Shown: positions 1 to 64,000 of the stretch, one piece after another
Layout of the letters: the number at the start of each line of letters is the position of its first letter
Numbering within the stretch: the first letter of the stretch is position 1
Sequence record: LR535910.1
DNA length: 64,000 nt
Strand: one strand, 5' to 3'
Translations under genes and position numbers: made by a program
Notes under the pieces: model-generated
The model's database searches: none
The model's input: the letters and a program-made list of their open reading frames with translations, nothing else
What the model was told of the DNA's origin: nothing

Positions 1-351
1 GCAAAGTCGCAGAATTATCGTAGTCTTGGTATTACACCGTCTGTGGGATGGGAGATTAAAATTAACGATGCTTACAGACGGGTATGGTGTTCTGCTCTCG
101 GTAGTGCTATTTCTGCTATGGGTTTGGACGTACCGACTTTTGCTAACTTTAAGGACCCGAAAAGAAATCACACGACCTTTACGGTAAGTGAAGATACTGA
201 CCGGTTATGTATCACATCGTTTACCGCGGAAGAGTGGTGCGCGTATGCGCCACATTTTAAAGCGCTTCAGGAGAAAGAAAAAGAGATAGCGAAAAATGCC
301 AAAGCAAGTAAAGCTGTGGACGCTCCAACTGGCGAAGTGGCGGATAGCTGA
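1..351 (+). CDS. Hypothetical protein, 5' truncated by the window edge
   Basis: The frame is open from base 1 (AKSQNYRSLGITPSVGWEIK...) and continues into the listed 43..351 ORF. Confidence 0.6.
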   Translation, partial: AKSQNYRSLGITPSVGWEIKINDAYRRVWCSALGSAISAMGLDVPTFANFKDPKRNHTTFTVSEDTDRLCITSFTAEEWCAYAPHFKALQEKEKEIAKNAKASKAVDAPTGEVADS

Positions 352-679
352 AAAACGGAATTTGCCAAAGCTGGATATAACGGTTAAGTCGGGGCTGAAA
401 TATTTGGCACCCGACTGGGACTTTCTGATGGACTACAAGAAGTCTGACAAAGGCCCCGACGCAGAAGCTGCGTATACCAAACGCTACCTGCAGAAGCTTA
501 GTCGGTTGTTTGATGAAGACACTGATAAGTTGATAGAGATTCTCCGCCAGGGCGAGGTCGTACTAATGTGCTATTGCCCACCGGGGAAATTCTGTCATCG
601 CCACTTGCTAGTTTCTTACCTTATTGAAATCGGTGAGTGGTTCGGTTATGAAGTAATTTACATGGGCGAGTTATCGTAA
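296..679 (+). CDS. DUF488-like (YeaO-related) protein
   Basis: Motifs LAPDWDFL, YTKRYLQKL and VVLMCYCPPGKFCHRHLL match the DUF488 pattern (LAP.W...Y...L...L.C......CHR). Confidence 0.7.
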   Translation: MPKQVKLWTLQLAKWRIAEKRNLPKLDITVKSGLKYLAPDWDFLMDYKKSDKGPDAEAAYTKRYLQKLSRLFDEDTDKLIEILRQGEVVLMCYCPPGKFCHRHLLVSYLIEIGEWFGYEVIYMGELS

Positions 680-870
680 GGAGTATTGAAAATGTATTTA
701 ATTGCTACTGGCCATCACCCACGAACGTTTAGCAGTTTCAGATTACACCGTGAAGCAGGACGGGAACACTTTCACTCTCGAGTTTACAGGGAATAAAGAA
801 ATGGCAGCTGGATTATTAGAATAACCGTGAATTTCCTTTGCACCGCACCCTAACTTTTTAAGGAGTCCTC

Positions 871-1266
871 GTGAAATTGATTATGCCTAAAACCGTTCCT
901 AATCAGGATATGGTTACGACTACACTGTTTTCTGAATCATTACGTAACTCTGTACGTCAGACCGCTTCACGTCTAGACGTAGCGGTTGAAGAACTCGACC
1001 CAGGGGTTTTCATGAAGTATGCGTTTATTGCAGAAGGTTACGCGATCGCCCTGAGTTATGCGCGGTATGTCGATGACGTGACAGAAGCTAAACGTTATTT
1101 AGAAGGCTGTTGTCAAGTTTTCCGTGAAGAAATCACCGAGATGGAGATGGTTGACCGCGGCTTACCTGAATTTGTAAAGGTGGGTTACGATAAGCTGTTG
1201 CAATCCATCGCGGATGAAATCGGACGTCGCGGGTTAACTGTAGTGCACAGCGCTACACTGCACTAA
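871..1266 (+). CDS. Hypothetical protein, 131 aa
   Basis: AAGGAG RBS before the GTG start; terminator directly downstream. Confidence 0.75.
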   Translation: MKLIMPKTVPNQDMVTTTLFSESLRNSVRQTASRLDVAVEELDPGVFMKYAFIAEGYAIALSYARYVDDVTEAKRYLEGCCQVFREEITEMEMVDRGLPEFVKVGYDKLLQSIADEIGRRGLTVVHSATLH

Positions 1267-1280
1267 CACCGTACGAGTAG

Positions 1281-1318
1281 GCTACCACACGATCATATGT
1301 GTGGTAGCTTATTTTTTT
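1281..1318 (+). terminator. Rho-independent terminator
   Basis: GCTACCACAC-N8-GTGTGGTAGC stem followed by TTATTTTTTT. Confidence 0.8.
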
Positions 1319-1334
1319 GTTTCTGGAGGCGTTA

Positions 1335-1868
1335 ATGGCAGACCGCTATCAGCCCGACCTAACACTCTCGTCGAAAGCGCTTGTCGTGGCGTTGATTAAT
1401 CACGATAACGGCTTGTCATTATCGCCTGACGAGATTGTGATAAGCGGGGTAGGGCCTATCGACTTAGGTGTTGAAAGTGCCCGTACCACGCAAGCGTACA
1501 TTGCAAAAGCACGTAAACCTAACGGTAAGAAGATTACCGTCTATTACGACCGTCTAGCTGCTAATAAGATTATCGACCCGCAAGGACCGATACTGGTTAC
1601 TGTAGCTCCCGGCGACACCTATGCTGATTTAGCGACAGTTGTAAACCAGTTGTGCGGTTTAAACTTGTCACGTGAGGACATCTCGACAGGGGTTATTACA
1701 CCAACAAACGAGCCGTTGATTGCACCGATGAGTGACGATTCACCGGCTTGGACGGCTACCTTTACATTCACGGCGTTTAATGAAAAAGAAGCTGTGGCAA
1801 GTCTGGATGAAGAAACTGTTTTATGCATCGGTGATGATGCAGTGTTAACCTACGGAGACGATGCATAA
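1335..1868 (+). CDS. Virion structural protein carrying the anchor domain shared with the 10.9-34.2 kb paralogues
   Basis: GGAGG RBS before ATG 1335; SKALVVALINHDN...RTTQA...VYYDRL matches the family pattern INxxN...RNT...YDRL. Confidence 0.7.
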   Translation: MADRYQPDLTLSSKALVVALINHDNGLSLSPDEIVISGVGPIDLGVESARTTQAYIAKARKPNGKKITVYYDRLAANKIIDPQGPILVTVAPGDTYADLATVVNQLCGLNLSREDISTGVITPTNEPLIAPMSDDSPAWTATFTFTAFNEKEAVASLDEETVLCIGDDAVLTYGDDA

Positions 1869-2341
1869 TGGCAACTGTAGTCAAAAAGAAACGTTTGCAT
1901 GAACTCGATTCTTACAACGGTGATAAGTCGAGCGCGGTAGCGCTTATCAGCGTTGATGAAAAGGAGTACAAACTTCCTCTCAGTGAAATCGGCGGTGGTG
2001 GGGCAGATGCAAACCCTATCCAAAACTTATCCGGTGCTGACGGTGTCGTTGAAATAGATCCCAATATTGCGGACGACTTCATCATCCGTTTAGGTGACCC
2101 CACCACTGCGCTTTCTATCACACCTATTACCGACCCGGTTCCTGGTACGCGATATGAGTTATTACTGACGCTACGTCAGGGTACCGGTGCAAACAAAATC
2201 ACCTGGCCGGCTTCGGTTAAATGGCCTAACGGTGCAGAACCTCCGTTATCGTACACGCTAGACGCCGAGGATGTGTTGTCGTTGTCATCTACGGATGGCG
2301 GTACAACCTGGAAAGGGGCCATTTGCGGAACAGGATACTAA
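1868..2341 (+). CDS. Putative tail fibre or appendage connector protein
   Basis: C-terminal LTLRQGTGANKITWPASVKWPNG..P.....DVLSL.S.DGGTTW pattern is typical of phage fibre-associated domains; translationally coupled to both neighbours. Confidence 0.55.
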   Translation: MATVVKKKRLHELDSYNGDKSSAVALISVDEKEYKLPLSEIGGGGADANPIQNLSGADGVVEIDPNIADDFIIRLGDPTTALSITPITDPVPGTRYELLLTLRQGTGANKITWPASVKWPNGAEPPLSYTLDAEDVLSLSSTDGGTTWKGAICGTGY

Positions 2342-2344
2342 GCC

Positions 2345-5300
2345 ATGCGCAAATTTAAAATCTCTGCTAAACGACATGCGTTGAACTATGCGATGTCGCT
2401 GGCTTACGGACATCAGGACTTTGTTCGCCGCAATACCGGTCTCACAAACGACGCCCACAAAGACCATTATCTGATTAACCCAGAAGGGGTGCTATCTAAT
2501 AACCGGCATTTCATTGCTGACTCCATGGCTGTGTATCAACCTAACGGTGACGCCACCACAGAAGGCCAATCGTTGCTGATTATTGGCTACTGTCACATGT
2601 ACATTGCTACCAAAAACCAGATGTGGTTAGATGCGGCGATTCGTGCATGGGAAGCGTACGCTACCTACTATTACGCAGGTCAGGCCATTCCTGAGTCACC
2701 GCAACGTTGGATTTGTAACTGGCTAGTTAACGGTAAAGAGCCAGTGCTGGCAGACTATCCGGTGCATCCGACCGAGCCAACCCACGGTGGTTATAAGTGT
2801 GTACCGGTAACGTTTACGAACGGGCGTTGCCAGATACCCCAAGGCGCACCATTCTTTGGTGAATATCTGAACAATTTCTTTTCTGCGCATCGTGGCCATC
2901 CTACTTGGGGTGCGGTTAATGCCGACGTACAGAAAATTAAGGAATCGGAAGACGGGTTAATTGACTGGTCTAAAGTCCCTGATTACTTAATCGTCAATCC
3001 AGAGAAACCTTACGATGTAAAAGCGTGGGTGGACTGGAACACGATGCTAAACGACCCAACCGGATATACACCAATGTGGGGCGGTTCTACCTCGAAAGGT
3101 CCGCGGTACGAACCTGACTGGTTTGTTGTGTGGACGGGTGAGAAGGTTCAAGACGGCGATGTCATCGAATCCGGTTTACCTGATGCCCAGAAAGGAACCG
3201 TACAATTAAAGGACACTAGTATTAACGGTGTATATTTGATTAACTACGCTTCCCAGGTACCTGTAGAGCACGGCGGATATTTGTTTGACCGCAATGAGCC
3301 GTGGCACAACCGTCCGGTTCATACCCCGTTAAAAGGGTCTGTTAACCAGATGGGTAACGCGGCAGATGCGGAAGTGTGGTTTATTGATGCCTGTTATCTG
3401 CTCTGGCGTATCACGGGTGAACCGCGCTATAAAGCCGCATTAGACTCTGTGTTCTATACAGCGCACGAGTACACGTATATCGATGCGAAGGACAAGTTTT
3501 TCCGTCGTTCTAAGCTAGCCGAAACGCCATTTACAGATGGTATCTCGTACGACTATAAATACCCCAGCACTGTTGAGGTCGCTTACAGTCGTGATGAAAA
3601 TGGTGATATTGTGTTCCGTTCTGAGGAAGCTGTGCAGAACTTTATGGAACAGCAAGCCGTGCGTTTCAGGATAAACAGTCAATCGAAGTTACGTGTGACG
3701 TATGGCGGTGTTTGCGACAACGGTGATGCACTTGCGTGTAAAGTGATGGTGGATATTAACCCCGTCAAAGCGGATACTGAAGAAGTAAACTGGTACGGCT
3801 GTACGCTTCCGGGATCAACATCGATGGAAGTAGAACAGCATGACATCGATTTAGGGCATCTGGCCAGAATGACCAATCCGGCCAACGGCGAAGATTACAT
3901 CATTGCCGATGCGCGAGCATGTTCGGACTACGGTGGGTGTACGTGGCAGGAGAAGTTTGAGAACAACATTTACGATGGTCGTTCAGGCACAATCGTAGAA
4001 GCGTTATTCCCGAACGACGATGCGGGTTTCATTATCGGTTTCTGGTTAACCGATGCCGGCGTTGCACCCCCGCAGTCAATTGTCTATCGTGCCGATGCTG
4101 ATTTCAACTTCCGTTTCGAAGATACCGACAAGTGGCGTTGGTGGTGGATGTTGCCCGCGACTAACGGGGAATGGAAACAGGTTATTATTCGCCCTGAAGA
4201 CGCAACACTCTCGGGCTATCAACCTGACCACGATACCGACGTCGAACCAAAACCGGCTGCGCCAAACTATACAACTATCGATCAGGTAACCATACTGCCC
4301 GATTCGGCTGTGGAGAATGCGCACTTTAGCTGGTATTGCGTAAACGATGTTCCGCCACTGTTTAATGGAGACGATGGTTGGACGTTAACGTTCCGTATTG
4401 TAATTCGGGGAGGTTCTGCATTTACGGGTAAAGTGGGCGATTGTACGATAAAAGATTACCGTCTTGACTCGCTCGCGTATTGTCCAGGTACGATACCGTT
4501 CTCGAACATTTATACGGAAGGAACGTATCAGCTAGGTGCATGGCACGGGATGCCGTATCCTGGCTATCAGTATCCGTTTATGTACACCATACACACCGAT
4601 GATCGCTACAAAGTCTGGCTCTTAAATCAGATTCGGTTTATGCACGATTCACAAACCAACTACCAGGCGCAGCTAGGTGAGTTAGGTCCAGGTTGTGCGG
4701 CGTATATTTGGAACCGTTGGGATAACTACACTTACGGACCGGCAGATACGTGGACAACGTTCCATTGGGGAGATGGACATCCGTGGGCAGGTTATCAGCC
4801 ACGCGCGTATAACGCCGCTGCGCGTTGTTGGTACGAATTAGTTGTGCGTGGTAAAGAGGTTCCACCTGAGCTAGTAGTGTACGTTGAAAATTGGGCTAAG
4901 TGGCTCGTAGGGTTCTTAGACCGCTTTGACAACCACACCCCGAATGAATTCCCTACGGCACCAAATAAACCGGTATGGGTAGAGAATGATTTCACAGCAC
5001 ATATGTGTGCGCTCTGGATAGCAGGCAGTGCTTACGCAGCAATGGCCGGTTGTACGGTGGATGGGTTAGACCGAATTATGGATATGGGAATGAAGGAGAT
5101 GGGTGATAACTTCACTGTCACCGACATTCCTGGGAAAGCCATTAACGGTGCCTGGTCTCCATGGGCAAATCCCACCACGGATAACGGTCAGGCTTTTGGG
5201 TTTTATACTGGAGAAGCGATGCGCGCAATCGGGTTGTATCTCCTCTATAAAGAACACGGCGCGGGACATGATATTTATCGTGACTTGGCAATCCCCGACC

Positions 5301-5362
5301 ACACAACAGCCTCGCTCGATATAACGTTTACTATCCCAGACGATCCGCTCGAAACTAATTAA
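2345..5362 (+). CDS. 1005-aa putative virion-associated glycoside hydrolase (GH8-like alpha/alpha barrel with inserted carbohydrate-binding-like region)
   Basis: TTEGQSL resembles GH8 TSEGQSY; NAADAEVWFIDACYLLWRITGEPRY resembles BcsZ [25 protein letters not shown]; Trp-rich beta-like middle region. Confidence 0.6.
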   Translation: MRKFKISAKRHALNYAMSLAYGHQDFVRRNTGLTNDAHKDHYLINPEGVLSNNRHFIADSMAVYQPNGDATTEGQSLLIIGYCHMYIATKNQMWLDAAIRAWEAYATYYYAGQAIPESPQRWICNWLVNGKEPVLADYPVHPTEPTHGGYKCVPVTFTNGRCQIPQGAPFFGEYLNNFFSAHRGHPTWGAVNADVQKIKESEDGLIDWSKVPDYLIVNPEKPYDVKAWVDWNTMLNDPTGYTPMWGGSTSKGPRYEPDWFVVWTGEKVQDGDVIESGLPDAQKGTVQLKDTSINGVYLINYASQVPVEHGGYLFDRNEPWHNRPVHTPLKGSVNQMGNAADAEVWFIDACYLLWRITGEPRYKAALDSVFYTAHEYTYIDAKDKFFRRSKLAETPFTDGISYDYKYPSTVEVAYSRDENGDIVFRSEEAVQNFMEQQAVRFRINSQSKLRVTYGGVCDNGDALACKVMVDINPVKADTEEVNWYGCTLPGSTSMEVEQHDIDLGHLARMTNPANGEDYIIADARACSDYGGCTWQEKFENNIYDGRSGTIVEALFPNDDAGFIIGFWLTDAGVAPPQSIVYRADADFNFRFEDTDKWRWWWMLPATNGEWKQVIIRPEDATLSGYQPDHDTDVEPKPAAPNYTTIDQVTILPDSAVENAHFSWYCVNDVPPLFNGDDGWTLTFRIVIRGGSAFTGKVGDCTIKDYRLDSLAYCPGTIPFSNIYTEGTYQLGAWHGMPYPGYQYPFMYTIHTDDRYKVWLLNQIRFMHDSQTNYQAQLGELGPGCAAYIWNRWDNYTYGPADTWTTFHWGDGHPWAGYQPRAYNAAARCWYELVVRGKEVPPELVVYVENWAKWLVGFLDRFDNHTPNEFPTAPNKPVWVENDFTAHMCALWIAGSAYAAMAGCTVDGLDRIMDMGMKEMGDNFTVTDIPGKAINGAWSPWANPTTDNGQAFGFYTGEAMRAIGLYLLYKEHGAGHDIYRDLAIPDHTTASLDITFTIPDDPLETN

Positions 5363-5368
5363 GTGTAT

Positions 5369-5410
5369 ACCAGCTATCCTTCGGGGTGGCTGGTACGCTT
5401 TATTTTATTT
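5369..5410 (+). terminator. Rho-independent terminator
   Basis: ACCAGCTATCC-TTCG-GGGTGGCTGGT stem (with G-U pairs) followed by a T-rich tract. Confidence 0.7.
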
Positions 5411-5432
5411 CAGATAGATGTTATCTCAGTGA
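5408..5432 (+). promoter_or_regulatory. Putative early phage promoter motif (copy 1 of 5)
   Basis: TTTCAGATAGATGTTATCTCAGTGA, aligning with copies at 9459, 57391, 61160 and 62980; intergenic, just after a terminator. Confidence 0.55.
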
Positions 5433-5489
5433 ACCTCTGAAATTTACGTTTCAATCAGAGCTTATGTCATGTATTAAGGAGCACTTAAA

Positions 5490-5822
5490 ATGTCTAAAGT
5501 CTATCACATTGCGGTATTGCGTCAGGCAACTGACCTTGAAGGCGACGGTGAACTTCGAATGCAGGAAGCCATTCTGAGCACTGTTAAAGAACTTAACCAA
5601 GCAAACAATTTCGATGCACGATTCGAAGCGCTGCCTGTAAGCCGTGGTGCTTTCTACGGCAGTCAAATACTGGCAACCCAGTATGCGATGGCTTTAAGTG
5701 AATTGCGCAATAACCCTAGTCCTGAAACCGCGGCGAAGATGAACAAGCTGTCGTTATGGATGAATAACCTGGATGTCCCCGCGGCATCCACTGTAAGTGG
5801 TTTGGGGGTGGTCAATGAGTAG
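5490..5822 (+). CDS. Hypothetical early protein, 110 aa
   Basis: AAGGAG RBS; first gene after the promoter motif. Confidence 0.75.
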   Translation: MSKVYHIAVLRQATDLEGDGELRMQEAILSTVKELNQANNFDARFEALPVSRGAFYGSQILATQYAMALSELRNNPSPETAAKMNKLSLWMNNLDVPAASTVSGLGVVNE

Positions 5823-6150
5823 AGTAATCGGTGTTGCCAGACCAATGCGTCTCAATAGGACGCCGATGATAAATCGTGATATCGGTGAAGCTGTAAAACA
5901 GTTGTCGAATATCGACGGTTACACCTTTAAAGTGATAACACTGTACGACTACCCAGAAGGTAAAGTTCCGCAAGAGGCGCTGGATAAATTCGTTAATGTA
6001 TTAGACGATTGCCTTAAGAGTCCAACGGACGTAAATCTTATCAAACTAAACACCATGTCCCTTGAACTGTACCGGTTGCGTAAAATGGGCATTCATGCTC
6101 GCATCGGTAAAGGTGACCAAACGTTGGCCGAATACTGGGCTAAACAGTAA
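5815..6150 (+). CDS. Hypothetical protein (start reassigned to ATG 5815)
   Basis: ATG overlaps the previous stop region; GGGGTGG upstream. Confidence 0.65.
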   Translation: MSRVIGVARPMRLNRTPMINRDIGEAVKQLSNIDGYTFKVITLYDYPEGKVPQEALDKFVNVLDDCLKSPTDVNLIKLNTMSLELYRLRKMGIHARIGKGDQTLAEYWAKQ

Positions 6151-6177
6151 GCTATTTTAAATCCTAAGGAGCATTAA

Positions 6178-6696
6178 GTGAATATTATCATGAACCTGTA
6201 TACCAAACGGGAACGTAACGTTTTAGAATCGGGCGTTGCCCCGGAAGTATTGGCTGCGGGGGATATTAGTATCGACCCATTGAAAGTGAAAGTCGCAGAA
6301 CTGTTCCCTCGCGACGAATGGGACATCTGGTATTTCCGTTGTTCGTCGGTATTAAATGCAATCAAGCAACTGTCTGATTATCAGCCTGGTCCGTATATCG
6401 GTACTTGGCACTGGTACGTTCCACGCACACCAAACTTCCTTTACCTGCACGACGATGATAAACGTACTCATATTCGCACTGTAGCGACGCCTGCGCGTTT
6501 GGAGCGTTATCTGGAGCTAATCCACGACCGGCCTCGTAACGAGCTGCAGAGCATCGTAGAGGTGCTCAGACAGGTACCTATGGACGGTATACTGGAACTG
6601 GACATGAAAATCGCCGATCGTCCGAGACATTACTGGGAATTTTCCTGGGTAGACGCGAAGTACGAAAACCATAACGTTATCTATCTGAAGCGTTAA
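6178..6696 (+). CDS. Hypothetical protein, 172 aa
   Basis: AAGGAG RBS before the GTG start; part of a co-directional run. Confidence 0.75.
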   Translation: MNIIMNLYTKRERNVLESGVAPEVLAAGDISIDPLKVKVAELFPRDEWDIWYFRCSSVLNAIKQLSDYQPGPYIGTWHWYVPRTPNFLYLHDDDKRTHIRTVATPARLERYLELIHDRPRNELQSIVEVLRQVPMDGILELDMKIADRPRHYWEFSWVDAKYENHNVIYLKR

Positions 6697-6706
6697 GGGG
6701 GACAGG

Positions 6707-7027
6707 ATGATGAACTGGTTACTTGCGCTGATTAACAAGCGACAAAAACAACTGTACGAAGAAAACCGAGAATTAGCTGCCGCTATCCGTCGTGTACAGG
6801 CCGATAACTTGCAGTTAAGACACGACCTCGCGAAACTGGGCGTTAATGCGAGTAGGCTCTGCACGCACATAAGTCGCTGTCACGACATTATCGAACGTAT
6901 TGGTCACTACCATCTTACGTCCCCTGCGCGGCGTGCCTATGACGCGGCCGTTCAGGGATTAAAAGATACCAGGAGTGCGTACGACGAGATGTTAGAAGAA
7001 TTTAGTAAACGTGAGGATAAAGACTAA
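6707..7027 (+). CDS. Hypothetical coiled-coil protein
   Basis: Heptad-like LYEENRELAAAIRRVQADNLQLRHDL; purine-rich RBS. Confidence 0.7.
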   Translation: MMNWLLALINKRQKQLYEENRELAAAIRRVQADNLQLRHDLAKLGVNASRLCTHISRCHDIIERIGHYHLTSPARRAYDAAVQGLKDTRSAYDEMLEEFSKREDKD

Positions 7028-7410
7028 TGGAAACACCACCGAACACCGATTTAGCACTGGCTATCGAGCACATGAAAAATCATCAGCTGACGTTACTGAA
7101 CGCAGACATAGATGGACAACGTCAAGGGTACGCGCTCGTTGCAAAAGCAGCGTTAGAACTTAACAAAATCCTGCTCGCTAAACTCTACGGCCTGGAGAAT
7201 AGCGTGCTTCACGCAACGCATCTGGGTGAGGCCAGCGAGCTGGTTACAGACGTGCGCCTATATGCATCGCGCGAAATGGAGCGCTTAGTCAACGAGTGGA
7301 ACGTTCAGTGTAACGGCGAGCGTGCTGATAACGATCCACGTAAAGTTGCACTGACGCCAGGCGTGTATATCAAGGACGGTAGCATCAACGAATATACCGG
7401 ATTTAACTGA
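7027..7410 (+). CDS. Hypothetical protein, 127 aa
   Basis: TAATG stop-start overlap with the previous gene; GAGGA RBS. Confidence 0.75.
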   Translation: METPPNTDLALAIEHMKNHQLTLLNADIDGQRQGYALVAKAALELNKILLAKLYGLENSVLHATHLGEASELVTDVRLYASREMERLVNEWNVQCNGERADNDPRKVALTPGVYIKDGSINEYTGFN

Positions 7411-7433
7411 TCGGTAGATAAGGGTAATTGATA

Positions 7434-7859
7434 ATGTTAACCATAGACGTAGCTATCTCTATCGAGCTTCAACGCATCGGTGTAGGTACACTAAAACTTC
7501 GTTATCGTGATTTACCGCATTACAACAAGATGTTTGATGTTGGGGTGATAAAGTTTTATAACCGATACGGGCCAAGAGAACTATGTCTATGGTTTGTCGA
7601 GTTAGCGATAACCTACGGCGAGTTTTATCATCCTAATACACCGCATGTCAGACACGTGTCAAGAGGGCACCTGGAAACTTCCAGAGAGTTCTGTCAGCGA
7701 TTGTATAGCGCGATGGAGGAGTCCGCACCCATCGACTATGACGTACCACCTGAACTGTTATTAATCGACCATGAAGGAGAAGCCGGTGTCTATTTCATTA
7801 CAGGGATTGACCATTCACGAGATTCAGAAATATTTACTCGAGGGCGGGAAACTGACTGA
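7434..7859 (+). CDS. Hypothetical protein
   Basis: AAGGG upstream of the ATG; overlaps the next ORF by 89 nt, so boundaries are uncertain. Confidence 0.5.
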   Translation: MLTIDVAISIELQRIGVGTLKLRYRDLPHYNKMFDVGVIKFYNRYGPRELCLWFVELAITYGEFYHPNTPHVRHVSRGHLETSREFCQRLYSAMEESAPIDYDVPPELLLIDHEGEAGVYFITGIDHSRDSEIFTRGRETD

Positions 7860-8091
7860 CGACTATCAAACCGCAGATATGTTGCTGCAGTCATTTGTGC
7901 CGCTACGCGCTGAGTATTACGAAATCGCGTTCCTGGGTGATGAATATTGTGTCCGCACGCAAGGACGTGAATACGAAGCAGTACGCGTTCCACGAACGCT
8001 CGGTGGGGTGATGATACTTATCGCTAATATCGAAGCACTCAATGCGAAATGTGCGTTATACATTGCACAAGGAGGCCGCAATGGATTTTAA
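7771..8091 (+). CDS. Hypothetical protein, 106 aa
   Basis: Protein-like composition; its end contains the RBS of the next ORF; start uncertain. Confidence 0.5.
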   Translation: MKEKPVSISLQGLTIHEIQKYLLEGGKLTDDYQTADMLLQSFVPLRAEYYEIAFLGDEYCVRTQGREYEAVRVPRTLGGVMILIANIEALNAKCALYIAQGGRNGF

Positions 8092-8239
8092 GTGGGAACT
8101 GTTATCGTTAGCAGAAGTTCGTAACAGAATCGATAGGGCTATTGCAAGGAGAAAACATGTTCGGCCTGTTTCAGGAGAAAAAACAATTGCGCCGCCAATT
8201 AGAAATACTGGAATTGGAACTCAGCCTATCAAAGACTGA
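8081..8239 (+). CDS. Small hypothetical protein, 52 aa
   Basis: GGAGG RBS at 8071 before ATG 8081; overlaps the next gene by 83 nt. Confidence 0.4.
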   Translation: MDFKWELLSLAEVRNRIDRAIARRKHVRPVSGEKTIAPPIRNTGIGTQPIKD

Positions 8240-8558
8240 GTTAGAAATTTCGAAAGAAGCGTGGAAGAGAAATCTTGATGAATCTTTCGAAGAACGCCGT
8301 AAGCTTACACGACTACTTTCTGAGGAACAGTCTAAGAACCGGAAACTCGAAGACGAGCTACGGGATGCCCGACGAGATGCGGATCTGCGTGACAAGATGT
8401 TAGGATGGAACCTGGGTGCCCTAATCTATTTCATAGAGCAACGTTGGGAACCAAAAACACTCCTTGAGTTACTCTATGAAAAACTCTCCTGTGTAGGTAA
8501 ACGTTCTGCAGCCATCGAGTATTTCCGTAGTCACGGTTTCGAGGTAAAAGATGAGTAA
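8157..8558 (+). CDS. Hypothetical coiled-coil protein
   Basis: AAGGAG RBS before ATG 8157; long E/K/R/L heptad segment. Confidence 0.7.
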   Translation: MFGLFQEKKQLRRQLEILELELSLSKTELEISKEAWKRNLDESFEERRKLTRLLSEEQSKNRKLEDELRDARRDADLRDKMLGWNLGALIYFIEQRWEPKTLLELLYEKLSCVGKRSAAIEYFRSHGFEVKDE

Positions 8559-8892
8559 AATGAACACGAAACGAACGTCAGTCGTGTTCCAGCAGGGACG
8601 CGCACGACTCTATAAAGGTAAGAAACTTATTGGTACATTTGAGTATCAAGAGAACCAGCTAATCGTCGATGTTATCATTCTCGGTTTAGCAGCGAAGTGG
8701 CCACCTTTAAAAAGGACATTGGCCAAACGTGCGATGGAGAAACGCCGACGCGACCAGATAAAAGCATTTAACAAACCATTTCCACATGAGGCGTACCGAG
8801 TACAGCCTCGTTGCGCACACATCACGACGTCACCCATGCTTGCTAAGCTTGATGTGTCCGATCTGAGAGAAATGTTAACTGTACATCCGTAA
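8551..8892 (+). CDS. Hypothetical basic protein, 113 aa
   Basis: GAGG RBS; overlaps the previous stop. Confidence 0.7.
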   Translation: MSKMNTKRTSVVFQQGRARLYKGKKLIGTFEYQENQLIVDVIILGLAAKWPPLKRTLAKRAMEKRRRDQIKAFNKPFPHEAYRVQPRCAHITTSPMLAKLDVSDLREMLTVHP

Positions 8893-8919
8893 TGTCGCAA
8901 CCCCTTAAGGAGTATTAAA

Positions 8920-9360
8920 ATGTTAAAGCCACGCAAACAGAAAAGATTACAGTTTGTCAAAATAGTACATCCGGAGTCCCGTCGTGTTACAGGTGGACGT
9001 CTCTACGTGGGTAAACACCGTAGTCGACTCATCACCTGGTCGGCAATGGCCAACGTAGCCACTCAACTCCAGGCAATGGTTGAAGACCGTTGTCAGTTAA
9101 AAGGGGACTTCTTTCAAGAGAAGAAACCCTACCGTGATATCTTCCGTACACTGAAAGCGTGCTGGGTACTCAGTTGGGTGCCTGGCCGCGAACAACTTTA
9201 TTTTCTGCGTAAGTTCCCACGCCCTATGCCGAAAGAAAACATTAGCGTTTTCTTAGACAAACTAAAACGTTTTAATGGTATCGGCATTAACGCTAATAAA
9301 GAGCAAGTTTCTGCTACAGTAGCAGCCCGGAAACTCTTACGCGATTACGTGGCCGATTGA
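8920..9360 (+). CDS. Hypothetical basic protein, 146 aa
   Basis: AAGGAG RBS; terminator downstream. Confidence 0.75.
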   Translation: MLKPRKQKRLQFVKIVHPESRRVTGGRLYVGKHRSRLITWSAMANVATQLQAMVEDRCQLKGDFFQEKKPYRDIFRTLKACWVLSWVPGREQLYFLRKFPRPMPKENISVFLDKLKRFNGIGINANKEQVSATVAARKLLRDYVAD

Positions 9361-9400
9361 CTTGAGAGGCACTTATCCCAAAAGCGGTCAATAAAGCAGC

Positions 9401-9438
9401 ACCCTACTCCTTCGGGAGTAGGGTTTCTTCTTTTTTTG
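9401..9438 (+). terminator. Rho-independent terminator
   Basis: ACCCTACTCC-TTCG-GGAGTAGGGT followed by TTCTTCTTTTTTT. Confidence 0.85.
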
Positions 9439-9458
9439 TCTAGTCCGATTACAATTAT

Positions 9459-9500
9459 TTTCAGATATATATTACTTAGGTGAGAGTTAACCATTAACTC
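9459..9500 (+). promoter_or_regulatory. Putative early phage promoter (TATATTAC core) with downstream GAGTTAA hairpin
   Basis: TTTCAGATATATATTACTTAGGTGA then GAGTTAA-CCA-TTAACTC; near-identical copy at 61160. TATATTAC is the described phiKZ early promoter core. Confidence 0.7.
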
Positions 9501-9535
9501 TTATCTAATCGACCATTATCTTAAGGAGTTTTAAC

Positions 9536-9982
9536 ATGTACATTCTGAATAACGAACTTACTAAGTACGCTAGCAAAAACCCGATTATGATTTCTTTCCT
9601 AATCGTGATGGCGGCCAACAAACAAGACCCTAGCGAATTCACTACTGAGGTCTTCGAAGAGATTATCGCTAACGCCAAAGAAGCCACGTTCCAGACCACA
9701 GAGCCTACTCGCGACGAGTTCCCCCTAGGTGAAGCCGGCGATGTAATGTTTAACGACATGGTTGCTTCGTACTACATCAATAGACGTGGCATGGAAATCG
9801 AATACGATGAACTTCCTACTAGCAGCTTTGCTGAAATGATTCGTGATTATCGTCGTCAAGTTGTCTCTGACGATATCGTAAAAAAATACATGGCACAAAT
9901 CAGCCCATTCAGTCTTGAATTCGAAAACCGCGCGGTTGCCTTAGCAACACATCGCCTGCGTTTAGAAAAAGAAGTACACTAA
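9536..9982 (+). CDS. Hypothetical early protein, 148 aa
   Basis: AAGGAG RBS; first gene after the promoter motif. Confidence 0.8.
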   Translation: MYILNNELTKYASKNPIMISFLIVMAANKQDPSEFTTEVFEEIIANAKEATFQTTEPTRDEFPLGEAGDVMFNDMVASYYINRRGMEIEYDELPTSSFAEMIRDYRRQVVSDDIVKKYMAQISPFSLEFENRAVALATHRLRLEKEVH

Positions 9983-10044
9983 TAATAACCCGGCGGGCAA
10001 AGTCCCGCCAATCAACCTGCAATCTACAAAAAAAGGAATATCCC

Positions 10045-10263
10045 ATGCGCAACCTCTTCTCCAAATCTGAAATCAAACCTATTGTTGAAACCACCGCCAA
10101 ACATAAGCCTGACATGATTGACCTGCTTCTGAAAATGTCTGCAGCAGAAGCCAAAGCTTTCATGAAAACAATGAAAGACGGCGATAAAATGATTGACAAT
10201 GTTGAAGTAACCTACGGTGTTAAAGACCGCCCAAAGAATAACGGCCTCGTGTGGGTCTGTTAA
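10045..10263 (+). CDS. Small hypothetical protein, 72 aa
   Basis: AAGGA RBS; Lys/Met-rich. Confidence 0.65.
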   Translation: MRNLFSKSEIKPIVETTAKHKPDMIDLLLKMSAAEAKAFMKTMKDGDKMIDNVEVTYGVKDRPKNNGLVWVC

Positions 10264-10284
10264 TCGACGATTGAGGATAAAGTC

Positions 10285-10716
10285 GTGAACGTAATCAAAA
10301 AGCTGAACGGCGATACTTTCCATGCTCTGATGCCGAAGGGTGCACGTATTCGGATAAACAACAAAAACAAACCCTATAAGACGGACTACACGTTCGACGC
10401 CACTGACCATGCATTCGGTATCTGCGACGAAGGGACGAACGATGTCAAATGGATTATCGTGGTATACGAAACGTCTAGTGGGTATAAGTTCTGGGATGCC
10501 TATGAACTGCAGAAGGGCTATTGGTGGTATGTCAGTTGGGAAGCTTTCAATGACAAGGTATCTTATTCGTGGAACGACTTCCCGCACTTTTGCTGGGATA
10601 GTTGGTTTCAAGAGTGCGGGGATAAGATTTCTGATCTTGTCCAGGAACTCTACAAACACTACAAAGAACACAATGGAAACTTCGTCTATCCTGAATGGGA
10701 ACTGCCGAAGTCGTGA
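10285..10716 (+). CDS. Hypothetical aromatic-rich protein, 143 aa
   Basis: GAGGA RBS before GTG; terminator follows. Confidence 0.75.
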   Translation: MNVIKKLNGDTFHALMPKGARIRINNKNKPYKTDYTFDATDHAFGICDEGTNDVKWIIVVYETSSGYKFWDAYELQKGYWWYVSWEAFNDKVSYSWNDFPHFCWDSWFQECGDKISDLVQELYKHYKEHNGNFVYPEWELPKS

Positions 10717-10720
10717 AGAA

Positions 10721-10765
10721 AAGGGAGCTTCGGCTCCCCTTCTTTTTTGTTTCCTTTTCTTTTTT
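10721..10765 (+). terminator. Rho-independent terminator
   Basis: GGGAGC-TTCG-GCTCCC followed by long T tracts. Confidence 0.85.
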
Positions 10766-10869
10766 TGTTTGCTCTTGTTCGGATTCTGGTACGCACTACG
10801 CTTTTAATATGCTGGCAGGGGGTCTAAAAATCTTACGACCTCAATAATCCCTTAACTCGAGTTAACGCG

Positions 10870-11667
10870 ATGTCTTTTACTTCAAAACAGAATCTGCTAA
10901 AACTCATCAACGAAGAGAATAAGATAAGCCCACCGCTTACCTTTGACGATGTTGATATCGGACTGCCGGAGGTTGTGTCAGTAGACGGTCGTGATTCGGA
11001 GGTAGTCCTTACCTCAAAAATGCGCGGTGATGAAGGTACGCAAGTGATTGTGGACTACCATCGTCGTCCATTAGAGGACTACCTTAAAGGCGATGTTGCC
11101 TTTGGAGACGAGGACGTGCAAACCACGCACGACTTACTCGCGGCGATTAACGAGCGTTTTAATCTGTCTATCTTACCTGAGGATATCGAAGATAACCCCA
11201 TTGATGGACAGACGCACACAGTCGTTGCTGTTGAAACTTCCCACGAGTGGCGAAGTCAAGCGGTCATCGAGCTGAAACCTGCTACACCTCTGGCAGAAGT
11301 AGTAACCAATACAGAGTTGAGCGGTCTTCTGTACCCGGATCACCAGGACATCCAGTTGGGTCAGGCGTATATCTATTCGCGTGACATCGATTGTAGCCAC
11401 ATCTCTCGTTTCCTGAGCCTCTTAGCGGTCGGTATCGAGGTAGATGACACGGCGTTGGCAATCGAACTCAACAAATGTGTTCCTGAGATTTGGGTAGCTG
11501 AAGATACCCCATCCCCGTATAACCTGCGTGGTGCCACTGTCGTATTCGACGGCGTACCTGCAGACTTGCCGGGAGCAAATACGGCGTTCGCGAAAGTCGT
11601 GTCAGTGCAACTGACCGATAAATGTACGAACTTCCAGGGCAGCCTCAACCTACACTTTAACAACTAG
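10870..11667 (+). CDS. Virion structural paralogue, class I (anchor domain plus C-terminal domain ending LHFN)
   Basis: LINEEN...RDS...YHRRPL N-terminus; VVTNTELSGLLYP linker; ends FQGSLNLHFNN. Confidence 0.75.
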   Translation: MSFTSKQNLLKLINEENKISPPLTFDDVDIGLPEVVSVDGRDSEVVLTSKMRGDEGTQVIVDYHRRPLEDYLKGDVAFGDEDVQTTHDLLAAINERFNLSILPEDIEDNPIDGQTHTVVAVETSHEWRSQAVIELKPATPLAEVVTNTELSGLLYPDHQDIQLGQAYIYSRDIDCSHISRFLSLLAVGIEVDDTALAIELNKCVPEIWVAEDTPSPYNLRGATVVFDGVPADLPGANTAFAKVVSVQLTDKCTNFQGSLNLHFNN

Positions 11668-11677
11668 GAGGGTATAG

Positions 11678-12520
11678 GTGTCTATTTACGATAAGCCCTC
11701 GAAAGAGATGTTGTTAGATGCTATTAACCGACAGAACGGATTAACGGCCAATCCACTCACATGGGAGCAGGTTGCAACTGGCTTCCCTGAGTCTGTCCAA
11801 ACGCCTGGCGCTGACCGGAATACACGTGTGCTCTTATACGGGTTGAACGGCAAGGGCTACAAAGGCAACGTTACGCTCGAATACGACCGTATCGAAATGG
11901 AAATTCTGTTCAGGAACGTAATACCGGTAGTCGTTGCCGACCCGGTAAATAAACTCTCTGAGTTGTTGCCGTTTCTGAATGCGAAATACGGCTTGTCTTT
12001 AGTTGCCGACGATATCGTTGACCAGTCAGTAAAAGATTTGGGAGAAAGCTGGTTAATCGATGTGACTATTAAGCCCGGTTGCTTGGCCTGGCAAGGTGGT
12101 TTCCGTTTACGCTTTGCGAAGTTCTTCCCGAACTTGGCGGATGTGGTTACGGATGTTGACCTCAGCGCAATTATCGCGCCGTTCGTGGTTGCTAGTAAAC
12201 CACAGGCTGAGTATGTGGCGTATGGTTACGATTGGACTGAACTGCAAAAACAGTTCACTACCGATTGGGCTTACAACCGCGCAATCACCGCGGCGGATGT
12301 TGAATTGCTTAACGAAGTGGTGCCATTAAAGTTTGCATATGTGACGGGGGCGACTGCGCAACCTGAACAAATTGCGCTTCAAGGTGCACGATATATGGGG
12401 ATAACTTCAGTCACACCGAACGATAGTTACAACCCCGATTATCAGCGTGTGGCGATTATCAAGCTAGCTGCGGACAGCAACTACGCCGGTAATCTCATCC
12501 TTCACTATCTCCCGATATAA
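11678..12520 (+). CDS. Virion structural paralogue, class I
   Basis: DAINRQN...RNTRV...GYKGNVTLEYDRI; ends GNLILHYLPI. Confidence 0.75.
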   Translation: MSIYDKPSKEMLLDAINRQNGLTANPLTWEQVATGFPESVQTPGADRNTRVLLYGLNGKGYKGNVTLEYDRIEMEILFRNVIPVVVADPVNKLSELLPFLNAKYGLSLVADDIVDQSVKDLGESWLIDVTIKPGCLAWQGGFRLRFAKFFPNLADVVTDVDLSAIIAPFVVASKPQAEYVAYGYDWTELQKQFTTDWAYNRAITAADVELLNEVVPLKFAYVTGATAQPEQIALQGARYMGITSVTPNDSYNPDYQRVAIIKLAADSNYAGNLILHYLPI

Positions 12521-12530
12521 GGATTTTGAC

Positions 12531-13376
12531 ATGCCACTTTTAGCCACTGCTGAAAAGATTATTATCGCGGAGGTTAACATCGAAAACAATCTCGATTTAA
12601 AAGTCGAAGATGTGGTTTTCGGCGTCCCTGCGATTCCGACGTCTGACGAAGACCTGGCAAAAGCCAATGGTCATAACGCGATGGTGCGCATTCAGGCATT
12701 GGCCACCGCTAATGCTATCGGTGCCACTACCGTGTATTACGATCGTGTTGACTTCGCAGACATGTTTACCGACCCAGACGGAATTCAACCTTTACGTGTT
12801 CCTGCACGACTCGATACCGTATACCGGATGCACGACGTGGTCGGGTTAATTAACCAGTATTACGGTCTCAGCCTTAAACCTGCAGATGTGGTGAATACCG
12901 AAATCGACAGGAAGACATGGCGTGTGGATCTGATTGCCACGCCCACTTCTTTAGGTTGGATAGGGCAACAACAGGTACAGCTGTTACCAGGCGATGCGTT
13001 GCTTCCTGCAAACTTCGAACCCTTAACAGTGACACCTTACGAGTATCCGTATTTCAACATCAAGGTCGGTCAAGGTGCAGTCTATTCGTATCCCTGGCGC
13101 TTTGATAATTTCGCGGAGGAATTTCAACGACTAGGTGCTGCGATAACCGCAGAACGTCTGGCACAGATTCTCAAAACGGTCACCGGTGATAACTGGACAA
13201 CGTACCGTAACCCAATCGACTTTAACCTTCGTGAAGCCGTCGTCGTCTATAACGGGCGTAACAAAGCGGAATTACCAACCAACCCAGCAGTCGACAACGT
13301 GCTGATTGTGGAGCTGTCGTTGTACTGTCTGAATTTTGGCGGGCGTTTGTATTTGCACTACAACGACCCTGATTAA
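12531..13376 (+). CDS. Virion structural paralogue, class I
   Basis: AEVNIEN...HNAMV...VYYDRV; ends GGRLYLHYNDPD. Confidence 0.75.
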   Translation: MPLLATAEKIIIAEVNIENNLDLKVEDVVFGVPAIPTSDEDLAKANGHNAMVRIQALATANAIGATTVYYDRVDFADMFTDPDGIQPLRVPARLDTVYRMHDVVGLINQYYGLSLKPADVVNTEIDRKTWRVDLIATPTSLGWIGQQQVQLLPGDALLPANFEPLTVTPYEYPYFNIKVGQGAVYSYPWRFDNFAEEFQRLGAAITAERLAQILKTVTGDNWTTYRNPIDFNLREAVVVYNGRNKAELPTNPAVDNVLIVELSLYCLNFGGRLYLHYNDPD

Positions 13377-13397
13377 TCCTGAGTAAAGGAAGTAAGA

Positions 13398-14309
13398 ATG
13401 AAACCTTTAAACAAAACGTCCGATCAGCTGGTTCTGGATTTTATTAATGAGAAAAACCCAGACGCAGAACTGGAACTTTCTAAAATAACGCTCGGCACAC
13501 CGACCCCTATTAGCGATGAAGGTGCCGATCGCAATACCAGCATGACCCTGACTGCGAAAAAGAACTCCGGGTACATCGGTACTCAGGACGTGACTTATAA
13601 TCGCCTGGAAGGCAGTGCGCTGTTCCGTAATGTAACAGCATACCTCGACGTTAAACTGCCGAAAACCACCACAGACCTGCTGACGACCCTGAACACCCAA
13701 TACGGATTGAAGCTGACCGAAGACGATATCGTTCCGGCGGCTATTCCGGAAAATACCAACCCGCCGCTGACTAACCCGAACGATCCGGACCCAGCACCGG
13801 TTGACCATGTCATTACCTTCAAAGAAGACTGCTACGCTTATCTGGGCAGCATCCCGGTTAAAATCGGTGCTAAGCCTCAGGTTGGTGAACGTCTGAGTCT
13901 GGTGGTAACACAAACCAAGCTCGACGGCCTGGTTTACCCAGATGGTCCAAGCGAAGCGAAGGGTCAGGGCTACATCTACTCTTACGGTGTAGACTGCACA
14001 GCAATCGCAGCATTCCTGAAAGTACAGGCGAAAGGTGTTATCGCTGGCGACTCTGCATTCCCGGTTGAGCTGAATAAAGTTGTGCCGGAACTGTGGGTTG
14101 CATCTGATGAGCCTGCGGATTATAACCTGAAAGGTGCTAACGTGTTGTACGTTGGTTCTACTACTGATGATGGCACTGCTTCAGGCGACGATCCTAAGAA
14201 ACCGGTTGAAGGTGCAAACACTGCTTACAACCAGGTTCTGCTGCTGCAGCTGGATGACACTCTGTGCACCAACTTCCAGGGCGTCATGTACCTGCACTTT
14301 AATGCCTAA
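13398..14309 (+). CDS. Virion structural paralogue, class I (probably abundant)
   Basis: DFINEKN...RNTSM...GYIGTQDVTYNRL; ends FQGVMYLHFNA; visibly rich in CTG/CCG/AAC codons; own terminator. Confidence 0.8.
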   Translation: MKPLNKTSDQLVLDFINEKNPDAELELSKITLGTPTPISDEGADRNTSMTLTAKKNSGYIGTQDVTYNRLEGSALFRNVTAYLDVKLPKTTTDLLTTLNTQYGLKLTEDDIVPAAIPENTNPPLTNPNDPDPAPVDHVITFKEDCYAYLGSIPVKIGAKPQVGERLSLVVTQTKLDGLVYPDGPSEAKGQGYIYSYGVDCTAIAAFLKVQAKGVIAGDSAFPVELNKVVPELWVASDEPADYNLKGANVLYVGSTTDDGTASGDDPKKPVEGANTAYNQVLLLQLDDTLCTNFQGVMYLHFNA

Positions 14310-14322
14310 TTAGGCCTCGCTG

Positions 14323-14362
14323 GGAGGAGGAAATCCTCCTCCTGGCTACTCCTTTCTTTTTT
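14323..14362 (+). terminator. Putative terminator
   Basis: GGAGGAGG-AAAT-CCTCCTCC stem, T tract about 10 nt downstream. Confidence 0.6.
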
Positions 14363-14378
14363 GGCCGAGGAGGCTATT

Positions 14379-15218
14379 ATGGCTTTATATAGTCTGTCTC
14401 AGCGACAATATCTGTACGATGCGATTAATGCCGAAAACCCGGATGCTGTTCTACCGATGGGTTTAGACAATGCTATCATCGGTACGCCGAAAGCAATCAC
14501 ACCGACAGCAAGCGGTGCCAATACTGAGATTATCATTCGTGGTCGTCAAGGTCGTGGCTATATCGGTCCTCAGACGTTCCGTTATAAGCGCTTGTCGCTG
14601 AACGACTTATTTAAGAACATGACACCTCAGGTAACTGCACCGAATGCCTACGGTTGGTTGAACGTGGAGTCGAAACGTACTGCGTTTGCGCAGAACCTGA
14701 ACGGTCGTTATGGATTAAACCTGGTTGCAGACGATATCCCAGAACAATACGTTTATCTGAACGTAAACAACACGATGCGTATTAACGCTAGCTGTATCCA
14801 ATACACTGGCAGCATCACCTTTATGTCTATCCGGGGCAAGAATAGTCTCGAAGACCTCGTGGTAAACGACATCTTGTCGGCTTTGAACCACCCTGCAGCA
14901 GCAAGCACTGGTAAGAAATACATGGGCTTCTTGACGTACGGGGAAGACTTTACCGATGAAGTGCAGGTTATGGCCTCGTTTAAGAACGGGCGAATGGACG
15001 TAGGAAGTAACTTTGATTTGGGTTACACGTCCAATCTGATGGCCACATTGGTCGCACGTGGGGTACCGTCGTTTGATCCGACGAACTGCACAATTACCCG
15101 CTACAAAACGAGTGAGTTGGCGACCGCCAATAAAGCGTACGATAACGTATTGCTGATTACCGGCATTCAGAACGACCCGAAAGTAATCGGCGAGTGTATG
15201 TTGCACTACAACAACTAG
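14379..15218 (+). CDS. Virion structural paralogue, class I
   Basis: GAGGAGG RBS before ATG 14379; DAINAEN...ANTEI...GYIGPQTFRYKRL; ends GECMLHYNN. Confidence 0.75.
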   Translation: MALYSLSQRQYLYDAINAENPDAVLPMGLDNAIIGTPKAITPTASGANTEIIIRGRQGRGYIGPQTFRYKRLSLNDLFKNMTPQVTAPNAYGWLNVESKRTAFAQNLNGRYGLNLVADDIPEQYVYLNVNNTMRINASCIQYTGSITFMSIRGKNSLEDLVVNDILSALNHPAAASTGKKYMGFLTYGEDFTDEVQVMASFKNGRMDVGSNFDLGYTSNLMATLVARGVPSFDPTNCTITRYKTSELATANKAYDNVLLITGIQNDPKVIGECMLHYNN

Positions 15219-15228
15219 GAATTAGCGA

Positions 15229-16116
15229 ATGGCTATTTATCAACCTTCTAAAGACGTCCTGTTGGCAGCAGTGAACGCACAGAACTCGCTTGCTGTTAAG
15301 ATGACTGACATCATCTGGTCCTCGCCAAAGGACATCCGTGGTACGGAGAAGGAAACGCTGACTAACCGTAACACGCAAATTAAAATTACGGCAGATGGGG
15401 TAACGGGCTCTACCTGGTCGGGTAAGAAAAATGTCTTCTACAACCGCATGAAAGTCGAAGACTTGTTAGTGTTGATTGGTGACACGTTGGCGATCGGCCC
15501 ATCCAACGAAACCTTGTATGCGGCCATTCCTGGACTGAACCAACGTTACGGTTTTGTTCTGGAAGAAGCTGACCTGCAGGACGCAGATATCGAATGGAAC
15601 GGTGATAAGACCGAAGGAACTGTGCGTGTTGTTGCACATCCTGAGTCTATCGGTTGGGTTGGACAGGCGACATTTAAAGTCGTGAAAGGCGATGAGTCGT
15701 TAGTCTCTGCGGTCACCACTAACGTCCTGACCGGTCTGAAATACCCGAACGGTCAGATGGGTTCCGAAACCGTTACTGCGGTCATTGCAGAGGTTTATTC
15801 CTACCCGTACAACTTCACCAAATACCGTGATGAGTTGCTGGCATACGTGCCGGGTATTCTGTCCGGACAGCCGTTAACGGATATGGTTAACCTGCTGAAA
15901 GATATCACGGGTACTGCATGGGTAGCGACCACCTCCGCTTCCTACGGTTTGGCGGGCGCGGAGGTTATCAGCGTTGGTCTGAATGACCCTGTTGCAATGC
16001 CGACAAACGCGAAGTACAAGTATGCGCTGGTGTTGAAACTGCCTGTTACCTGTACCACCATCGTCGGAACGTTGTATCTCCAGTTCAACGATCTGGACGA
16101 TCCAAGCGAGGTATAA
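15229..16116 (+). CDS. Virion structural paralogue, class I
   Basis: AAVNAQN...RNTQI...FYNRM; VTTNVLTGLKYP linker; ends GTLYLQFND. Confidence 0.75.
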   Translation: MAIYQPSKDVLLAAVNAQNSLAVKMTDIIWSSPKDIRGTEKETLTNRNTQIKITADGVTGSTWSGKKNVFYNRMKVEDLLVLIGDTLAIGPSNETLYAAIPGLNQRYGFVLEEADLQDADIEWNGDKTEGTVRVVAHPESIGWVGQATFKVVKGDESLVSAVTTNVLTGLKYPNGQMGSETVTAVIAEVYSYPYNFTKYRDELLAYVPGILSGQPLTDMVNLLKDITGTAWVATTSASYGLAGAEVISVGLNDPVAMPTNAKYKYALVLKLPVTCTTIVGTLYLQFNDLDDPSEV

Positions 16117-16119
16117 TTG

Positions 16120-16947
16120 ATGATCAACTATGCTAAGCCGTCAAACGAGTTGGTCTTTGACCTCATTAACCGGGATAACCCAAACCTACCTATTAAAGCG
16201 TCGCCGGCAAACTGCTACGTGGAGAAAGTGACGCAGGTTCCCGTTAATGCAGCTTCCAACAACCGCAATACGTCGGCACGCTTGCGCGGTATTCAGGGTT
16301 CCGGATTTCGAGACGCAATCACCGTTTACTACGACCGTGTGAACTTAGCGCGGTTATTGCCGTGGGGTCCTTCTGTCCAGGCGCAGTTCGTCACGTTTGA
16401 CGCGCCCAACCTCCACTCAGCCTTTTCGGTGCTCTTGGATACTTACGGAGTAAACTTCTCCGCAATCGATATCCAAAACTACTCACTGTTTGGTGCCAAT
16501 ACCCCAAATTACACCAATACACAGACCATTGCAGCGCTATCGACATCTCCGGCTTATATCGGTTCTGCGACGTTGCGTTATAACCGTGGTTTACCGGTAC
16601 TAGACACTTCGGTGAAATCAGATGTCTTGAATGCGATTCAAGAGCCTATTTCACCGTCTCTCGGTAAGAAGTGTATTGATTTGTTGACGTACGGTATTGA
16701 CTTTACCGCGTATAAAAACCTACTGACAGTAGATGCTTCTGGCCTACCGCAGTGGGCTGGTTTGCGTAAGGTGTTGGATGACCTGGGTATTCCGAACTAC
16801 GCGGGGCCACTGAACAGTAACACCGTTCAGGATGTGCCGACTTCCACCGCTCAGTTCGCTAACAAATCGTACGACCGCGTGGTTATCCAAACGGGCATCG
16901 ATGAGGAAGGCGTGAAAGGCGTGGCGTACTACCACTATAACAGCTAA
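16120..16947 (+). CDS. Virion structural paralogue, class I
   Basis: DLINRDN...RNTSA...VYYDRV; ends GVKGVAYYHYNS. Confidence 0.75.
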   Translation: MINYAKPSNELVFDLINRDNPNLPIKASPANCYVEKVTQVPVNAASNNRNTSARLRGIQGSGFRDAITVYYDRVNLARLLPWGPSVQAQFVTFDAPNLHSAFSVLLDTYGVNFSAIDIQNYSLFGANTPNYTNTQTIAALSTSPAYIGSATLRYNRGLPVLDTSVKSDVLNAIQEPISPSLGKKCIDLLTYGIDFTAYKNLLTVDASGLPQWAGLRKVLDDLGIPNYAGPLNSNTVQDVPTSTAQFANKSYDRVVIQTGIDEEGVKGVAYYHYNS

Positions 16948-16952
16948 GTGTA

Positions 16953-16977
16953 GGGGCTCTTCGGAGCCCCATCTTTT
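16953..16977 (+). terminator. Rho-independent terminator
   Basis: GGGGCTC-TTCG-GAGCCCC followed by ATCTTTT. Confidence 0.75.
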
Positions 16978-16994
16978 GGCGATGCGGAGTCCCT

Positions 16995-18407
16995 ATGCTA
17001 TTTTACTCGAAGGAGTCGGCACTGCTTGTATACGACCAAGTCAATCGGGATAATCCTGATTTAGTTGTTAAGCTGACGCCGGCTATCGCTGCTTTAACCA
17101 GCGGCCCAACTTCAGTTACGTTAAACCAGCGTAACACCAAAGCTGTTTTCACCGGGTATCCAGGGACAGGTGTACAAGGTAATGTTACCGTGTACTACGA
17201 CCGGATTAACCTGGCCACTTTATTTAATTTTGTGCCGACTGTGGCTATCAAAGATACAGTCTTAACGGTACGAGACGCGCTACCTGCAATAAACGACGCA
17301 TTGGGGCTTACATTAGTTGCTTCTGATTTGCAGTCACCTGACGCAAGTTTACCTAAACCGAGCGCTTCGCCGCAGACGTTGAAATTAAATATCTCAGGTA
17401 ATTGCCCTGCGTTTACAGGCAGCTTAACGATACGTTATACCGTCCCGAGTGGTGCAATTTACCCCGATTCTGGACCTGGCCCTAAAACGTTGCTGCAAGG
17501 TAACACTATCGCGGGTTATTTCGGAACAACCACAATTGCAGAGTTGTTTACACACTCTCAACTTCTTAATGCCACTATATCGGCCGGTGCGTTACCACCG
17601 GTACATTCTGGTGCCGAAGGTTGGTACAAGTTCTTTTACCAGGGTAGGGTTATTTACCTCCCGATTAGTCCTGTCGCTAGCTCCATCTCCTGGAATACGT
17701 TATATACAAACGGACTCGTTTACGGAACAGACGATAATGGTAAATACCCTGCGGCGACGCCCGTTAACCAGGGACGCATCATTAGCTTTACAGGCGCAGA
17801 CAACAAAAGGTTTTACTTCCGCGTTCGTCTACCTAGTGCCGGGAAAGACCCATACGTCAGCGGCACCCCAACTGCCGCTGAGTTAGCAGGTAGTGAGTTT
17901 GAGATGTTCAACTTTCTGTATAATGGAACGTGGGACAAACCGATTAACAGTTACTGGACGCTGTTCTGTTTATTGAAAGATACACTGAACACCAACGTCG
18001 CCAATCATCGCATGGCGACGTTGTCTGGAGCCAGTTGGACAAACTTAGGAAAATCATCGAGCGCAGGCAACTACTACTGGTTCCCGGTGCTAGAGTTGGT
18101 GGATAAGTCCACAGTTACCTTGGGTTTAGAAGATATCCATGGTGCGGTAGATTACAGTCTCCAACCGTGCAGCGTGTCCGCAGAAAACACGTTTAGTCTC
18201 AAGCCGTTGGTGCTCGGTAATCCAGATACTACCGATTTCGAACCGGTAGTTGTTACTTCAGAAAACAGTTTCGCACTGCATCCGCCTGCTTTAATGCTGC
18301 CGAAGACAGTCGACTTCCAACCCATTGCGGCTACCGCTGAAATGTATACGCCACCCGACAAGACATCGTTAACGTCACTTAACGGTGAACTGGACGGCTT
18401 TAAGTAG
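16995..18407 (+). CDS. Cassette 1 gene A: anchor domain, shared GPGP..GYFG domain, Pro-rich repeats, terminal NGELDGF
   Basis: Motifs VYYDRINL, SGPGPKTLLQG...GYFG, WYKFF, YWFPVLEL, TSLNGELDGFK. Confidence 0.75.
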   Translation: MLFYSKESALLVYDQVNRDNPDLVVKLTPAIAALTSGPTSVTLNQRNTKAVFTGYPGTGVQGNVTVYYDRINLATLFNFVPTVAIKDTVLTVRDALPAINDALGLTLVASDLQSPDASLPKPSASPQTLKLNISGNCPAFTGSLTIRYTVPSGAIYPDSGPGPKTLLQGNTIAGYFGTTTIAELFTHSQLLNATISAGALPPVHSGAEGWYKFFYQGRVIYLPISPVASSISWNTLYTNGLVYGTDDNGKYPAATPVNQGRIISFTGADNKRFYFRVRLPSAGKDPYVSGTPTAAELAGSEFEMFNFLYNGTWDKPINSYWTLFCLLKDTLNTNVANHRMATLSGASWTNLGKSSSAGNYYWFPVLELVDKSTVTLGLEDIHGAVDYSLQPCSVSAENTFSLKPLVLGNPDTTDFEPVVVTSENSFALHPPALMLPKTVDFQPIAATAEMYTPPDKTSLTSLNGELDGFK

Positions 18408-18418
18408 AGGTATCATCC

Positions 18419-19417
18419 ATGTCTTTTACTTTGCGTTGGAAAAATCCAAACGTAATCTCTACGGTAGTAAAAATCTACCGTGACGTTAAAGATATCACAC
18501 CGAGCGCTTTGCCTGAACCGATTGCAACGCTCTCAAATGGCGAGACAGAATGGCGTGATACCACCGCCGCACCAGGCGCAACCTATTATTACCTTCTGAC
18601 GGTAACCGCCAACGGTAAAACAGTGGCATCGTCTAGCCAGAAATACACCATTGAGATAAAGCGTGGGATTGGCCCAATGACTATTCTAAACGGTAACGAC
18701 CGTTTAGGGTTTATGGGTGCGGTTCCTTACGACGAACAATGGCTTCCGTCGCAAATGCCACCTGCATTTTTGGCGATGTTCCCTAATCTATTAACCGATC
18801 GTGTGGCGTTGTATAAATTTACCCGAAACGGGAAAATCTATTACATGCTATCTAACACGTCGCAGTTCCCGAATACGCCTGTGGACTGGGCTTCCCTCTA
18901 TCAAGCTGGTTTAGTCTACGGTACGGGCGATGCTGGCCCAGAGAACGGCCATGGAGCGCTACCGGCCACTCCACAAGACGCTAAGATAGTCCACAAAGGG
19001 GATACGTACATTATGCGTCTTCCTCGCGGCCTGACGATGTCTAGCGAGCCGCCTGCGTATCCTTTCGTAGCTGACTATAATGGGAAAACCCATGATGAAA
19101 TCGCTTCTCTAACCAACCCGTGTGAGTATAACGATTTGCTTTACACGATGGTTAACGAGGTGCCGTGGAAACAGCGTTGGGCTAACTGGGCAACGAACAG
19201 TTATACTTTTCTGGGGCAGGGTACTTTGGGAACCTCGGCAACGTATTTCGGCGGTGGTGTTCTCTGTATGGAACACGACACCACGGAAGACCGTGTGCTC
19301 CATCGTGGTATTTTTAACAATGCCGGTGGAACACCCGTATCCGCGATTCAGCGTATAAACTATTTATCACCCACCACGAAAGGGCGTTACTACCCTATCT
19401 TTGAACTGGTTGAGTAA
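18419..19417 (+). CDS. Cassette 1 gene B: FnIII-like N-terminal domain plus shared domain
   Basis: MSFTLRWKN...VKIYRD...ATLSNGETEWRD...YYY; paralogous to 21873 and 25229. Confidence 0.75.
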   Translation: MSFTLRWKNPNVISTVVKIYRDVKDITPSALPEPIATLSNGETEWRDTTAAPGATYYYLLTVTANGKTVASSSQKYTIEIKRGIGPMTILNGNDRLGFMGAVPYDEQWLPSQMPPAFLAMFPNLLTDRVALYKFTRNGKIYYMLSNTSQFPNTPVDWASLYQAGLVYGTGDAGPENGHGALPATPQDAKIVHKGDTYIMRLPRGLTMSSEPPAYPFVADYNGKTHDEIASLTNPCEYNDLLYTMVNEVPWKQRWANWATNSYTFLGQGTLGTSATYFGGGVLCMEHDTTEDRVLHRGIFNNAGGTPVSAIQRINYLSPTTKGRYYPIFELVE

Positions 19418-19426
19418 GGGGCAGTC

Positions 19427-20350
19427 ATGACTATACGGTTAAGCTGGCCATCTCAAGCCAGCAAAGGTCTTACCGCGATTGAAATCTATCGCAAGGAAGG
19501 CTGGAACGCAACAATCGACGTTTACAACCCAGGTACACCACACGCGACCTTATCAGGCAGTGCGGTAGAGTTCGTAGACGACATTGATACCCTGACGAAG
19601 AATACGACCTATCGTTATTGGGTGGCTGCTGTAAAAGACAACGAGCGTCTTATTGGCAGCCCGATTACGCAAGGGTTCTATCCAGACACCGGACCGGGTC
19701 CACAAACTATTTTGCGAGGCGATTGGGCTTCGGGTTATTTCGGTACAGTACCGAATACCGAGTTCTTTAATACCGCTGAGCTGAAGCTTATGTTGACCGC
19801 GCAACAGGGTAACATGCTGACCAACGATCCCCAGGAATGGCACAAGTTTATTTTCCATGGGCGAATAGTGTTCTTCCCAGCGACTATGCATTCGAGAAGT
19901 AACTCGGTACAAATGGCGTATCAGTACGGCATGATGTACGGTACCGACGATGACGGGAGCGTAGTCCCGCAGGGCGCGACAGCGACTAAACAAGACTGTA
20001 AGGTTACAAAAGACGGCCGCACGTACCGAATCCGTTTACCCTACGCAGTCCCGTACGACGCGGCTCTCTCGGGACAAGATTACAACAACGGCGAATGGCG
20101 GAACACGATGGGTCGTTTATACCCAATCAGCTCGCAATTCCCACCTATCGGTCTTGGTGCTATTGACTCGCTTACGATACAAGGTTCAACCTCCCAGCCG
20201 AGCGAAACGGGTGCCGCTGCGTTGGCACCGCTGTGGAGCAACAACATATTTGCTTATGCGTACGGTTATGCGCCGGCGGGAATTACTAACACTTCGGGTG
20301 TCGGGATCGCAGCCACGATGTTCTTTGCTTTTGAATTAGTCTTACCGTAA
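19427..20350 (+). CDS. Cassette 1 gene C: FnIII-like N-terminal domain plus shared domain
   Basis: IEIYRK...YRYWVAAVKD...DTGPGPQTILRGDWASGYFG; paralogous to 22865 and 26231. Confidence 0.75.
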   Translation: MTIRLSWPSQASKGLTAIEIYRKEGWNATIDVYNPGTPHATLSGSAVEFVDDIDTLTKNTTYRYWVAAVKDNERLIGSPITQGFYPDTGPGPQTILRGDWASGYFGTVPNTEFFNTAELKLMLTAQQGNMLTNDPQEWHKFIFHGRIVFFPATMHSRSNSVQMAYQYGMMYGTDDDGSVVPQGATATKQDCKVTKDGRTYRIRLPYAVPYDAALSGQDYNNGEWRNTMGRLYPISSQFPPIGLGAIDSLTIQGSTSQPSETGAAALAPLWSNNIFAYAYGYAPAGITNTSGVGIAATMFFAFELVLP

Positions 20351-20363
20351 CGGAGTAAAAGCC

Positions 20364-21860
20364 ATGGGGTTGTATACAGAACCTTCAATGGAACTGCTCT
20401 GCCAACAAATTGTGCGTGACAATCCCAGTTTAGCAGGAAAAATCACCGCCGACTCCATTGGGGTCAGGGGTGTTCCTGTTGCGAAAAACGTTAACGGACG
20501 AAACACACAGATTACGTTGGTAGGTAAACCCGGTAAAGGATTTGCTGGGGAAATAACGGTCTATTACGACCGGTTGAATCTGGCCAGTCTATTTAAGTCT
20601 GGCCCGAAGATGGCGAGTATTCCACGTAGCGCACAAACCCATGCGGAAGCGTTACCGGCGTTCAATGAATTGAACGGGTTGAACTTAACCGCGAGTGATA
20701 TCACCAGTCCAAACGTTGCATTAATGAAATACGCTACGCCGGAAACTGTAACTCTGACGGCGCACGCTAACTCCTTGTGTTATACCGGGTCATGCAAGAT
20801 GACCTATGTTTACGAACCGATTGCGATGTATCCGAAGTCGGGTCCTGGGCCAAAAGGATTAATGGCTGGTAATGAGTTATACGGATTCTTTGGGCTGGTA
20901 AGCGCGGAAGAGTTATTCACATCTGATGAAATGGTGTATGCCCTCTATAACGGCACCACCTGGCCTAACCGCTACGCTATCAAGTGGCTCAAATTCTTTC
21001 TGAATGGGGCGGTAGTGTTTGTTCCGACCCGTGCGATTTGCAACGTTACCTGGGCAGACCTGTACAACAAGGGTGCAATATTTGATTCCGGAGACGCAGG
21101 ACCTCGCCCGAAGTCGACTTACACACCTGTCGATGTTGAACAGTTGAAATACATGGTAAAACGGGATGATGAAGGAACGCATTATTTCAGAATGTCTATC
21201 CCGTATTACACCGAGAACGCCGCCGCGCCTGATTGGAGTAAACCGCCGTCAATCACCTCTATCCTGTCACTGACCAGCAAATTGGGGTCGGTGAACGTAT
21301 ATGGGGAGTGGGGAACTCTTAGCACGACTGATGCTAACTTCCTGGATTACGTGTGGTTACGACACCAGTTCGGTGCCGACCAAGCGTATTACCAGTCTAT
21401 CAGTGCGAGCTATCGTTCAAACACCTACATCTACACCTCTTCTGGCTTTTGGCCAATCCTGGAGATGTTTGATGTTGCCAATGAACCTGTGCCGTTGATT
21501 GACGAAGGTGCAGAATTAACATGGGCACCGTCCGTGGTTACTCTGACGGACATCGACCAAAATGAATCGCTTCGTGTGGTGCCTATTACGGAAACCTCCG
21601 CCGCAGCGAATCCACGTCCGTTAGTTTTCAACACCGACAACACCGAATCTGCCACCCCTGCCTGGCTGCGGGAAGCGTCATCAGACTCACCACGTCCTCT
21701 GCTTGCCGCGACGGACAATGATGAACGTGCATATTCCGTCGCGGTAACAGGCATGGCTAGCGTTAAGATTAGACCGATTATTCTCACGACTGACCAAATC
21801 GCCCAACCTTCAAAAATTACTCTGGGCGATACTAACGGTGAGTTGGATGGATTCCAATAA
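20364..21860 (+). CDS. Cassette 2 gene A
   Basis: MGLYTEPSMELLCQQIVRDNP; SGPGPKGLMAG...GFFG; ends DTNGELDGFQ. Confidence 0.75.
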   Translation: MGLYTEPSMELLCQQIVRDNPSLAGKITADSIGVRGVPVAKNVNGRNTQITLVGKPGKGFAGEITVYYDRLNLASLFKSGPKMASIPRSAQTHAEALPAFNELNGLNLTASDITSPNVALMKYATPETVTLTAHANSLCYTGSCKMTYVYEPIAMYPKSGPGPKGLMAGNELYGFFGLVSAEELFTSDEMVYALYNGTTWPNRYAIKWLKFFLNGAVVFVPTRAICNVTWADLYNKGAIFDSGDAGPRPKSTYTPVDVEQLKYMVKRDDEGTHYFRMSIPYYTENAAAPDWSKPPSITSILSLTSKLGSVNVYGEWGTLSTTDANFLDYVWLRHQFGADQAYYQSISASYRSNTYIYTSSGFWPILEMFDVANEPVPLIDEGAELTWAPSVVTLTDIDQNESLRVVPITETSAAANPRPLVFNTDNTESATPAWLREASSDSPRPLLAATDNDERAYSVAVTGMASVKIRPIILTTDQIAQPSKITLGDTNGELDGFQ

Positions 21861-21872
21861 GAGGTAACGACA

Positions 21873-22862
21873 ATGGCTTTTACAATTCGTTGGACGAACA
21901 ATAACCCTGGGGCTTCGACCGTGAAGCTGTACCGCGACACCAAACCTCTGGTGCGTACGGCATTACCTGAACCTCTGGCAACGTTCACTAACGGGGAAAC
22001 TGAGTATACTGACCGAACAGCGATACTGGGGACAACGTATTACTACATGACCACCGTGACAGTGGGAAGTCGGACACTGTTCAGTCCGCAGAAATCAATT
22101 CTAATTCAGAACCGTCGCGGTATCGGCATCGTGGCTCCACAGTACGGTGATGACCGCTTTGCGTATTACGGGTACGTGGCGTACGGTGAATTACCTAGCG
22201 CGGGTGATTATCCGCCAGGGTTTGTGGCCCTTTCTGGATACGACCCAACTGTTAAGCCGGGCTTGATGAAGTTCCAGCTAGACGGTAAAATTCTGTATCT
22301 GTTTAGTGGTCTTCGTGTGAACGGCAACACGCTGTATAGCCGTGATGCGATTTATAACGCGGGTTTGCTGTACGGTGTGGCGGGACCTGGTCCGGAAGGC
22401 GGTCATGGCGATTTACCTGACGTTGACCAGGCTGGGGAGTTTACGTGGTTGGGTGACCGCTATCGGATGCGCCTGCTGCGCGGTTTAACACTCGACAGTG
22501 AAAGCCCGGTCATGACACTCGATGCACAGTGGGACGGTAAACTCCATGACGCGTCACCGTATACTGCCGATAGCGAATACAACCGACTCATCTATGGGAT
22601 AAGTAGCTGGTTCCCAGAAAAGAAAAAAGTGATGTCCCTGATAAAGTGGTCGAACTCCAGCATATTCGGAAATGGATCGCTGGTGGCAGGCCGTGGGGCG
22701 CATTGTCAGGAGTTTGACCCAGAACGTAAGTTGGGGCTGACGCGCGGATGGGCGGCGGCGGATTCCACTGATACCGTGGATAACCTCCAGCGTATACAAC
22801 ATGTCCCTGGTGCGACCGTGGGCGGTATTTGGATTCCAGTAATCGAGCTTATCGAGGATTAA
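21873..22862 (+). CDS. Cassette 2 gene B
   Basis: MAFTIRWTN...KLYRD...NGETEYTD; YRMRLLRGLT; ends IPVIELIED. Confidence 0.75.
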   Translation: MAFTIRWTNNNPGASTVKLYRDTKPLVRTALPEPLATFTNGETEYTDRTAILGTTYYYMTTVTVGSRTLFSPQKSILIQNRRGIGIVAPQYGDDRFAYYGYVAYGELPSAGDYPPGFVALSGYDPTVKPGLMKFQLDGKILYLFSGLRVNGNTLYSRDAIYNAGLLYGVAGPGPEGGHGDLPDVDQAGEFTWLGDRYRMRLLRGLTLDSESPVMTLDAQWDGKLHDASPYTADSEYNRLIYGISSWFPEKKKVMSLIKWSNSSIFGNGSLVAGRGAHCQEFDPERKLGLTRGWAAADSTDTVDNLQRIQHVPGATVGGIWIPVIELIED

Positions 22863-22864
22863 TC

Positions 22865-23764
22865 ATGCCTATTACATTACACTTTGCACAACGGAAGCCA
22901 CAGGCGCTCGATAGCATCGAAATCTATCGCAAGACGCCGGGCAACGCCACCATTGATGTTAATGCACCGGGAACGCCTCTGGCAACCCTTCCGGGTGACG
23001 CTACATCGTACGAAGACAACGCTGTGGAAAACAACACCACTTACCGTTATTGGATAGCTGCGGTTAAAGACGGTGAGCGTGTCTTCAACACCCCTACCGC
23101 CCAAGGGTTCTTTTTAGACACCGGGCCTGGCCCCCAGAAACTGTTATACGGCGACTGGCACGCTGGATACTTTGGAACAGTAACGCCAGCAGAGTTATTC
23201 ACTAACACGGAACTGAACGGCCTCGTGGTGAATATGTTCAGTTCCGCCGTTGGTGCCTGGCATAAATTCATTTACAAAAACCGTATTCTGTTTATGTCCG
23301 ATAACTCGATAATAAACGCTAGCCCGCAGTTCATTTATAACCAGGGGATGATGTACGGCCAGGATGGCAATGGATATGTACCGGGCTGGGCTACTGCACG
23401 TAACCAACGGCGCACGGTGACGAAAAACGGTTACGAATACGTGGTGCGCTTGCCGTATTTGTTCGACTACAAATTCTGGACGTCTTACGTTGGAAGCGGT
23501 AACACTGAGTTGTATCTCGACGGTGAGTGGTTTAACACCTTCGCGCGCCTGTACAACTACAGTGGGCAGTTTCCGCGCTTTGACGACATTCCGGTCGGTC
23601 CAATCGATTCGGTTACTGCCCAACAATCTGCATTCTTTGCGGCTATGAATAACACGTCCAGTCAGTGGTACAACCTTCCACCTTACCCTGAGTCGCCGTC
23701 GTGGAGTAACTACGGTACCACTACAATACGCTCCATTGCGGTACTTGAACTCGTTCTGCCTTAA
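22865..23764 (+). CDS. Cassette 2 gene C (start reassigned to ATG 22865)
   Basis: GAGGA RBS; IEIYRK...YRYWIAAVKD...DTGPGPQKLLYGDWHAGYFG; ends VLELVLP. Confidence 0.75.
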   Translation: MPITLHFAQRKPQALDSIEIYRKTPGNATIDVNAPGTPLATLPGDATSYEDNAVENNTTYRYWIAAVKDGERVFNTPTAQGFFLDTGPGPQKLLYGDWHAGYFGTVTPAELFTNTELNGLVVNMFSSAVGAWHKFIYKNRILFMSDNSIINASPQFIYNQGMMYGQDGNGYVPGWATARNQRRTVTKNGYEYVVRLPYLFDYKFWTSYVGSGNTELYLDGEWFNTFARLYNYSGQFPRFDDIPVGPIDSVTAQQSAFFAAMNNTSSQWYNLPPYPESPSWSNYGTTTIRSIAVLELVLP

Positions 23765-23775
23765 CAGGAGACTTC

Positions 23776-25218
23776 ATGGGATTGTATAGCGCACCCGAAC
23801 TGGAATTACTCTGCCAACAAGTCGTAAGGGATAACCCTGAACTCGCAGGAAGAATCAGCGCTGATTCGATTGGGGTGAGGGGTATTCCTGCCGAGACCAC
23901 TAAGAATGGTCGTAACACGGTAATTACGTTGGTAGGAAAACCCGGTAAAGGTTTCTCTGGGGAGTGCACGGTTTATTACGACCGTTTAACATTATCAGAT
24001 CTATTTAAAATAGCTCCGCGCGTCTACGTACCACAAACGGCCAAGACCGTGCGGGATCTTCTCCCAGCTCTACGCGATTTATACGGTGTTTGGTTATCTG
24101 ATAGCAGTGTACAGTCGGTAGACGCGCCTATCAAATCGCTGGCAACGCCAACACGTATTAATTTAACCGCGTATAATAGCGTATGCTATCGCGGCTATAT
24201 CCCGGTCGATTATTTGAATGAAGCCGTGGGCTACTATCCAGATTCTGGGCCAGGCAATAAATATTTGTTGGCAGGGGACAGCACAAACGGATACTTCGGC
24301 CACGTTTCTCAGCAAGAGTTATTTACCTTTGCTGAACTAAACAACCTAATTCGTCCTGATGTTGCCCCAACGAAAATGACTTTCGAGTGGTTGAAATTTT
24401 TCAAGGACGGTAAGATTGTTTATCTACCGACTACCGGAACGTTAACAGCAACCTGGACGGCCCTTTATCAAGCGGGTGCCATTTTCGGTACAGGAGGCGC
24501 TGGTCCGTATCCAGACGGTATCGAACCTGTTGACCAGGCTTTGATTGTCACGAAAACTGAGAATAACAAGACGCATTATTACCGTGTCTCCGTTCCGGTT
24601 AGCCCTGATTTATCAAAGGCCACGCCGTTGTGGCTTATTTCACAACTCGGTGACGGTTCTACGGGTGGCGACTGGGCAAATGACACCACGTTAACCAGAA
24701 CCACCGTCTTCTTCACGCAACAACTGTTAACCGGGGGTAACCCTGTTAAAGTACAACGTTGCAATATGCGTGGTGGCTCAGTTGAATGGGTAACCCTTAC
24801 AGATACCACTTACTGGTGGCCTGTTTTAGAGGAAATCAATAAGGACGACATCGTCTTACCTTTAGCTGATGTGGAAGGGGATGTTGTGTGGCGCGTTAGG
24901 GTTATTCCTAATGTACCATCACCACAACCTGATAGCATTCGCCCTCTTGCAGTCGAGGTTGCGACAACAGATGCGCCGAGACCTCTAGCAACAACTGCGG
25001 AACAGGTGGAAGAACCTATCAGCCCGATTGTGGTGGGTGAACCAAACGTCGATACTGCGCTGCCGTTATCGACAGTGTCGAACAGCGTAGGTACAGTTAG
25101 GCCGATGGTTGTACTTGAACCACACGTCGACGCACCGCGTCCACTACCGCCTACTCAGGCAGAACCTCCACTTAAAACAGATTTAGCAACCGCGAACGGT
25201 GAGTTGAACGGCTTCTAA
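23776..25218 (+). CDS. Cassette 3 gene A
   Basis: MGLYSAPELELLCQQVVRDNP; SGPGNKYLLAG...GYFG; ends TANGELNGF. Confidence 0.75.
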   Translation: MGLYSAPELELLCQQVVRDNPELAGRISADSIGVRGIPAETTKNGRNTVITLVGKPGKGFSGECTVYYDRLTLSDLFKIAPRVYVPQTAKTVRDLLPALRDLYGVWLSDSSVQSVDAPIKSLATPTRINLTAYNSVCYRGYIPVDYLNEAVGYYPDSGPGNKYLLAGDSTNGYFGHVSQQELFTFAELNNLIRPDVAPTKMTFEWLKFFKDGKIVYLPTTGTLTATWTALYQAGAIFGTGGAGPYPDGIEPVDQALIVTKTENNKTHYYRVSVPVSPDLSKATPLWLISQLGDGSTGGDWANDTTLTRTTVFFTQQLLTGGNPVKVQRCNMRGGSVEWVTLTDTTYWWPVLEEINKDDIVLPLADVEGDVVWRVRVIPNVPSPQPDSIRPLAVEVATTDAPRPLATTAEQVEEPISPIVVGEPNVDTALPLSTVSNSVGTVRPMVVLEPHVDAPRPLPPTQAEPPLKTDLATANGELNGF

Positions 25219-25228
25219 GGAGTAACAG

Positions 25229-26227
25229 ATGGCTTTCACACTACGCTGGAAAAATGAAAATCCGGCAGGTTCAATTGTTAACATTTATCGGGGCACGGCT
25301 AAAATAAATACAGCCGCATTACCAGCCCCTATTGCAACTTTAAGTAATGGCGAAACGGAATGGACGGACGAAACCGTTATTCTTAACACCCGTTACTGGT
25401 ATCTTTTAACAGTAACTGTTAACGGTCGTACCGTAGGTAGTCCACAAAAATCCATTGTCATTAAAAACCGTCGTGGTGTGGGTGGCGTCGACCAGATTAA
25501 CTATTCCGATACTGACGACTTGGCGTTTCTGGGGCAGTTGCCGTTCGAAGAACAGATGACCTATGACGCGTTGCCTGCAGGCTTTCGTGCATTAACAGGG
25601 ATGTCGGGCACGGGCACGCTAATCATGAACAAGTTTTATCGTCATGGTAAAGTTTACTACATGATGAACAGCGGCGGACGATTTAACTCTACACTTTACT
25701 CGTGGAATGACATTTATAACGCGGGGCTTGTGTACGGTGTTGATGGATTTGGTCCTGATAACGGACGTGGTGATTTGGCTGGTGTTGACCAGAGTGGGTT
25801 GTTTGAATGGCAAGGCGACACCTATCGGATGCGATTGCTGCGCGGTTTAACCGACGGGGACGAACCGACAGTAATGACGTTGGATGAATCGTTGCGAAAC
25901 GCAGACCATGATGACTTGGAATATGGTCGCTGCGAATATAACGATTTTGTTTATCCGTTCGGAGATTGTATCCCTAACAAACAAATGCTCCCTAACTGGA
26001 CTAATATCAGTCCAGCGTCCATTTATGGGAGCGGTAGCGCTTACCAAGGCAAAGGTTTCTTGTGCCAAGAACGTGATCCTGAATCGGGATTAGTTCTGGT
26101 TCGTGGGTCTGCGCCTACCGATTCAAGTATAACCAATACGTCGAAACGTAACCTCTCCCAAGTTACGTTAATTGACAGTGCTGAGAAGGTCGGTTTGTAC
26201 GCATTCGTTATCGAGTTAGTGGAGTAA
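25229..26227 (+). CDS. Cassette 3 gene B
   Basis: MAFTLRWKN...NIYRG...NGETEWTD; YRMRLLRGLT; ends FVIELVE. Confidence 0.75.
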   Translation: MAFTLRWKNENPAGSIVNIYRGTAKINTAALPAPIATLSNGETEWTDETVILNTRYWYLLTVTVNGRTVGSPQKSIVIKNRRGVGGVDQINYSDTDDLAFLGQLPFEEQMTYDALPAGFRALTGMSGTGTLIMNKFYRHGKVYYMMNSGGRFNSTLYSWNDIYNAGLVYGVDGFGPDNGRGDLAGVDQSGLFEWQGDTYRMRLLRGLTDGDEPTVMTLDESLRNADHDDLEYGRCEYNDFVYPFGDCIPNKQMLPNWTNISPASIYGSGSAYQGKGFLCQERDPESGLVLVRGSAPTDSSITNTSKRNLSQVTLIDSAEKVGLYAFVIELVE

Positions 26228-26230
26228 AAC

Positions 26231-27133
26231 ATGTCGATTATCTTAAACTGGAAACAACAGCCAGGCCAGACTTTAGATTCCATTGAAATCTATCGTTACG
26301 ACAACCCTAGACAAAGTGTTAACCCAGTAGCACCGGGGGAACCTATTGTAACACTACCAGGTAACACAACGACGTACGAGGACAAGACCACCGAAGCGTA
26401 TAAAACGTATCAATATCGCATCGTGGCGGTAAAGGGCACTGAAAAGGTTATGGGGCTGCCGATTGTACAGGGCGACTTTCCAATGACAGGACCCGGCCCA
26501 CAGGAACTTATTCGTGGCGACTGGCATCGTGGCTACTTTGGCACACTGACAAACGAAGAATTTATTCTTAACCATGCCGAGCTGAATGGTTTAATTGGCT
26601 TTAATGCCTGGAACCAAGCTCCAACATTGTTCCATAAATTCGTTTTCAAAGGACGCATTCTGTTCATTCCTGACACGGTGACCCGTTTAGGGACGACGTG
26701 GAACGAACAATACCAGCAAGGTCTGGCCTGGGGAACAGATGACTACGGTTTCCCGCCACGGAGCGTCTCTACCACTAACCAGCGTCGGACATTTAATAAA
26801 GACGGTTACGAGTATGTGGTACGTTTGCCTCGACTCGGAGACTACAGTTATGGGCACAGCACCTACCTAAGCAGCGGTGGTTATTTTCAAGACGGCGAGT
26901 GGCACAACACGTTCGCAAGCTTGTTCCGCTACGCGGGCGTCGTAAGACGTTTTGGCGACTTACCGACGCGCTCCGGCGGTAGTCCAACCGATTCAAGCGC
27001 AACATTGTTTGCCAACGGTTATGACAACGCCACCCCCTGGTACTATCGCAGCAACTCACCAGACTCACCATCGTACACCTCTTCGACCAATAGCGCGTCG
27101 GTAGTCCACGTTATCGAACTGGTTCTTAGCTAA
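26231..27133 (+). CDS. Cassette 3 gene C
   Basis: IEIYRY...YQYRIVAVKG...TGPGPQELIRGDWHRGYFG; ends VIELVLS. Confidence 0.75.
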   Translation: MSIILNWKQQPGQTLDSIEIYRYDNPRQSVNPVAPGEPIVTLPGNTTTYEDKTTEAYKTYQYRIVAVKGTEKVMGLPIVQGDFPMTGPGPQELIRGDWHRGYFGTLTNEEFILNHAELNGLIGFNAWNQAPTLFHKFVFKGRILFIPDTVTRLGTTWNEQYQQGLAWGTDDYGFPPRSVSTTNQRRTFNKDGYEYVVRLPRLGDYSYGHSTYLSSGGYFQDGEWHNTFASLFRYAGVVRRFGDLPTRSGGSPTDSSATLFANGYDNATPWYYRSNSPDSPSYTSSTNSASVVHVIELVLS

Positions 27134-27144
27134 CAGGAGCTAAT

Positions 27145-27267
27145 ATGGGGTTTTACTCATCCACTGCACTTGAGCTGTTGTGTCGGCTCATTCAGCGGGA
27201 TAATCCCCAACACGCAGGTCGAATCAGCTGGAGTTAAAGGGATAGCGTACTTCACCATAACAGCTAA
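27145..27267 (+). pseudogene. Internally deleted relic of an anchor-family gene
   Basis: AGGAG RBS; MGFYSSTALELLCRLIQRDNPQHAGRIS matches the starts of the 20364 and 23776 genes; in shifted frames GVKGIAYF and HNS-stop match the end of 16120-16947 (GVKGVAYYHYNS-stop). Confidence 0.75.
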
Positions 27268-27300
27268 AAATAGGCCCCGAAGGGCCTATTTTCTTTTTTT
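27267..27300 (+). terminator. Rho-independent terminator
   Basis: AAAATAGGCCC-CGAA-GGGCCTATTTT followed by CTTTTTTT. Confidence 0.85.
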
Positions 27301-27311
27301 AGGACGTTGCA

Positions 27312-28631
27312 ATGATCAACTATAACAAACCTGTCATGCAGCTGGTTTGGGATCAGATTAATCGTGATAACCCGCAGCTCAAGAAACCACTCAACGCAAC
27401 CAACGTGGCGTTATTACAAGGTCCTTTAACCAATGCCTTGCGCGATGGCCGCAACAGCCGTATAGTGGTAAACGGATTACAGGGTGGTGGTTACAGCGGT
27501 AAGATGGACATCTACTACGACCGCTTAAACCTTTCGCAGTATTTTAAAGGCGTCAGCGTACCGGTTAAAGTACCTTATCGGGCGACGTCCTACCGCGACA
27601 TCATCGACCGGATTTCCGCAGCTTGTGGGTTGGTGCTTACTGCTGACGATTTAACGTATCCCGACAGCCAGTTTGCAATGATCACTGTGGCAACGGGCGA
27701 TCGGACGGTGGCGATTAAATCGGATAACCCCGCATTCACGGGTCACATTCCTATTAGCTTTATTCGTGAAGAGCCCAGCTTTGCCGACTTGTACCACACC
27801 ACCGAAACCGGAGCTTGGGAACCCATGGATGTTTACAGCACGGTCTATCGACTCGACTGGAGCATGTACACCCAACAGATAATCAATATCCCGATGGGTA
27901 CCCCGCTGCGACTAAACAGTAACTCGTACATGACCCAGTTCATCGCGGCGCTGTCGGCATGGTCGGGCATCCCGTTCACTATCGGTAATGCTGCTACTGA
28001 TAACCCGTATGACCTCTATGGGTATGTCGCTACACGCAATAACAACCCAGGCTTAGACCCTGATATGCGTGGGGAGTACAATTACTGCGTGAAGTTGACG
28101 CCACCTGAGGATATGGGTAATCTCCGTCGTCCGTTCTTCTTGCACTTTGGTCCGAAAAATAACGTGGCCTATTTGGCGCAGGAAAAGGACGTCGAACGTT
28201 ATGCGCGTTACATGAGGTTCCGGGAAACCAGCTCAAATTCGATGAGCGTCACGTTGTATCAAAACGAGTACGTGTTGACTCGGGCGGAAGCGCCTGAAAC
28301 AATGGATGATTTAACGGGTTCCCCGTATGGCACTCGATACTGTACCGGGAGTATTCGACGGCTGATGCAACACGCGTTTCCGACCGAAGAGATGTTCCAA
28401 GAAAGTATTGCTAACCGGCGTCGGGTACTGTACCACACTGCTTACACCACCACGTCATCGGCTATTACTTACCAGGGACTATACCGTAACGGATACCAAT
28501 CCAAACAAATGACGAGCCTCTACTCGAATTACTGTAACTATTTCATCTATTACGACCCAAGCAAAGGCGGCTATATGGTCTACAGTCCATATAGCAAAAC
28601 CGCCCCGGTCCCTTGGTATCCACCGCTATAG
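27312..28631 (+). CDS. Virion structural protein: anchor domain plus unrelated Tyr-rich C-terminal region
   Basis: DQINRDNP...RNSRI...GYSGKMDIYYDRLNL N-terminus; unique C-terminal half. Confidence 0.7.
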   Translation: MINYNKPVMQLVWDQINRDNPQLKKPLNATNVALLQGPLTNALRDGRNSRIVVNGLQGGGYSGKMDIYYDRLNLSQYFKGVSVPVKVPYRATSYRDIIDRISAACGLVLTADDLTYPDSQFAMITVATGDRTVAIKSDNPAFTGHIPISFIREEPSFADLYHTTETGAWEPMDVYSTVYRLDWSMYTQQIINIPMGTPLRLNSNSYMTQFIAALSAWSGIPFTIGNAATDNPYDLYGYVATRNNNPGLDPDMRGEYNYCVKLTPPEDMGNLRRPFFLHFGPKNNVAYLAQEKDVERYARYMRFRETSSNSMSVTLYQNEYVLTRAEAPETMDDLTGSPYGTRYCTGSIRRLMQHAFPTEEMFQESIANRRRVLYHTAYTTTSSAITYQGLYRNGYQSKQMTSLYSNYCNYFIYYDPSKGGYMVYSPYSKTAPVPWYPPL

Positions 28632-28645
28632 ACTAAGGTGTCACC

Positions 28646-30823
28646 ATGTCCTACACTCCTGATTTAGTGGCGACCGTGATTCGGTCGCTCAACCGTAAAA
28701 ACGCGGTCGCCAAAGCAGTAGACCCCGCTAACGTACGCCTGGTGTCCGTGGCGCATCGTGACGAAAAAACCCTAGACGTCACACTGACAGGGGGTCCGGG
28801 GTATTCGAATTACGGTCAAATTACGGCCCAGGTCACGAAACAAAATATTGCTGATTATTTCGCTAAGGTTAAGTTGGATGCCATTCCCACTTGTGCATCC
28901 ATTCACGAACTGTTGCCGCATTTAGACACTTTACTGGGGATTACCTTTTTAACCGACGACTTTGAAGACCTGCCTATCACTTGGACAAACAATGCTGCGC
29001 GCATCACGTTCCAGGCGAAACAGACAAGTCTTGTCTGGTACGGCAGCCAAACGCTAGATGTGATAAACGGCGACGTGGATATCAACACCGTCTACACTGT
29101 TACCAATATCATTCTCACGCTAAAGGCTGCGAATAAACAGCAGTGGATTAACTTCTACTCTAATGCAGTCAAACGGATCGTGGATCTTGATAAAGTCGAT
29201 GTCAGCGCCCCGATGTCCCCGGAGGATATAGGCCAAACCTCTGCGTATAACAGCGTCGTGGCTTTGACCGCTAGACCGGGGAGCGGGATGTTTGGAACGA
29301 AGTATGTGTTCTTTTCACGTAACAAACTCGAGACATATGCAGGCAAAACCACATACGTCCCGGATGATTTCACCGGTAGCCTGCACGATGCTCTGGCCAT
29401 CGAGACACTCGGCATTCGGAGTGTATTTGATGTAAACGAAATTGCTCCTGTAGAGAACTTGGCAGGCGAGTGGCCAAGACAAGTGCAATTGGCACCCGTG
29501 GAGGGTTCGTACAAAGTCATGGGCAGTGCCACGTTGAATGTGGCACGCTATCAAGATAACGAGCAAACCCTTAACCTGAACTACACAACTACGTCGCAAG
29601 TTTCGGACAGCTACTGGGCCACGACGTTGACCAACCATGCGGCGTGCGGGCGTTTGTTTGTTAACGTGACCGTAGATGCGGGGGCTTTCGTTTATCGCGA
29701 CAGCAACCTGAAACCGACGTTCGTTATCGACGAATTGCCGCAAATTGGCGAGGTGGTTTGGAACTTCGTTAACCGGGGAACCATTCTTGGTCGCGGTGGT
29801 TCGGGTATGGTCTATTCTCTGCCTGCGAACACATCAGCAGACGGAGCTGACGCAATCCACATTACCGATACCTTCCGCGGCAAAGTCACCATCGAAAACT
29901 ACGGCACCATCGCCGGAGGTGGGGGTGGGGGCGACTACTATGCGTTTAGCACCACCAAGATCGGTGGAGCTGGTGGTGCGCCTCTCGGGCCAGGCGCGGC
30001 GGTACCCAGCGGCACCAATAACCGTAACGGCTTAGCTGGGTCCCGTGACAAAGGCGGTGCTACCCAGTTAGTCGTCGCACAATTTACCGGCTACCAGAGT
30101 CGCTACTATGGCGGTCCTGGTGGCGATTGGGGCCAGCCGGGACGATATACAGCGTTCGAGCAATGGAACACCCCGGCTACCGGCTCGCCGGTCTATGTCT
30201 ACGGTCGTGAAGACGGGATGTCATGGACTCGCCCTGGGATGGCAGGCGAAGCCGTCGGTGGGAATAAAAGTATCGTCAACTGGGTATCCGTCGGAACGGT
30301 GAAACCGAATGTCACCGACGAGTACCAAGAGTTCCTCGACTACCTCGCAGATTTAGATGCCAACCGATTGGCCAGTGCGGATGGGATAGATAAAGTCACC
30401 GACCCAACCAAACCTGTAGTTGTGGAGTTCTTAGGTACGATTATTTCAGGTACGCTGTTCAAAAAGCAAAACATACCCGGCGGTTTGGTGGGAACACCAT
30501 ACGGCGATGCTGTAGCCAACTTACCAGCCACCACATTGTTTGGTATCATGGCACACTGTGTATCGGAGTTTGATATTGTGCACGACACTTGGCGTTACAA
30601 CCGCGCGGTAATGTTCACCCTAAAACCTGCGCCTACCGGAGTGATTGGCCTCGCTGTGGAACGCAACCGGGTGAAATCGGCTACCAGTAGTGCACCGGTG
30701 GAGAGGTTCTATGTCGATCGCTTCGTGTATTACGATGCGTATCTCGGTAAAATGATGGAATGTAATCCGTATACCAAATCTGCCCCTAAACCGTGGGTGC
30801 GGCCAACGATACCGTTATCGTAA
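28646..30823 (+). CDS. Putative receptor-binding protein: two anchor-like domains plus a gp38-like polyglycine adhesin domain
   Basis: FVNRGTILGRGG...GADAI...IENYGTIAGGGGGG...GGAGGAPLG...GGPGGDWGQPG...AGEAV.G...W..VG follows the glycine-rich motif order of T2/S16 gp38. Confidence 0.65.
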   Translation: MSYTPDLVATVIRSLNRKNAVAKAVDPANVRLVSVAHRDEKTLDVTLTGGPGYSNYGQITAQVTKQNIADYFAKVKLDAIPTCASIHELLPHLDTLLGITFLTDDFEDLPITWTNNAARITFQAKQTSLVWYGSQTLDVINGDVDINTVYTVTNIILTLKAANKQQWINFYSNAVKRIVDLDKVDVSAPMSPEDIGQTSAYNSVVALTARPGSGMFGTKYVFFSRNKLETYAGKTTYVPDDFTGSLHDALAIETLGIRSVFDVNEIAPVENLAGEWPRQVQLAPVEGSYKVMGSATLNVARYQDNEQTLNLNYTTTSQVSDSYWATTLTNHAACGRLFVNVTVDAGAFVYRDSNLKPTFVIDELPQIGEVVWNFVNRGTILGRGGSGMVYSLPANTSADGADAIHITDTFRGKVTIENYGTIAGGGGGGDYYAFSTTKIGGAGGAPLGPGAAVPSGTNNRNGLAGSRDKGGATQLVVAQFTGYQSRYYGGPGGDWGQPGRYTAFEQWNTPATGSPVYVYGREDGMSWTRPGMAGEAVGGNKSIVNWVSVGTVKPNVTDEYQEFLDYLADLDANRLASADGIDKVTDPTKPVVVEFLGTIISGTLFKKQNIPGGLVGTPYGDAVANLPATTLFGIMAHCVSEFDIVHDTWRYNRAVMFTLKPAPTGVIGLAVERNRVKSATSSAPVERFYVDRFVYYDAYLGKMMECNPYTKSAPKPWVRPTIPLS

Positions 30824-30869
30824 TTTAACGAGGAACTTGACGGGTTTAAAGCCTGAAGATAACCCATGC

Positions 30870-30901
30870 CCTCTTCCCCACGGGGAAGAGGCTTTCTTTT
30901 T
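30870..30901 (+). terminator. Rho-independent terminator
   Basis: CCTCTTCCCC-AC-GGGGAAGAGG followed by CTTTCTTTTT. Confidence 0.75.
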
Positions 30902-30928
30902 ATGACCCTATCAACTCAGGAGGTTATC

Positions 30929-31519
30929 GTGGTCGATCGTTGGAGTAAAGAGGGCATTATTCGTGCCAAAGTAAACATCGAAGCCGGTTACGTTAATAAC
31001 CCGAAAGATTTGGGCAAAGCAACGAACCGCGGTGTCACCGAACTCACTGCGCGCGAATATGGCTATAAAGGGGATATGCGTGACCTGAGCTTAGAAATCG
31101 CGTTAGACATTTACAACAAGCTCTGGTGGCAGCGGATGCGTTTAGACCAGATTATGAAAATGAATGTCCTGCTAGCTGACCGAATGTTTGATTTCGGCAT
31201 TAACGCAGGACGTGGTAACTGTATCAAGTCCCTGCAACGTATTCTGAACGTATTAAACCGTCAGGGTAAACTATACGATGATATCGATGCCGATGGTGGT
31301 ATCGGGCCACGTACGTTAACAGCGTTAGAAGGCTTCATCAAAGCCCGTGGGGAAGAGGGCCTGAATCGACTGATGTTCGCTTTAACCTGTCATCAGGTTG
31401 CGTATTACACGGAAATCAGTGAAGGGCGTGAGGATAACGAAGAGTTTACTTACGGCTGGTATGGCCGCGTCTATCAGGAAATGCCAGACTACGTGGCTAA
31501 GTTGGGGATGTGCAAATGA
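30929..31519 (+). CDS. Endolysin, glycoside hydrolase family 108 with C-terminal peptidoglycan-binding domain
   Basis: EAGYVNNPKDLGKATNRGVT matches the GH108 EGGY..P.D.GG.T..G.T motif; FDFGINAG, LQRILN and DGGIGPRTL are typical; AGGAGG RBS supports GTG 30929. Confidence 0.85.
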   Translation: MVDRWSKEGIIRAKVNIEAGYVNNPKDLGKATNRGVTELTAREYGYKGDMRDLSLEIALDIYNKLWWQRMRLDQIMKMNVLLADRMFDFGINAGRGNCIKSLQRILNVLNRQGKLYDDIDADGGIGPRTLTALEGFIKARGEEGLNRLMFALTCHQVAYYTEISEGREDNEEFTYGWYGRVYQEMPDYVAKLGMCK

Positions 31520-31617
31520 AACAGAATTGGTTTGCTGCCTTAATGAAAGCTATCTGGCGCGCCCTTGTTTTTGCCGCAAGGAGAAAACGTAATGACCCAC
31601 CGTCCAACTCCGCCTAA
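31516..31617 (+). CDS. Tiny ORF, 33 aa, amphipathic and basic (not in ORF track)
   Basis: ATGA overlap with the endolysin stop; MKQNWFAALMKAIWRALVFAARRKRNDPPSNSA. Confidence 0.4.
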   Translation: MKQNWFAALMKAIWRALVFAARRKRNDPPSNSA

Positions 31618-31744
31618 GTTCCCCGAAGTACAAACCGTTCCGGAAACGTATTACGATTCTGGGTTCTTCAAACTATTACGCGCGATCTTCTGTCGGAGGG
31701 TAAAGCCATGCAATACGACAACGACGACTGGCCGAAAGGCTTAA
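31592..31744 (+). CDS. Tiny ORF, 50 aa (not in ORF track)
   Basis: AAGGAG RBS before ATG 31592; MTHRPTPPKFPEVQTVPETYYDSGFFKLLRAIFCRR... Confidence 0.45.
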   Translation: MTHRPTPPKFPEVQTVPETYYDSGFFKLLRAIFCRRVKPCNTTTTTGRKA

Positions 31745-31800
31745 TGCCCATTTTACTGGGATTAATGGTCCTCACGATGCTCGTGCGTTATATGACGTGA
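31708..31800 (+). CDS. Tiny single-transmembrane ORF, 30 aa (not in ORF track)
   Basis: GGAGGG RBS; MQYDNDDWPKGLMPILLGLMVLTMLVRYMT, with an acidic N-terminus and one hydrophobic helix. Confidence 0.5.
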   Translation: MQYDNDDWPKGLMPILLGLMVLTMLVRYMT

Positions 31801-31807
31801 GGTCAGT

Positions 31808-32449
31808 ATGGAAGCACTTAAGTATAAGTTGTTAGAGAAGCCGTGGTTTATCCTCACGGATGATTTCCATTTCGAGTTTACGTTGCGCAGCCTCTATCGT
31901 GAACAGACCGGAATGGATGCGATGGTAGCATTAGCAGGTGTGCATCCGGATACCCCGTTATGGGTAACGGTACCGAGAGGATTTGTGACGGACCTGGCAA
32001 GCATTCCAGAAGCGTTACGTCCTATCCTGCATCCGGATGGGCCTTGGGCCGCTGCCGCTTGTGTGCATGATTTGTTTTACCAGAAACGTTCATCGGTAGG
32101 CTTTTACCCTGACACTGTCGAAGGTAATCTATCTCGTGCATGTGACAAAACATTCGCTGACCTGATGTTCTTACGTATCATGGAGGCATTAGGCGTTGAC
32201 ACCTTTATTCGTAAGTCCTTCTACCATGCCGTTCACGAGTTTGGTTGGCCGTCCTATGTAGACGATAACTCTAAGGTGGTTTATAGCCGGCCGGTAGAAA
32301 AGACGTTGTCCTATAATCGCAACTACCTGTTCTTTAGAACGTCGCGTACGTTAGCGATTCCTGAACACGAACGTGTTGACATTACTAATGGGCAACCGGT
32401 AAACGTGCAGTATTTGAATATCAAACGTGCGTTCCTGACTGCCCCTTAA
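31808..32449 (+). CDS. DUF1353 domain protein
   Basis: VTVPRGFVTDLASIP...WAAAACVHDLFY...AD.MF...M...GV is the DUF1353 signature. Confidence 0.8.
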   Translation: MEALKYKLLEKPWFILTDDFHFEFTLRSLYREQTGMDAMVALAGVHPDTPLWVTVPRGFVTDLASIPEALRPILHPDGPWAAAACVHDLFYQKRSSVGFYPDTVEGNLSRACDKTFADLMFLRIMEALGVDTFIRKSFYHAVHEFGWPSYVDDNSKVVYSRPVEKTLSYNRNYLFFRTSRTLAIPEHERVDITNGQPVNVQYLNIKRAFLTAP

Positions 32450-32458
32450 GGAGAGAAA

Positions 32459-32974
32459 ATGTTTCATCCGAATCCTGCCAACTTCGCGTTAAAAGAGTTG
32501 ATGCCGCAGGAATACATCGCGAAATACGGTGAAGGTGCTATTCGTTTCCTTAATCCGTTACTGCTAATCTCGCTCCAACAGATTCGTAATCGTTTTGGGC
32601 GGATGGTGATTTTAACCAGTTCCCAGCAACAGCGTAGTCTGCGTACCCTGCAGTTCTTTATTAATCAAGAGAAACCAAAGGGTGGGGATTGGCAAACTCG
32701 TGCAAACAAACTGTACGCCGAATCGGGCAGTATGCATAAATTCGGTAATGCGTTTGATGCAACAATGCTTGATACTCCGTTGCAGAAAGTACACGACTAT
32801 ATTGCCGCGAACCCTAACGAGTTTCCGTTTATTCACTTTATCGAGTGCGATATTACCTGGCTGCATGTTGACGTACGCAACCAGCCTGATATCACCTTCT
32901 GGTCACCGACACGTGGTACCGTTAAAGTGGTTAAGCAACAACCCATCGATTGGAGCAAGCTAGTTAAAATCTAA
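32459..32974 (+). CDS. Peptidase M15 family zinc endopeptidase (putative second cell-wall hydrolase)
   Basis: SMHKFGNAFD (SxHxxGxAxD) and WLHVDVR (HxD) zinc-ligand motifs. Confidence 0.8.
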   Translation: MFHPNPANFALKELMPQEYIAKYGEGAIRFLNPLLLISLQQIRNRFGRMVILTSSQQQRSLRTLQFFINQEKPKGGDWQTRANKLYAESGSMHKFGNAFDATMLDTPLQKVHDYIAANPNEFPFIHFIECDITWLHVDVRNQPDITFWSPTRGTVKVVKQQPIDWSKLVKI

Positions 32975-33067
32975 GCCACTTTAATCAAAAGTAATATCAT
33001 TTATCATTTGATACGTTTAATGCGCGTAGAGAGCGTTACAGAGCGTTTTAGAGGGTAAATAAAGCCC

Positions 33068-33110
33068 TTACCCACTCCCCTTACGGGAGTGGGTAAACAC
33101 TATTTATTTT
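33068..33110. terminator. Probable bidirectional terminator between convergent genes
   Basis: TTACCCACTCCC-CTTAC-GGGAGTGGGTAA with A/T-rich flanks. Confidence 0.7.
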
Positions 33111-33591
33111 CTTCTAACGGAACAATCGTAATCGGAGTAGGAACTTCACCGATAAACCCGCTGCTGCAGCGAAAGAATGTCATCCCTTTACCTTCGCCGG
33201 TATACGGGTTCACATCCGAAAAAGAGTAAGTGGGGCTATCGTTTACGGTTTTATTAATACGGTAATAACGCTCACCTGTGGTGGTGTTAACATTCCCGTC
33301 GATTTTGCCAATTGTATCTTTAAACATCATCGGTGACTCTAGTTTGCCACCGTCCCACGCTGCTACCCAGTTTGCACCCACATCCATTACTGTTACTGAC
33401 CGCGGCATCATTTGTAGGTTGTCCAGTACCGGACGGTAGTCTACAAACTTCTCCTGCGTCCCTGTGCATGTATAAATCACCAAGTCGTGATTCTTTACTG
33501 GTGTGGCGCTAAATTGTCCTATGTTGCTTGGCGACTGAACACAACCGGCCAACAGGTTTATAATCGCGAATACGATAAATAGACGTTTCAT
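33100..33591 (-). CDS. Phage-encoded lipoprotein
   Basis: MKR plus hydrophobic stretch plus lipobox LLAG-C17; lone gene in opposite orientation. Confidence 0.75.
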   Translation of the reverse strand: MKRLFIVFAIINLLAGCVQSPSNIGQFSATPVKNHDLVIYTCTGTQEKFVDYRPVLDNLQMMPRSVTVMDVGANWVAAWDGGKLESPMMFKDTIGKIDGNVNTTTGERYYRINKTVNDSPTYSFSDVNPYTGEGKGMTFFRCSSGFIGEVPTPITIVPLEENK

Positions 33592-33714
33592 AGAGTACCT
33601 TTCAGTGGTAAAAAATTTCTCGTTTAACAGCCAACTTTACTGCCATATTAAGCCCACTATGTTGTTTTTAGAACGATTTAGTATGCACCACAAACCTACT
33701 ATAAGGAAACAACC

Positions 33715-34242
33715 ATGGCAGTCATCTCTGCAAAAGACCAACTCGTTGCGCTGTTTAATGCTGCAAACAGCGGACTGTCTAGTCCGTTAACTTCTGCTGA
33801 CGTTACATTCGGCGCTGTTGCTGACTATTCACCAGCAGATTCTGGAGACACTCGCAACTCCAAACTCACCATCACTGCCACCGCGGAATCCGCTAACTTT
33901 ACTGGCGAGAAAGAGCTGCATTATACCCGCCTCGATTCATCGAACATCATCGGTGCGAAAGCAGTTACCGCTGACCAGGCAGAATGGGATACCGATGAAG
34001 AAGTGCTTGCTTTTGTCAACGCAGATCTAATTGCCGCCGGTAAAACGGAAGATGCGTTTGCATTGTCTGAACTCACCATTTCACGCGAGGACGGCGACAG
34101 TGGTGAGAAAATCATCACTGTTATGGTGAAAGAAGGCCACATTAAATACCAACCTGCCAGCCTTGCAGTTTATACTGTAACGCAGCCAATCGTTAAAACT
34201 GACCTGAGCACCACCAACGGTGAACTGGACGGATTCGTTTAA
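33715..34242 (+). CDS. Stand-alone anchor-domain virion protein ending TDLSTTNGELDGFV
   Basis: LFNAAN...TRNSKL...HYTRLD pattern and the same C-terminal motif as the cassette A genes; AAGGA RBS; own terminator. Confidence 0.75.
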   Translation: MAVISAKDQLVALFNAANSGLSSPLTSADVTFGAVADYSPADSGDTRNSKLTITATAESANFTGEKELHYTRLDSSNIIGAKAVTADQAEWDTDEEVLAFVNADLIAAGKTEDAFALSELTISREDGDSGEKIITVMVKEGHIKYQPASLAVYTVTQPIVKTDLSTTNGELDGFV

Positions 34243-34270
34243 CAAAACAACTTAGTAGTTTCTAAGAAAT

Positions 34271-34320
34271 AAATAAAAGGTACCTACCTCCCTTCGGGGA
34301 GGTAGGGCCTTTATTTTCTT
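34271..34320. terminator. Bidirectional terminator closing the minus-strand fibre/radical SAM operon
   Basis: AAATAAAAGG-TA-CCTACCTCCC-TTCG-GGGAGGTAGG-G-CCTTTATTTT. Confidence 0.85.
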
Positions 34321-34323
34321 TGC

Positions 34324-34995
34324 TTACATGCCGAGTGACTCGGACAATGTTTTTAATCCAGTGTAATCGCGCTTTTCAGCTAACTCACGGATTTGGCGTT
34401 TGTTATCTGCCATTGCTGAGTGCAACACTTGGTCACGTGCAACAATAGCGGCCAGCAACGCTTTACATTGGGCTACTGTAAACGGACTGTGCTTAGTATT
34501 CAGCGTATCGAGCCAGTATTCTGGTGCGGTATCTGCCTGAATGTATTGACCGAGGATGGTACGCGACGATTCATCGGCTTGAAAGTGACTACCTTCAAAC
34601 TCGATATAACCATGGCGCTCATCTTCGTAGCGGTGGTCGAGTTCCAACAGCATCTTCTGCACGTCTTCGTAAATGTAACGTGCGGTAGATTTCAGATTCC
34701 CGCGAATTTCGTCGAGGTCAATCTCCAGCACATTAGCAATAAACTCTTTCGTGCGTTTCAATGTGAAGTTAGCTTCAATCTCCGACATCTCATACAGCTT
34801 CATGCGTGCCAGGGCTTCTTTATCAGACATCCCTTCGATGAGATGGTAATGGAGTAATGCACAAAATCCGGTACGGCCCTGATCCTGCGCACCGATTCGT
34901 TCCATGAAATTACCGTGACGATCAATCGGCAAATCACGCTGGAAATAACGGGCGCGGATCTCTTCGTTCGTTAAGCTTTTGTCAGTAACAGACAT
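34324..34995 (-). CDS. DUF4376 domain protein (tail-fibre-assembly type)
   Basis: C-terminal GYIEFEGSHFQADESSR...YWLDTLN...FTVAQCKALLAAI pattern. Confidence 0.65.
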   Translation of the reverse strand: MSVTDKSLTNEEIRARYFQRDLPIDRHGNFMERIGAQDQGRTGFCALLHYHLIEGMSDKEALARMKLYEMSEIEANFTLKRTKEFIANVLEIDLDEIRGNLKSTARYIYEDVQKMLLELDHRYEDERHGYIEFEGSHFQADESSRTILGQYIQADTAPEYWLDTLNTKHSPFTVAQCKALLAAIVARDQVLHSAMADNKRQIRELAEKRDYTGLKTLSESLGM

Positions 34996-35537
34996 TCGTC
35001 CTCCTCAATCAGGCCAAGTTCTAACAACAAACCGAAGTCCAGCATCTGGAAGTCCTGATCGAGGTTACCGGCCCACAACAGAGAAATGTTGTGTTGCTCT
35101 TCTTCTTCCAACTGCGGGAGCAGGTGTTCTTCGAAGATTTGACGCTCTGTGTAATAAGCGTCAACCGGGTTATTGGAGCGTAAGTTACGAATACGCATCC
35201 GCGGGAATGACAAGCCCAACGCCACTAAACTTTCAGGACTGGCTTCATCAATAGAGTGACGTAGCAGTTCGATTTTGTGGCGTGGGTATGCAAGCAGTCG
35301 CTTCTCAAAGCCAGGGTTGCGCTTTTCGATTTCCGCGACAGACTCGTGTCCTTTCTCAACGCAGTAGACCGGGATCATCACATTCAGCCCGTATTTAATC
35401 AACAGGCTTTGGATTTCATCAGTGAAGTCTTCCCCTGCCACAATTGCGTGCACATTGTACAGCTTGCTTTTGCGCAGGAAGCGATCGACCAAGTGCAGTT
35501 TACGCTTCGTAAAATTGTGAATCAGTATTGACTTCAT
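34971..35537 (-). CDS. Unknown protein of the radical SAM cluster, 188 aa (start reassigned)
   Basis: GGAG RBS before the ATG at 35537; overlaps both neighbours. Confidence 0.7.
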   Translation of the reverse strand: MKSILIHNFTKRKLHLVDRFLRKSKLYNVHAIVAGEDFTDEIQSLLIKYGLNVMIPVYCVEKGHESVAEIEKRNPGFEKRLLAYPRHKIELLRHSIDEASPESLVALGLSFPRMRIRNLRSNNPVDAYYTERQIFEEHLLPQLEEEEQHNISLLWAGNLDQDFQMLDFGLLLELGLIEEDECLLLTKA

Positions 35538-36828
35538 TCTGGGCTCCGTTTTGTAATTTTTCTGCTTCAGCACGTTGGCGTACACAACGTGAACAATAGC
35601 ACATGGATTTATCATGCAAATCTGATGCGCGAGTCGTACCAGTTTTCTGATACCAATATTCCGCCGCCATCAGCTTCGCAGTAGTCCAACCACACTGACG
35701 ACGCTCGGCGTGATACGCTTTACGGTCTTCCAGTGTACCTTCACCGTTTTCGTACGATGCTGCTGCGCAGCTACCGCAGCTGTGTTTCATCGGACACCCT
35801 AAACAGGTTTCTGGGTAGTTGGTGTACTGCGTTTGAATCTCTTCTAACAGCTTACCACCGTCCAGGCTCACAAACTCACGACCGACCAGTTCTGCTACAG
35901 CAGAACGGGAAGTTACCGTGGACATGAAACGGTTACAACCGTAAATCTTGCGATCAAAGCCGAGACAGGTCATGTGCGTCAACGTACCGCAGTACGGTTT
36001 CAGGCGTTCTGGGTCGAGACGAACAGAGTCGTCATGTAAGAGTTTGTCACGCCAATCCGGGTCCCAAGTTGCCATAAAGTTCAGGCCATCCGGGATGATG
36101 TGCGTAATCGTGTTACGCGGGTTGGTGTGCAGACCCTTCTCAATCCAGTAGTCCATCACGTCCATCATCTGGTTCGCGATATCCAACGCCATATGGCGCG
36201 GCAGGATATCTTCGTACGTTACGTTACCAGAAATGGTACCACCGCCGGACATGTCAATTAACGATTTCATGCTGGCGGCATAGTGCGGCAATGTATCGAT
36301 CGTAAACGTCGCCTTTACGCCCAGCTCAGCGATGCCAACACTCTTCAGGTAATTGTAACCGCGTACCGCAGCTTCGTACGACCCTTCACGCGTCGTGGTA
36401 AAGATACGATATTTGTCATGGACTTCAGGTAAACCATCGATGGAGACCCCAATAGACAGTTTGTCTTTCCAGCGCTCGATAATTTCTTTGTTCAGCGGAC
36501 GGTCCAGAAGCGTACCGTTCGTGGAGATACTGAACATATACGGGCGATTGTGTTCTGCGCATAACTTCTCTGCGGTTTCAAAGGCCGCCAAAAGAAGTTT
36601 AGGCTGCATGAACGGCTCACCACCGATGATATCGATGATGACTTCAACGTTCGGGATATCTTTATCACGCTCGAAACAAGCGTGGATAAAATCAATCACG
36701 TCTGCTACTTTGTTGTTACGCGGATATTTACGCTCGTAGCAGTATTCGCAGTCCAGGTTACATGACAGGTTAGTCACAACCTGATACGTGCGTGGTGTGT
36801 ACTGGATTTGCTGTTCGCTATTACTCAT
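35500..36828 (-). CDS. Radical SAM enzyme with SPASM-type C-terminal domain (putative peptide maturase)
   Basis: CNLDCEYC (CX3CX2C), GGEP, SISTNGTLL, VSIDG; auxiliary Cys motifs YCGTLTHMTCLGFDRKIYGC and CLGCPMKHSCGSC...QC; extra C-terminal CYCSRC. Confidence 0.9.
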   Translation of the reverse strand: MSNSEQQIQYTPRTYQVVTNLSCNLDCEYCYERKYPRNNKVADVIDFIHACFERDKDIPNVEVIIDIIGGEPFMQPKLLLAAFETAEKLCAEHNRPYMFSISTNGTLLDRPLNKEIIERWKDKLSIGVSIDGLPEVHDKYRIFTTTREGSYEAAVRGYNYLKSVGIAELGVKATFTIDTLPHYAASMKSLIDMSGGGTISGNVTYEDILPRHMALDIANQMMDVMDYWIEKGLHTNPRNTITHIIPDGLNFMATWDPDWRDKLLHDDSVRLDPERLKPYCGTLTHMTCLGFDRKIYGCNRFMSTVTSRSAVAELVGREFVSLDGGKLLEEIQTQYTNYPETCLGCPMKHSCGSCAAASYENGEGTLEDRKAYHAERRQCGWTTAKLMAAEYWYQKTGTTRASDLHDKSMCYCSRCVRQRAEAEKLQNGAQNEVNTDSQFYEA

Positions 36829-37735
36829 TGTTCGCCGCCCGTTTACGCTTAGCAGAAATTACACGGTTGATGTAGTTATACGCATCAACGCCGATAGAAC
36901 GCGCCAGGCGATTACAGCCGACTTCCAATATCTCTGGGGCGTTCTGAATTTGCTCCTGCGTACCGTCGGCGTTAAGCCACAGCACTTCACTGCACGTGTT
37001 GCACTCGGTATCGAACATTTTACTGATTGCAAGCCCACATTCAGAATCGTTCTGCATGTTAAGGCGTTCGATATTGTCGAGTATTTTCCAATACCCGTAC
37101 ATGAAGTTCATGACGTGGTCTGGCGATAACGGTTTCGGCATCATCGCATCAAACAACAACGACACACCACCTGGACGGTAATGATAGATTGCTCGGTGCA
37201 GCTCGATGAAATCTTCGTACCAGCGTTTATCACCTAACTGGTCACGCGTCATCACACCCCAGGTGTAATAGTTGTCCAGCTCGTACAGCACTTCCAGCGC
37301 TTCGTGATTACCACCGTTTACAAAGTTCATAAACGGACGTTCCGACTTCTTGTAGCCGTCAATGGACACAAAGATAAGGTCGAACTGTTTCAGCAACGGC
37401 AGATGTGATTTACGCATCTTTAAACCGTTGGTGTACATGTGATGACGGAGGTTCGGATGAGACTCCTTCAACTCGTTCACGAAGTCTTCAATCTTGCGCT
37501 GCGCTAACAGCGGCTCACCGCCCGTCCAATGAATCTCACCGATATCCGGATTCTTCTCTAAAATCGAGAGAATCTCTTCACGTTGAAACTCACGAGAAGT
37601 ATCTTCTCTATCCATGTAATAAGCCCCTCCACAGAAGCTACAGTCTAAGTTACACTTAGAAGTTGCGACAACCGACAGAATTGACGGTTTGTCGTACAGT
37701 TCAGACGAGATCCTGGATTCTACTTGATCTGTCAT
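36821..37735 (-). CDS. Second radical SAM protein (short auxiliary domain; start reassigned)
   Basis: CNLDCSFC, WTGGEPLL, MYTNG, VSIDG; C-terminal C...CNTC...C; GGAG RBS before the ATG at 37735. Confidence 0.85.
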   Translation of the reverse strand: MTDQVESRISSELYDKPSILSVVATSKCNLDCSFCGGAYYMDREDTSREFQREEILSILEKNPDIGEIHWTGGEPLLAQRKIEDFVNELKESHPNLRHHMYTNGLKMRKSHLPLLKQFDLIFVSIDGYKKSERPFMNFVNGGNHEALEVLYELDNYYTWGVMTRDQLGDKRWYEDFIELHRAIYHYRPGGVSLLFDAMMPKPLSPDHVMNFMYGYWKILDNIERLNMQNDSECGLAISKMFDTECNTCSEVLWLNADGTQEQIQNAPEILEVGCNRLARSIGVDAYNYINRVISAKRKRAANNE

Positions 37736-37757
37736 TGCAGGTTGCTCCAGTATATTT

Positions 37758-38645
37758 TTAAATATAATCAATGGCGAATAAAGGATCTTCGTCTACGTTA
37801 GCGCCAGGCACCAGTAGCATCGGGTCGTGATAGGCAGCTAAAATTTTGTTCAGGTCGGCGTGTCTTTCGTTCAGACGTTTCAAATCGGCCAACGTTACCG
37901 AACGACCACGAATCTCAGAAACAGCTTCTGCTTCTTCTTTCGTTAAATCCACCTTCGTTAAGAGGAAACTTACCAGCTTACTCAAATCCGCTTCCGTCGC
38001 CGGATAATCCCCATATCGGGTTTGAACCAGATGTTGCATCCACGGTTTACGAATACGTTTGGTGATTTCGAAATCGTCAGTCAGTGCATACCAGACAGAA
38101 CGCTTTTTATCCCACACGAACTTATAGCTATACGCCATCATGTCCGCTAAACGGGTGATGCCGAGTTCTTTATACCCCTCGATATCGATGTATGGTTCGG
38201 TGTCGAAATACGTTTCCGTATCGGCAGGTACCAGTACAAAGTAGTAAGGGAACGAGCCCAGATAGTCCGGACTCCACCAACGGCGCGCCATCGGTTTTGC
38301 TTCCAGTTCGTCAAACGGTGTAAACATCAGTTCTAAATCGACGCTGTTGTTCAAAATCCCTTCACTGAAGAAATACTTACCGTCGACTAACACGCCACGA
38401 GAGTTACCATCGCCGTTAAAGATAACGATGGCCTCTGCAACCATATCACGGATCTTAAACGTATTTTCTACGGTGTAGTTCTTCTTGTCGGTCAAGAAGC
38501 GACCACGAACCTTTGGCCACTCACCAGGAATCTGTGCAATCAGTCTGACTTTGTCAGCGAGGTGTGCACGCACTGAATCTGGGGAAGATAGATGCAGCGG
38601 GTGGTTGAATGTGGTTTTATACGCAAGATGCAAATCGTTTTTCAT
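37758..38645 (-). CDS. Unknown protein between the Cys-rich peptides and the radical SAM genes, 295 aa
   Basis: GGAG RBS; co-oriented; no motif recognised. Confidence 0.75.
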   Translation of the reverse strand: MKNDLHLAYKTTFNHPLHLSSPDSVRAHLADKVRLIAQIPGEWPKVRGRFLTDKKNYTVENTFKIRDMVAEAIVIFNGDGNSRGVLVDGKYFFSEGILNNSVDLELMFTPFDELEAKPMARRWWSPDYLGSFPYYFVLVPADTETYFDTEPYIDIEGYKELGITRLADMMAYSYKFVWDKKRSVWYALTDDFEITKRIRKPWMQHLVQTRYGDYPATEADLSKLVSFLLTKVDLTKEEAEAVSEIRGRSVTLADLKRLNERHADLNKILAAYHDPMLLVPGANVDEDPLFAIDYI

Positions 38646-38667
38646 TTAATACTCCGAACGTTTTCTG

Positions 38668-38874
38668 TTATCGATTCCCCGCTCCACGGCTACAGCTTCC
38701 GCTGCAGGACCAGCTACACCCACCATTACAGTTATAGTGAGAAAGCGGTAAGCCAGCCAGGTTATTTGTGGTCGACACGGTGCCCTGGTTAGCGATATAG
38801 TTGTTTGCCTGTGCGGTTGTAATGTAACCTTCTACCGTAACGAGACGGTTTCGAATAGTCTTGAGACTGATCAC
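38668..38874 (-). CDS. Cys-X3 repeat peptide 3 (short core, 4 Cys)
   Basis: Leader MISLKTIRNRLVTVEG, core NCNGGCSWSCSGSCSRG; GGAGG RBS. Confidence 0.8.
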   Translation of the reverse strand: MISLKTIRNRLVTVEGYITTAQANNYIANQGTVSTTNNLAGLPLSHYNCNGGCSWSCSGSCSRGAGNR

Positions 38875-38885
38875 ATAAGCCTCCG

Positions 38886-39287
38886 TCAGTTAGGACCTGA
38901 ACAACCACCAGAACACGCGCCGGAGCAGTTTGCGGAGCAGGATTTGCCACAGCCGCCAGAGCAGTTACCAGTACACGTTCCGCTACAACCACCAGAACAT
39001 GAAGAGCTGCAACCCGTACAGCTGCTGCTACAGCCCGATACACAGTTTGCGGAACAAGTCGACCCACAACCACCCGTAGCAGACCCAGTACACCCGCCAG
39101 AACAACTCGAGCAACTAAAAGAGCATGTGCCACCACAGTCATAGTGCGAACGGCCTTGACCTGCGAACAAGTCGGCGTTATTCGTAGCTTTATTGCGAAT
39201 GTAGTTTTGCACATTCGTGGTGTTCTTTAAAGCGTTTGCATCGATCGTGTTTAATCGGTTATTCAGTTCTTTTAATCCAATTGCCAT
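38886..39287 (-). CDS. Cys-X3 repeat peptide 2 (20 Cys), putative radical SAM substrate
   Basis: Leader MAIGLKELNNRLNTIDA; core DCGGTCSFSC...CSGACSGGCSGPN; GGGGG RBS. Confidence 0.85.
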   Translation of the reverse strand: MAIGLKELNNRLNTIDANALKNTTNVQNYIRNKATNNADLFAGQGRSHYDCGGTCSFSCSSCSGGCTGSATGGCGSTCSANCVSGCSSSCTGCSSSCSGGCSGTCTGNCSGGCGKSCSANCSGACSGGCSGPN

Positions 39288-39297
39288 TTAATCCCCC

Positions 39298-39690
39298 TTA
39301 GCGACCTGAACAGCCGCCGGAGCAGGCCCCGGAGCAGTTTGCGGAACAAGAGCCGCCGCAACCACCTGAACAGTTACCGGTACAGCTACTACTGCAACCA
39401 CCAGAACAACCAGAGCAACCAGAACAGTTACCGCCACACGTCGAAGAACAGCTACCGATACAAGAAGCAGAACAGCTTCCTGAACAGCTCGAACAGCCAT
39501 GCGAGCAACCGTTAGAGCACGTCCAAGAACATGTCCCGCCGCAATCTAGCTGTGCTTTCGTCCAACCCCCAAATCGGTCTGCTGCATTATGGGCTTTAGA
39601 GGCCACTTGCGCCTCGATGCGGGGGCCTGTCGCCATGTTAGCTTCGACTATCTGGACGCGGTTTCTGACGTCTTTAATAGATATCGCCAT
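39298..39690 (-). CDS. Cys-X3 repeat peptide 1 (21 Cys), putative radical SAM substrate
   Basis: Leader MAISIKDVRNRVQIVEA; core DCGGTCSWTC...CSGACSGGCSGR; AAGGA RBS. Confidence 0.85.
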   Translation of the reverse strand: MAISIKDVRNRVQIVEANMATGPRIEAQVASKAHNAADRFGGWTKAQLDCGGTCSWTCSNGCSHGCSSCSGSCSASCIGSCSSTCGGNCSGCSGCSGGCSSSCTGNCSGGCGGSCSANCSGACSGGCSGR

Positions 39691-39755
39691 TACGCTTCCT
39701 TAAAAAGTAGAACGAGCGGACTATGTCCATAAACATAGTCCGGCTCGTAAACAAG

Positions 39756-40958
39756 TTACTTAGTACCCGCTTCAGCTTGAACATCGTCGCGCGAGGTGAG
39801 GTTGTTGTTGACGTGAACAGCAGCCTGCACAACACCTCCATACTGTTTATGGAGGTAATTCGGGTGTGGGTTATCCGCAGCCGCATGGTTCGCCAGATTC
39901 TGGTTTGCCTGCGAAATTGCGTTGGTGTTGTTTATAACCTGAGTTTTAAGACTGTTGATTTGTCCTTGCAGGTTATCAATTTGCTGTTGGAAGTCTTTGC
40001 CCTGATTCTCAAGATCCGTGACGCGCTGATTTGTTTCATTCAGTGCAGACTGAAGATCGTTAACCATCTTCTGTAATTGCAACACCAGAGAATTAAGGTT
40101 AGCTAATGCTAACGACATTTTCTGGTAATTTTGAGCAACCACGTTAAGCTGGTCGTTCCACGCGGCTAACGAAGCCACAATTGCATCGATGCGTTGCCCC
40201 AACGCCGTGTCTGCTGCTCTTAAGTCGCCGATATCGTTGATAGTGGCGTCAATGGCAGTCTGTACACTTTGAATCAGGGCACGAATCTCCGTCTCCGTCA
40301 GGCCATTAACCTGATGAATGTCGAGATTGTGTACGTTACCTTCGGCGTTGATGTGGGTATTTAAGGCGTCGAGGAAGTCGTTTCTCAGACCGTCCAGAAT
40401 ACCTTTAATTTCTTCCAGCTGTACTGCAGAGCCGGAGTTAATCGCATCTTTAATCCCCGCGAGTACGGTAATGATATACTCAAAACCGTAGATATCGCCA
40501 AGGTCTTTATACGTCGGGGCGGACGGGAACGTATCGGGTACGTTTCGAAGATCCTTGAAGTCCACCACACGGTCTTCAATTTTCAGCGACGCGATCGCTT
40601 GTCGGATACCTTCGACGTTCGCGGACTGAAAACCACCAACGACTTGCGCAGAGACTTCGATATCAGTAGGAATGGCCGAGTTAGTTACCACCACACCCAT
40701 GACCACTTCGCGGTTCTTGGTCATTTTCTGATATGCAGTATGTGCAAAAATCAGTTCGTAGTCTGTGCCGCGTTTATACGGGTAGACACCTGGTTTATTC
40801 GCAGCTGCCAAGCGGAAGGTATCCGCGTAGAAAGCTCCGTCAGGAAAAGCAAAAGCCCGGTTAACTTTACCAGAACCTAACGTAATACGCCGTGTAACGG
40901 CGTTCGACGTTAATGTCCCGGTAAGGTCGAGCGGGTACTGATGAATGATTTCGGCCAT
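39756..40958 (-). CDS. Short tail fibre or whisker-like protein with long coiled coil (start reassigned)
   Basis: YPLDLTG..SN attachment-type N-terminus shared with the giant fibres; HINAEGNVH and HAAADNPH repeats; heptad coiled coil in the C-terminal third; AGGAG RBS before 40958. Confidence 0.7.
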   Translation of the reverse strand: MAEIIHQYPLDLTGTLTSNAVTRRITLGSGKVNRAFAFPDGAFYADTFRLAAANKPGVYPYKRGTDYELIFAHTAYQKMTKNREVVMGVVVTNSAIPTDIEVSAQVVGGFQSANVEGIRQAIASLKIEDRVVDFKDLRNVPDTFPSAPTYKDLGDIYGFEYIITVLAGIKDAINSGSAVQLEEIKGILDGLRNDFLDALNTHINAEGNVHNLDIHQVNGLTETEIRALIQSVQTAIDATINDIGDLRAADTALGQRIDAIVASLAAWNDQLNVVAQNYQKMSLALANLNSLVLQLQKMVNDLQSALNETNQRVTDLENQGKDFQQQIDNLQGQINSLKTQVINNTNAISQANQNLANHAAADNPHPNYLHKQYGGVVQAAVHVNNNLTSRDDVQAEAGTK

Positions 40959-41005
40959 TGCCAAACTCCTTTGATTGGGGCTTCCTTGCCCCATAGCGCT
41001 ATCTG

Positions 41006-44000
41006 TTAGGTACGGAACATAAGATTGACCTGGATAATATCAGGCTGTTGACGTCCTCTCTCGTTCACCCAATCGTGCGCAATCGTTAACGTAAGATCAT
41101 CGCCATCCCACGCCACGATCGGTGGTGGGAATAAACCCTGAGCGCCCGTGGTAACAACCGGGATTGCACCTGTCACATTCGTAAACGTGTAGCTACGACT
41201 GTTCAGAACAACTGGTGTGCCGTTGGTCTCTCCCGGCTGTGGTAAGATTTGAATCTTACTATCCGAAAGATCGGTGGTGATTGGTAGTCCCCCAGCGTCA
41301 GTGAAAAGCCAAGAGCAAATATGCTGGTTAGCTGTTTCGAGCGCTGAAGAACTTACCGCCGCGACAAATGTAAAGGTGCACGGCACGCCTGCTGGCAGAG
41401 AGTGCTGTTTGTGGTGCACGGTATGTGGTGACGGCAATAACACTTCTGGATTTTCGTCAATGTTAACATCCGTACCTTCCGCCTCGACGTTGTAGAAAAA
41501 GCCATCCACCGCCTCCCATGGGGCAACGTGGACATTAAAGGTCGTTTCTACTCCCGGTGTACCTGGGACGACGAATTTACTTTGCACCACCACCATCAAG
41601 TTCGTTGAGGTCGGTGAGAAAGCGGGCGTTGGAATACCTACCCACTCCATTCCCAACGATGCCGCTTCACCGTTCTCATCAGCCGTTACCGTCGCGATTG
41701 TTGTAGGATGTTTCCAAAACGCCCCCGATTTGTTTGCCTGAGTAAACGCCGGCAAAGTTTTCAAGCCTTCGAAACGTTTGGACACCATCGCTTTACCGCG
41801 ACGCTGTGCGTCAGATACGGTATAAAGCAACTGACTATCCAGATAGCCTTTCGTAGCATCGATCGACAAAGGACCCATCGCTTCTTTACGCAATGGTGCC
41901 AGTCTGCCCGTTGCTGCATCCCTTCCCACTTCCACATCATGCTTATTCTCAACCGCCGCATGTTCCAACAGTTGTTTCACCGCCCCCAATCGCTTAGCAT
42001 GTTCGACGTTAGTCTCGACGACTCGCGACGAGCCCGTTTTAACATACCCGATATAGAGTTCCGTTTCAGTGTCTGGATGTTGAATCACGTCCATTACGTA
42101 CTTCGGTGTACCATTTTCTACCTTGGCGTGCAGGTAGAATGTCCGGTTCTGATGGTTTGTTGGAAATGCTGCGCTGAGGTCAATATACCACGTAGGCAGC
42201 TTATAAGTGCTCGAGCCGAAACGCAGGTCAACTTCCTCAGTCACATATACCAGCCAACCTTCGGCTGTTTCCACACCAGCAATGACGACCGATTCAGTCG
42301 GGCCACTAAAATTAGGAGCCGCGACAAAATCACTCGACGACATTGCGATACCACCACAATAGACGTAGTCGAGAGATGAGTTGTGTAGCATCACCTGATC
42401 ACGATGAGCCAGATAAGCTGGGCTGACTGGAGTGTGGGATGGTGCCATGCGTCCAATGCCGTGTGGAGCAGAAGAACGCGTCCAGGTACCGTTAGACAGC
42501 GTAAGACCAACACCGTAGTTAAGCGCACCCAAGTCGCCAATTTGGCGCAAGGTTAACGTGTGTGGAAGATACAACCCGAACTGAGTACCATCTACTGACA
42601 CCAGTGTAGGTTGTCCCGGCCGGCGTGTTTTTCCTCCCGTTATCTCGCCCAACGTAGCATAGTTCAAGCCGTAGTCGAGGTTGTTATAGAAGTCAAACAG
42701 TGCCAATATCGCTGCGGGGAATGTTACCTGCCCGTTGCTGATCGTTGGTTTCAGTGTAAAGTAGTAGATATCCAACACGTTAACATTGTTCACAGTACGC
42801 ATACATGCTACTTGTGCTAACGTGAGCGGTGTGGCCGTACCAATGCCGATGAACCAAATGGAGAACAGTGCCTTTCCGGCGTTATTTGCGGCAAGGATAA
42901 ATTCCGAAGCATAACCATTCGCAGCGCCAGCCGGTGCACCGTCGATGATCATCTGCTTCATCTTATCCCATTCGGCTTGTGACAGCGTCAACCGATCGGC
43001 ATGAATCGTGAAAGTGCCAGAAACGTTGTGGTAAGGGAATGTTTCTGGTCCTGTGCAATACCAGCCGTTTAACTCTGTACCAGGCGACGCCGGTGTAACA
43101 ATGTGGCACATCTGCGACAGATTCTCGTACGTGGTAGAATCTACTACACGACGATTGTTAGTTGGTCCATACCCCGCTTTACCTGAATAAGTGGTGTTCG
43201 GATCAAACTCAACTTCAATTGCCAAACGGGTACGCGGCTGTGACAACCAGATAAGTCTGGAATTCGCTCCCAGAGTCAGCGGATACGCCATGCCCAGCTC
43301 GTAGATAGAACCACGACCTTGGTTTAACATTACCGCACTAAAACTTCTGGCAGTGAAGTTGTAGTCGCACGACAGGTACTCGTACCAACTCACACCGTCA
43401 TCTAACGTTGTAATCGTGACATAAGGCATTAGGTCGCGATCGCCTGCATGTCCTTGCGAAACGATATACTTGTCTTGCGATGTTGCAAAGGTTCGGTTAT
43501 TAGCTTGACCTTCGCCCCATTTCCGGCTCGGAATCCCAATCTCAGCGCCACCGTTATAACGAACCGTGGTAAGATCGGCCACAATAGGGAATCGATCAGC
43601 ACCTTCCAGCGTTATCGTCATTGAACTACAATCAACAACAAAGCTTGACACCCATTGTTTAAAGTTAATAGTTTGCCCTGTAGTAGAAGCAAACCAAACC
43701 GTTGGAGTTAAACCAACACGAAAGTTCAGCCCATCCACACCAATCGCGTGATTACATTCCGGACCATGGACGAAATTTCGCGCACTATTCCACTTCGCCG
43801 ATGCGTCTGCGTAGATTTGTGTTACTGGCGCTACCAACACATCTGTATCAGAACGTTTCTGACCCTGACGCAAGTAGATATTATCTCCCGACGTTAACAT
43901 CCCACCTGTTAACACATCCGCCACAAACGTGTTGCTACCACCCAGATTAAGTTCGTCGAGTGCGATGCTACGCATACTCACGAAATAGTCACCGGAGGTA

Positions 44001-46189
44001 AGCACAGTACGGAGCAGATAAACCCGCTCGTTGCAAACGATCAAATCGTTTGTTGATGGATCAACAACCCATGGAGCGGTTGTAATCACACCGGCCGCGT
44101 TACCATTTCGGTAATCGCCCAACTGAACTTTAACAACACGATGATGTTTTGCATGGTCAATGGTGCCGTCAAAGATGACCAGGTAGTACGCACCGTCACT
44201 GCCTAAGCAGATCATTGCATCTGTACCGGTAATCACAATAGCAACCAGATTCACCCCAGGATACGCCGACATTCCAGCGGGTCGATAACGTACGGACGTC
44301 TGCTGCATATTTTCCAGCGTATTGCTTGGCGACACATCAGCATAGGCGTAATAGATAGCCCAGTCACCTGGTGGATTCCCGTTAGAACCGTTACGGAGCG
44401 AGTAAACCTTACCAGACTCGTAACGCGCCAAACCTTTCTGCCAGGTTTGGTTTTTGGTATACCCTTCGTAGTTCCCCTGGACTGGTATAGGCAAGAAGTT
44501 ATTGTTGCCGTACGATGATCCGCCGACAGTCCACGCCGGTAATAACGTACCAATCTTGTCATTCAGTGTGTCAATCTTTTGTTCAAGCAAGAAGCCCTGA
44601 CGCGAAGTGACCATCTTATCCGAGGTAGTGTCGATTGCATCCCACAGTTTAGCCAAACCTGTAACAGACGTGGATGCGTACGGCACGTTATCGAGATCTG
44701 CAATGGTGTGGGTGTGCGTTGTAAGCGCTTTGCCTGATAGCACGGTACGCAATGCGTTAGTAACTGGCTTTTCTAACGGTCCGGTATTGTCCATTTTCTC
44801 AATACCGAAATCTGCCGCGGTTAAGGTCAGATGCATCTGCCCGTTTGCGTCTAACACAAACCCTTTACCATTGACCGTATACGTGTCGTCCACATATCCG
44901 TCGAGTTTGTTCTTCAAGTCAGTAACAGCTTTTTGGGAAATCGCTGTGGACGCTGCAGCGGATGCCGAGAGGTTAGTAATCGCAAACAAACCCTGCACAG
45001 TTGTGGTTGCTGCAGGCAGCTCCGCATTCATGTAAACTTTGTTTGTTTCTTTACCAGAGCCGTAAATCTTCAACGTGTCGCTGGACTTGAAGTAGGCGTT
45101 TGCTGGAAGTATCTTCACCGAGGTCAAGTACATCTTAACCATATCCGGTGTAACGAGATACACGCTGTTATACACAGGTGCAAGCACACCTGCATCATAA
45201 GCGCCCCACTTGTCACCTGCTTTACCCGAGTGAACCCAAAGCGTGTTCAGACCAGCACTGAACTCCGTAGCGATACCCGGTTCGTTGTTATCCTGGTCAG
45301 CTTTTAATACCAGCGGTTTTGTCGAGGTGATAATGAACTTCTCACCTTTCATGCTGATAACGTGACCGGACGTTGTTTGGAATGTAATTGCGTCGTTATT
45401 CAGAACACGCATACGGCCCAGTAAATCACCCAGGGTATTATCCAGAAGCATGTCAACATGTTTCTGTTGGATACCGCTGGTAGACATTAGCGTCACTAAC
45501 TCTGCCAGTGTACGTCCAAACGCTTTAGTCGCATCCACGGCCTTACCGAGCACAGGGAGTGCGCCAATGTCACCGCAGGTGTAACCATGTGCATTTTTAA
45601 TCAGGTGGTGTTGATACATTTCGTCATCAAACACCTGTTTACCGTTCTGATAAATCAAATCGGTAACTTCGGCAAATGCCTCATCTAGTTCGTGGGCGCG
45701 CTCTAAAATACCCAGACGGATATCTTCCAACGCCTTTACGATTTCATCGCGAAGAATCGCTTCTTCGAGATCTTTTGGCGGGTCGATTGGCGAAATAATC
45801 GGCGGATATTTCATCAGCTCAGACCAATCGCAGTTGCGCGGGTCTTTCATATCCGTCTTAACCAGATACTTGCCGATTTCAGAAGCAGGGATGCGATACT
45901 GTCGACCAACCGACAACAACTCGTATTCTACCTCTGTGGCGTTCAGCAGCATTATGCTGCCGTATATTGCATCGTTCTCAGCCTCGGCTAATTCCTGGAA
46001 GTAATGTCCTAAGAAATAATCAAGACCTTCTATTAACTTACGTTTGGTTCCGGTTGTTTTATCGGTAACTGTTAACGTTAACCCGATGCGATAGAACGGT
46101 GCTTCGACGGGAATGACCGTCGAATAACGGTTCGGGTAAGTAGCGGTACTGAGGGTACCGTTAAACTGCGCCGCATCTTCTCTCGGCAT
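41006..46189 (-). CDS. Giant tail fibre protein, about 1727 aa (start reassigned)
   Basis: AGGAG RBS before 46189; APFY...G.DY N-terminus; ATTTVQGL and ASTSVTGLAKL fibre repeats; NPH-like motifs; beta-rich distal domains. Confidence 0.75.
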   Translation of the reverse strand: MPREDAAQFNGTLSTATYPNRYSTVIPVEAPFYRIGLTLTVTDKTTGTKRKLIEGLDYFLGHYFQELAEAENDAIYGSIMLLNATEVEYELLSVGRQYRIPASEIGKYLVKTDMKDPRNCDWSELMKYPPIISPIDPPKDLEEAILRDEIVKALEDIRLGILERAHELDEAFAEVTDLIYQNGKQVFDDEMYQHHLIKNAHGYTCGDIGALPVLGKAVDATKAFGRTLAELVTLMSTSGIQQKHVDMLLDNTLGDLLGRMRVLNNDAITFQTTSGHVISMKGEKFIITSTKPLVLKADQDNNEPGIATEFSAGLNTLWVHSGKAGDKWGAYDAGVLAPVYNSVYLVTPDMVKMYLTSVKILPANAYFKSSDTLKIYGSGKETNKVYMNAELPAATTTVQGLFAITNLSASAAASTAISQKAVTDLKNKLDGYVDDTYTVNGKGFVLDANGQMHLTLTAADFGIEKMDNTGPLEKPVTNALRTVLSGKALTTHTHTIADLDNVPYASTSVTGLAKLWDAIDTTSDKMVTSRQGFLLEQKIDTLNDKIGTLLPAWTVGGSSYGNNNFLPIPVQGNYEGYTKNQTWQKGLARYESGKVYSLRNGSNGNPPGDWAIYYAYADVSPSNTLENMQQTSVRYRPAGMSAYPGVNLVAIVITGTDAMICLGSDGAYYLVIFDGTIDHAKHHRVVKVQLGDYRNGNAAGVITTAPWVVDPSTNDLIVCNERVYLLRTVLTSGDYFVSMRSIALDELNLGGSNTFVADVLTGGMLTSGDNIYLRQGQKRSDTDVLVAPVTQIYADASAKWNSARNFVHGPECNHAIGVDGLNFRVGLTPTVWFASTTGQTINFKQWVSSFVVDCSSMTITLEGADRFPIVADLTTVRYNGGAEIGIPSRKWGEGQANNRTFATSQDKYIVSQGHAGDRDLMPYVTITTLDDGVSWYEYLSCDYNFTARSFSAVMLNQGRGSIYELGMAYPLTLGANSRLIWLSQPRTRLAIEVEFDPNTTYSGKAGYGPTNNRRVVDSTTYENLSQMCHIVTPASPGTELNGWYCTGPETFPYHNVSGTFTIHADRLTLSQAEWDKMKQMIIDGAPAGAANGYASEFILAANNAGKALFSIWFIGIGTATPLTLAQVACMRTVNNVNVLDIYYFTLKPTISNGQVTFPAAILALFDFYNNLDYGLNYATLGEITGGKTRRPGQPTLVSVDGTQFGLYLPHTLTLRQIGDLGALNYGVGLTLSNGTWTRSSAPHGIGRMAPSHTPVSPAYLAHRDQVMLHNSSLDYVYCGGIAMSSSDFVAAPNFSGPTESVVIAGVETAEGWLVYVTEEVDLRFGSSTYKLPTWYIDLSAAFPTNHQNRTFYLHAKVENGTPKYVMDVIQHPDTETELYIGYVKTGSSRVVETNVEHAKRLGAVKQLLEHAAVENKHDVEVGRDAATGRLAPLRKEAMGPLSIDATKGYLDSQLLYTVSDAQRRGKAMVSKRFEGLKTLPAFTQANKSGAFWKHPTTIATVTADENGEAASLGMEWVGIPTPAFSPTSTNLMVVVQSKFVVPGTPGVETTFNVHVAPWEAVDGFFYNVEAEGTDVNIDENPEVLLPSPHTVHHKQHSLPAGVPCTFTFVAAVSSSALETANQHICSWLFTDAGGLPITTDLSDSKIQILPQPGETNGTPVVLNSRSYTFTNVTGAIPVVTTGAQGLFPPPIVAWDGDDLTLTIAHDWVNERGRQQPDIIQVNLMFRT

Positions 46190-46221
46190 TGCAAACACTC
46201 CTAATCTGTAATAAAACGGAG

Positions 46222-46275
46222 ACCGCCCTCCCAATAACGGAAGGGCGGTTTACCTACGGACTACCCGCCCGTAGG
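46222..46275 (-). terminator. Tandem hairpins between two fibre genes (terminator or processing site)
   Basis: ACCGCCCT...AGGGCGGT and CCTACGG...CCGTAGG stems; TTTTATT follows on the minus strand. Confidence 0.5.
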
Positions 46276-46284
46276 CAGTCCGTC

Positions 46285-49200
46285 CTAAGAGGCCCACTCA
46301 CCCGAGTTGTTGCCTTCGTTTCTACGTTCAGTATCCAACGTTTGTAAAATCCAATCCCATGTCCTGGTGGGGATGTGGAATGGATTACGCTTCTCAATGA
46401 GAATCGTCTCGCCACCCGTGCGAAGTTCCACCGGTGTCGTTTCAGTAATCACGAACATCGGATTACCACTACTACCCACACCATTAATAGTGAACTTCGC
46501 TTGCAGCGGCGGCACAGAACCTTCCGGAGGCACGAACACGATGTGAATTGGCTGCATCGGTTTCGTGCGGGCAAGAATCCCAGATATCTGAACAGCTGTT
46601 GTCGATGCACTGAAAGGTATAACATTACCCGGAATTTTCTCACTACCCACGATGATATATCCAGGGTAGTTAGAGAGCATTGTCCCATTTACCGACACAA
46701 AACGCTCATTTTGAGTTGGGCGATAAGCCCGCATAAAGCCGTACTTCCATTCACCACCGTTAGACGTATAGTCTGCAGGAGCCGACTCAAGTAGCGGAGC
46801 ACCACGTTTCTGCAGCCCTTTGTAAAACGGCGCGGGGAGTTTACCGTTCGGTGCAAGTTCCGGATAACCCTCACTTGCAGCAGACATCGTGATGTATTCC
46901 GTAACCGGGTTATCGACGTTATCTCCAAAGTTCGCGAACTCGACGGTTGATATCGACATCTCCTCATGCCCAGAAGACTGGCTGTCCGGAGAACGCTCAA
47001 TATACGACTCAAATAGCGAGCGTAGATAATGGAAACGATTTAAATCTACTTCTGTTGTGGAAGGGTCCATCAAACCGTGGTTGATTGTGACGCCTTCACC
47101 AGTTTCGATGCCAGTAACACCAATCGATAAAGCGCCGCCTTTAAAATAATCAATCGCGTCAAACGGAAGGTCGTATTCTATCTCACGAATAGTTGCCGAA
47201 GCCTGGCCGCCTATCTTACTAATCGACGATATTCGCAGTATCTGCGTATCAACAATATAGCGATAACGAATAAGCCAGCGCGAACCAATGGCTGCGAACT
47301 CGCTAGCGATTGAAACCGGGAGATAGTCTAAACAGTCGGGCGACTGAACATCCACGCTCTTGATTACACGAGGAGCATCAACCAGCGTATTAGTAACGCT
47401 GGATTGTGTGGTGGCAATTCTTCCGGTTGGTTTATCGTACGGCGCAGCAATAAAGCCGCAGTTTAAACTGGTGTGGGAGTTACTCCACCGCAGGACTCTG
47501 GTTTTACCTTTCCCATCAGCAGAAGGGGCCATGAAGTTTAATGAAACTTCGACGTCCGAGGTTTTTGGGACTTCAGGATAATCAGTGTCGATTACCACCG
47601 AACCCTCGAATGTCGCCATTCCATTTTCTTTCGGGTTGCTTGGTGTAAACCAGCAATACGGGGACGCGTTTTCAGTGGAAACAACCGCCGCAAGAAGAAT
47701 CCTGAGCGAGGTGGCACTTACGAATTTATAATCAAATAACCCACGATCTAAACGAACGAGGTTATCCCCAGAAACAGACGGGTTAGTTGGATACGCATAC
47801 AGCCATTGTTTAGGTAATGGATCAACCTTATTCAACGGCAGCATTTTCGGGTTATCCGTCAACGACCAGTCGGTGTTACTCACCCCGTGTGCTAGACGTG
47901 TTTCGAAGTGCCGTTTAAGTTCGGACGCCATGCCGAAGTCAAACGTCGTTTCAAACTCGTAAGTCGTGCCTGCAACCAATCCCGCGTCAGGGACATCGAT
48001 GTGGCCGATATAGCCGCGTTCCAAGTTAATACCTTCCGTGTCCACAATAGGTTCGGCGCGCGAATATAACGCATCGGTTATCATGTTCACATAGAGGTAA
48101 TGCCTTAAACCGTTCGGCGTCTTAACAAACTCCTGCAGGCGGGCAACTTTGGTGTTTTTATCCGAGGCCCCAACCGCAAAGTCACCGTCGTAAATTGTGA
48201 AACGAATTGCGGCTGCTTTAGCGCTATCGTTACATTCTGCACGGAATGCTAAGCAGTGTTGCTTCCACCCCTCCTTGACAGTCGCCTCCAGATACCCCGC
48301 TTCTGTAATACCCGCACCGATTATTTCGCCGTCCAGATAAACAGAAACAGCACCACCGCCACGAACCCAAATCCGCAGCTTACCAGAGTCGCAACGAACC
48401 CACGTTTTCGCCAAGAGGTTAACGACCGACAAATCACCCATTCCAGTTGTCGTTAAACCAATCTGCGCACCGTAGTCCGTTTCCGGGACAGCAACCTCAA
48501 ACCCACTAAAATCAATACCGGCACCGGTATTAATTACCGCGTTCTGCCACGTTCTTTCCATACGGTTATCTGGAGAGAACCACTGGAACATCGGTGTGGT
48601 TTGCAGGTCTATCGAACCAGATACCGTCCCCTCTTTACGTGCACCATTTAACAGATAGAAATAATTCAAATCCGTTACGGCGAGGGTGGTACGTGTAGAT
48701 CCCACAGTCCAAGTCTTACCACGCACAGCGGCAAAATCGGTCACGGAATCCTCTTTCGCGTTTGCTAGCGCAGCTGCAACTACGTCTAAACGTTTTGACA
48801 GATCGTTCAGAACGTTCGGGGTAACGCCGCGATTATCCGACAAGCCGTTTAGGTTGGTAGAATATCGAGCGATACCGGGAACTGTTTGAGAAGCCGTTGG
48901 GATCTGTAAATCGGCGAAGTTGTGATGGTGACCTTTATCACTAAGACCGGTAACTGCTTCTGCCAACGCATCAGAAAGTGGTTTATCGACGTCAGCTGTG
49001 TTATCAGCCAAGTCCAGACCCAAATCCTTTTTCGTTAGCGTTCGGCTACCAGTGTCCATCGGCTGGTTATTCAGCAGCGTTGTCTTCCGGACGTACGAAG
49101 ACAGATCACCCTCGTACGGTAAGAGCGAAGCTGGGGTGACTGCTTGTCCCTTGACTACATCGCTCGGCTTATCAGTCAGCGTCACAACGCCGGGTTCAGA

Positions 49201-50415
49201 GGTCGTCGCGGGTTTGGCTGTGACCTTCCCGGTGACGGGATCGGCTTTTGACCCTTTACCCGTGAAAGTAATGCCGTTCACCCCGCTAATGTACAGTTTG
49301 TTGTCATCCGGGTCAACGGTACCACCGCCGGTACCAGGGTCTTGTTGATAGCCCATGAGAGCAGTTGTGGTCAGTAACGTCGTACCATTAAGCGTCAGCT
49401 TATCCATCCCCAAGGCACTGCCAGTCGACTCAATACGTAATGTATTGATGCCTGCTTTCCACTCCATAAACCGGGTGGTTCCAGTAGTGTCGGCATACCC
49501 ACACGCCAACACAACAGAGCCATTAGATTTAAGAGTGAATGCCTCAGCAGAGAACACAATTTCGGATTCACCAGCAGGAGAACGGAACAGGGCACGAGTA
49601 CCGGATATCGTCGCATTAAACACCCCTTTGGATTCCTTCGATACCCATTTAGAAATGTACTTGTCGATATCCGATTGTTGCAGACCCAGTGCACGGACCT
49701 CGCTGGTTAACTGACGCAACGTCTTTCCATACGCCAGGAAAGTATCTGGCGTTTTTAGGTTGACAGGATGCGCACCGGCCTGCGCCGCGGTAGTCCCATG
49801 AGGGTTAGTCGACGCAATGTGTCCGGGGTAGTTAAATGTGGCGATTTCAGTTCCTAAGCCCAAAACCGCATCTTTCAGCTCAGTAAGCTTTTCACGAATC
49901 TGCTCGTTGGCCGCCCCGGCATCTAACTCCACATCATGCACTGCAGAGGCAACATACTTTTTATTCAGCATGTCTGACCAAGCTACCGCTGCAGGGGTGG
50001 CTGGGTAAAGGGAAGGTCGATTACCTAAAAGCAGCCAATCTGCAGCCGTTGGGTTGTTGAGAGCCTTAATTAGCTCATCCAACATCTCAATCAAACCACT
50101 GTAAAACGTACCCCCGAGCATCTGGCCTTCAAAGACCACCGCACCACGCAGTTTAGGGTTAATAAGATGCACCCCGCAAAACACCGGGGTCGTCACCGAG
50201 TCGTCCAACGGTGTTAAAGCATACTCCAGCTCATAGTCCGTCCCGCGGGTAAGCGGTATGGACGAGCCGGCGAGCCTTACCACCAATCCTTCGAAAAACG
50301 GGCGATGATCTAGCATCACCACCCGATCGTTAGGATTGTCGGAGTCGATGATACGTTCCTCGATGAAGTGACACTCAGGATTTACACCCCGAGGATCGTA
50401 AGGATACGTTTTCAT
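46285..50415 (-). CDS. Giant tail fibre protein, 1376 aa
   Basis: YPYDPRG N-terminus, PFF...GTDY, HIASTNPHGTT, ATTSEPGVVTL, LGLDLADNTADVDKPLS fibre repeats. Confidence 0.75.
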   Translation of the reverse strand: MKTYPYDPRGVNPECHFIEERIIDSDNPNDRVVMLDHRPFFEGLVVRLAGSSIPLTRGTDYELEYALTPLDDSVTTPVFCGVHLINPKLRGAVVFEGQMLGGTFYSGLIEMLDELIKALNNPTAADWLLLGNRPSLYPATPAAVAWSDMLNKKYVASAVHDVELDAGAANEQIREKLTELKDAVLGLGTEIATFNYPGHIASTNPHGTTAAQAGAHPVNLKTPDTFLAYGKTLRQLTSEVRALGLQQSDIDKYISKWVSKESKGVFNATISGTRALFRSPAGESEIVFSAEAFTLKSNGSVVLACGYADTTGTTRFMEWKAGINTLRIESTGSALGMDKLTLNGTTLLTTTALMGYQQDPGTGGGTVDPDDNKLYISGVNGITFTGKGSKADPVTGKVTAKPATTSEPGVVTLTDKPSDVVKGQAVTPASLLPYEGDLSSYVRKTTLLNNQPMDTGSRTLTKKDLGLDLADNTADVDKPLSDALAEAVTGLSDKGHHHNFADLQIPTASQTVPGIARYSTNLNGLSDNRGVTPNVLNDLSKRLDVVAAALANAKEDSVTDFAAVRGKTWTVGSTRTTLAVTDLNYFYLLNGARKEGTVSGSIDLQTTPMFQWFSPDNRMERTWQNAVINTGAGIDFSGFEVAVPETDYGAQIGLTTTGMGDLSVVNLLAKTWVRCDSGKLRIWVRGGGAVSVYLDGEIIGAGITEAGYLEATVKEGWKQHCLAFRAECNDSAKAAAIRFTIYDGDFAVGASDKNTKVARLQEFVKTPNGLRHYLYVNMITDALYSRAEPIVDTEGINLERGYIGHIDVPDAGLVAGTTYEFETTFDFGMASELKRHFETRLAHGVSNTDWSLTDNPKMLPLNKVDPLPKQWLYAYPTNPSVSGDNLVRLDRGLFDYKFVSATSLRILLAAVVSTENASPYCWFTPSNPKENGMATFEGSVVIDTDYPEVPKTSDVEVSLNFMAPSADGKGKTRVLRWSNSHTSLNCGFIAAPYDKPTGRIATTQSSVTNTLVDAPRVIKSVDVQSPDCLDYLPVSIASEFAAIGSRWLIRYRYIVDTQILRISSISKIGGQASATIREIEYDLPFDAIDYFKGGALSIGVTGIETGEGVTINHGLMDPSTTEVDLNRFHYLRSLFESYIERSPDSQSSGHEEMSISTVEFANFGDNVDNPVTEYITMSAASEGYPELAPNGKLPAPFYKGLQKRGAPLLESAPADYTSNGGEWKYGFMRAYRPTQNERFVSVNGTMLSNYPGYIIVGSEKIPGNVIPFSASTTAVQISGILARTKPMQPIHIVFVPPEGSVPPLQAKFTINGVGSSGNPMFVITETTPVELRTGGETILIEKRNPFHIPTRTWDWILQTLDTERRNEGNNSGEWAS

Positions 50416-50427
50416 TCAAAAATCTCC

Positions 50428-53400
50428 TTAATCACGAATAATAAGTGTTCGACCTGACGTGTTTTTCGGATTGAACGTCATCATCTTGGATGGGTGCGCC
50501 GCCGGTGGAATTTTACCTGTATCCACTGGGCGGAACGAACTGTATGAATAGTTGCACATCGCGCTGTTCATCTCATTAATCGTTGAACCTGCATCCACCA
50601 CGCCAGTAAAGAATCTTGCGCGGTTTAAGCCGGAATAGTTAATCGCATAGTCAAGGAACGTGGCGTAATAACGATTCTTTGTCGGCATCGTGTTCAGGTT
50701 AGCGTAAGTCAAACGCACTTCTGTGTCGGAACTAAACAAACCACCCACGCCGTGATAAATCGGCGTACTCGGATCGGTAATCAGTTTCGTCAAGTCGATA
50801 TAGTCAGGACGGAGACGGGTAGACAAATCCTCAGTCCACGACTCGCCGGTCGACTGCAAGGTGTATTTCAGCGTCTTTGTTGTCGCGGTTAGCGTCAGCT
50901 CAAAGTTGATCGTTTTAGAATCGATGTTAATCGTTCCCACGAACGAAATACCGTCCGCTGTTCGCGCGTGGCTGAAACGCACCGATGGATTAAGTGCCGT
51001 CCAGTCATGGCCGGAACCAGTAACGCCGTTCAAGCCAATAACAACCTGTGCAGCACGTCCGTAGTTAACCGCGATTCCCGCATACGTGCTCACGCCGCCT
51101 GGAGTGGTAATACGCCCTGCGGTGCGTGCGACGAGTACAGAAATACGGTGCATGAACGTGGCCGAGTGATGGCAACACCCAATTACCGTTTCTAGCACAC
51201 TGTCCGCTGTTGCGGTTAAAGGTGTCCACGTTGCGGTAATGCCGTTATTCTGGAACATCGGGAATGTGTTGTGGACAAAACGATAATCGGTTACAGATAA
51301 ACTGGTTGTTTTAAACGTCCATTTATCAGCAGCCGGATCGTAGTCCGCTTTCAACATAGGCGTATAGCTGCTAGCCTGCGCGTAACGCCAATCGGCATCT
51401 ATACGTTTTGTACCCGGTGCACCCGTGGACCACACAGGCCCGCCTGTACCGTAAGTAAATCCGAATTCAGCTTGCGTCATGCCCCGTCGAATATGGGCGT
51501 TATCATCCTCGATATGCTCGCCTAATTCACGAAACTCACCTAAACGCGTCACGTTGCGGATTTCTACAAAAACCACACCGGTTTCACTGGTGATGATGGA
51601 ACCTATTTTGGTCATCGTCTCAGTTTCTGCCGTGTTTGGATTTTCGTAGATAATGTACTTGCCAGCATCGCCCGCCGCGTCAACATACACGCCAAACTCA
51701 GCATCTTCGTGCGTCGCTGGGAATAGCTCCGCCAGGTTAAATGTGGAGAGAGGTACTTTGTACTCGCGACCAACGAAATAATCGTTCGCTTTAATAGTAA
51801 CCATCCAGTCGGTGTAAGTGATGCCGTTTTCAATGATATCTGTGCCGGGTAAACCGTAACGAATAATGTTGATTGAAGCACCAGAGTCGACTGTCTTCGC
51901 GACCTTCTCTATCTCTGTGATGGCGTCCGCCTGTCGGATGACCTCACCACCGTCTAATGCCAGAGTGGCATCGTCAACCGCGGTGCCGAACTGTACTAAA
52001 CCGAACTCCGTCGTTGTTGCACGCTTAATCCCGAACGCAGCAGAAGTGTGTGTGTGACCGACGACTGCATACTTGTCCAGCTCAGCTTGTTGGAGCGGGG
52101 AAATCGGCAATTGTACATCTGGGACGTTCTGTACGTTCGATAAGCCAAAGTTAGTTTTATCGATGTAAATAGAACTCGTCAGTGGCATGTCGTTGATGTA
52201 CGATTTAACGGCAACCAACTTGCCCGTAAACTGCTGATCCAATTTCTTGATGAGTGCCGGCGTTGCGGCCAAGTCCTCACGATCGCCGAATTCAGTAGCC
52301 AACAAACGGACAGCCATCAGGCCAAGGTCATCGGACTCCGGTGGAACAAAGGTACAAATAAACGGAACAGACTGAATACCGTTACCGTTAATGGTTACAG
52401 TAGCTGTGGAAGTTCCGTAAAACAGTCCATCGCCACCTGACTCGTTACCCGGCAAATACGGCCCGACCGTAGTAGGGTCCAACAGTTTCTTACCGTTGAA
52501 CTCCAATCCACGGGAATCCGGATAAAGGATGAGCTGGTTAGCCCCACTTTGCCATGTAATCGGGTTGTTCCCGGCGTTAACGGTTTGCGAATCGCGTCCA
52601 ATAAAACGGATAACCCTCGGGTCAACCGTGAATTGTGCACCCACGCCTTCAGACTCATCGGTACCCACTGCCGACGTTATCGAAGTCAGGCCAGGCTTCA
52701 TACCGAACGTGCCGTTGATAGACTGTGCAGCCGCCGGTAAACGTAAAAGCTTATTCGCCAGCGTTGACAGTTTCGGCAACAGATTGTTAACGTAATCTGT
52801 CAGCTGCGGTTGCGTTTTTCCGTATACCAGTGTCGCGTCCGAAGCAATACCGTTATTCTCCAAAGCACGGATTGCGCCCCACGAATCGCGATGTGGGTTA
52901 TCCTTGCGCGGCACGTGCGCATGTGCCGGTGCATCACGGTACAGTTTATCGACAATCTGGTGATATTTTACCAGCAGCTGGTACACGTCATTGTTAACGT
53001 CAGGTGCCGGTGCGCCTGGTAATGAACGAATCTGGACGTAATCGTTCTCACCTGCCCACCAGTTTAGGTTGACGCCCGATTTAAACTTCAACCATTTTGC
53101 GACATCAGTTTTCTGATACCCTGGCGCAAATTCGCTCGGTGGGTTGTCAACGTTAAAGCTGTAGTTAACGGTTTGCTTGCTTGTTTTAACGGTGATGTCG
53201 TAAACGCCGTTACCTTCGCGTCTGACCACGCTAAACTCAACCTCACCCGCCAACTCGGTATCGGTCAGGCCAGTCGTCAACGTATAGCTGTAATTGGACG
53301 AACCGGAACCAATCGCTGTCGTTAAAGTAAGATAAATCGCGCGTTGCTTCAACTGAAGACGCAGGATACTCGCCCCACCGTTTGCGTAACAGAGCATCCA

Positions 53401-54141
53401 ATCGATCAACTCGCCTGGGTTCAACGTTGTTTCCGGTGGAATGCTCGGTAAACGGTATTTTACCGCTAACGAATACGCATCGAATGTCGTATTCTGGTAA
53501 GATAACGAATAACGACGACGTGACGCGTTATACGTGTAGCCGCCAGTACCGTCGTACGTCGCATACTGCTCGGATGTGATAAGCGTGACACCGGCGCGAT
53601 ATTGAAGGTCTAACGTGTTACGAGCAATCGGGTCAACGCGACTGATCGCTTCACCGAGCTTAGCACCAACCGCAACAATGGCTTCCATCAACTCGGATTC
53701 GCCACGCCAGTTTTCCCAGTCGAACTTAATATCGACCGGTGGGAAATATAAATCCCCAATGACGTTATCCCATTGGCAGTCAACGGGATAGCGATCTTTA
53801 TTCGCTTCTCGTTCTGCGGCGATCATTTCTGCAGTGGCTTCACCGATGCCAATTGCGTGGTAATCGAGTGTAAAGCCACTCTGATATTTCGGGTTGGTAA
53901 TCCACACGCCGCCGTGACAAACATGACCAGTGCGGGCCATGCCCGTAACGTACGCATGGGTGATGACGTAATCATCACCTAATGTTAATTTCTTGCCGCC
54001 ACTCTTGACCACCAGGGATGTGGTATAAAAGGGGGCGTGTGCGGGGAACAGCATCCGGTACTTAGTACCGATCGGCGTTACCGCTTCACCGGTCTGCATA
54101 TTCCCCGGTTCTTGATAGTGCGGGTCAGGGACGACAGCCAT
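50428..54141 (-). CDS. Giant tail fibre protein, 1237 aa
   Basis: APFY...GDDY, HVPRKDNPH, FGLSNVQNVPDVQLPIS, ATTTEFGLVQF fibre repeats; AAGGAG RBS. Confidence 0.75.
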   Translation of the reverse strand: MAVVPDPHYQEPGNMQTGEAVTPIGTKYRMLFPAHAPFYTTSLVVKSGGKKLTLGDDYVITHAYVTGMARTGHVCHGGVWITNPKYQSGFTLDYHAIGIGEATAEMIAAEREANKDRYPVDCQWDNVIGDLYFPPVDIKFDWENWRGESELMEAIVAVGAKLGEAISRVDPIARNTLDLQYRAGVTLITSEQYATYDGTGGYTYNASRRRYSLSYQNTTFDAYSLAVKYRLPSIPPETTLNPGELIDWMLCYANGGASILRLQLKQRAIYLTLTTAIGSGSSNYSYTLTTGLTDTELAGEVEFSVVRREGNGVYDITVKTSKQTVNYSFNVDNPPSEFAPGYQKTDVAKWLKFKSGVNLNWWAGENDYVQIRSLPGAPAPDVNNDVYQLLVKYHQIVDKLYRDAPAHAHVPRKDNPHRDSWGAIRALENNGIASDATLVYGKTQPQLTDYVNNLLPKLSTLANKLLRLPAAAQSINGTFGMKPGLTSITSAVGTDESEGVGAQFTVDPRVIRFIGRDSQTVNAGNNPITWQSGANQLILYPDSRGLEFNGKKLLDPTTVGPYLPGNESGGDGLFYGTSTATVTINGNGIQSVPFICTFVPPESDDLGLMAVRLLATEFGDREDLAATPALIKKLDQQFTGKLVAVKSYINDMPLTSSIYIDKTNFGLSNVQNVPDVQLPISPLQQAELDKYAVVGHTHTSAAFGIKRATTTEFGLVQFGTAVDDATLALDGGEVIRQADAITEIEKVAKTVDSGASINIIRYGLPGTDIIENGITYTDWMVTIKANDYFVGREYKVPLSTFNLAELFPATHEDAEFGVYVDAAGDAGKYIIYENPNTAETETMTKIGSIITSETGVVFVEIRNVTRLGEFRELGEHIEDDNAHIRRGMTQAEFGFTYGTGGPVWSTGAPGTKRIDADWRYAQASSYTPMLKADYDPAADKWTFKTTSLSVTDYRFVHNTFPMFQNNGITATWTPLTATADSVLETVIGCCHHSATFMHRISVLVARTAGRITTPGGVSTYAGIAVNYGRAAQVVIGLNGVTGSGHDWTALNPSVRFSHARTADGISFVGTINIDSKTINFELTLTATTKTLKYTLQSTGESWTEDLSTRLRPDYIDLTKLITDPSTPIYHGVGGLFSSDTEVRLTYANLNTMPTKNRYYATFLDYAINYSGLNRARFFTGVVDAGSTINEMNSAMCNYSYSSFRPVDTGKIPPAAHPSKMMTFNPKNTSGRTLIIRD

Positions 54142-54208
54142 TTTACACTCCTTTTCTCTGAGGGCGTCGAGTTCATACTATGACCCGAATCCTTAGAGGA
54201 AACAGCCA

Positions 54209-55471
54209 GTGACTACTGCTTATCAAGTGCGGGCCGACAGCGCTTTTGGCTTCTCTCGAGACACCCGAACTTGGGGAACCATCGATGTCACGCAGCCCTT
54301 AAATACCCTTTGTGCTAACTACCACTTTTTCGAAGTAGGACTAGAAGCACTAGGTGCTGAATACACCTTCTATAGCCAGTATCACCTGGCTGATTTACAA
54401 AACCGTACGGACACGTTGCAAGATTGGTTAAACACCAAGTCAGGAATCGCAATTCCAACGCTTGGGAAGGGCCTACCGAAGCTCGAATTCGTTGAGGCAC
54501 ACTACCAGTCTATTAATGCAGATGTGCCCGTAGAAACGCACCTGTGCCCTCCTGGGTACCACTACACTCAGGACTTCAATCCTGATGATGCACACGACGT
54601 TGTTGTAGTCTGCGACGATGAGTGGAAAGAGAAATACCGTACTGGGGTACTGTACAACATCAACGGTCAATGGGTACCGCACCAATCTGACCCAGTGGGT
54701 GTTCGCTTAACCGGCGCTGGTAACATCGTGCGGAGAGCCAACACACCCGACATCGGCTGTCTAGTGATGGCGAATATTGGTAAAGTGAAGACTTACCCCA
54801 TATCCGGTTTAACGATGAACAAACTCGATACTACGCGAGATTACTATTCTTCGTTAATGTTGACCTTACCCGATTCCATTACAGGGAAAACCGTTGGGTT
54901 CGTCATCGGGGGTATTCTGCATTGGTTGCCACCGCAGGGCTATTTCAGCGACCGTGCGATTATGCTGAGTCTGCCAAACCTTAGCGTGGCGAAGATTGTA
55001 TTGGAAACCCGTCGCTATTACGATTGGGACGCCATCGGTGTAGGTGATTTAAGTACGCCTACGTCCGTTCAACGTATTCGTAACTCAGAAACGTTAAAAG
55101 CGTTGCTGACGCACGAATCCTCGTTTATCTTTACGATAGACAACCCGTATCTCGAAAAAGAGATTCACGGAATAAGCCACAACGCTATCTGGGGCCGGTT
55201 CTATTTAAAAGACCCGACTGACCCAGATGGGAAGAAGACGCTAGGTCCTATCTTTAACCGTATTGGTAAATGTGTAGGGTACTGGCCGACCTGGGAAGAA
55301 GGGGAGTGGGTCTTCAATACCACATTCTTCGATCGGGAAAACTTTTTGTTGGGGAACGCGCGTTGGTATAACCAGAATTTGGTAAACGACGCGCAGGCAA
55401 TCGTCGGGCCTTTCGGGGCTTGGGGTAAGCCGTTTGTTGAAATGCATCGCTACAAAGCAAGAAAAAAATAA
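54209..55471 (+). CDS. Probable virion or baseplate structural protein, 420 aa
   Basis: GAGG RBS before GTG; divergent from the fibre operon; function inferred from position only. Confidence 0.5.
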   Translation: MTTAYQVRADSAFGFSRDTRTWGTIDVTQPLNTLCANYHFFEVGLEALGAEYTFYSQYHLADLQNRTDTLQDWLNTKSGIAIPTLGKGLPKLEFVEAHYQSINADVPVETHLCPPGYHYTQDFNPDDAHDVVVVCDDEWKEKYRTGVLYNINGQWVPHQSDPVGVRLTGAGNIVRRANTPDIGCLVMANIGKVKTYPISGLTMNKLDTTRDYYSSLMLTLPDSITGKTVGFVIGGILHWLPPQGYFSDRAIMLSLPNLSVAKIVLETRRYYDWDAIGVGDLSTPTSVQRIRNSETLKALLTHESSFIFTIDNPYLEKEIHGISHNAIWGRFYLKDPTDPDGKKTLGPIFNRIGKCVGYWPTWEEGEWVFNTTFFDRENFLLGNARWYNQNLVNDAQAIVGPFGAWGKPFVEMHRYKARKK

Positions 55472-55517
55472 AAGGTAAACCCTACTCCCATTGGGAGTAG
55501 GGTACCTATATCTTTTT
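55472..55517. terminator. Bidirectional terminator
   Basis: CCCTACTCCC-ATT-GGGAGTAGGG flanked by an A tract and a T tract, between convergent genes. Confidence 0.8.
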
Positions 55518-55531
55518 TGCCTGCAGGCCGA

Positions 55532-55741
55532 TTACGCGTTTACGTAATAGATGGCGTTGCCGAACATTTTGTTGTTGCCGCCACAAGCGGTAACTTTGAA
55601 TGCTACGCCGCCTTCAGCTTCAGCTTTTTTAGCCAGCGCTTCGGTAACTTCGGTAACGGTGCTCAGTCCAGAAACCTGAACAGTGCCTGCTTCTACCAGA
55701 CCAGAAACGTCGCTGCCTGCGGTGATTTCACGAATGCTCAT
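55532..55741 (-). CDS. DUF1471 (YdgH/BhsA/McbA-like) domain protein lacking a signal peptide
   Basis: GTVQVSG.ST...TEALAKKAEAEGGVAFKVTACGGNNKMFGNAIYY aligns by eye with McbA-type ...LAEKAAAAGASGYSITSATNNNKLSGTAVIY; GGAG RBS. Confidence 0.75.
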   Translation of the reverse strand: MSIREITAGSDVSGLVEAGTVQVSGLSTVTEVTEALAKKAEAEGGVAFKVTACGGNNKMFGNAIYYVNA

Positions 55742-55924
55742 TTACTTATCTCCATTAACAAATGATAGCAGAAGAACCCTATGTTCAACTACTTGTACTT
55801 CGAGGCATATTAACTGCCCCGACTCGTAAATTAGTTGACAATAAACCGGCTTTTGTGCGAAAAAAGTGGCTAACTGTGTACAAGCGATTCGGGTTATCGT
55901 TACAGTTAGGAGGTTTATTGTCAC
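55742..55924 (-). CDS. Possible small hypothetical protein, 60 aa
   Basis: Fills the gap between the spike and DUF1471 genes; its stop abuts the next ATG; weak RBS. Confidence 0.35.
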   Translation of the reverse strand: MTINLLTVTITRIACTQLATFFAQKPVYCQLIYESGQLICLEVQVVEHRVLLLSFVNGDK

Positions 55925-55949
55925 AATATACAGCTCACACGTAATTAAA

Positions 55950-56882
55950 TTAGTGCGGTGTGCTAGTGTCGTTGCCCGGACCATGGCCAGTATGCAAGTG
56001 AAGACTAAAGGTAATACCACCGATGATCGATTCACTAACCGTGAACGTACCCTTACCTTCACCCTTGCCCTTATAGAGGAAGTCCTTGCCTACTTCCAGG
56101 TTGCCGGTAAATAGATTCGTTGGACAATCGGTCTTCCAGTCTTCAGTCGTCCATGCCATGTTTTTCGACGCTGTAGAGTTGCGAGTTTCGCACTTCTCGT
56201 TAATCGTTTTTGTCTCGAGATTAATAGAACGTTTAGCATAAATGAAAGCGTCCTCTTTATTGATATTAACCTTCGATCGGCAGGCGTTTTCAAACCCTAA
56301 GTCATCCTCTGGGGAGTTAAGGTAGAACTTACGCCCTTCGTCATCTACTAACTGGAAAAACCCATCGCGCGTGTTCAATTGAAATAGATACGCGTTTTTC
56401 TCACCGTTAGTCATACTGGTGCGTAAAGTAACGTGACCATCCATCGGGGAGATATTCAGTACGTAGGCGTTAGAGAGGTCATCGGCCATCTGGTTTACTG
56501 GGTCAGCAGACCAGGCGTATACCCCATCTTCCAGTCGCTTAACGTTACTATTGTTTAAATCTTCCCAGAAGTACATATCGGTTTCACCGATACGCCAGAT
56601 TCTTACGTAGTCTTCTTTTTTCACATCCGGAGGGTTAACCCGGTTGCTGTTGGACTTCATCCATTTTGCAGTGATGGCATTACCTTGCTTTACAGTAAGG
56701 TTGTCAGTACCACTTAAACTGTTGTGTTGCTTCTCTACAGGTGTCTCTGTTGCATCGACAGCTGTAGGATTAATAAAGTTAACTTCGATAGGGATGACTT
56801 TAACTCGAGTGGCACCACGAGGTTTATCTTCCGCGACGATACCTATCGAGAAGATGTGCAACCCTGACTTAGATTTATTCAT
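55950..56882 (-). CDS. Baseplate central spike (gp5/gpV-like)
   Basis: OB-fold-like N-terminus (GIVAED...RVKV), beta-helix-like repeats, C-terminal SLHLHTG HxH metal-tip motif; GAGGAGG RBS. Confidence 0.75.
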   Translation of the reverse strand: MNKSKSGLHIFSIGIVAEDKPRGATRVKVIPIEVNFINPTAVDATETPVEKQHNSLSGTDNLTVKQGNAITAKWMKSNSNRVNPPDVKKEDYVRIWRIGETDMYFWEDLNNSNVKRLEDGVYAWSADPVNQMADDLSNAYVLNISPMDGHVTLRTSMTNGEKNAYLFQLNTRDGFFQLVDDEGRKFYLNSPEDDLGFENACRSKVNINKEDAFIYAKRSINLETKTINEKCETRNSTASKNMAWTTEDWKTDCPTNLFTGNLEVGKDFLYKGKGEGKGTFTVSESIIGGITFSLHLHTGHGPGNDTSTPH

Positions 56883-57069
56883 ACCACCCTCCTCTCATAC
56901 TACACTTTTTTACGTTTCGATCTCATCGTTTGACAATCGAGGAGAGTACGGGGGTAAGGGGGTTTATGTATTGGATGCGAACATAAACGGAGGTATCCGT
57001 AGGATACCGACATCCTTTTTTGTTTTTGTAGTTGACCTTGACTTTTAACCTAACGAGGAGTGCAGTACC

Positions 57070-57387
57070 ATGTCTTTATTTCAAACCATTAAAAGTGCAT
57101 TAGAGCGTAATGATGCAGACAGTGCCTTTACTGCGTTACAGAAAGCCAGTAACGGGAAGCTAGACAGCGTCTTTGCTAACAATCAAAGAATGCGCTTTTA
57201 CAAAGTCGGGGAAGTAGACCAATTCTACGACGAACTGTTTACGGGGGTAGTGCAAAGCGCGGTATACGCCATGCCGACTGAACAATTAAGTCAGTTTGAA
57301 AAAGGGATGCGTTACCAGCGGTTAAGTAACGACTACGCATTACTGAATCTGGCTATCGATGACTGCGTCGTGCTGGTCGTATACTAA
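57070..57387 (+). CDS. Hypothetical protein, 105 aa
   Basis: GAGGAG RBS. Confidence 0.75.
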   Translation: MSLFQTIKSALERNDADSAFTALQKASNGKLDSVFANNQRMRFYKVGEVDQFYDELFTGVVQSAVYAMPTEQLSQFEKGMRYQRLSNDYALLNLAIDDCVVLVVY

Positions 57388-57390
57388 GTT

Positions 57391-57416
57391 TTTACAGATA
57401 GATGTCATCTTAGTGA
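57391..57416 (+). promoter_or_regulatory. Putative early phage promoter motif (copy 3 of 5)
   Basis: TTTACAGATAGATGTCATCTTAGTGA, intergenic. Confidence 0.55.
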
Positions 57417-57507
57417 GCATTGTGTATAAACCCACAGTCGCTTAAACACCAACTGTTCTTTAGTAACAGTTTTTGGTCACTTTAGTGTACTTTAAAGGAA
57501 ATACCAA

Positions 57508-58746
57508 ATGTATAACGAATACGAATTAGTTTACCAGACACCGAAAGAAGCATTCTTTAATGCAGTAATTACTAACTCAATTGTACTGTTGGGAATGCAG
57601 TTCAGTATTCGGAGTATGGCTTACAGCGACGTAACGTGGCAGGATTGTGCGTACCTGCCACAAAAGCTCTCAACCGTTGTCGAAAAGCGGCTGCTTGACA
57701 AAGGGGAAGTAAAGTGCCGTTTAGGCCACCACGTCTCTGACTTAGCGCCGTGGGTTGAGTTAACCATGACATTCGAAGGGGATTCGCGGGTAGCTTACCT
57801 ATCGGGTAATCAAAACATCGGACGCGCCATTGCTGAGGGTAACACAATGTGGGTGCACTACATTCTTACTCTGCTGACCGGTAAACCGGTGTTCGAGTTA
57901 ACACCTGACATGCCGGCACTAAGCGATAGCAACTGGTGGACTGGCGGAGAGCTGAATACAGGGTTTAATGAGAAATTACAAAACTTTAATTCAGAGCGAC
58001 TCGATGTTGATGCGGAAGTGTTGGTGCAGCAGTTCCCCGAATTCACTGCGTACCAAATTACTACCGTATGGAATAGAGCGGTAAGCAAGCGCAGATTCTA
58101 CACGAAAAACGCACCGCGTGAAGCAGCCAAACCTGTGGAAATTGACGAAGACACCAAAGAAGCACTGCGTGATCTAGTCACCATAGCCAATGATGGCAAT
58201 ACGATGTTCTGGACATCTGATGAAAACGCTAACCATTATTTCGGTGAGATGTTAGACGCCGATGTTTGGTCAGTAATGCCGATAACAGAGCCAGGAAACC
58301 TTAAAGATTACTATAAGGTCGAAAAAGGCGATGTGGTTAATGAGAAGGTCGTCACCCTTCTTAACGTTTTCCGCGAAGTTATCCAATCGGAAATACTGTT
58401 AAGCATCTATAAGCGTAAGACCCCGGCCAGTGAAAATGACACGGCCTGGGTGTTTGACTGTCGACCGACAAATACAATATCGCCTGCGTTCTGGATACAG
58501 GTGTCAGGAACGCTGCAGCGTGTGAACAGTTCCGTTGTTTCTCGCCTGCCAGATTCTGAAATGCGCTCCGTTGCCGAACCTGCTTATTTGATGTCGGCGA
58601 AGGCGGTACGGGATGCGTGGGGTACCAGCGAACTGAAACAGTGGCATTACGACGCTATCATCAAATGGGGTGTTAACAATGGCTGGAAAGAAGTGACTAA
58701 GTACGGCCGTCAACTGTTGTTTGTCGCAGATTTGCGTTTACTGTAA
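57508..58746 (+). CDS. Hypothetical protein, 412 aa
   Basis: AAGGA RBS; long ORF downstream of the promoter motif. Confidence 0.8.
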   Translation: MYNEYELVYQTPKEAFFNAVITNSIVLLGMQFSIRSMAYSDVTWQDCAYLPQKLSTVVEKRLLDKGEVKCRLGHHVSDLAPWVELTMTFEGDSRVAYLSGNQNIGRAIAEGNTMWVHYILTLLTGKPVFELTPDMPALSDSNWWTGGELNTGFNEKLQNFNSERLDVDAEVLVQQFPEFTAYQITTVWNRAVSKRRFYTKNAPREAAKPVEIDEDTKEALRDLVTIANDGNTMFWTSDENANHYFGEMLDADVWSVMPITEPGNLKDYYKVEKGDVVNEKVVTLLNVFREVIQSEILLSIYKRKTPASENDTAWVFDCRPTNTISPAFWIQVSGTLQRVNSSVVSRLPDSEMRSVAEPAYLMSAKAVRDAWGTSELKQWHYDAIIKWGVNNGWKEVTKYGRQLLFVADLRLL

Positions 58747-58806
58747 TCTCGTCATCGGGGGTCTTGTACCCCCTTCTTATTTTTTAACCGTAAAGAGTAT
58801 TTAACC

Positions 58807-59388
58807 ATGCCACAACCAATTATTGAACAACATGAAATGAACTACGAAGAACTGACCCGCCGCTATCGCGTGAAAGCCCCACGGGTAGTAGAAGGTTGCG
58901 AGAAATACAAAGAAGCAGACTTCGTGGTATTCCAACGCGAAGGTGTTCCGATGATGGTGTTCGTAAAACACGTCACCACCGATAACGACGCCCGTCTAGT
59001 GATGTTGTATAACGTGATGGCTACCGTACTAGATACCGATATTGGACTGTTACGTCGTTATAAATCATCCTACGAACAGAAAGCGAAGGTGGTTGCTTTT
59101 GACTTACCACGCACGGTACTAGTAGATGGTTCCCGCCCGGCTATTCTTCGTTTTACGAAAAGCGAAGACGACAGTAACCCAGCGCATATTGTTCAGCCAC
59201 TAACGCTGTCGCAAGATACGTTACAGCAGAACGGCGGGATGGATTGGCTAAACGTCATGTTACCGGGCCTAGCCGAAGGTCAGGAATTGCATCTGGTTTG
59301 CTACACCCCATCCGTTGAGCACACCTATGCGCGTTACCTTACCGAAGAACACGGTTTCCGTAACCACCGCGGTATTTACATTGCGTAA
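58807..59388 (+). CDS. Hypothetical protein, 193 aa
   Basis: ORF after a weak GGGGG/CCCCC hairpin; co-directional run. Confidence 0.75.
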   Translation: MPQPIIEQHEMNYEELTRRYRVKAPRVVEGCEKYKEADFVVFQREGVPMMVFVKHVTTDNDARLVMLYNVMATVLDTDIGLLRRYKSSYEQKAKVVAFDLPRTVLVDGSRPAILRFTKSEDDSNPAHIVQPLTLSQDTLQQNGGMDWLNVMLPGLAEGQELHLVCYTPSVEHTYARYLTEEHGFRNHRGIYIA

Positions 59389-59397
59389 GGTGAATGT

Positions 59398-59961
59398 ATG
59401 TTCCGTTTACTAGAAATTCGAAACGATATCTGGCAAGAGCACATCCGCAACGATCCGGAGTGGGAAGGAGTTGAAAGTGATTTACCGGATAACCCCGACC
59501 AGCTGCTGGTGTTCCTTTATAGCGATAAAGCCAAACAGATCAAGGGGATATTTGAACGCAAAACGACAAGCTTGTCGACCTTACTGAGCTGCATTTGCTG
59601 TGGCGTCAGTGAGCTTGATCCCAATCTATTCGCCAACTATCTTGCGCGTAAAGTCCGTACACCGCTACTGGAGGTTACACTCCCGCCAGATATTCGTATC
59701 AGTAAAACCGTACCGACCGTTTTGCGTTTACAGGATGTGTCTGGTAGTAGCGACGACGGGGAAACAACGATTACTCTTTCCTCGTCAGAGAGTGAACTCG
59801 CAACCGAATCGTTTCTTAGCGAAGTCGAGGCCGGATTAAAGCAGGACGTAATCGTTTATAATCTCGGCGGTGTGCCTATTGAGCCCATTTTACACTTCTT
59901 TGAAAGCCAAACCTGCCATCTTGTAGAAAGCTTAACATACCACTTTAAAGGAGCTTTATGA
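59398..59961 (+). CDS. Hypothetical protein, 187 aa
   Basis: AAGGTG RBS; overlaps the next start. Confidence 0.75.
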   Translation: MFRLLEIRNDIWQEHIRNDPEWEGVESDLPDNPDQLLVFLYSDKAKQIKGIFERKTTSLSTLLSCICCGVSELDPNLFANYLARKVRTPLLEVTLPPDIRISKTVPTVLRLQDVSGSSDDGETTITLSSSESELATESFLSEVEAGLKQDVIVYNLGGVPIEPILHFFESQTCHLVESLTYHFKGAL

Positions 59962-60488
59962 TGAAACTCGAAGGCTACGTTGTTACTGATAAACCTTTTG
60001 CTGAAGCCAACCTGTCGCGTTCACAGGTTGTTTATAAAGACATCGATGTGCCTGCCGAAATCGTTAAAGCGAATCCCAGCTGGCTAATCAACCACGTTTC
60101 TTTGGAAATCACCAATCCGTTTATCAACGATCCAACCGACCCATTTGTCGACATGGGTAATTTCCGCGATATTCTTTCCCCGCATCAATACCAGACAGTG
60201 GCACAGAAGAAAGGGAGGCTGCTCACTGAAACGAATGAGTGGGAGCGTATCCAAGAGCGTCATCCTGAAAAGGGTTTAATGGAAATTTATCACCAACACC
60301 CTAAAGAGTTTGACAAATTACCTCTGTGGGCATCGGTGGCGTATAACTGCAGTGGGATATATGACCATCTGTTGCTGAGCGGATACGATGGCGCAATACA
60401 CGCAGCCGAAGGCCCGCACACGCCGGTAACTGTTTATCACACATTTCACCCAGCGCGCATCACTTTCATCGAAACGTTGAGTGTGTAG
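59958..60488 (+). CDS. Possible ADP-ribosyltransferase-like (ART-PolyVal-type) protein
   Basis: VSLEITNPF, LLLSGYDGAI and TFHPARI follow the order V.L...NP, L..GYDG.I, F.P..I seen in that family; N-terminal YHG motif degenerate. Confidence 0.4.
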   Translation: MMKLEGYVVTDKPFAEANLSRSQVVYKDIDVPAEIVKANPSWLINHVSLEITNPFINDPTDPFVDMGNFRDILSPHQYQTVAQKKGRLLTETNEWERIQERHPEKGLMEIYHQHPKEFDKLPLWASVAYNCSGIYDHLLLSGYDGAIHAAEGPHTPVTVYHTFHPARITFIETLSV

Positions 60489-60493
60489 TTTAT

Positions 60494-60534
60494 CTCCAGT
60501 AACCACGAGGGTTACTGGAGTCCTCTTATTTTTT
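60494..60534 (+). terminator. Rho-independent terminator
   Basis: CTCCAGTAACC-ACGAG-GGTTACTGGAG followed by TCCTCTTATTTTTT. Confidence 0.8.
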
Positions 60535-60567
60535 ACACTTAACTCAAATTAATTTGAGGTGTGGTAT

Positions 60568-61155
60568 ATGACAGAACGTATTTTACGACTGCAAGAGAAC
60601 AGGTTAGAAGACCTGCACGTAATGCGTAGTCGTGGCTTGTTCCCAGTGGGGCTTGACGTAAGTGGGTTAATAACTTCTGCGCAGCACGGGGACAAGGTCA
60701 TTACAATGCATTCACGTGGGAACGAAGTGGTCTCTGCGATTTTCATCGATAAGGTTATTCCGGACTCGGAAAGTGGTAAGGCGGCGGGACACATCATTTA
60801 CGAATACTTTCGCAGCATTCTATACGAGGAAAAGATAAACGTCAAAACTTTTATGGAATACGCTAAGCGAAATAACTACATCGATGCGCGGCTGATGGTC
60901 ACGGAAGGCACTCCAACTATAAACGGTAAAGTCCACCATCGCTTACTTGGAGCACAGTTGCCGAGACTAGGCGAGATACCAACGACGATAGAGCTGCACC
61001 AAAAAACAGATTGGCGACACAAAATCGAAGTGCTTCACAAGCTTTACGATTTATCGATCGTTCAAATCAAACTGGTGGACTTTACGCCTGCAAATATGCA
61101 AATCGCTAAGCGCGCGTTGGGTTTTCGTATTCTTAACACAACCTTCACATTGTAA
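60568..61155 (+). CDS. Hypothetical protein, 195 aa
   Basis: GAGGT RBS before ATG 60568. Confidence 0.7.
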   Translation: MTERILRLQENRLEDLHVMRSRGLFPVGLDVSGLITSAQHGDKVITMHSRGNEVVSAIFIDKVIPDSESGKAAGHIIYEYFRSILYEEKINVKTFMEYAKRNNYIDARLMVTEGTPTINGKVHHRLLGAQLPRLGEIPTTIELHQKTDWRHKIEVLHKLYDLSIVQIKLVDFTPANMQIAKRALGFRILNTTFTL

Positions 61156-61159
61156 AATA

Positions 61160-61202
61160 TCTCAGATATATATTACCTAGGTGAGAGTTAAGAGATTAAC
61201 TC
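61160..61202 (+). promoter_or_regulatory. Putative early phage promoter (TATATTAC core) with downstream GAGTTAA hairpin
   Basis: TCTCAGATATATATTACCTAGGTGA then GAGTTAA-GAGA-TTAACTC; near-identical to 9459. Confidence 0.7.
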
Positions 61203-61206
61203 AACT

Positions 61207-61235
61207 GGCTACCCTCGGGTAGCCTATTCTTTTTT
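61207..61235 (+). terminator. Terminator-like hairpin directly downstream of the promoter motif
   Basis: GGCTACC-CTCG-GGTAGCC followed by TATTCTTTTTT. Confidence 0.7.
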
Positions 61236-61260
61236 AAACCAATCGACTATAGAGTAAAAC

Positions 61261-61662
61261 ATGACTATCAAGAAGTTCTTACAAGCAGTAGTAGTTCTGG
61301 CCGCATGTGGTATTGCAGCAACTTATGCTTTCGATAAGCCAGACGTGACTGAATACACATCAGCTGATTCGGATTATGGCATTGCGCCGAATGAAAAACC
61401 CGAACTGATGCGTGAGGTCGAACAGTTACAAATCTACAGACTGACGGACGGTAAGAACTGCACAGGGCTGGTTATCGCTGATAAGAAATTGAAAATGTAT
61501 CAGCGGTTAATCGACATATCGTGCAATCAACCAAAAGTCACCTCGGTCAGTGTATCGCCACTGGAATTACCGAATTTGGTTGCTGTGAGCTTTTATCACA
61601 ACGATGTGCTCGTCGGTCGCATCACCCTCAATCGTGGAGATATCAAAAATGAAATGCAATAA
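61261..61662 (+). CDS. Exported small protein 1 (signal peptide, 2 mature Cys)
   Basis: MTIKKFLQAVVVLAACGIAATYA signal-like N-terminus. Confidence 0.7.
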   Translation: MTIKKFLQAVVVLAACGIAATYAFDKPDVTEYTSADSDYGIAPNEKPELMREVEQLQIYRLTDGKNCTGLVIADKKLKMYQRLIDISCNQPKVTSVSVSPLELPNLVAVSFYHNDVLVGRITLNRGDIKNEMQ

Positions 61663-62140
61663 CGTTAATCGCCACTTGGCCAAAGTGGTGCTTTTTACTG
61701 TGCTGTTGATGGCAGTTGTTGTTGGGCTACGGATTTCTAAGGCACGCGCTGACGAATTCAGCGGGTTCCAGGGCAGTATTAACGGCAGCATTCCAGCATA
61801 TACCCGCACCATCAATCTTAATGATAAGCCGTTCTGGTGCAATGCGCGTAAGCTGCTTAAGAAACAGTGTCGTGTAGTTGACATATCCTTCAACGGTCGT
61901 GTCGCTATCGTACACCGTCCTGGCGATAAAGATTGCCCAGGTGGTTGGTGGGGTGCAGTCGACCGTCACAATGGTGACGCGTTATGGCTTATCCCTAATC
62001 GTGATGAACTATCAGTGGAGAAAATTTGCAGCAAAGATTTCAGGGCCGGTTTTGTACAGCGACCGGATACCAAAACTCTGGCCTCCATCGCTATGTACTA
62101 CGGTATGGAAACCATCAAAACAATCGACTATTCAGAATAA
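61649..62140 (+). CDS. Exported small protein 2 (start reassigned)
   Basis: GGAG RBS; hydrophobic N-terminus ending ARA; PFWC...QCRVV...DCPGG. Confidence 0.7.
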   Translation: MKCNNVNRHLAKVVLFTVLLMAVVVGLRISKARADEFSGFQGSINGSIPAYTRTINLNDKPFWCNARKLLKKQCRVVDISFNGRVAIVHRPGDKDCPGGWWGAVDRHNGDALWLIPNRDELSVEKICSKDFRAGFVQRPDTKTLASIAMYYGMETIKTIDYSE

Positions 62141-62162
62141 CTCAAAAAATTGAGGTACTATT

Positions 62163-62573
62163 ATGAAACATTTTTTATTACCAGTTTTACTTGCTACTCT
62201 GGCCATTAGCTTCTTCGCTCGCGCTGGAAGTATCGAGTTACCAAAAGTTGTTAACGATCACGAATACGGCGGGCCGTTCTGGTGCCAGAACTCTGACGTA
62301 CAAGGCGGTAGCTGTCAGATCGTTGCGATGTCCGATAACAACCGTTACCTGTTAGTGAAAACGATGGGCGGTGTCGCATGTGGCGACCCTGAATACGGGG
62401 TTATTAACATGGCAACAGGTCAGGCCGAATCCATGAACTACAATGATAACCAAGCCTGTAGCGGTGAAGCCGTTGCTGAGTTTACTCGCGACCCAGGTGA
62501 TAATGCCCTGACGGTTATCATGTACGACCCTACGATTAAGAAAAACGTGGGCATCAATAAACTCGACTTTTAA
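62163..62573 (+). CDS. Exported small protein 3
   Basis: MKHFLLPVLLATLAISFFARA signal peptide; PFWC...SCQIV...ACGD...ACS. Confidence 0.75.
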   Translation: MKHFLLPVLLATLAISFFARAGSIELPKVVNDHEYGGPFWCQNSDVQGGSCQIVAMSDNNRYLLVKTMGGVACGDPEYGVINMATGQAESMNYNDNQACSGEAVAEFTRDPGDNALTVIMYDPTIKKNVGINKLDF

Positions 62574-62586
62574 GTAAGGAAACAAC

Positions 62587-62970
62587 ATGCGTGGACTTAT
62601 GGGTATTATCGCGGCGGTGTTCTTGACCGCTTCTGCTTCAGCTACAACCAGCGTAGAAGATTTACTGCCAGGCACACTGTATCAGTACAACCCGCCCTCA
62701 TTCGAAGTCTGTACTGGCGACGATGGCAGATGTGAAGAAGTCAGCCGTCACGACGAGTATATCCTGGTCCACGCAAAGGGCGAGGAAACTTGTCCGGCTG
62801 GTTACTACTTCTTGTTGAACTCAAAGGCACAAGAGATTGTGCCAGTAGAGACAATAACGTGCGACCCGACGCTTCGCGCGTCGCTCGCTTACAATACGAA
62901 AACCAAACAACGCCTCCTGGTTATTGAACAGCAAGGGGTGGTGCGTGGTTCAGTAGCGCTCGACCAGTAA
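62587..62970 (+). CDS. Exported small protein 4
   Basis: MRGLMGIIAAVFLTASASA signal peptide; FEVC...RCEEV...TCPAG...TCDP. Confidence 0.75.
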   Translation: MRGLMGIIAAVFLTASASATTSVEDLLPGTLYQYNPPSFEVCTGDDGRCEEVSRHDEYILVHAKGEETCPAGYYFLLNSKAQEIVPVETITCDPTLRASLAYNTKTKQRLLVIEQQGVVRGSVALDQ

Positions 62971-62978
62971 CCGAAAAG

Positions 62979-63003
62979 TTTTCAGACAGATGTTATAACG
63001 TGA
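62979..63003 (+). promoter_or_regulatory. Putative early phage promoter motif (copy 5 of 5)
   Basis: TTTTCAGACAGATGTTATAACGTGA, intergenic. Confidence 0.5.
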
Positions 63004-63099
63004 GATGACGACCCATCTCACTTTGGCCCTGCGGTGATTTCCCCAACACTTAGCCGCAGGGTCCTTTTTAATCGACTATTACTCGTAAGGATTAAGCAA

Positions 63100-63600
63100 A
63101 TGAACATGAACATTCTCGACGATACCCGTTCTTCTTTCTTTACTCAGATGAACGTTAACCCTGAACGTACCCGTGCCATTCTTTCTACTGGTTGGAAGTT
63201 GAAGTTGTTAGGCGAGTTAACCCTCAATCGCACCGACTGGCCAGCAGAAGCAACCGTATTGATTAACAGCATCCACAGCGAATGGTTAGATGCTACGTTG
63301 AATGCCCCACAGCTACGTCCGTACTATCGGATGCTTCATGCGGGTTATGAAGTATACCGCAAAGGTTGGTACGCCGCAGCCACTTATTGCAACACCCCTG
63401 AAGGTCGTGAAGACAACACCGTCGACCACGTATTAGTGAATAACTTCTGGGGCGACCAAATTGAAGTCTTACAACTCTCTACCGGTGACCGTATTCCGGC
63501 CTGTGAGTTATTCGAAACTAACGCACAAATGTACGAACCGTATGCAATGATTCGTGGCCGTAAGGTCCCAATCATTTCCCTTATGCATATGGGGCTGTAA
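63100..63600 (+). CDS. Hypothetical protein (start reassigned to ATG 63100)
   Basis: AAGGA RBS; terminator follows. Confidence 0.7.
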   Translation: MNMNILDDTRSSFFTQMNVNPERTRAILSTGWKLKLLGELTLNRTDWPAEATVLINSIHSEWLDATLNAPQLRPYYRMLHAGYEVYRKGWYAAATYCNTPEGREDNTVDHVLVNNFWGDQIEVLQLSTGDRIPACELFETNAQMYEPYAMIRGRKVPIISLMHMGL

Positions 63601-63607
63601 ATACGAG

Positions 63608-63636
63608 AGGTAGCCTACGGGCTACCTTCTTTTTTT
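63608..63636 (+). terminator. Rho-independent terminator
   Basis: GGTAGCC-TACG-GGCTACC followed by TTCTTTTTTT. Confidence 0.85.
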
Positions 63637-63654
63637 GTTGAAGAAGGATTAAAC

Positions 63655-64000
63655 ATGAACGAGATTACCCTGATTCGTTTCATCGACGACATGGTGACGT
63701 GTCAGAAAGCGAATCGTCAGGATACCAAACTGCGTATCAATCTGATGGAAGAAGAAGTCGAAGGGTTTCTGGAATACCCGCGATTGGTGAAGTGGTTTAA
63801 AGAAGCACTGCCGCGTAGCTGGGAACAGCTCGAAGCGTGGTTTGCTCTACCTATTGCAGAACGTAACCCTAACAATACGATCTTTACCGGAACCACTGCA
63901 TTAGATTTGGCTGGTTCGGTGGAGCAACCTAAACGTTTGGTTTTCTTCTACGTCAATGGCGATTCAATAATGGCTGATACAGTTAACTGGATTTCTGATG
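63655..64000 (+). CDS. Hypothetical protein, 3' truncated by the window edge (not in ORF track)
   Basis: AAGGA RBS, ATG 63655, open to the end (MNEITLIRFIDDMVTCQKANRQ...). Confidence 0.7.
   Translation, partial: MNEITLIRFIDDMVTCQKANRQDTKLRINLMEEEVEGFLEYPRLVKWFKEALPRSWEQLEAWFALPIAERNPNNTIFTGTTALDLAGSVEQPKRLVFFYVNGDSIMADTVNWISD

Follow-up and report, generated by a model that had tools for sequence, protein, structure and literature searches.

The 64,000-nt stretch of DNA analysed here (the window) derives from an SPN3US-like jumbo phage; its identity is 100% to Salmonella phage SPFM4 and 98% to SPN3US. Positions 34324-39690 of its minus strand carry eight closely spaced genes, which encode three Cys-repeat peptides, a 295-aa protein, a small radical SAM (rSAM) enzyme, an rSAM/SPASM enzyme, a 188-aa protein, and a DUF4376 protein. 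The original prediction counted seven genes in this block, with every part placed where it was found. The features of the locus, in the order of transcription, are as follows:

50428..54141, minus strand: gp170-like large virion protein, 1237 aa; first of the co-oriented block, paralogue family C
46285..50415, minus strand: gp169-like large virion fibre/baseplate protein, 1376 aa (ORF; virion MS)
41006..46234, minus strand: gp168-like large virion fibre/baseplate protein (ORF listed from TTG)
39756..40994, minus strand: gp167-like virion protein (phrog_2163, virion structural protein, E 3.7e-109)
39298..39690, minus strand: Cys-repeat protein A, 130 aa, 21 Cys (phrog_6085, E 7e-40; Shine-Dalgarno sequence AAGGAAG)
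38886..39287, minus strand: Cys-repeat protein B, 133 aa, 20 Cys, paralogue of A (phrog_6085, E 1.8e-41)
38668..38874, minus strand: short paralogue C, 68 aa, 4 Cys, GTG start (phrog_6085, E 2.8e-25)
37758..38645, minus strand: gp165, 295-aa accessory protein (phrog_8030)
36821..37735, minus strand: gp164, small rSAM enzyme, 304 aa from ATG (PF04055, E 1.1e-15; CX3CX2C, GGEP; no SPASM domain)
35500..36828, minus strand: gp163, rSAM/SPASM enzyme, 442 aa (PF04055; CX3CX2C, GGEP; seven invariant C-terminal Cys)
34971..35537, minus strand: gp162, 188-aa protein (phrog_7988; no assigned function)
34324..34995, minus strand: gp161, DUF4376 protein, 223 aa (PF14301, E 1.4e-9; phrog_2837, tail protein, E 8e-4)
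34283..34306, both strands: bidirectional intrinsic terminator (stem of 10 bp, 7 of them GC; runs of T on either strand)

Each gene of the block is preceded by a Shine-Dalgarno sequence. The gaps between the eight genes are 10, 11, 22, 22, -8, -38, and -25 nt, and 65 nt separate the upstream fibre gene from peptide A. The predicted co-orientation with four upstream fibre genes and the single terminator are both present: four virion genes (39756-54141, minus strand) precede the block, and the GC-rich terminator at 34283-34306 ends it together with a converging plus-strand gene. The four genes are the counterparts of SPN3US gp167-gp170, all of which were found in virions in the published proteomes, with gp167 being abundant (SC/M 1.90). 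The gp168-170 proteins have been named as baseplate/tail-fibre candidates in the SPN3US literature, and gp131 of phiKZ, located at the baseplate periphery, has been likened to gp168 (PMC5105663). The gp168 ORF is listed here from a TTG codon; the SPN3US annotation begins 15 codons further in. In the gp167-like protein, encoded directly upstream of the peptides, the C-terminal region contains a long coiled coil, and the protein has an end motif of the fibre type.

At the distal end of the block, gp161 scores 38.8 bits against PF14301 (gathering threshold 25), in agreement with the DUF4376 assignment of the original prediction. DUF4376 is a family of phage tail loci, and in one of the relatives described below (L117) a DUF4376 gene also comes after the rSAM pair. 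In the case of gp162, the phrog_7988 alignment begins at residue 27 of the longer ORF, and a Shine-Dalgarno sequence precedes M27. This protein is restricted to the jumbo-phage type of system and one further relative (L004), and has no match in the PDB or Pfam. No protease, transporter, or immunity gene was detected in the operon by NCBIfam, Pfam, and PHROG profile searches, as had been anticipated from the sequence.

The Cys-repeat peptides

Peptide A consists of a 49-residue N-terminal fibre-like stub and an 81-residue ladder with 21 Cys residues. Peptide C carries the same type of stub as A and B, followed by the first Cys knot only (4 Cys). The Cys content of the cores is 26%, compared with 0.9% in the other long ORFs of the window, and the Cys-Cys spacing equals four in 17 of 20 intervals in A and 16 of 19 in B. 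The pattern of a Cys at every fourth residue is not due to chance.

Each of the 18 related jumbo-phage loci has the A/B/C trio, and L004 has a 60-aa counterpart of peptide C. Across 19 distinct sequences per peptide, the ladder keeps its Cys columns unchanged, apart from a few with gaps or substitutions, whereas the X positions vary. The latter are occupied mainly by Ser, Gly, and Thr, and no Asp or Glu, the acceptors used by PapB, is found at a fixed offset. Against TIGR04114 the peptides score 18.4 (A), 16.4, and 13.7 (cut-off 20); they have no match in Pfam, PF27846 included, and contain neither a sulfatase motif nor HXS repeats. AlphaFold did not give a confident fold for the Cys ladder (pLDDT 43).

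Radical SAM enzymes and the accessory protein gp165

Both enzymes belong to the radical SAM superfamily, with PF04055 scores of 55.6 bits for gp163 and 58.7 bits for gp164 (cut-off 29.5). Two rSAM enzymes, one of them SPASM-type, had been read from the letters alone, and this reading holds: CX3CX2C and GGEP motifs occur in both proteins, and seven SPASM-type Cys residues occur in gp163 (C280, C298, C342, C345, C351, C354, and C379, invariant in 18 sequences). Such a seven-Cys motif provides the ligands of two auxiliary 4Fe-4S clusters. The Pfam SPASM model does not match gp163; the alignment with PapB reaches residue 357. In gp164 the invariant residues of the alignment are C28, C32, C35, the GGEP motif, and the C-terminal C245 and C274.

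The top NCBIfam match of gp163 is TIGR04115 (125.6 bits, E 3e-36, cut-off 350), followed by PapB (NF047865; 113.6 bits, cut-off 340). The relatives of gp163 score 125-157 bits against TIGR04115, and PapB is the best family match for two of them (L003 from Deferribacter, and L104). Since the scores lie far under both cut-offs, gp163 and gp164 are a sister family and not members. The link to TIGR04114/TIGR04115 drawn in the original prediction stands as far as the nearest family is concerned but not for membership. No operon protein matches TIGR04119 at E ≤ 0.1. The nearest solved structure to gp163 is CteB (5wgg, E 3e-10), and anaerobic sulfatase-maturase models and structures are also found among the matches of the enzymes.

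Recognition domains are absent from both gp163 and gp164. The AlphaFold2 model of gp165 is of high confidence (pLDDT 90, pTM 0.85), and a search of its fold against the PDB gave no match (best E 0.4); any role assigned to gp165 is a guess, since no fold can be recognised. Its homologues adjoin the rSAM pair in L003, L004, L005, L104, L116, L117, and L118, and on the basis of this gene neighbourhood gp165 is a hallmark of paired-rSAM loci.

Relatives in other phages and the proposed fibre tip

For comparison, we used the gp163 homologues of 32-47% identity outside the SPN3US-like clade with readable flanks (n=8). Among them are prophages of the lambda type, a P2-like phage, and a further jumbo phage. 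A small rSAM gene and a product ending in the Cys repeat accompany the enzyme in all eight, and a gp165-like gene is detectable in seven. In five of the eight, a fibre-like protein of 257-568 aa carries the repeat as its C-terminal domain. In the prophages L003 (Deferribacter), L005 (Desulfoluna), and L116 it terminates proteins of 302, 257, and 258 aa with HxH...RYYTE shaft repeats, whose genes are the third downstream of gpK(NlpC/P60)-gpJ. In L103 it forms the C-terminus of a 568-aa protein encoded two genes past the baseplate-wedge gene, and in L104 that of a 401-aa protein encoded after the P2-type baseplate and fibre genes. In L004, two fibre genes with Peptidase_S74 and one more fibre-like gene precede the module. 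In the remaining two relatives (L117 and L118) the tail context is not clear. Profile searches and gene neighbourhoods, both proposed as checks along with the original prediction, point to TIGR04115 as the nearest family and to a paired-rSAM core that recurs in the tail-fibre position of phages and prophages with differing tails.

The phrog_6085 alignment in the fused proteins begins at profile positions 8-23, and the stub-ladder junction, with an invariant Ser-Trp, is common to the peptides and the fused fibres. By homology, the peptides are thus composed of a stub of ~50 residues, related to the segment which precedes the repeat in full-length fibres, and a C-terminal Cys-X3 ladder. Three Cys-rich peptides of the leader-plus-core type had been predicted; the peptides themselves are confirmed, while a disposable leader is not, because the homology with the fused fibres extends 25-40 residues into it. 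We therefore describe them as a short fibre stub plus a Cys-ladder tip, and the "leader" as a vestigial fibre segment, given that fibre-like proteins of five relatives end in the repeat as their C-terminal domain.

The peptides are encoded in a tail-fibre module and show phrog_6085 homology to fibre-like C-termini encoded near gpJ or baseplate genes. We consider it fairly probable that the Cys-repeat proteins A, B, and C are miniature tail-fibre components, with the rSAM-modified ladder as the distal tip. The product would most likely be a post-translationally crosslinked fibre tip, which suggests that peptide chemistry of the antibiotic type builds part of the host-recognition apparatus of the phage. 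The central idea of the original prediction, that RiPP-type chemistry here yields a part of the phage structure and not a secreted antibiotic, is supported by the tail-fibre position and the five fibre fusions among the eight relatives.

For the kind of crosslink, the respective tasks of gp163 and gp164, the role of gp165, and the location in the virion, we infer the following scheme. Late in infection, in the reducing cytoplasm, gp163 and gp164 would modify the ladder, with gp165 probably holding or presenting the substrate. The likeliest reaction would be hydrogen abstraction followed by joining of the Cys sulfur to carbons of nearby residues, so that thioether rings of the kind found in ranthipeptides, sactipeptides, or QhpC would form. 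The outcome would be a series of stacked small covalent rings, rigid, redox-insensitive, and protease-resistant, and gp162 and the DUF4376 protein may help to mount this product on the gp167-gp170 fibre/baseplate complex. In the literature searched, no account of virion proteins being modified by radical SAM enzymes was found.

Genes for tail-fibre chaperones often lie directly after fibre genes, and the DUF4376 and accessory genes are co-located here, as would suit a role of the Cys-repeat proteins and the enzymes as assembly factors only (a scaffold, cap, or chaperone for gp167-170), missing from the finished virion. The SPN3US virion proteomes list gp167-173 and none of gp161-166, including the correctly annotated gp161, gp162, gp163, and gp165, which is also in favour of this role. 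In the case of the peptides this absence is uninformative: the SPN3US annotation (JN641803, NC_027402) covers one of the three, and that one in the wrong frame (gp166), so that the published proteomes were never searched for them; the stretch of peptide B (38886..39287) is annotated there in another frame. In the relatives, furthermore, the fibre polypeptide itself has the repeat as its C-terminal part, although cleavage such as that of Peptidase_S74 intramolecular chaperones might still occur. Overall, a pure assembly role is unlikely.

Less probable again is that the phage carries, as accessory genes, a natural-product pathway of the classical RiPP kind, in which a true leader of ~50 residues would be cut by a host protease and the crosslinked core freed at lysis as a bacteriocin-like compound or signal. 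The short Cys-rich ORFs beside a SPASM maturase have the anatomy of an rSAM RiPP locus, the nearest families are peptide maturases, and non-phage CXXX systems with short peptides bearing signal sequences do occur. Nevertheless, the operon has no protease, exporter, or immunity gene, the module keeps a fixed place within the tail-fibre modules of four tail types, and the repeat is covalently part of fibre-like proteins of 257-568 aa in five relatives, with the "leader" being homologous to fibre sequence. The conservation of the near-coreless paralogue C in 18 of 18 jumbo loci would also be odd for a precursor.

We give equally little credence to the ladder being chiefly a metal- or iron-sulfur-binding module, with the rSAM enzymes performing another reaction (epimerisation, conversion of Cys/Ser to formylglycine, or other C-H functionalisation). 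A ladder with 26% Cys and small residues in between would suit such a module, metal sites do occur in phage fibres (e.g. the HxH iron sites of T4 gp37), and both the sulfatase-maturase matches and the lack of a fixed-offset Asp/Glu acceptor would agree with it. Against it, the top-scoring families and the nearest solved structure form thioethers, and the peptides have no sulfatase motif.

Finally, it is scarcely credible that the real product is the Ala/Val-rich alternative frame (SPN3US gp166) and the Cys-rich frame is spurious: the former is open (ORFs of 141 and 70 aa) and is the annotated choice in both JN641803 and NC_027402, but open alternative frames are to be expected in GC-rich, codon-repetitive DNA, and it is the Cys frame that has the Shine-Dalgarno sites and starts, three paralogues with a common N-terminus, Cys columns invariant over 19 distinct sequences per peptide, and C-terminal homology to fibre-like proteins of unrelated phages.

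Comparison with known systems and true TIGR04115 loci

The crosslinked-tip reading has partial parallels among characterised systems. PapB (freyrasin) and CteB (thermocellin) are SPASM rSAM enzymes that form Cys-to-carbon thioethers in repeated short motifs. The substrates of PapB carry Cys-X3-Asp/Glu, a motif which the present ladder lacks, and CteB has an N-terminal recognition domain absent from gp163 (residue 106 of CteB aligns to residue 22 of gp163). The products of both are small secreted peptides, in contrast to the fibre-domain-like proteins found here. Another SPASM rSAM enzyme, QhpD, makes intramolecular Cys thioethers in QhpC, a small Cys-rich protein that is a lasting structural subunit and not a free natural product. 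Its model TIGR03906 is found among the matches (E 3.8e-15), the homology being distant; QhpC differs in having Asp/Glu acceptors, no repeat ladder, and no phage context. The His-Xaa-Ser system likewise combines a SPASM (HxsB) and a non-SPASM (HxsC) rSAM enzyme with a short-period repeat peptide. The HxsB model matches gp163 with E 4.8e-21 and the HxsC model matches gp164 with E 6e-12, both far below their cut-offs (75.1 vs 370 and 45 vs 267.9 bits, respectively), and neither HxsA nor its repeats are found here.

In respect to known fibre devices, the Peptidase_S74 chaperones, the Tfa/gp38-type proteins, and the metal-stapled T4 tips resemble the present system in having dedicated genes right after the fibre genes and in targeting the distal C-terminal end. 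These devices fold or trim the fibre without the enzymatic covalent crosslinking proposed here.

The closest likeness is to the CXXX-repeat system (Haft; TIGR04114/PF27846, TIGR04115, TIGR04119), in which a small-residue substrate with a Cys at every fourth position stands beside an rSAM/SPASM enzyme. That system has a single rSAM enzyme and other accessory genes, whereas the present one has a second, non-SPASM rSAM enzyme and a gp165-like protein, and lacks TIGR04119. No characterisation of the function or chemistry of the TIGR04115 system was found in the literature searched. The repeat of the present peptides is also borne by short signal-sequence peptides in non-phage settings, and is thus not tied to phage fibres, which counts against the fibre-tip reading.

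True TIGR04115 members (389-565 bits) are found at the loci L006, L011, L105, and L119, with TIGR04119 present in L006. Two of these enzymes (389 and 416 bits) lie in phage settings, L119 and L105. It is possible, if somewhat doubtful at present, that rSAM "RiPP" chemistry is a general, unrecognised route of tailed phages (lambda-like, P2-like, Firmicute siphovirus, and jumbo) to crosslinked Cys-ladder fibre tips, and that a sizeable part of the CXXX-repeat/TIGR04115 class serves virion maturation and not a natural-product pathway. If this is true, it would be the first virion protein known to require radical SAM enzymes. In L119, a Firmicute prophage tail module, the TIGR04115 gene is located between the tail fibre and lysis genes and adjoins a 226-aa Cys-repeat protein. 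In L105, a viral contig with weak tail-fibre matches upstream, the enzyme gene has as neighbours two open frames rich in Cys, 165 and 104 codons long.

Gene cluster and Cys-repeat peptides

Several SPFM isolates, Salmonella phage SPFM4 among them, match the window with 100% identity, and the model jumbo phage SPN3US (genus Seoulvirus) does so with 98%. The region at 34324-39690 is the counterpart of SPN3US genes 0161-0166. Eight genes were identified on the minus strand, one more than the seven originally predicted, and all of them (8/8) have a Shine-Dalgarno sequence. The spacers from peptide A to the DUF4376 gene measure 10, 11, 22, 22, -8, -38 and -25 nt, and 65 nt separate peptide A from the gp167-like gene upstream. 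In the SPFM5, 10, 12 and 15 genomes (LR535903, LR535908, LR535911, LR535913) the region aligns only as at least 40 short pieces (~99% identity) and yields scrambled protein entries (P0081-84, P0141-157), which looks like the product of error-rich assemblies and not like biology.

Features of the cluster in transcription order (window coordinates; gp numbers follow SPN3US)
39756-54141, minus strand, four co-oriented genes upstream of the peptides, gp167-170-like
39298-39690, minus strand, peptide A, 130 aa, first in transcription order
38886-39287, minus strand, peptide B, 133 aa
38886-39221 (18562-18897 in the SPN3US record, L002, JN641803), misframed ORF SPN3US_0166
38668-38874, minus strand, peptide C, 68 aa, GTG start
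37758-38645, minus strand, 295-aa protein (gp165)
36821-37735, minus strand, small radical SAM (rSAM) enzyme (gp164), 304 aa counted from ATG
36821-37615 (16498-17292 in JN641803), SPN3US_0164 with late start
35500-36828, minus strand, rSAM/SPASM enzyme (gp163), 442 aa
34971-35537, minus strand, 188-aa protein (gp162)
34324-34995, minus strand, DUF4376 protein (gp161), last in transcription order
34283-34306, strong bidirectional terminator

The SPN3US counterparts of the four upstream gene products, gp167-170, were all detected in purified virions; gp168-170 are baseplate or tail-fibre candidates, and gp168 has been likened to phiKZ gp131, located at the baseplate periphery (PMC5694885, PMC5105663). 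A long coiled coil with the fibre-type motif His-Pro-x-Tyr forms the end of the gp167-like protein (39756-40994); among the SPN3US virion proteins outside the head, sheath and tube assignments, its counterpart ranks first in abundance. The gp168-170 genes (41006-54141) encode three paralogous large fibre proteins; the Cys peptides are also three, and the two sets might be paired.

Peptides A, B and C contain 21, 20 and 4 Cys residues, respectively, with a Cys-Cys spacing of four residues in 17/20 intervals of A and 16/19 of B (the Cys ladder). The cores contain 26% Cys vs 0.9% in the other long ORFs of the window, a pattern far from chance. The trio is present in all 18 related jumbo-phage loci from IMG/VR (rSAM identity to the window 63-100%), with Cys numbers of always 21 for A, 20-23 for B and 2-4 for C. 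Across these loci the ladder Cys columns are invariant save for a few gapped or substituted ones, while the positions between them vary, being occupied by Ser, Gly, Thr, Ala or Asn. Each of the three peptides matches phrog_6085 and scores just below the cut-off of the TIGR04114 repeat model. The peptide genes are real. Trypsin would cut their N-terminal stubs into ordinary peptides of 8-13 residues. For peptide A, AlphaFold2 with a 9-row alignment predicted the N-terminal helix alone (pLDDT 43), and the model was left out of the fold search.

Enzymes and accessory proteins

Both gp163 and gp164 pass the Pfam Radical_SAM threshold. In the larger enzyme, gp163, CX3CX2C occupies residues 23-30 and a GGEP motif is also present. 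Its C-terminal third holds seven Cys, invariant in 18 homologues down to 32% identity, which make up the SPASM signature. The smaller gp164 carries the CX3CX2C and GGEP motifs and a pair of invariant Cys towards its C-terminus; it has no SPASM domain, and its family matches are weak and scattered.

The original prediction pointed to TIGR04114/TIGR04115, the CXXX-repeat targets and their maturase. This was the right lead, as TIGR04115 is the best NCBIfam match of gp163 (E 3e-36), but membership fails on the score (125.6 bits vs a curated cut-off of 350). True members score 389-565 bits; their loci hold a single rSAM, fused to TIGR04119 in some cases, and lack a gp165-like gene. Second comes the ranthipeptide maturase PapB (1.1e-32, 113.6 bits), where gp163 likewise stays far below the curated cut-off (340). 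Filing gp163 and gp164 under TIGR04115, PapB or HxsB/HxsC was rejected on score cut-offs and substrate motifs. The nearest solved structure to gp163 is the thioether-forming CteB (5wgg, E 3e-10); since the alignment begins at CteB residue 106, gp163 has no N-terminal recognition domain.

For gp165 the predicted model is confident (pLDDT 90, pTM 0.85), with a curved beta-sheet and a helical bundle, and Foldseek found no match to it in the PDB (best E 0.4). Because gp165 is the constant companion of two enzymes lacking a recognition domain, we infer a role for it in binding or presenting the substrate. No gp165 counterpart is found in the Firmicute TIGR04115 prophage loci. PDB sequence searches found nothing with gp161, gp162 and gp165, and coiled-coil noise only with gp167. 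The gp162 gene is restricted to the jumbo type and one other locus (L004), and DUF4376 genes occur also in some of the other loci.

Relatives outside the jumbo-phage clade

A protein search with gp163 returned a graded series in ~240-kb phage contigs down to 47% identity and, below it, a separate group at 32-39%. Among deposited phage genomes, 62 of the 64 matching records belong to the SPN3US/PhiEaH2/CR5-like clade (hosts Salmonella, Escherichia, Proteus, Erwinia and Cronobacter), so among jumbo phages the module is specific to one clade. In two jumbo-phage contigs with 83% rSAM identity an extra gp164-like rSAM gene lies between peptides A and B (L086, 6542-7453; L101, 6543-7454).

The flanking genes were read for eight loci outside this clade. 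In the Deferribacter abyssi genome (L003), gpK (NlpC/P60) and gpJ are followed by two small genes and then by the gene for a 302-aa protein; next come a gp165-like gene and, after it, the small rSAM and the SPASM rSAM. The 302-aa protein combines a fibre-shaft-like N-terminus and HxH...RYYTE repeats with a Cys ladder (29 Cys) in its final ~100 residues. The arrangement recurs in Desulfoluna butyratoxydans (L005) and in L116, with fibres of 257 and 258 aa; the three rSAM genes of these two prophages parallel the extra gene of L086 and L101. A 213-kb viral contig (L103) has a Cys-tipped 568-aa protein two genes downstream of the baseplate-wedge gene, and in a 33-kb viral contig (L104) P2-type baseplate and tail-fibre genes are followed by a Cys-tipped 401-aa protein with weak tail-fibre matches. 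In L004 the SPASM enzyme comes after a pair of Peptidase_S74 fibre genes and one further fibre-like gene; downstream of it lie a gp162-like gene, a 129-aa peptide (21 Cys), a short paralogue of 60 aa and a gp165-like gene, then the small rSAM and finally a gp167-like gene. Compared with the other loci, L118 and L117 have a less clear tail context; in L118 the ladder terminates a 271-aa coiled-coil protein, and L117 has a Cys-repeat protein of 110 aa as well as a DUF4376 gene. The invariant core of the system is a Cys-tipped protein, a gp165-like protein (its gene detectable in seven of the eight loci), a small rSAM and a SPASM rSAM.

Scans of genome and metagenome contigs with rSAM alignments returned mostly generic SPASM enzymes (at most 30% identity) and added two non-jumbo relatives (L127, L128), whose contigs end short upstream, where Cys-repeat genes would be sought. 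The 104-kb phage contig L117 also encodes two S-adenosylmethionine lyases (4269-6537), whose genes precede the two SAM-dependent rSAM genes by a few kb, an odd pairing of SAM destruction beside SAM use. In L118, a 140-kb contig, an IS605 OrfB/TnpB (Cas12f-like) gene (16957-18312) adjoins the tail genes.

In the fused fibres the alignment with the peptide-family profile starts at profile positions 8-23, and homology therefore reaches 25-40 residues upstream of the first Cys. Peptides and fused fibres share a junction formed by a fibre-type Asn-Ala-x-x-Leu-x-Gly segment, the first two Cys and an invariant Ser-Trp. The leader-plus-core anatomy originally proposed does not hold, as the N-terminal 50 residues are homologous to this fibre sequence and not a disposable leader; judging from the alignments, they represent a remnant of the fibre shaft, with the Cys ladder as a distal domain of the fibre. 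Reduction of the shaft in the jumbo phages has left a stub for which an N-terminal helix is predicted, and the genes are tripled, peptide C retaining the first Cys knot only. The Ser-Trp motif was considered as the site of the second enzyme and set aside, as L117 and L118 have two rSAMs without it.

Proposed role and wider occurrence of the Cys ladder

Late in infection, both rSAM enzymes would act on the ladder to form successive small covalent rings, giving a rigid, protease-resistant fibre tip. Sulfur-to-carbon thioethers are the most likely chemistry, because the nearest enzyme families form them, and such links could form in the reducing cytoplasm, the site of phage fibre assembly, where disulfides cannot. 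A precedent is QhpD/QhpC, in which rSAM thioethers are installed in a protein that remains a structural subunit. That the peptides are real substrates of gp163 and gp164 is highly probable, and they are probably components of the fibre or virion; the chances that the links are thioethers are about even. The model as a whole, an rSAM-crosslinked fibre tip, we consider somewhat favoured.

The peptides may instead serve in assembly only, being missing from the virion or cleaved off, which we consider unlikely. The published SPN3US virion proteome (86 proteins) includes gp167-173 and lacks all of gp161-166, but for the peptides this is uninformative, because an annotation error made them undetectable. 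The sole ORF annotated over the peptide stretch in SPN3US records, SPN3US_0166, translates as an Ala/Val-rich alternative frame over peptide B, and neither peptide A nor peptide C has an annotation; SPN3US_0164, too, is annotated from a start downstream of its CX3CX2C motif. The error in this model phage has kept the Cys peptides out of every proteomic search, and the absence of gp166 as an argument against a structural role was dropped, since the annotated gp166 is another reading frame. A released RiPP natural product is improbable here; no transporter or peptidase adjoins the module in any of the eight loci outside the SPN3US-like clade. Just as improbable is a metal-binding ladder with the rSAMs doing some other chemistry; the families and the solved structure nearest to gp163 are thioether formers. 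That the annotated alternative frame is the real gene is scarcely credible given the conserved Cys columns. Further frames of 70-223 aa, alternative or on the opposite strand, are open at 38789-39214 and 39288-39500 (inside the peptide genes) and at 41708-42379 (inside the gp168-like gene); these are probably not genes but a side effect of repetitive GC-rich codons.

A full-text literature search of incomplete coverage returned no description of rSAM genes acting on a tail-fibre protein, of the Cys peptides of SPN3US-like phages, or of a function for TIGR04115, which amounts to an absence of evidence. What would be new is a biological role for a bioinformatically defined kind of system. If true, the model links two hitherto separate fields, that of rSAM peptide maturases, studied as producers of antibiotics and cofactors, and that of phage receptor-binding fibres, whose maturation is ascribed to folding chaperones, autoproteolysis and metal binding. 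It also gives a function to a Cys-repeat class so far without a known role and a reason for the two rSAM genes in this clade of enterobacterial jumbo phages, and points to a crosslink compatible with the reducing cytoplasm. As rSAM enzymes are oxygen-sensitive, the host redox state could govern fibre composition.

A search with peptide A also retrieved proteins of 200-226 aa in which the CXXX target repeat of Pfam (PF27846) is present. Among them is P0171, which occurs on 128 contigs, with surroundings shown for two. Its large upstream neighbour is a 1373-aa collagen-like tail fibre in L119 and an 892-aa protein without matches in L120. In both, the neighbours of P0171 are a pair of small genes, a true TIGR04115 enzyme (389 bits in L119) and a holin gene, with the endolysin gene following directly or past one short opposite-strand gene. 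The P0171 gene of L119 closes the series of tape measure, Dit, Tal and collagen-like fibre. With a similar setting in the IMG/VR viral contig L105, these loci indicate that prophage tail modules, too, make use of the classical CXXX branch. Cys-repeat peptides with Tat/Sec-like signal peptides lie beside true TIGR04115 enzymes in Planctomycete and metagenome contigs with no phage context (L006, 2039-2404; L015, 1422-2251; L130, 2199-2507; L131, 3-239), so the repeat also serves exported proteins outside phages. It appears to be a general extracytoplasmic module adopted by phages, or the reverse.

Follow-up and report, generated by a model that had tools for sequence, protein, structure and literature searches.

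The tail-fibre operon and its radical-SAM genes

The window, which is the whole 64,000-nt stretch of record LR535910.1 that was analysed, belongs to a SPN3US-like jumbo phage, a giant Salmonella phage of the SPN3US type. Two genes for radical-SAM enzymes, a large one (SPN3US gp163) and a small one (gp164), are located on its minus strand within the tail-fibre operon, and the 240-kb SPN3US genome has no PF04055 genes besides these two. The features of this minus-strand unit are given here from its upstream side to its end.

39756..40994, minus strand: 412-aa coiled-coil virion or fibre protein, SPN3US gp167 (phrog_2163 virion structural protein; annotated as 'virion structural protein 20')
39298..39690, minus strand: Cys-ladder protein 1, 130 aa, a presumed substrate (open reading frame; TIGR04114 18.4 bits against a cut-off of 20; phrog_6085)
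38886..39287, minus strand: Cys-ladder protein 2, 133 aa (open reading frame; TIGR04114 16.4 bits against a cut-off of 20; phrog_6085)
38668..38874, minus strand: Cys-ladder protein 3, 68 aa, with a short ladder (open reading frame; phrog_6085)
37758..38645, minus strand: 295-aa protein between the ladder genes and the enzymes, SPN3US gp165 (open reading frame; phrog_8030)
36821..37735, minus strand: small radical-SAM enzyme, 304 aa, SPN3US gp164 (open reading frame; PF04055 58.7 bits)
36821..36828, minus strand: 8-nt gene overlap ATGAGTAA, with the large gene starting across the stop of the small one (read from the sequence)
35500..36828, minus strand: large radical-SAM/SPASM enzyme, 442 aa, SPN3US gp163 (open reading frame; PF04055 55.6 bits; match to CteB, 5wgg)
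34971..35537, minus strand: gp162-like protein (open reading frame; phrog_7988 aligned from residue 27 of the long frame)
34324..34995, minus strand: DUF4376 protein gp161, the final gene of the operon (PF14301, 1.4e-9)
34283..34306, no strand: strong bidirectional terminator-like hairpin at the end of the minus-strand unit (10 pairs, 7 GC)

The presumed substrates are the three small Cys-X3 ladder proteins, which are encoded three genes upstream of the radical-SAM pair and provide the shared substrate context that the initial annotation had supposed for the two enzymes. A Protein Atlas look-up of gp165 gave no usable match; the corresponding position in L002, L003, L005 and L020 is held by a 224-257 aa protein with a similar C-terminal motif and weak identity (20-27%). 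The length of the small enzyme is counted from the ATG at 37735, with a GGAG 9 nt ahead of it, and a start at the TTG at 37771 would yield 316 aa. The 8-nt overlap of the two enzyme genes, which had already been described, is real and is consistent with translational coupling, and similar overlaps occur in distant pairs (8 nt in L195, 13 nt and 1 nt in L193, and 4 nt in L196). The gp162-like gene in turn overlaps the 3' end of the large-enzyme gene by 38 nt. A hairpin search found no strong terminator on the minus strand from 46222 to 34306, the next minus-strand hairpin of comparable strength on the upstream side being at 46222-46249. DUF4376 genes also flank the ladder and enzyme genes in L193 and L195. 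In RNA runs, the stretch was matched in wastewater contigs only.

Architecture and relatives of the two enzymes

Both proteins are radical-SAM members by their PF04055 scores, which exceed the Pfam cut-off of 29.5 bits. The Cys sites that are relevant to their predicted clusters are as follows.

36739..36762, minus strand: CX3CX2C SAM-cluster motif of the large enzyme (C23, C27, C30), near-invariant in 26 homologues
35692..35991, minus strand: SPASM region of the large enzyme with eight conserved Cys (280, 288, 298, 342, 345, 351, 354, 379), from the alignment of 26 homologues
35584..35601, minus strand: C-terminal CxCxxC of the large enzyme (C410, C412, C415), jumbo-phage clade only
37631..37654, minus strand: CX3CX2C motif of the small enzyme (C28, C32, C35), invariant in 21 sequences
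36914..37003, minus strand: C-terminal Cys of the small enzyme (C245, C248, C274), a candidate site for a single auxiliary cluster, from the alignment of 21 sequences

The near-identical CNLDCxxC starts to which the initial annotation drew attention were confirmed as S-CNLDC-EYC in the large enzyme (residues 22-30), which also carries a GGEP motif, and as K-CNLDC-SFC in the small one (residues 27-35). The eight auxiliary Cys of the large enzyme are invariant or at least 90% conserved among the 26 homologues, down to 31% identity, and their number is enough for two predicted auxiliary [4Fe-4S] clusters. By its sequence, the large enzyme has the C-terminal domain with 7-8 Cys that defines the SPASM subgroup, and in structural alignment this region superposes on the SPASM domains of CteB and anSME; the Pfam SPASM model gave no match to the enzyme at E 0.01. 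The claim of a full SPASM-like Cys set therefore stands, while that of an additional terminal H...CYCSRC site had to be narrowed, since the CxCxxC is present in 9/9 jumbo-phage sequences and 0/17 others in the alignment, and the His ahead of it is found in about half of the nine jumbo sequences and is not conserved.

In VIA, the AlphaFold2 model of the large enzyme (pLDDT 87.8) aligns best with CteB (Z 31.8 over 340 residues), and then with anSME (27.0) and ChlB (26.9). A profile search likewise gave CteB (5wgg) at E 2.8e-37 and anSME at 9e-17. Since the structural match begins at CteB residue 92, the large enzyme has no RRE (leader-binding) domain. Its best NCBIfam matches are TIGR04115 (3e-36) and PapB (1e-32), HxsB is matched at 4.8e-21, and the matches listed are mostly peptide-maturase families, with QueE, NrdG and MoaA not among them. 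All of these curated scores are far below cut-off, hence the chemistry of the large enzyme is not transferable by family membership.

In the small enzyme, CX3CX2C and GGEP are invariant across the 21 aligned sequences, which include the distant partners from L002, L003 and L005. The C...CxxC...C tail that had been attributed to it is retained in three positions, with C245 and C274 invariant and C248 at least 90% conserved, whereas the first Cys, C233, is not conserved. In structural alignment, this C-terminal domain falls on the SPASM region of CteB and anSME. With regard to a twitch domain, in which 3-4 Cys of a shortened SPASM-like domain bind one auxiliary cluster, it has the three conserved Cys, scores 40.4 bits against NF033640 (cut-off 170), and lacks the C-terminal Cys in one lineage, that of the L020 fusion. 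The model of the whole enzyme (pLDDT 87.9) aligns with CteB, ChlB, TigE and anSME at Z 17.6-19.2 (CteB 19.2, anSME 17.9), compared with about 15 for viperin and MoaA (MoaA 15.3). Judged from this model, the small enzyme has a shortened form of the same peptide-maturase fold as the large enzyme. Its NCBIfam scores are low for QueE (40 against 260), NrdG (39 against 131) and MoaA (43 against 284), the MoaA, QueE, NrdG and viperin matches (1e-10 to 1e-12) cover only about 110 N-terminal residues, and the HxsC match (6e-12) covers only about 90. Thus both enzymes group with peptide- or protein-modifying maturases and not with those of the QueE, NrdG or MoaA type, as had been anticipated. Profile-profile comparison aligns the two with each other over the radical-SAM core only (98% probability, 167 columns, 21% identity), and because the alignment is confined to this core, there is no sign of a recent duplication.

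Pairing, natural fusions and ladder linkage

Relatives of the large enzyme are found on at least 429 viral contigs, and the small-enzyme family, clustered at 50% identity, is represented by about 50 full-length proteins, so that the initial view of the pair as a rarity of one lytic phage is not supported. Most multi-domain matches in the small-family search are unrelated multi-radical-SAM proteins with scores summed over generic cores. A pattern-based search of viral and genome collections gave full-length relatives of the small enzyme only in SPN3US-like phages and generic N-terminal matches elsewhere.

A tree of the large enzyme was built from 75 distinct loci. In this tree the 18 rows with paired or fused enzymes form one clade (SH-aLRT 100), cleanly apart from a clade of the 57 rows that have a single enzyme. 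The small enzyme is confined to the former (18/75 distinct loci), where it always adjoins the large enzyme or is fused to it, and the reading frames of the adjacent genes often overlap. Three further, distant members of the small family (86-125 bits) each adjoin a large enzyme and a ladder as well. The minimal locus, L196, consists of a free ladder peptide, a small enzyme and a large enzyme. Six fusion proteins were examined, namely L020 (686 aa, encoded at 8137-10197 of that locus), P0098 (634 aa), P0150, P0151, P0152 and P0270. P0098 is 30% identical to L020 end to end. A residue-by-residue check of five fusions revealed that CX3CX2C and GGE[PS] are each retained in two copies; in P0270, CX3CX2C likewise occurs twice. 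Because they are always adjacent in one clade, often overlap and are fused in six proteins, the large and small enzymes are, on comparative grounds, a functionally coupled pair of maturases with two predicted active sites. The small enzyme is absent from 57 of the 75 distinct loci and is therefore not needed for the core reaction.

The linkage to the ladders is tight. A Cys-X3 ladder is encoded within 9 kb of the large-enzyme homologue in 84/85 loci, as opposed to 0/87 control loci (1.24 Mb) around generic radical-SAM genes, these being the genes that the pattern-based small-enzyme search had found. The large-enzyme loci accordingly display the arrangement by which the TIGR04115/TIGR04114 system is recognized, a maturase beside a Cys-X3 repeat target. 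The ladder proteins of the relatives match the Pfam family tSAM_targ_Cxxx_rpt (PF27846), and the median number of Cys in a ladder is about 21. In the small-enzyme clade, the ladders form the very C-terminal end of fibre-like proteins and follow a conserved fibre motif. Ladder composition differs little between the paired and the single-enzyme clades, so it offers no clue to a second chemistry. CSW[ST]C, a motif with Trp or Phe at the ladder start, was considered as a target of the small enzyme and rejected as a general rule because three paired or fused loci (L005, L016 and L020) lack it.

Possible activities of the pair

CteB and PapB, a ranthipeptide maturase, join Cys to carbon by thioether bonds in repeat peptides that are rich in Cys. 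CteB (the SCIFF maturase, PDB 5wgg/5why) and PapB have in common with the large enzyme the architecture of a radical-SAM core with a full SPASM domain, and they are its best structural and profile matches, the PapB match extending over residues 22-357. However, the large enzyme lacks the N-terminal RRE domain of CteB, and its scores exclude membership in either family (113.6 bits against a cut-off of 340 for PapB, NF047865, and 53.9 against 425 for SCIFF, TIGR03974). Their substrates are short secreted peptides, whereas the phage ladder proteins span 68-600 aa with up to dozens of Cys-X3 units, and the phage system possesses a second radical-SAM partner and, in the jumbo clade, the added CxCxxC tail. 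The CXXX-repeat system (TIGR04115 with TIGR04114; PF27846) supplies the nearest family, TIGR04115 being the top NCBIfam match, although the large enzyme scores 125.6 bits, split over two stretches, where equivalog membership calls for 350; the ladder proteins of the window also remain under the cut-off of the TIGR04114 target model, and the fibre-operon setting and the presence of two enzymes set the phage system apart. HxsB/HxsC, like the phage pair, combine a long SPASM enzyme with a short radical-SAM enzyme of about 290 aa and a substrate with a short-period repeat, but this repeat is His-X-Ser instead of Cys-X3, and scores of 75.1 against 370 and 45.0 against 267.9 bits limit the resemblance to architecture. 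anSME (PDB 4k36-4k39) converts a single Cys or Ser of sulfatases to formylglycine by oxidation. It is comparable to the large enzyme in being a SPASM enzyme that has no RRE and whose target residue, Cys or Ser, belongs to a folded protein, except that a sulfatase or CxPxR motif is absent from the phage system.

Taken together, gp163 and gp164 are probably, though with some reserve, a co-translated pair that modifies the ladder proteins of the late tail-fibre operon, with the large enzyme as core maturase and the small one performing a second radical step. Gene linkage points to the ladders as the substrate. The large enzyme, which lacks an RRE, would carry a single SAM-cleaving [4Fe-4S] cluster and hold two auxiliary clusters in its full SPASM domain; it would most likely walk along the C-[ST]-G-x repeats and put in intramolecular sulfur-to-carbon crosslinks, a thioether chemistry suggested by its closest relatives. 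The small enzyme, predicted to be catalytically competent and to have a reduced C-terminal three-Cys domain, would act on the ladder in physical association with the large one, as the fusions and overlapping genes imply, and would perform a second radical step of unspecified type. The product presumably functions at the fibres. The initial annotation had offered either two chemistries on one substrate or a heterodimer of a catalytic and a partner subunit; the former is favoured over a dead partner because the fusions keep both sets of motifs, while its example of thioether crosslinking plus epimerisation can serve as an analogy only.

It is unlikely that the large enzyme alone is catalytic and that the small one is a scaffold or substrate-recognition partner replacing the missing RRE. 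Such a role would agree with the onset of the structural match at CteB residue 92, with the faster evolution of the small enzyme (40-72% identity, where the large enzymes of those genomes share 63-83%) and with the dispensability of its auxiliary Cys in one lineage, but loss of the catalytic motifs would be expected in a subunit with a structural role alone, and these motifs are invariant in 21/21 aligned small enzymes and in the small-enzyme portions of the five fusions that were checked for both. Equally improbable is a division of substrates, in which the large enzyme modifies the ladders and the small enzyme the 412-aa fibre protein, gp165 or the N-terminal domains of the ladder proteins. 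The co-occurrence of a gp165-like gene and the restriction of the small enzyme to the clade with ladders behind a fibre motif are compatible with it; the single-polypeptide fusions and the minimal locus, however, speak for one shared substrate.

The ladders themselves could alternatively be metal-binding or disulfide-bonded. Fibre tips with metal-binding repeats are known in phages (T4 gp37), and together with the extreme Cys density of the ladders they lend something to the notion of metal or Fe-S scaffolds into which the enzymes build or insert a cluster in the manner of NifB or HydG, with no peptide crosslinks. This is very unlikely, as the neighbours of the large enzyme are peptide maturases at Z 27-32, and NifB, HydE and HydG reach only 11-14. 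Least credible of all is a role in boosting host metabolism, the two being auxiliary metabolic genes or nucleotide modifiers similar to QueE, NrdG, MoaA or viperin, as the SPFM genome paper reads its radical-SAM genes (PMC6614189) and as one SPFM2 annotation naming the small enzyme MoaA and the weak N-terminal matches might suggest, given that those matches are short and far below cut-off, that the fold search puts peptide maturases first, and that the genes are located in the fibre operon with a ladder linkage (84/85 loci) that the 87 control loci around generic radical-SAM genes do not have.

Beyond the favoured reading of a ladder-modifying pair, we tentatively consider a stapled structural protein, in which the large enzyme would lay thioether rings along the ladder and the small enzyme would add a different radical modification, resulting in a covalently rigid fibre rod or tip. 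Within the same, rather doubtful proposal, the small enzyme would represent a radical-SAM subfamily that has not been described before and whose reduced SPASM domain carries three Cys. A literature search turned up nothing on what the radical-SAM proteins of SPN3US do, on the chemistry of CXXX repeats, or on SPASM enzymes in connection with phage fibres. gp163-gp167 go unmentioned in the SPN3US virion papers and supplements consulted, so neither expression nor modification is documented there, and a 2026 jumbo-phage review does not mention them either.

To conclude, the evidence re-assigns gp163 and gp164 from the metabolic helpers of published notes to the maturation of phage structural proteins. 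The existence of one- and two-enzyme clades alongside natural fusions offers a ready-made design for learning what the second enzyme contributes. Should the ladders be crosslinked by these enzymes, phage fibres would constitute a large, untapped reservoir of radical-SAM peptide chemistry, and part of the host-contact apparatus would depend on Fe-S enzymes, and therefore possibly on the iron and oxygen state of the host. If the fibres were indeed stapled, the pair would form a two-active-site maturase complex with new chemistry and, to our knowledge, the first RiPP-type radical chemistry to build a part of a virion, as we know of no such case in the literature searched.

Gene anatomy and the transcription unit

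The two radical SAM genes lie side by side on the minus strand, and ORF calling confirms the coordinates and lengths proposed for them in the initial annotation:

36821-37735, minus strand: small enzyme gene, 304-aa ORF (gp164 of phage SPN3US)
35500-36828, minus strand: large enzyme gene, 442-aa ORF (gp163)

The start of the large gene overlaps the stop of the small gene in ATGAGTAA, and the ATG of the small enzyme at 37735 is preceded by GGAG. Over 35500-39700 the window matches Salmonella phage SPFM4 with 100% identity, and its identity to SPN3US, a 240-kb jumbo phage of the genus Seoulvirus, is 98%. Both enzymes pass the Pfam Radical_SAM threshold, and they are the only such genes in the SPN3US genome, where they are annotated merely as 'putative radical SAM superfamily protein 1/2'. 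In GenBank record JN641803, SPN3US_0164 is given as 795 nt (264 aa) with a start about 40 codons inside the ORF, which cuts off the CX3CX2C radical SAM motif (window 37616-37735; 10117-10236 of locus L001); conservation among homologues reaches back to residue 1, so the proper start should lie at the ATG of 37735. Only scrappy matches to both enzymes are present in LR535901, LR535904, LR535905, LR535908, LR535911 and LR535912 (SPFM1, 7, 6, 10, 12 and 14), and one such protein (P0144, on a 240,197-bp contig) aligns with the small-enzyme profile as numerous short fragments that run in descending order, which looks like garbled or reversed sequence in these records rather than biology.

Strong terminator-like hairpins are found on the minus strand at 46222-46249 and 34283-34306, with none comparable between them. 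The latter (10 pairs, 7 GC) is bidirectional and lies where two genes converge, between their ends at 34242 (+) and 34324 (-). The unit comprises, in order, gp168 (a 1727-aa fibre protein, identified as a tail protein by proteomics; PMC5105663), gp167 (a 412-aa virion protein), three ladder genes, gp165, the small enzyme, the large enzyme, gp162 and a DUF4376 protein. A gp165-like protein (224-257 aa) occupies the same position in four distant loci, although the similarity is weak. The gp162-like gene (34971-35615) shares 38 nt with the 3' end of the large-enzyme gene if its start is the Met at 35537, which is backed by a PHROG profile and by the annotation of SPN3US. The sole published interpretation found for these phage genes, 'enhancing host metabolism' (PMC6614189), is contradicted by this gene context.

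Architecture of the two enzymes

Among 26 homologues of the large enzyme, down to 31% identity, CX3CX2C, GGE and eight further cysteines (280, 288, 298, 342, 345, 351, 354 and 379) are kept, and judged from the sequence these eight are all that a SPASM domain needs for its two auxiliary clusters. The terminal 'H...CYCSRC' site noted initially is real; in the form CxCxxC it is kept only in the jumbo-phage clade, and its histidine is not conserved. The best curated matches include TIGR04115, the CXXX-repeat maturase (3e-36), PapB (1e-32, nearly full length) and the geopeptide and HxsB maturase families, all far under their cut-offs. The family profile retrieves CteB, a thioether-forming SCIFF maturase, at 2.8e-37, followed by anSME. 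The AlphaFold model (pLDDT 87.8) superposes on CteB with Z 31.8 over 340 residues at rmsd 3.3 (model 11-397 on chain 92-450), and on anSME and ChlB with Z 27.0 and 26.9, in agreement with Foldseek. Because the match begins past the leader-binding domain of CteB, the large enzyme is without an RRE.

In 21 small-enzyme sequences, very distant partners included, CX3CX2C, GGEP and the C-terminal cysteines 245, 248 and 274 are kept; Cys 233, which the initial annotation had counted as the first of the tail, is not. Sequence-family matches are weak and mixed (TIGR04084, HxsC, PapB, viperin, MoaA, QueE and NrdG) and extend over about 110 residues at the N-terminus, so that on these comparisons they are uninformative for placing the enzyme. 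Its model (pLDDT 87.9) matches peptide and protein maturases over its whole length (CteB Z 19.2, ChlB Z 18.6, TigE Z 18.4, anSME Z 17.9) and thus better than viperin and MoaA (Z about 15), for which reason the small enzyme is best read, from the model, as a shortened version of this maturase architecture whose C-terminal domain is reduced and twitch-like. Identity between the small and the large enzyme is only 26% over the core, the one region in which their family profiles align, which speaks against a recent duplication. Neither falls among the queuosine, RNR-activase or other non-peptide families, the placement that had been set against a peptide substrate at the outset.

The long and short radical SAM pair HxsB/HxsC, which acts on a repeat peptide, is the closest architectural precedent. 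Neither gp163 nor gp164 reaches any curated cut-off, those of HxsB/HxsC included.

Pairing and natural fusions

The small partner is not universal. In a quick, midpoint-rooted tree of 75 distinct large enzymes with some long branches, an 18-row clade (SH-aLRT 100) holds all loci that have the small enzyme, 17 of them as a pair and one as a fusion, and a 57-row clade (SH-aLRT 100) carries the large-type enzyme without it. An exhaustive profile search puts the small family at about 50 full-length cluster representatives; four distant members were looked up, and all three on long enough contigs have a large enzyme of the paired clade and a ladder gene directly next to them. The small gene always adjoins the large one, in the order small to large in SPN3US and loci L002 and L196 and large to small in L005 and L195, and their frames overlap in most distant loci examined. 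Furthermore, six proteins are natural fusions with the small half N-terminal:

L020: 686 aa
P0098: 634 aa, 30% identical to L020 end to end
P0150, P0151 and P0152
P0270: two CX3CX2C motifs

Such fusions are classic sequence evidence that the partnership is functional and probably physical. The five checked residue by residue each have two CX3CX2C and two GGE[PS] motifs, and because both active sites are retained, of the two arrangements first suggested, two chemistries are favoured over an enzyme with an inert helper. The C-terminal cysteines of the small half are gone in one fusion lineage, therefore this site is not essential everywhere.

Other arrangements were also encountered. A lambda-GpJ-type phage contig (L193, 4925-8105) has three consecutive radical SAM genes of 362 (single-clade), 319 (small) and 381 aa (large) downstream of a ladder protein and a DUF4376 gene. 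In L196 (642-971) the ladder is a free peptide with a leader of about 14 residues directly ahead of the small and large enzymes, beside a 2OG-Fe(II) oxygenase gene; this minimal system would be well suited to biochemistry. P0169-P0171, P0223 and P0249 (1,100-1,360 aa), unrelated to the gp163/gp164 pair, are striking multi-active-site enzymes with four tandem radical SAM cores.

Ladder proteins and a proposed mechanism

Three small Cys-X3 ladder proteins are encoded on the same strand, three genes upstream of the enzymes (38668-39690; 11386-12206 of locus L001), and score just below the cut-off of the TIGR04114 target-repeat model. JN641803 annotates just one of the three, SPN3US_0166, in shortened form, and the 130-aa and 68-aa ORFs have no annotation there. 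A ladder lies within 9 kb of a large-enzyme homologue in 84 of 85 loci (80 from IMG/VR), the sole exception being cut off by a contig end, and in 0 of 87 control loci around generic radical SAM genes (1.24 Mb). In a Deferribacter prophage whose tail tip is of the lambda type, a T4-like contig of 213 kb and another contig of 140 kb, the homologue is likewise 1-3 genes from a protein that has a Cys ladder at its end. The ladders repeat C-[ST]-G-x as their unit, and 73-84% of the steps are spaced by 3 residues. Paired-clade ladders (L001-L021) stand at the extreme C-terminus after the fibre-type motif NAxxLxGxxxxxYxC, and their usual first residues are CSW[ST]C; those of the single-enzyme clade (L022-L085) begin with C[RA]GAC[ST]GLC after about 120 aa of N-terminal domain.

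Curated family models already exist for CXXX-repeat maturases and their targets, and a literature search found no published account of their chemistry. We propose that the overlapping genes yield both Fe-S enzymes late in infection at a fixed ratio, and that in the reducing cytoplasm the two act jointly on the ladder cores. There the large enzyme would form repeated Cys-to-carbon thioether links as CteB and PapB do, and the small enzyme may carry out a second radical step.

Follow-up and report, generated by a model that had tools for sequence, protein, structure and literature searches.

Cysteine-ladder proteins in the tail-fibre operon of an SPN3US-like phage: putative short fibre modules matured by radical-SAM enzymes

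Why should a phage tail-fibre operon carry two radical-SAM genes, and what are the three small, cysteine-studded proteins encoded just ahead of them? The question arises from a stretch of 64,000 nucleotides of the sequence record LR535910.1, hereafter the window. Judged by its sequence, its source is an SPN3US-like jumbo myovirus of the genus Seoulvirus, with positions 35400-41000 being fully identical (100%) to Salmonella phage SPFM4 and to phages related to it, and 98% identical to SPN3US. Several further SPFM records (LR535901, LR535905, LR535911, LR535912 and others) matched the locus only as at least 40 short pieces, with about 44% cover at 99% identity and protein alignments spanning only 6-32%, and look like assemblies with many small indels. 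An earlier reading, made from the letters of the window without database searches (the sequence-only reading), took the three proteins for precursor peptides composed of a helical leader and a Cys-rich core. We favor, with a rough probability of 0.55, the explanation that they are short fibre modules with a covalently matured Cys ladder rather than cleaved and exported peptides.

The three genes lie in tandem on the minus strand. The first, pepA (39298..39690), has an ATG start and encodes a protein of 130 aa with 21 Cys, in which an RVQIVE motif (39643-39660) is followed by the junction CGGTCSWTC (39517-39543) and a ladder covering 39301-39543. In pepB (38886..39287; ATG start; 133 aa; 20 Cys) the corresponding RLNTID motif lies at 39240-39257 and the junction at 39111-39137, and in the short paralogue pepC (38668..38874; GTG start; 68 aa; 4 Cys) an RLVTVE motif lies at 38830-38847 and the junction at 38704-38730. 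A Shine-Dalgarno-like purine run precedes each gene, and all three products belong to phrog_6085, a phage protein family of unknown function (E = 7e-40 for pepA, 2e-41 for pepB and 3e-25 for pepC). The ORF translations bear out the counts of 21, 20 and 4 Cys in the sequence-only reading, as well as its account of their spacing, which is nearly always 4 with a few steps of 3 and, in pepB, a single spacing of 8 with an Ala in the slot where a Cys is expected. The alignment likewise recovers the common N-terminus and core start that it had described, C-x3-C-S-W/F-x-C following Q-L-D, H-Y-D or H-Y-N. Cys makes up 15-16% of pepA and pepB in a regular array. Among the 400 window ORFs of at least 40 aa, only pepA, pepB and pepC contain at least four consecutive C-x2-3 steps, and their ladders are far beyond chance. 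A scan with a local copy of Pfam returned no match for the trio or for the 295-aa accessory protein encoded next to it; the repeat model TIGR04114/PF27846, which has its cut-off at 20 bits, scores the three at 18.4, 16.4 and 13.7 bits, and PF27846 is among the precomputed assignments of their relatives P0117-P0130.

Reference annotations mostly miss or mis-frame the trio (38668-39690 of the window; 12268-13297 of the locus L001). The end of gp166 of SPN3US falls 4 nt from the pepB stop, that is, in another frame, and pepA and pepC are unannotated in that genome, while in the Huxley, Phobos, CR5 and pEa_SNUABM_29 annotations opposite-strand ORFs were called over the ladders. We rejected these alternative-frame and opposite-strand ORFs, since the Cys frame alone is conserved with low dN/dS and ribosome-binding sites; three conserved genes are added to the reference annotations. 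Virion proteomics of SPN3US lists gp167-170 and does not list gp163-166, which is a weak test for the trio: as the correct reading frames were not in the searched database, their absence from it says little.

The gene order places the trio within a late structural, tail-fibre operon. On its upstream side are the large baseplate/fibre genes gp168-170, with the 1742-aa gp168 at 41006..46234, and, directly upstream of pepA, gp167 (39756..40994), both on the minus strand. The 412-aa gp167 is an abundant non-head protein detected in SPN3US virions, with a long coiled coil and a single RVTDLE trimer motif at residue 324, and is a candidate docking partner for the putative mini-fibres. Downstream of pepC, again on the minus strand, follow the accessory protein (SPN3US gp165; phrog_8030; 37758..38645), the small radical-SAM enzyme gp164 (36821..37771, with a start that may instead be at 37735), the 442-aa radical-SAM/SPASM enzyme gp163 (35500..36828), the conserved 214-aa neighbour gp162 (phrog_7988; 34971..35615) and the 223-aa DUF4376 protein gp161 (34324..34995), which is the last gene. 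The operon is closed by a terminator-like hairpin (34283..34306) between convergent genes, which has a perfect 10-bp stem with T runs on both strands and could serve both ways. DUF4376 genes also flank the radical-SAM pair in two unrelated contigs (L018, 5247-5885; L019, 9248-9919), and the DUF4376 protein may be a further member of the cassette.

The same order, namely fibre, 400-aa virion protein, long A, long B, short C, accessory, small radical-SAM, SPASM radical-SAM and two small ORFs, is syntenic in five genera: Seoulvirus, Machinavirus, Erskinevirus, Derbicusvirus and Wellingtonvirus. Across them the number of Cys is constant at 21 in A and ranges from 20 to 23 in B; the residues between the ladder Cys vary among Ser, Gly, Thr, Ala and Asn about a C-S-G-x unit, and in 14 proteins the ladder consists of 236 CX3C and 38 CX2C steps. 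The short paralogue C retains the N-terminus and the junction, with only two Cys in two of the genera. Comparison across related phages, a check that had been proposed for the trio, gave dN/dS values of 0.01-0.2 against the orthologues wherever dS was not saturated, indicative of strong purifying selection. The earlier observation that the pepA and pepB tails are nearly identical in protein and yet divergent at synonymous positions also proves correct: 26 residues of the last 28 codons are identical in the face of 19 nucleotide differences (pS 0.67, pN 0.07). Recent gene conversion can be discarded as the source of the identical tails, because 14 of the 26 identical residues differ in their codons. 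Across the genera the C-terminal tails of A and B have a mean identity of 0.69 within a phage versus 0.43 between genera, again with many synonymous differences, and we read this covariation as matched selection on the pair rather than recent gene conversion.

The strongest guide to what these proteins might be comes from their relatives. Homologues of the SPASM enzyme, with 26-47% identity, are found in the tail modules of unrelated sipho-, podo- and myovirus contigs. In all ten loci anchored on such a homologue that we examined, a Cys-ladder protein is encoded just upstream, within two or three genes, of the radical-SAM genes, and a radical-SAM gene is likewise present in both of the loci that were reached from a Cys-ladder protein. 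Given this 10/10 association, the peptides are very likely the substrates of the neighbouring radical-SAM enzymes; no other candidate substrate was conserved across the radical-SAM loci examined. In a Deferribacter abyssi prophage (L010) and in L016, a GpJ-type tail gene is followed by a protein of 302 or 258 aa, typical of fibres in its N-terminal part and ending with the same junction and 29 or 13 ladder Cys, and thereafter by a homologue of the accessory protein and two or three radical-SAM genes. In a 213-kb T4-like contig (L011/L012) the ladder forms the end of a 568-aa protein with Pfam PF27846. A T7-like contig (L014) encodes in succession a protein with the T7 tail-fibre N-domain, a collagen-like tip, a 206-aa Cys-ladder tip, an accessory homologue and a fused double radical-SAM protein. 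A distant contig with S74-type fibres (L013) has the full trio of two long proteins and one short one.

A profile search with the peptides against 1.84 billion representative proteins gave 391 matches, and 31 of the 150 matches listed, with lengths of 60-494 aa, contain the junction [ND]-[AS]-x-x-L-x-G-x5-Y-x-C-x2-3-C-S-W-T-C. In nineteen of 20 long relatives the C-terminus matches phrog_6085 and the N-terminal part matches tail-fibre PHROGs (P0204, for instance, has fibre families at residues 1-135 and phrog_6085 at 308-398), and the ladder module thus recurs in proteins that contain recognised tail-fibre domains. Between pepB and the Deferribacter prophage fibre, BLASTP showed no relation because of the composition correction; HMM and motif comparison did recover it. 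Accordingly, pepA, pepB and pepC are, on their sequence relationships, free-standing copies of a module that forms the far end of the fibre in other phages. Also among the best profile matches are P0180-P0185, which are 1580-1800 aa long and contain the ladder in 8-11 distinct stretches. Among the distant matches are bacterial Cys-ladder peptides with twin-arginine-like signals (P0126-P0130), a separate exported branch that has no C-S-W junction.

The enzymes themselves are recognisable radical-SAM proteins. The 442-aa enzyme matches PF04055 at 55.6 bits (cut-off 29.5) and, in 20 homologues, the CX3CX2C residues C23, C27 and C30 are invariant, as are C280, C298, C342, C345, C351, C354 and C379 of the SPASM set, in which C288 is nearly invariant. 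Among protein families it best matches the CXXX-repeat maturase TIGR04115, at 125.6 bits, and PapB, at 114 bits; as the former lies below the curated cut-off of 350 bits, the enzyme is better described as a relative of TIGR04115 than as an equivalog. Its nearest solved structure is CteB (PDB 5wgg), and it has no N-terminal recognition domain (RRE), the radical-SAM motif beginning at residue 23. The small radical-SAM protein, of 304-316 aa, is a distant paralogue of the SPASM enzyme in the same PHROG; it has a CX3CX2C motif, and its three conserved C-terminal Cys would suffice for one additional cluster. For the accessory protein, a model with a pLDDT of 87.8 resembles no fold in PDB or BFVD other than that of its own orthologue, and this comparison revealed no recognition-domain, winged-helix or chaperone fold. 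It matches no NCBIfam model and is not the third member of the TIGR04115 system; its homologues stand beside Cys-ladder fibre genes in four other loci (L010, L013, L014 and L016). Neither the annotated neighbours nor family scans of the cluster included a leader peptidase or an exporter.

What, then, is the segment ahead of the ladder? The sequence-only reading had it as an amphipathic leader that might act both as maturase recognition site and as trimerising helix. An AlphaFold2 monomer of pepA has a helix at residues 5-19 with pLDDT above 80, while the ladder, with confidence below 50, acquires no confident fold. The R-h-x-x-h-E motif is known to specify parallel three-stranded coiled coils by way of a salt bridge between neighbouring chains (PMC3653964). 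Within the helix, R-V-Q-I-V-E of pepA and R-L-V-T-V-E of pepC match this motif, R-L-N-T-I-D of pepB has an Asp for the Glu, and the background rate of the motif in the window is 0.34 per 1000 aa. In Derbicusvirus the A protein retains the Arg of the motif and not the Glu, and B and C retain the Glu and not the Arg, a division that would weakly suit a mixed trimer. The first Cys falls at residue 47-52 in every paralogue of all genera and, therefore, the junctions would be in register. As the phrog_6085 model aligns to the fused fibres only from its position 17-35 onward, merely the first 16-19 residues are unique to the free-standing peptides, and what follows in the supposed leader is fibre sequence. 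Thus, the trimerising helix survives as a prediction, whereas most of the proposed recognition segment is homologous to the part of a fibre that precedes the ladder. This homology, together with the lack of a recognisable protease or exporter at the locus and of an N-terminal recognition domain in the SPASM enzyme, makes the proposal of a precursor peptide with a removable leader less likely. The further suggestion of a heterotrimer of two long chains and one short chain is at best tentative; the complete trio kept in the distant contig with S74-type fibres fits it and does not prove it.

From these strands we assemble the following scheme. The trio is read as a set of short fibre modules because everything from the remainder of the leader through the junction to the ladder recurs in tail fibres beside homologues of the same enzyme, and that the three proteins are structural fibre modules seems to us somewhat probable. 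Their synthesis would be late, at the same time as that of the baseplate and fibre proteins. Each consists of a predicted trimer-type helix of about 16-19 residues, some 30 residues in common with true tail fibres, the almost invariant junction G-x5-Y-x-C-x3-C-S-W-T-C and the C-S-G-x ladder. The N-terminal helices would bring the chains together in register, as suggested by the first Cys lying at a near-constant residue. The SPASM enzyme, the small radical-SAM enzyme and the accessory protein might then staple the Cys ladder covalently into a rod; the staples, by analogy with the nearest characterised enzymes, would most likely be thioether links from Cys sulfur to carbon. The N-terminal part would stay attached, and the thin rod would be mounted on the periphery of the tail; in other phages, the same module is fused to the far end of a fibre. 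If so, the presence of two radical-SAM genes within a fibre operon would be accounted for. As the module lies beside radical-SAM enzymes in every locus examined, part of the host-contact fibre is probably subject to chemical modification in phages. It is more doubtful whether the scheme extends to its widest form, in which phages of several morphotypes build a stapled-ladder fibre end by radical-SAM chemistry that the SPN3US-like phages have split off into a registered two-long-one-short heteromer held by an N-terminal trimer helix.

CteB, which acts on SCIFF, and PapB, which makes freyrasin, are SPASM enzymes that furnish, respectively, the nearest structure and the second-best family match, and they link a Cys sulfur to a carbon of another residue. 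In contrast to the phage enzyme, CteB has an N-terminal recognition domain, the match starting at CteB residue 106 and query residue 22. The known acceptors of ranthipeptide maturases are Asp, Glu, Thr and Asn. These residues are rare or irregular in the C-S-G-x ladder, and the near lack of Asp, Glu or other proven acceptors there speaks against the analogy; the chemistry may therefore differ from that of the known ranthipeptide enzymes, and we regard thioethers as having about an even chance of being the cross-link. The nearest experimental analogue is the CrpA/CrpB/CrpC system of Methanococcus voltae, in which a SPASM radical-SAM enzyme installs thioethers on a protein-sized, Cys-rich and non-exported substrate (PMC13692751). 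There, too, two substrates have a common N-terminal region, and CrpB was proposed to be a chaperone for CrpA maturation since modification went further upon co-expression (PMC13692751). However, the Crp enzyme belongs to the family TIGR04463, and its system has a 17-residue repeat with C-x-x-Q/D, is cellular and has no virion link.

In family terms, the closest counterpart is the computationally defined CXXX-repeat system (target TIGR04114, maturase TIGR04115 and TIGR04117; PF27846), which likewise combines a Cys at every fourth residue with an adjacent radical-SAM/SPASM enzyme devoid of an N-terminal recognition domain. The adjacent CXXX-repeat target by which the TIGR04115 system is defined is found here three times over, directly upstream of the enzymes. 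Yet the phage proteins score below the curated cut-offs (126 vs 350 for the enzyme; 18 vs 20 for the target), the third gene of the system is absent from the phage locus, and the phage lineage has its own junction motif, a location in tail-fibre modules and a second radical-SAM enzyme. Hence we treat the phage system as a related lineage rather than a member. No experimental paper on the CXXX-repeat family was found in the literature searched.

Among the competing explanations, a classical phage-encoded RiPP would have the N-terminal 48-50 residues guide the enzymes and then be cut off, with the Cys-rich cores released at lysis as antimicrobial or signalling peptides. A leader-plus-core layout beside radical-SAM/SPASM enzymes, the resemblance of the family to CXXX-repeat targets and the existence of bacterial relatives with export signals, such as the twin-arginine-like N-termini of P0126-P0130, are all in keeping with it. 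We nevertheless consider it unlikely, for the supposed leader is homologous to fibre sequence from about residue 17, the ladder is fused to fibres elsewhere, the operon has no annotated peptidase or transporter, and the genes stand between fibre genes and the DUF4376 gene in a late structural operon. About as improbable is an explanation in which the trio, or at least pepC, remains outside the finished virion as assembly helpers, assisting the enzymes or the gp167 fibre in the role of scaffold, decoy or chaperone. It would sit well with a short paralogue that retains the N-terminus and the junction with only 2-4 Cys, with the Crp precedent of a second protein with a common N-terminus as proposed chaperone, and with the trio not being listed among the SPN3US virion proteins. 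Against it, the long ladders keep their number of Cys (20-23) and are under strong purifying selection, suggestive of a product that itself has a function, and the fused versions are fibre ends rather than helpers.

Further down the scale, as a very unlikely case, is a metal- or iron-sulfur-binding ladder of free thiolates that undergoes no covalent change, with the radical-SAM enzymes acting on some other substrate. The high Cys content of the long proteins (15-16%) and its regular array would agree with such a role, and the Crp study mentions that a different Cys-rich substrate of a radical-SAM enzyme may be linked to metal (PMC13692751). However, Cys-ladder proteins accompany this SPASM enzyme lineage in every locus examined, and those loci offer no other conserved substrate on which the enzymes might act instead. 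The reading of the trio as matured fibre modules, in turn, has structural parallels in trimeric fibres that are stabilised by regular arrays and have elongated repeat modules at their ends, such as collagen-like tips and the Milano fibre. To our knowledge, no enzyme-made cross-links have been described in collagen-like or Milano-type fibres; unlike these, the Cys-ladder module is accompanied by dedicated radical-SAM enzymes. The tail fibre of phage Milano is reported to contain a disulfide network (PMC10811340). In the T7-like contig (6632-7621), the collagen-like tip of 118 aa and the Cys-ladder tip of 206 aa appear as alternative fibre tips with one N-terminal domain in common.

Within the limits of the literature searched, no paper came to light that connects radical-SAM maturation with phage fibres, and a review of jumbo-phage biology from 2026 makes no mention of radical SAM or of cysteine. 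Were the reading as matured fibre modules to hold, it would unite radical-SAM peptide maturation with phage host-contact structures, two fields not joined before, and would be the first case of a structural element in a phage fibre that is cross-linked by enzymes. It would also offer the orphan CXXX-repeat radical-SAM family both a biological role and a cultured model, the latter because the SPN3US-like phages are the only isolated phages in the collection searched with full-length homologues. Finally, in one of the unrelated contigs with a DUF4376 gene (L019, 2269-4537), two S-adenosylmethionine lyase genes lie a few kb upstream of the two radical-SAM genes, an odd pairing of activities that may be separated in time.
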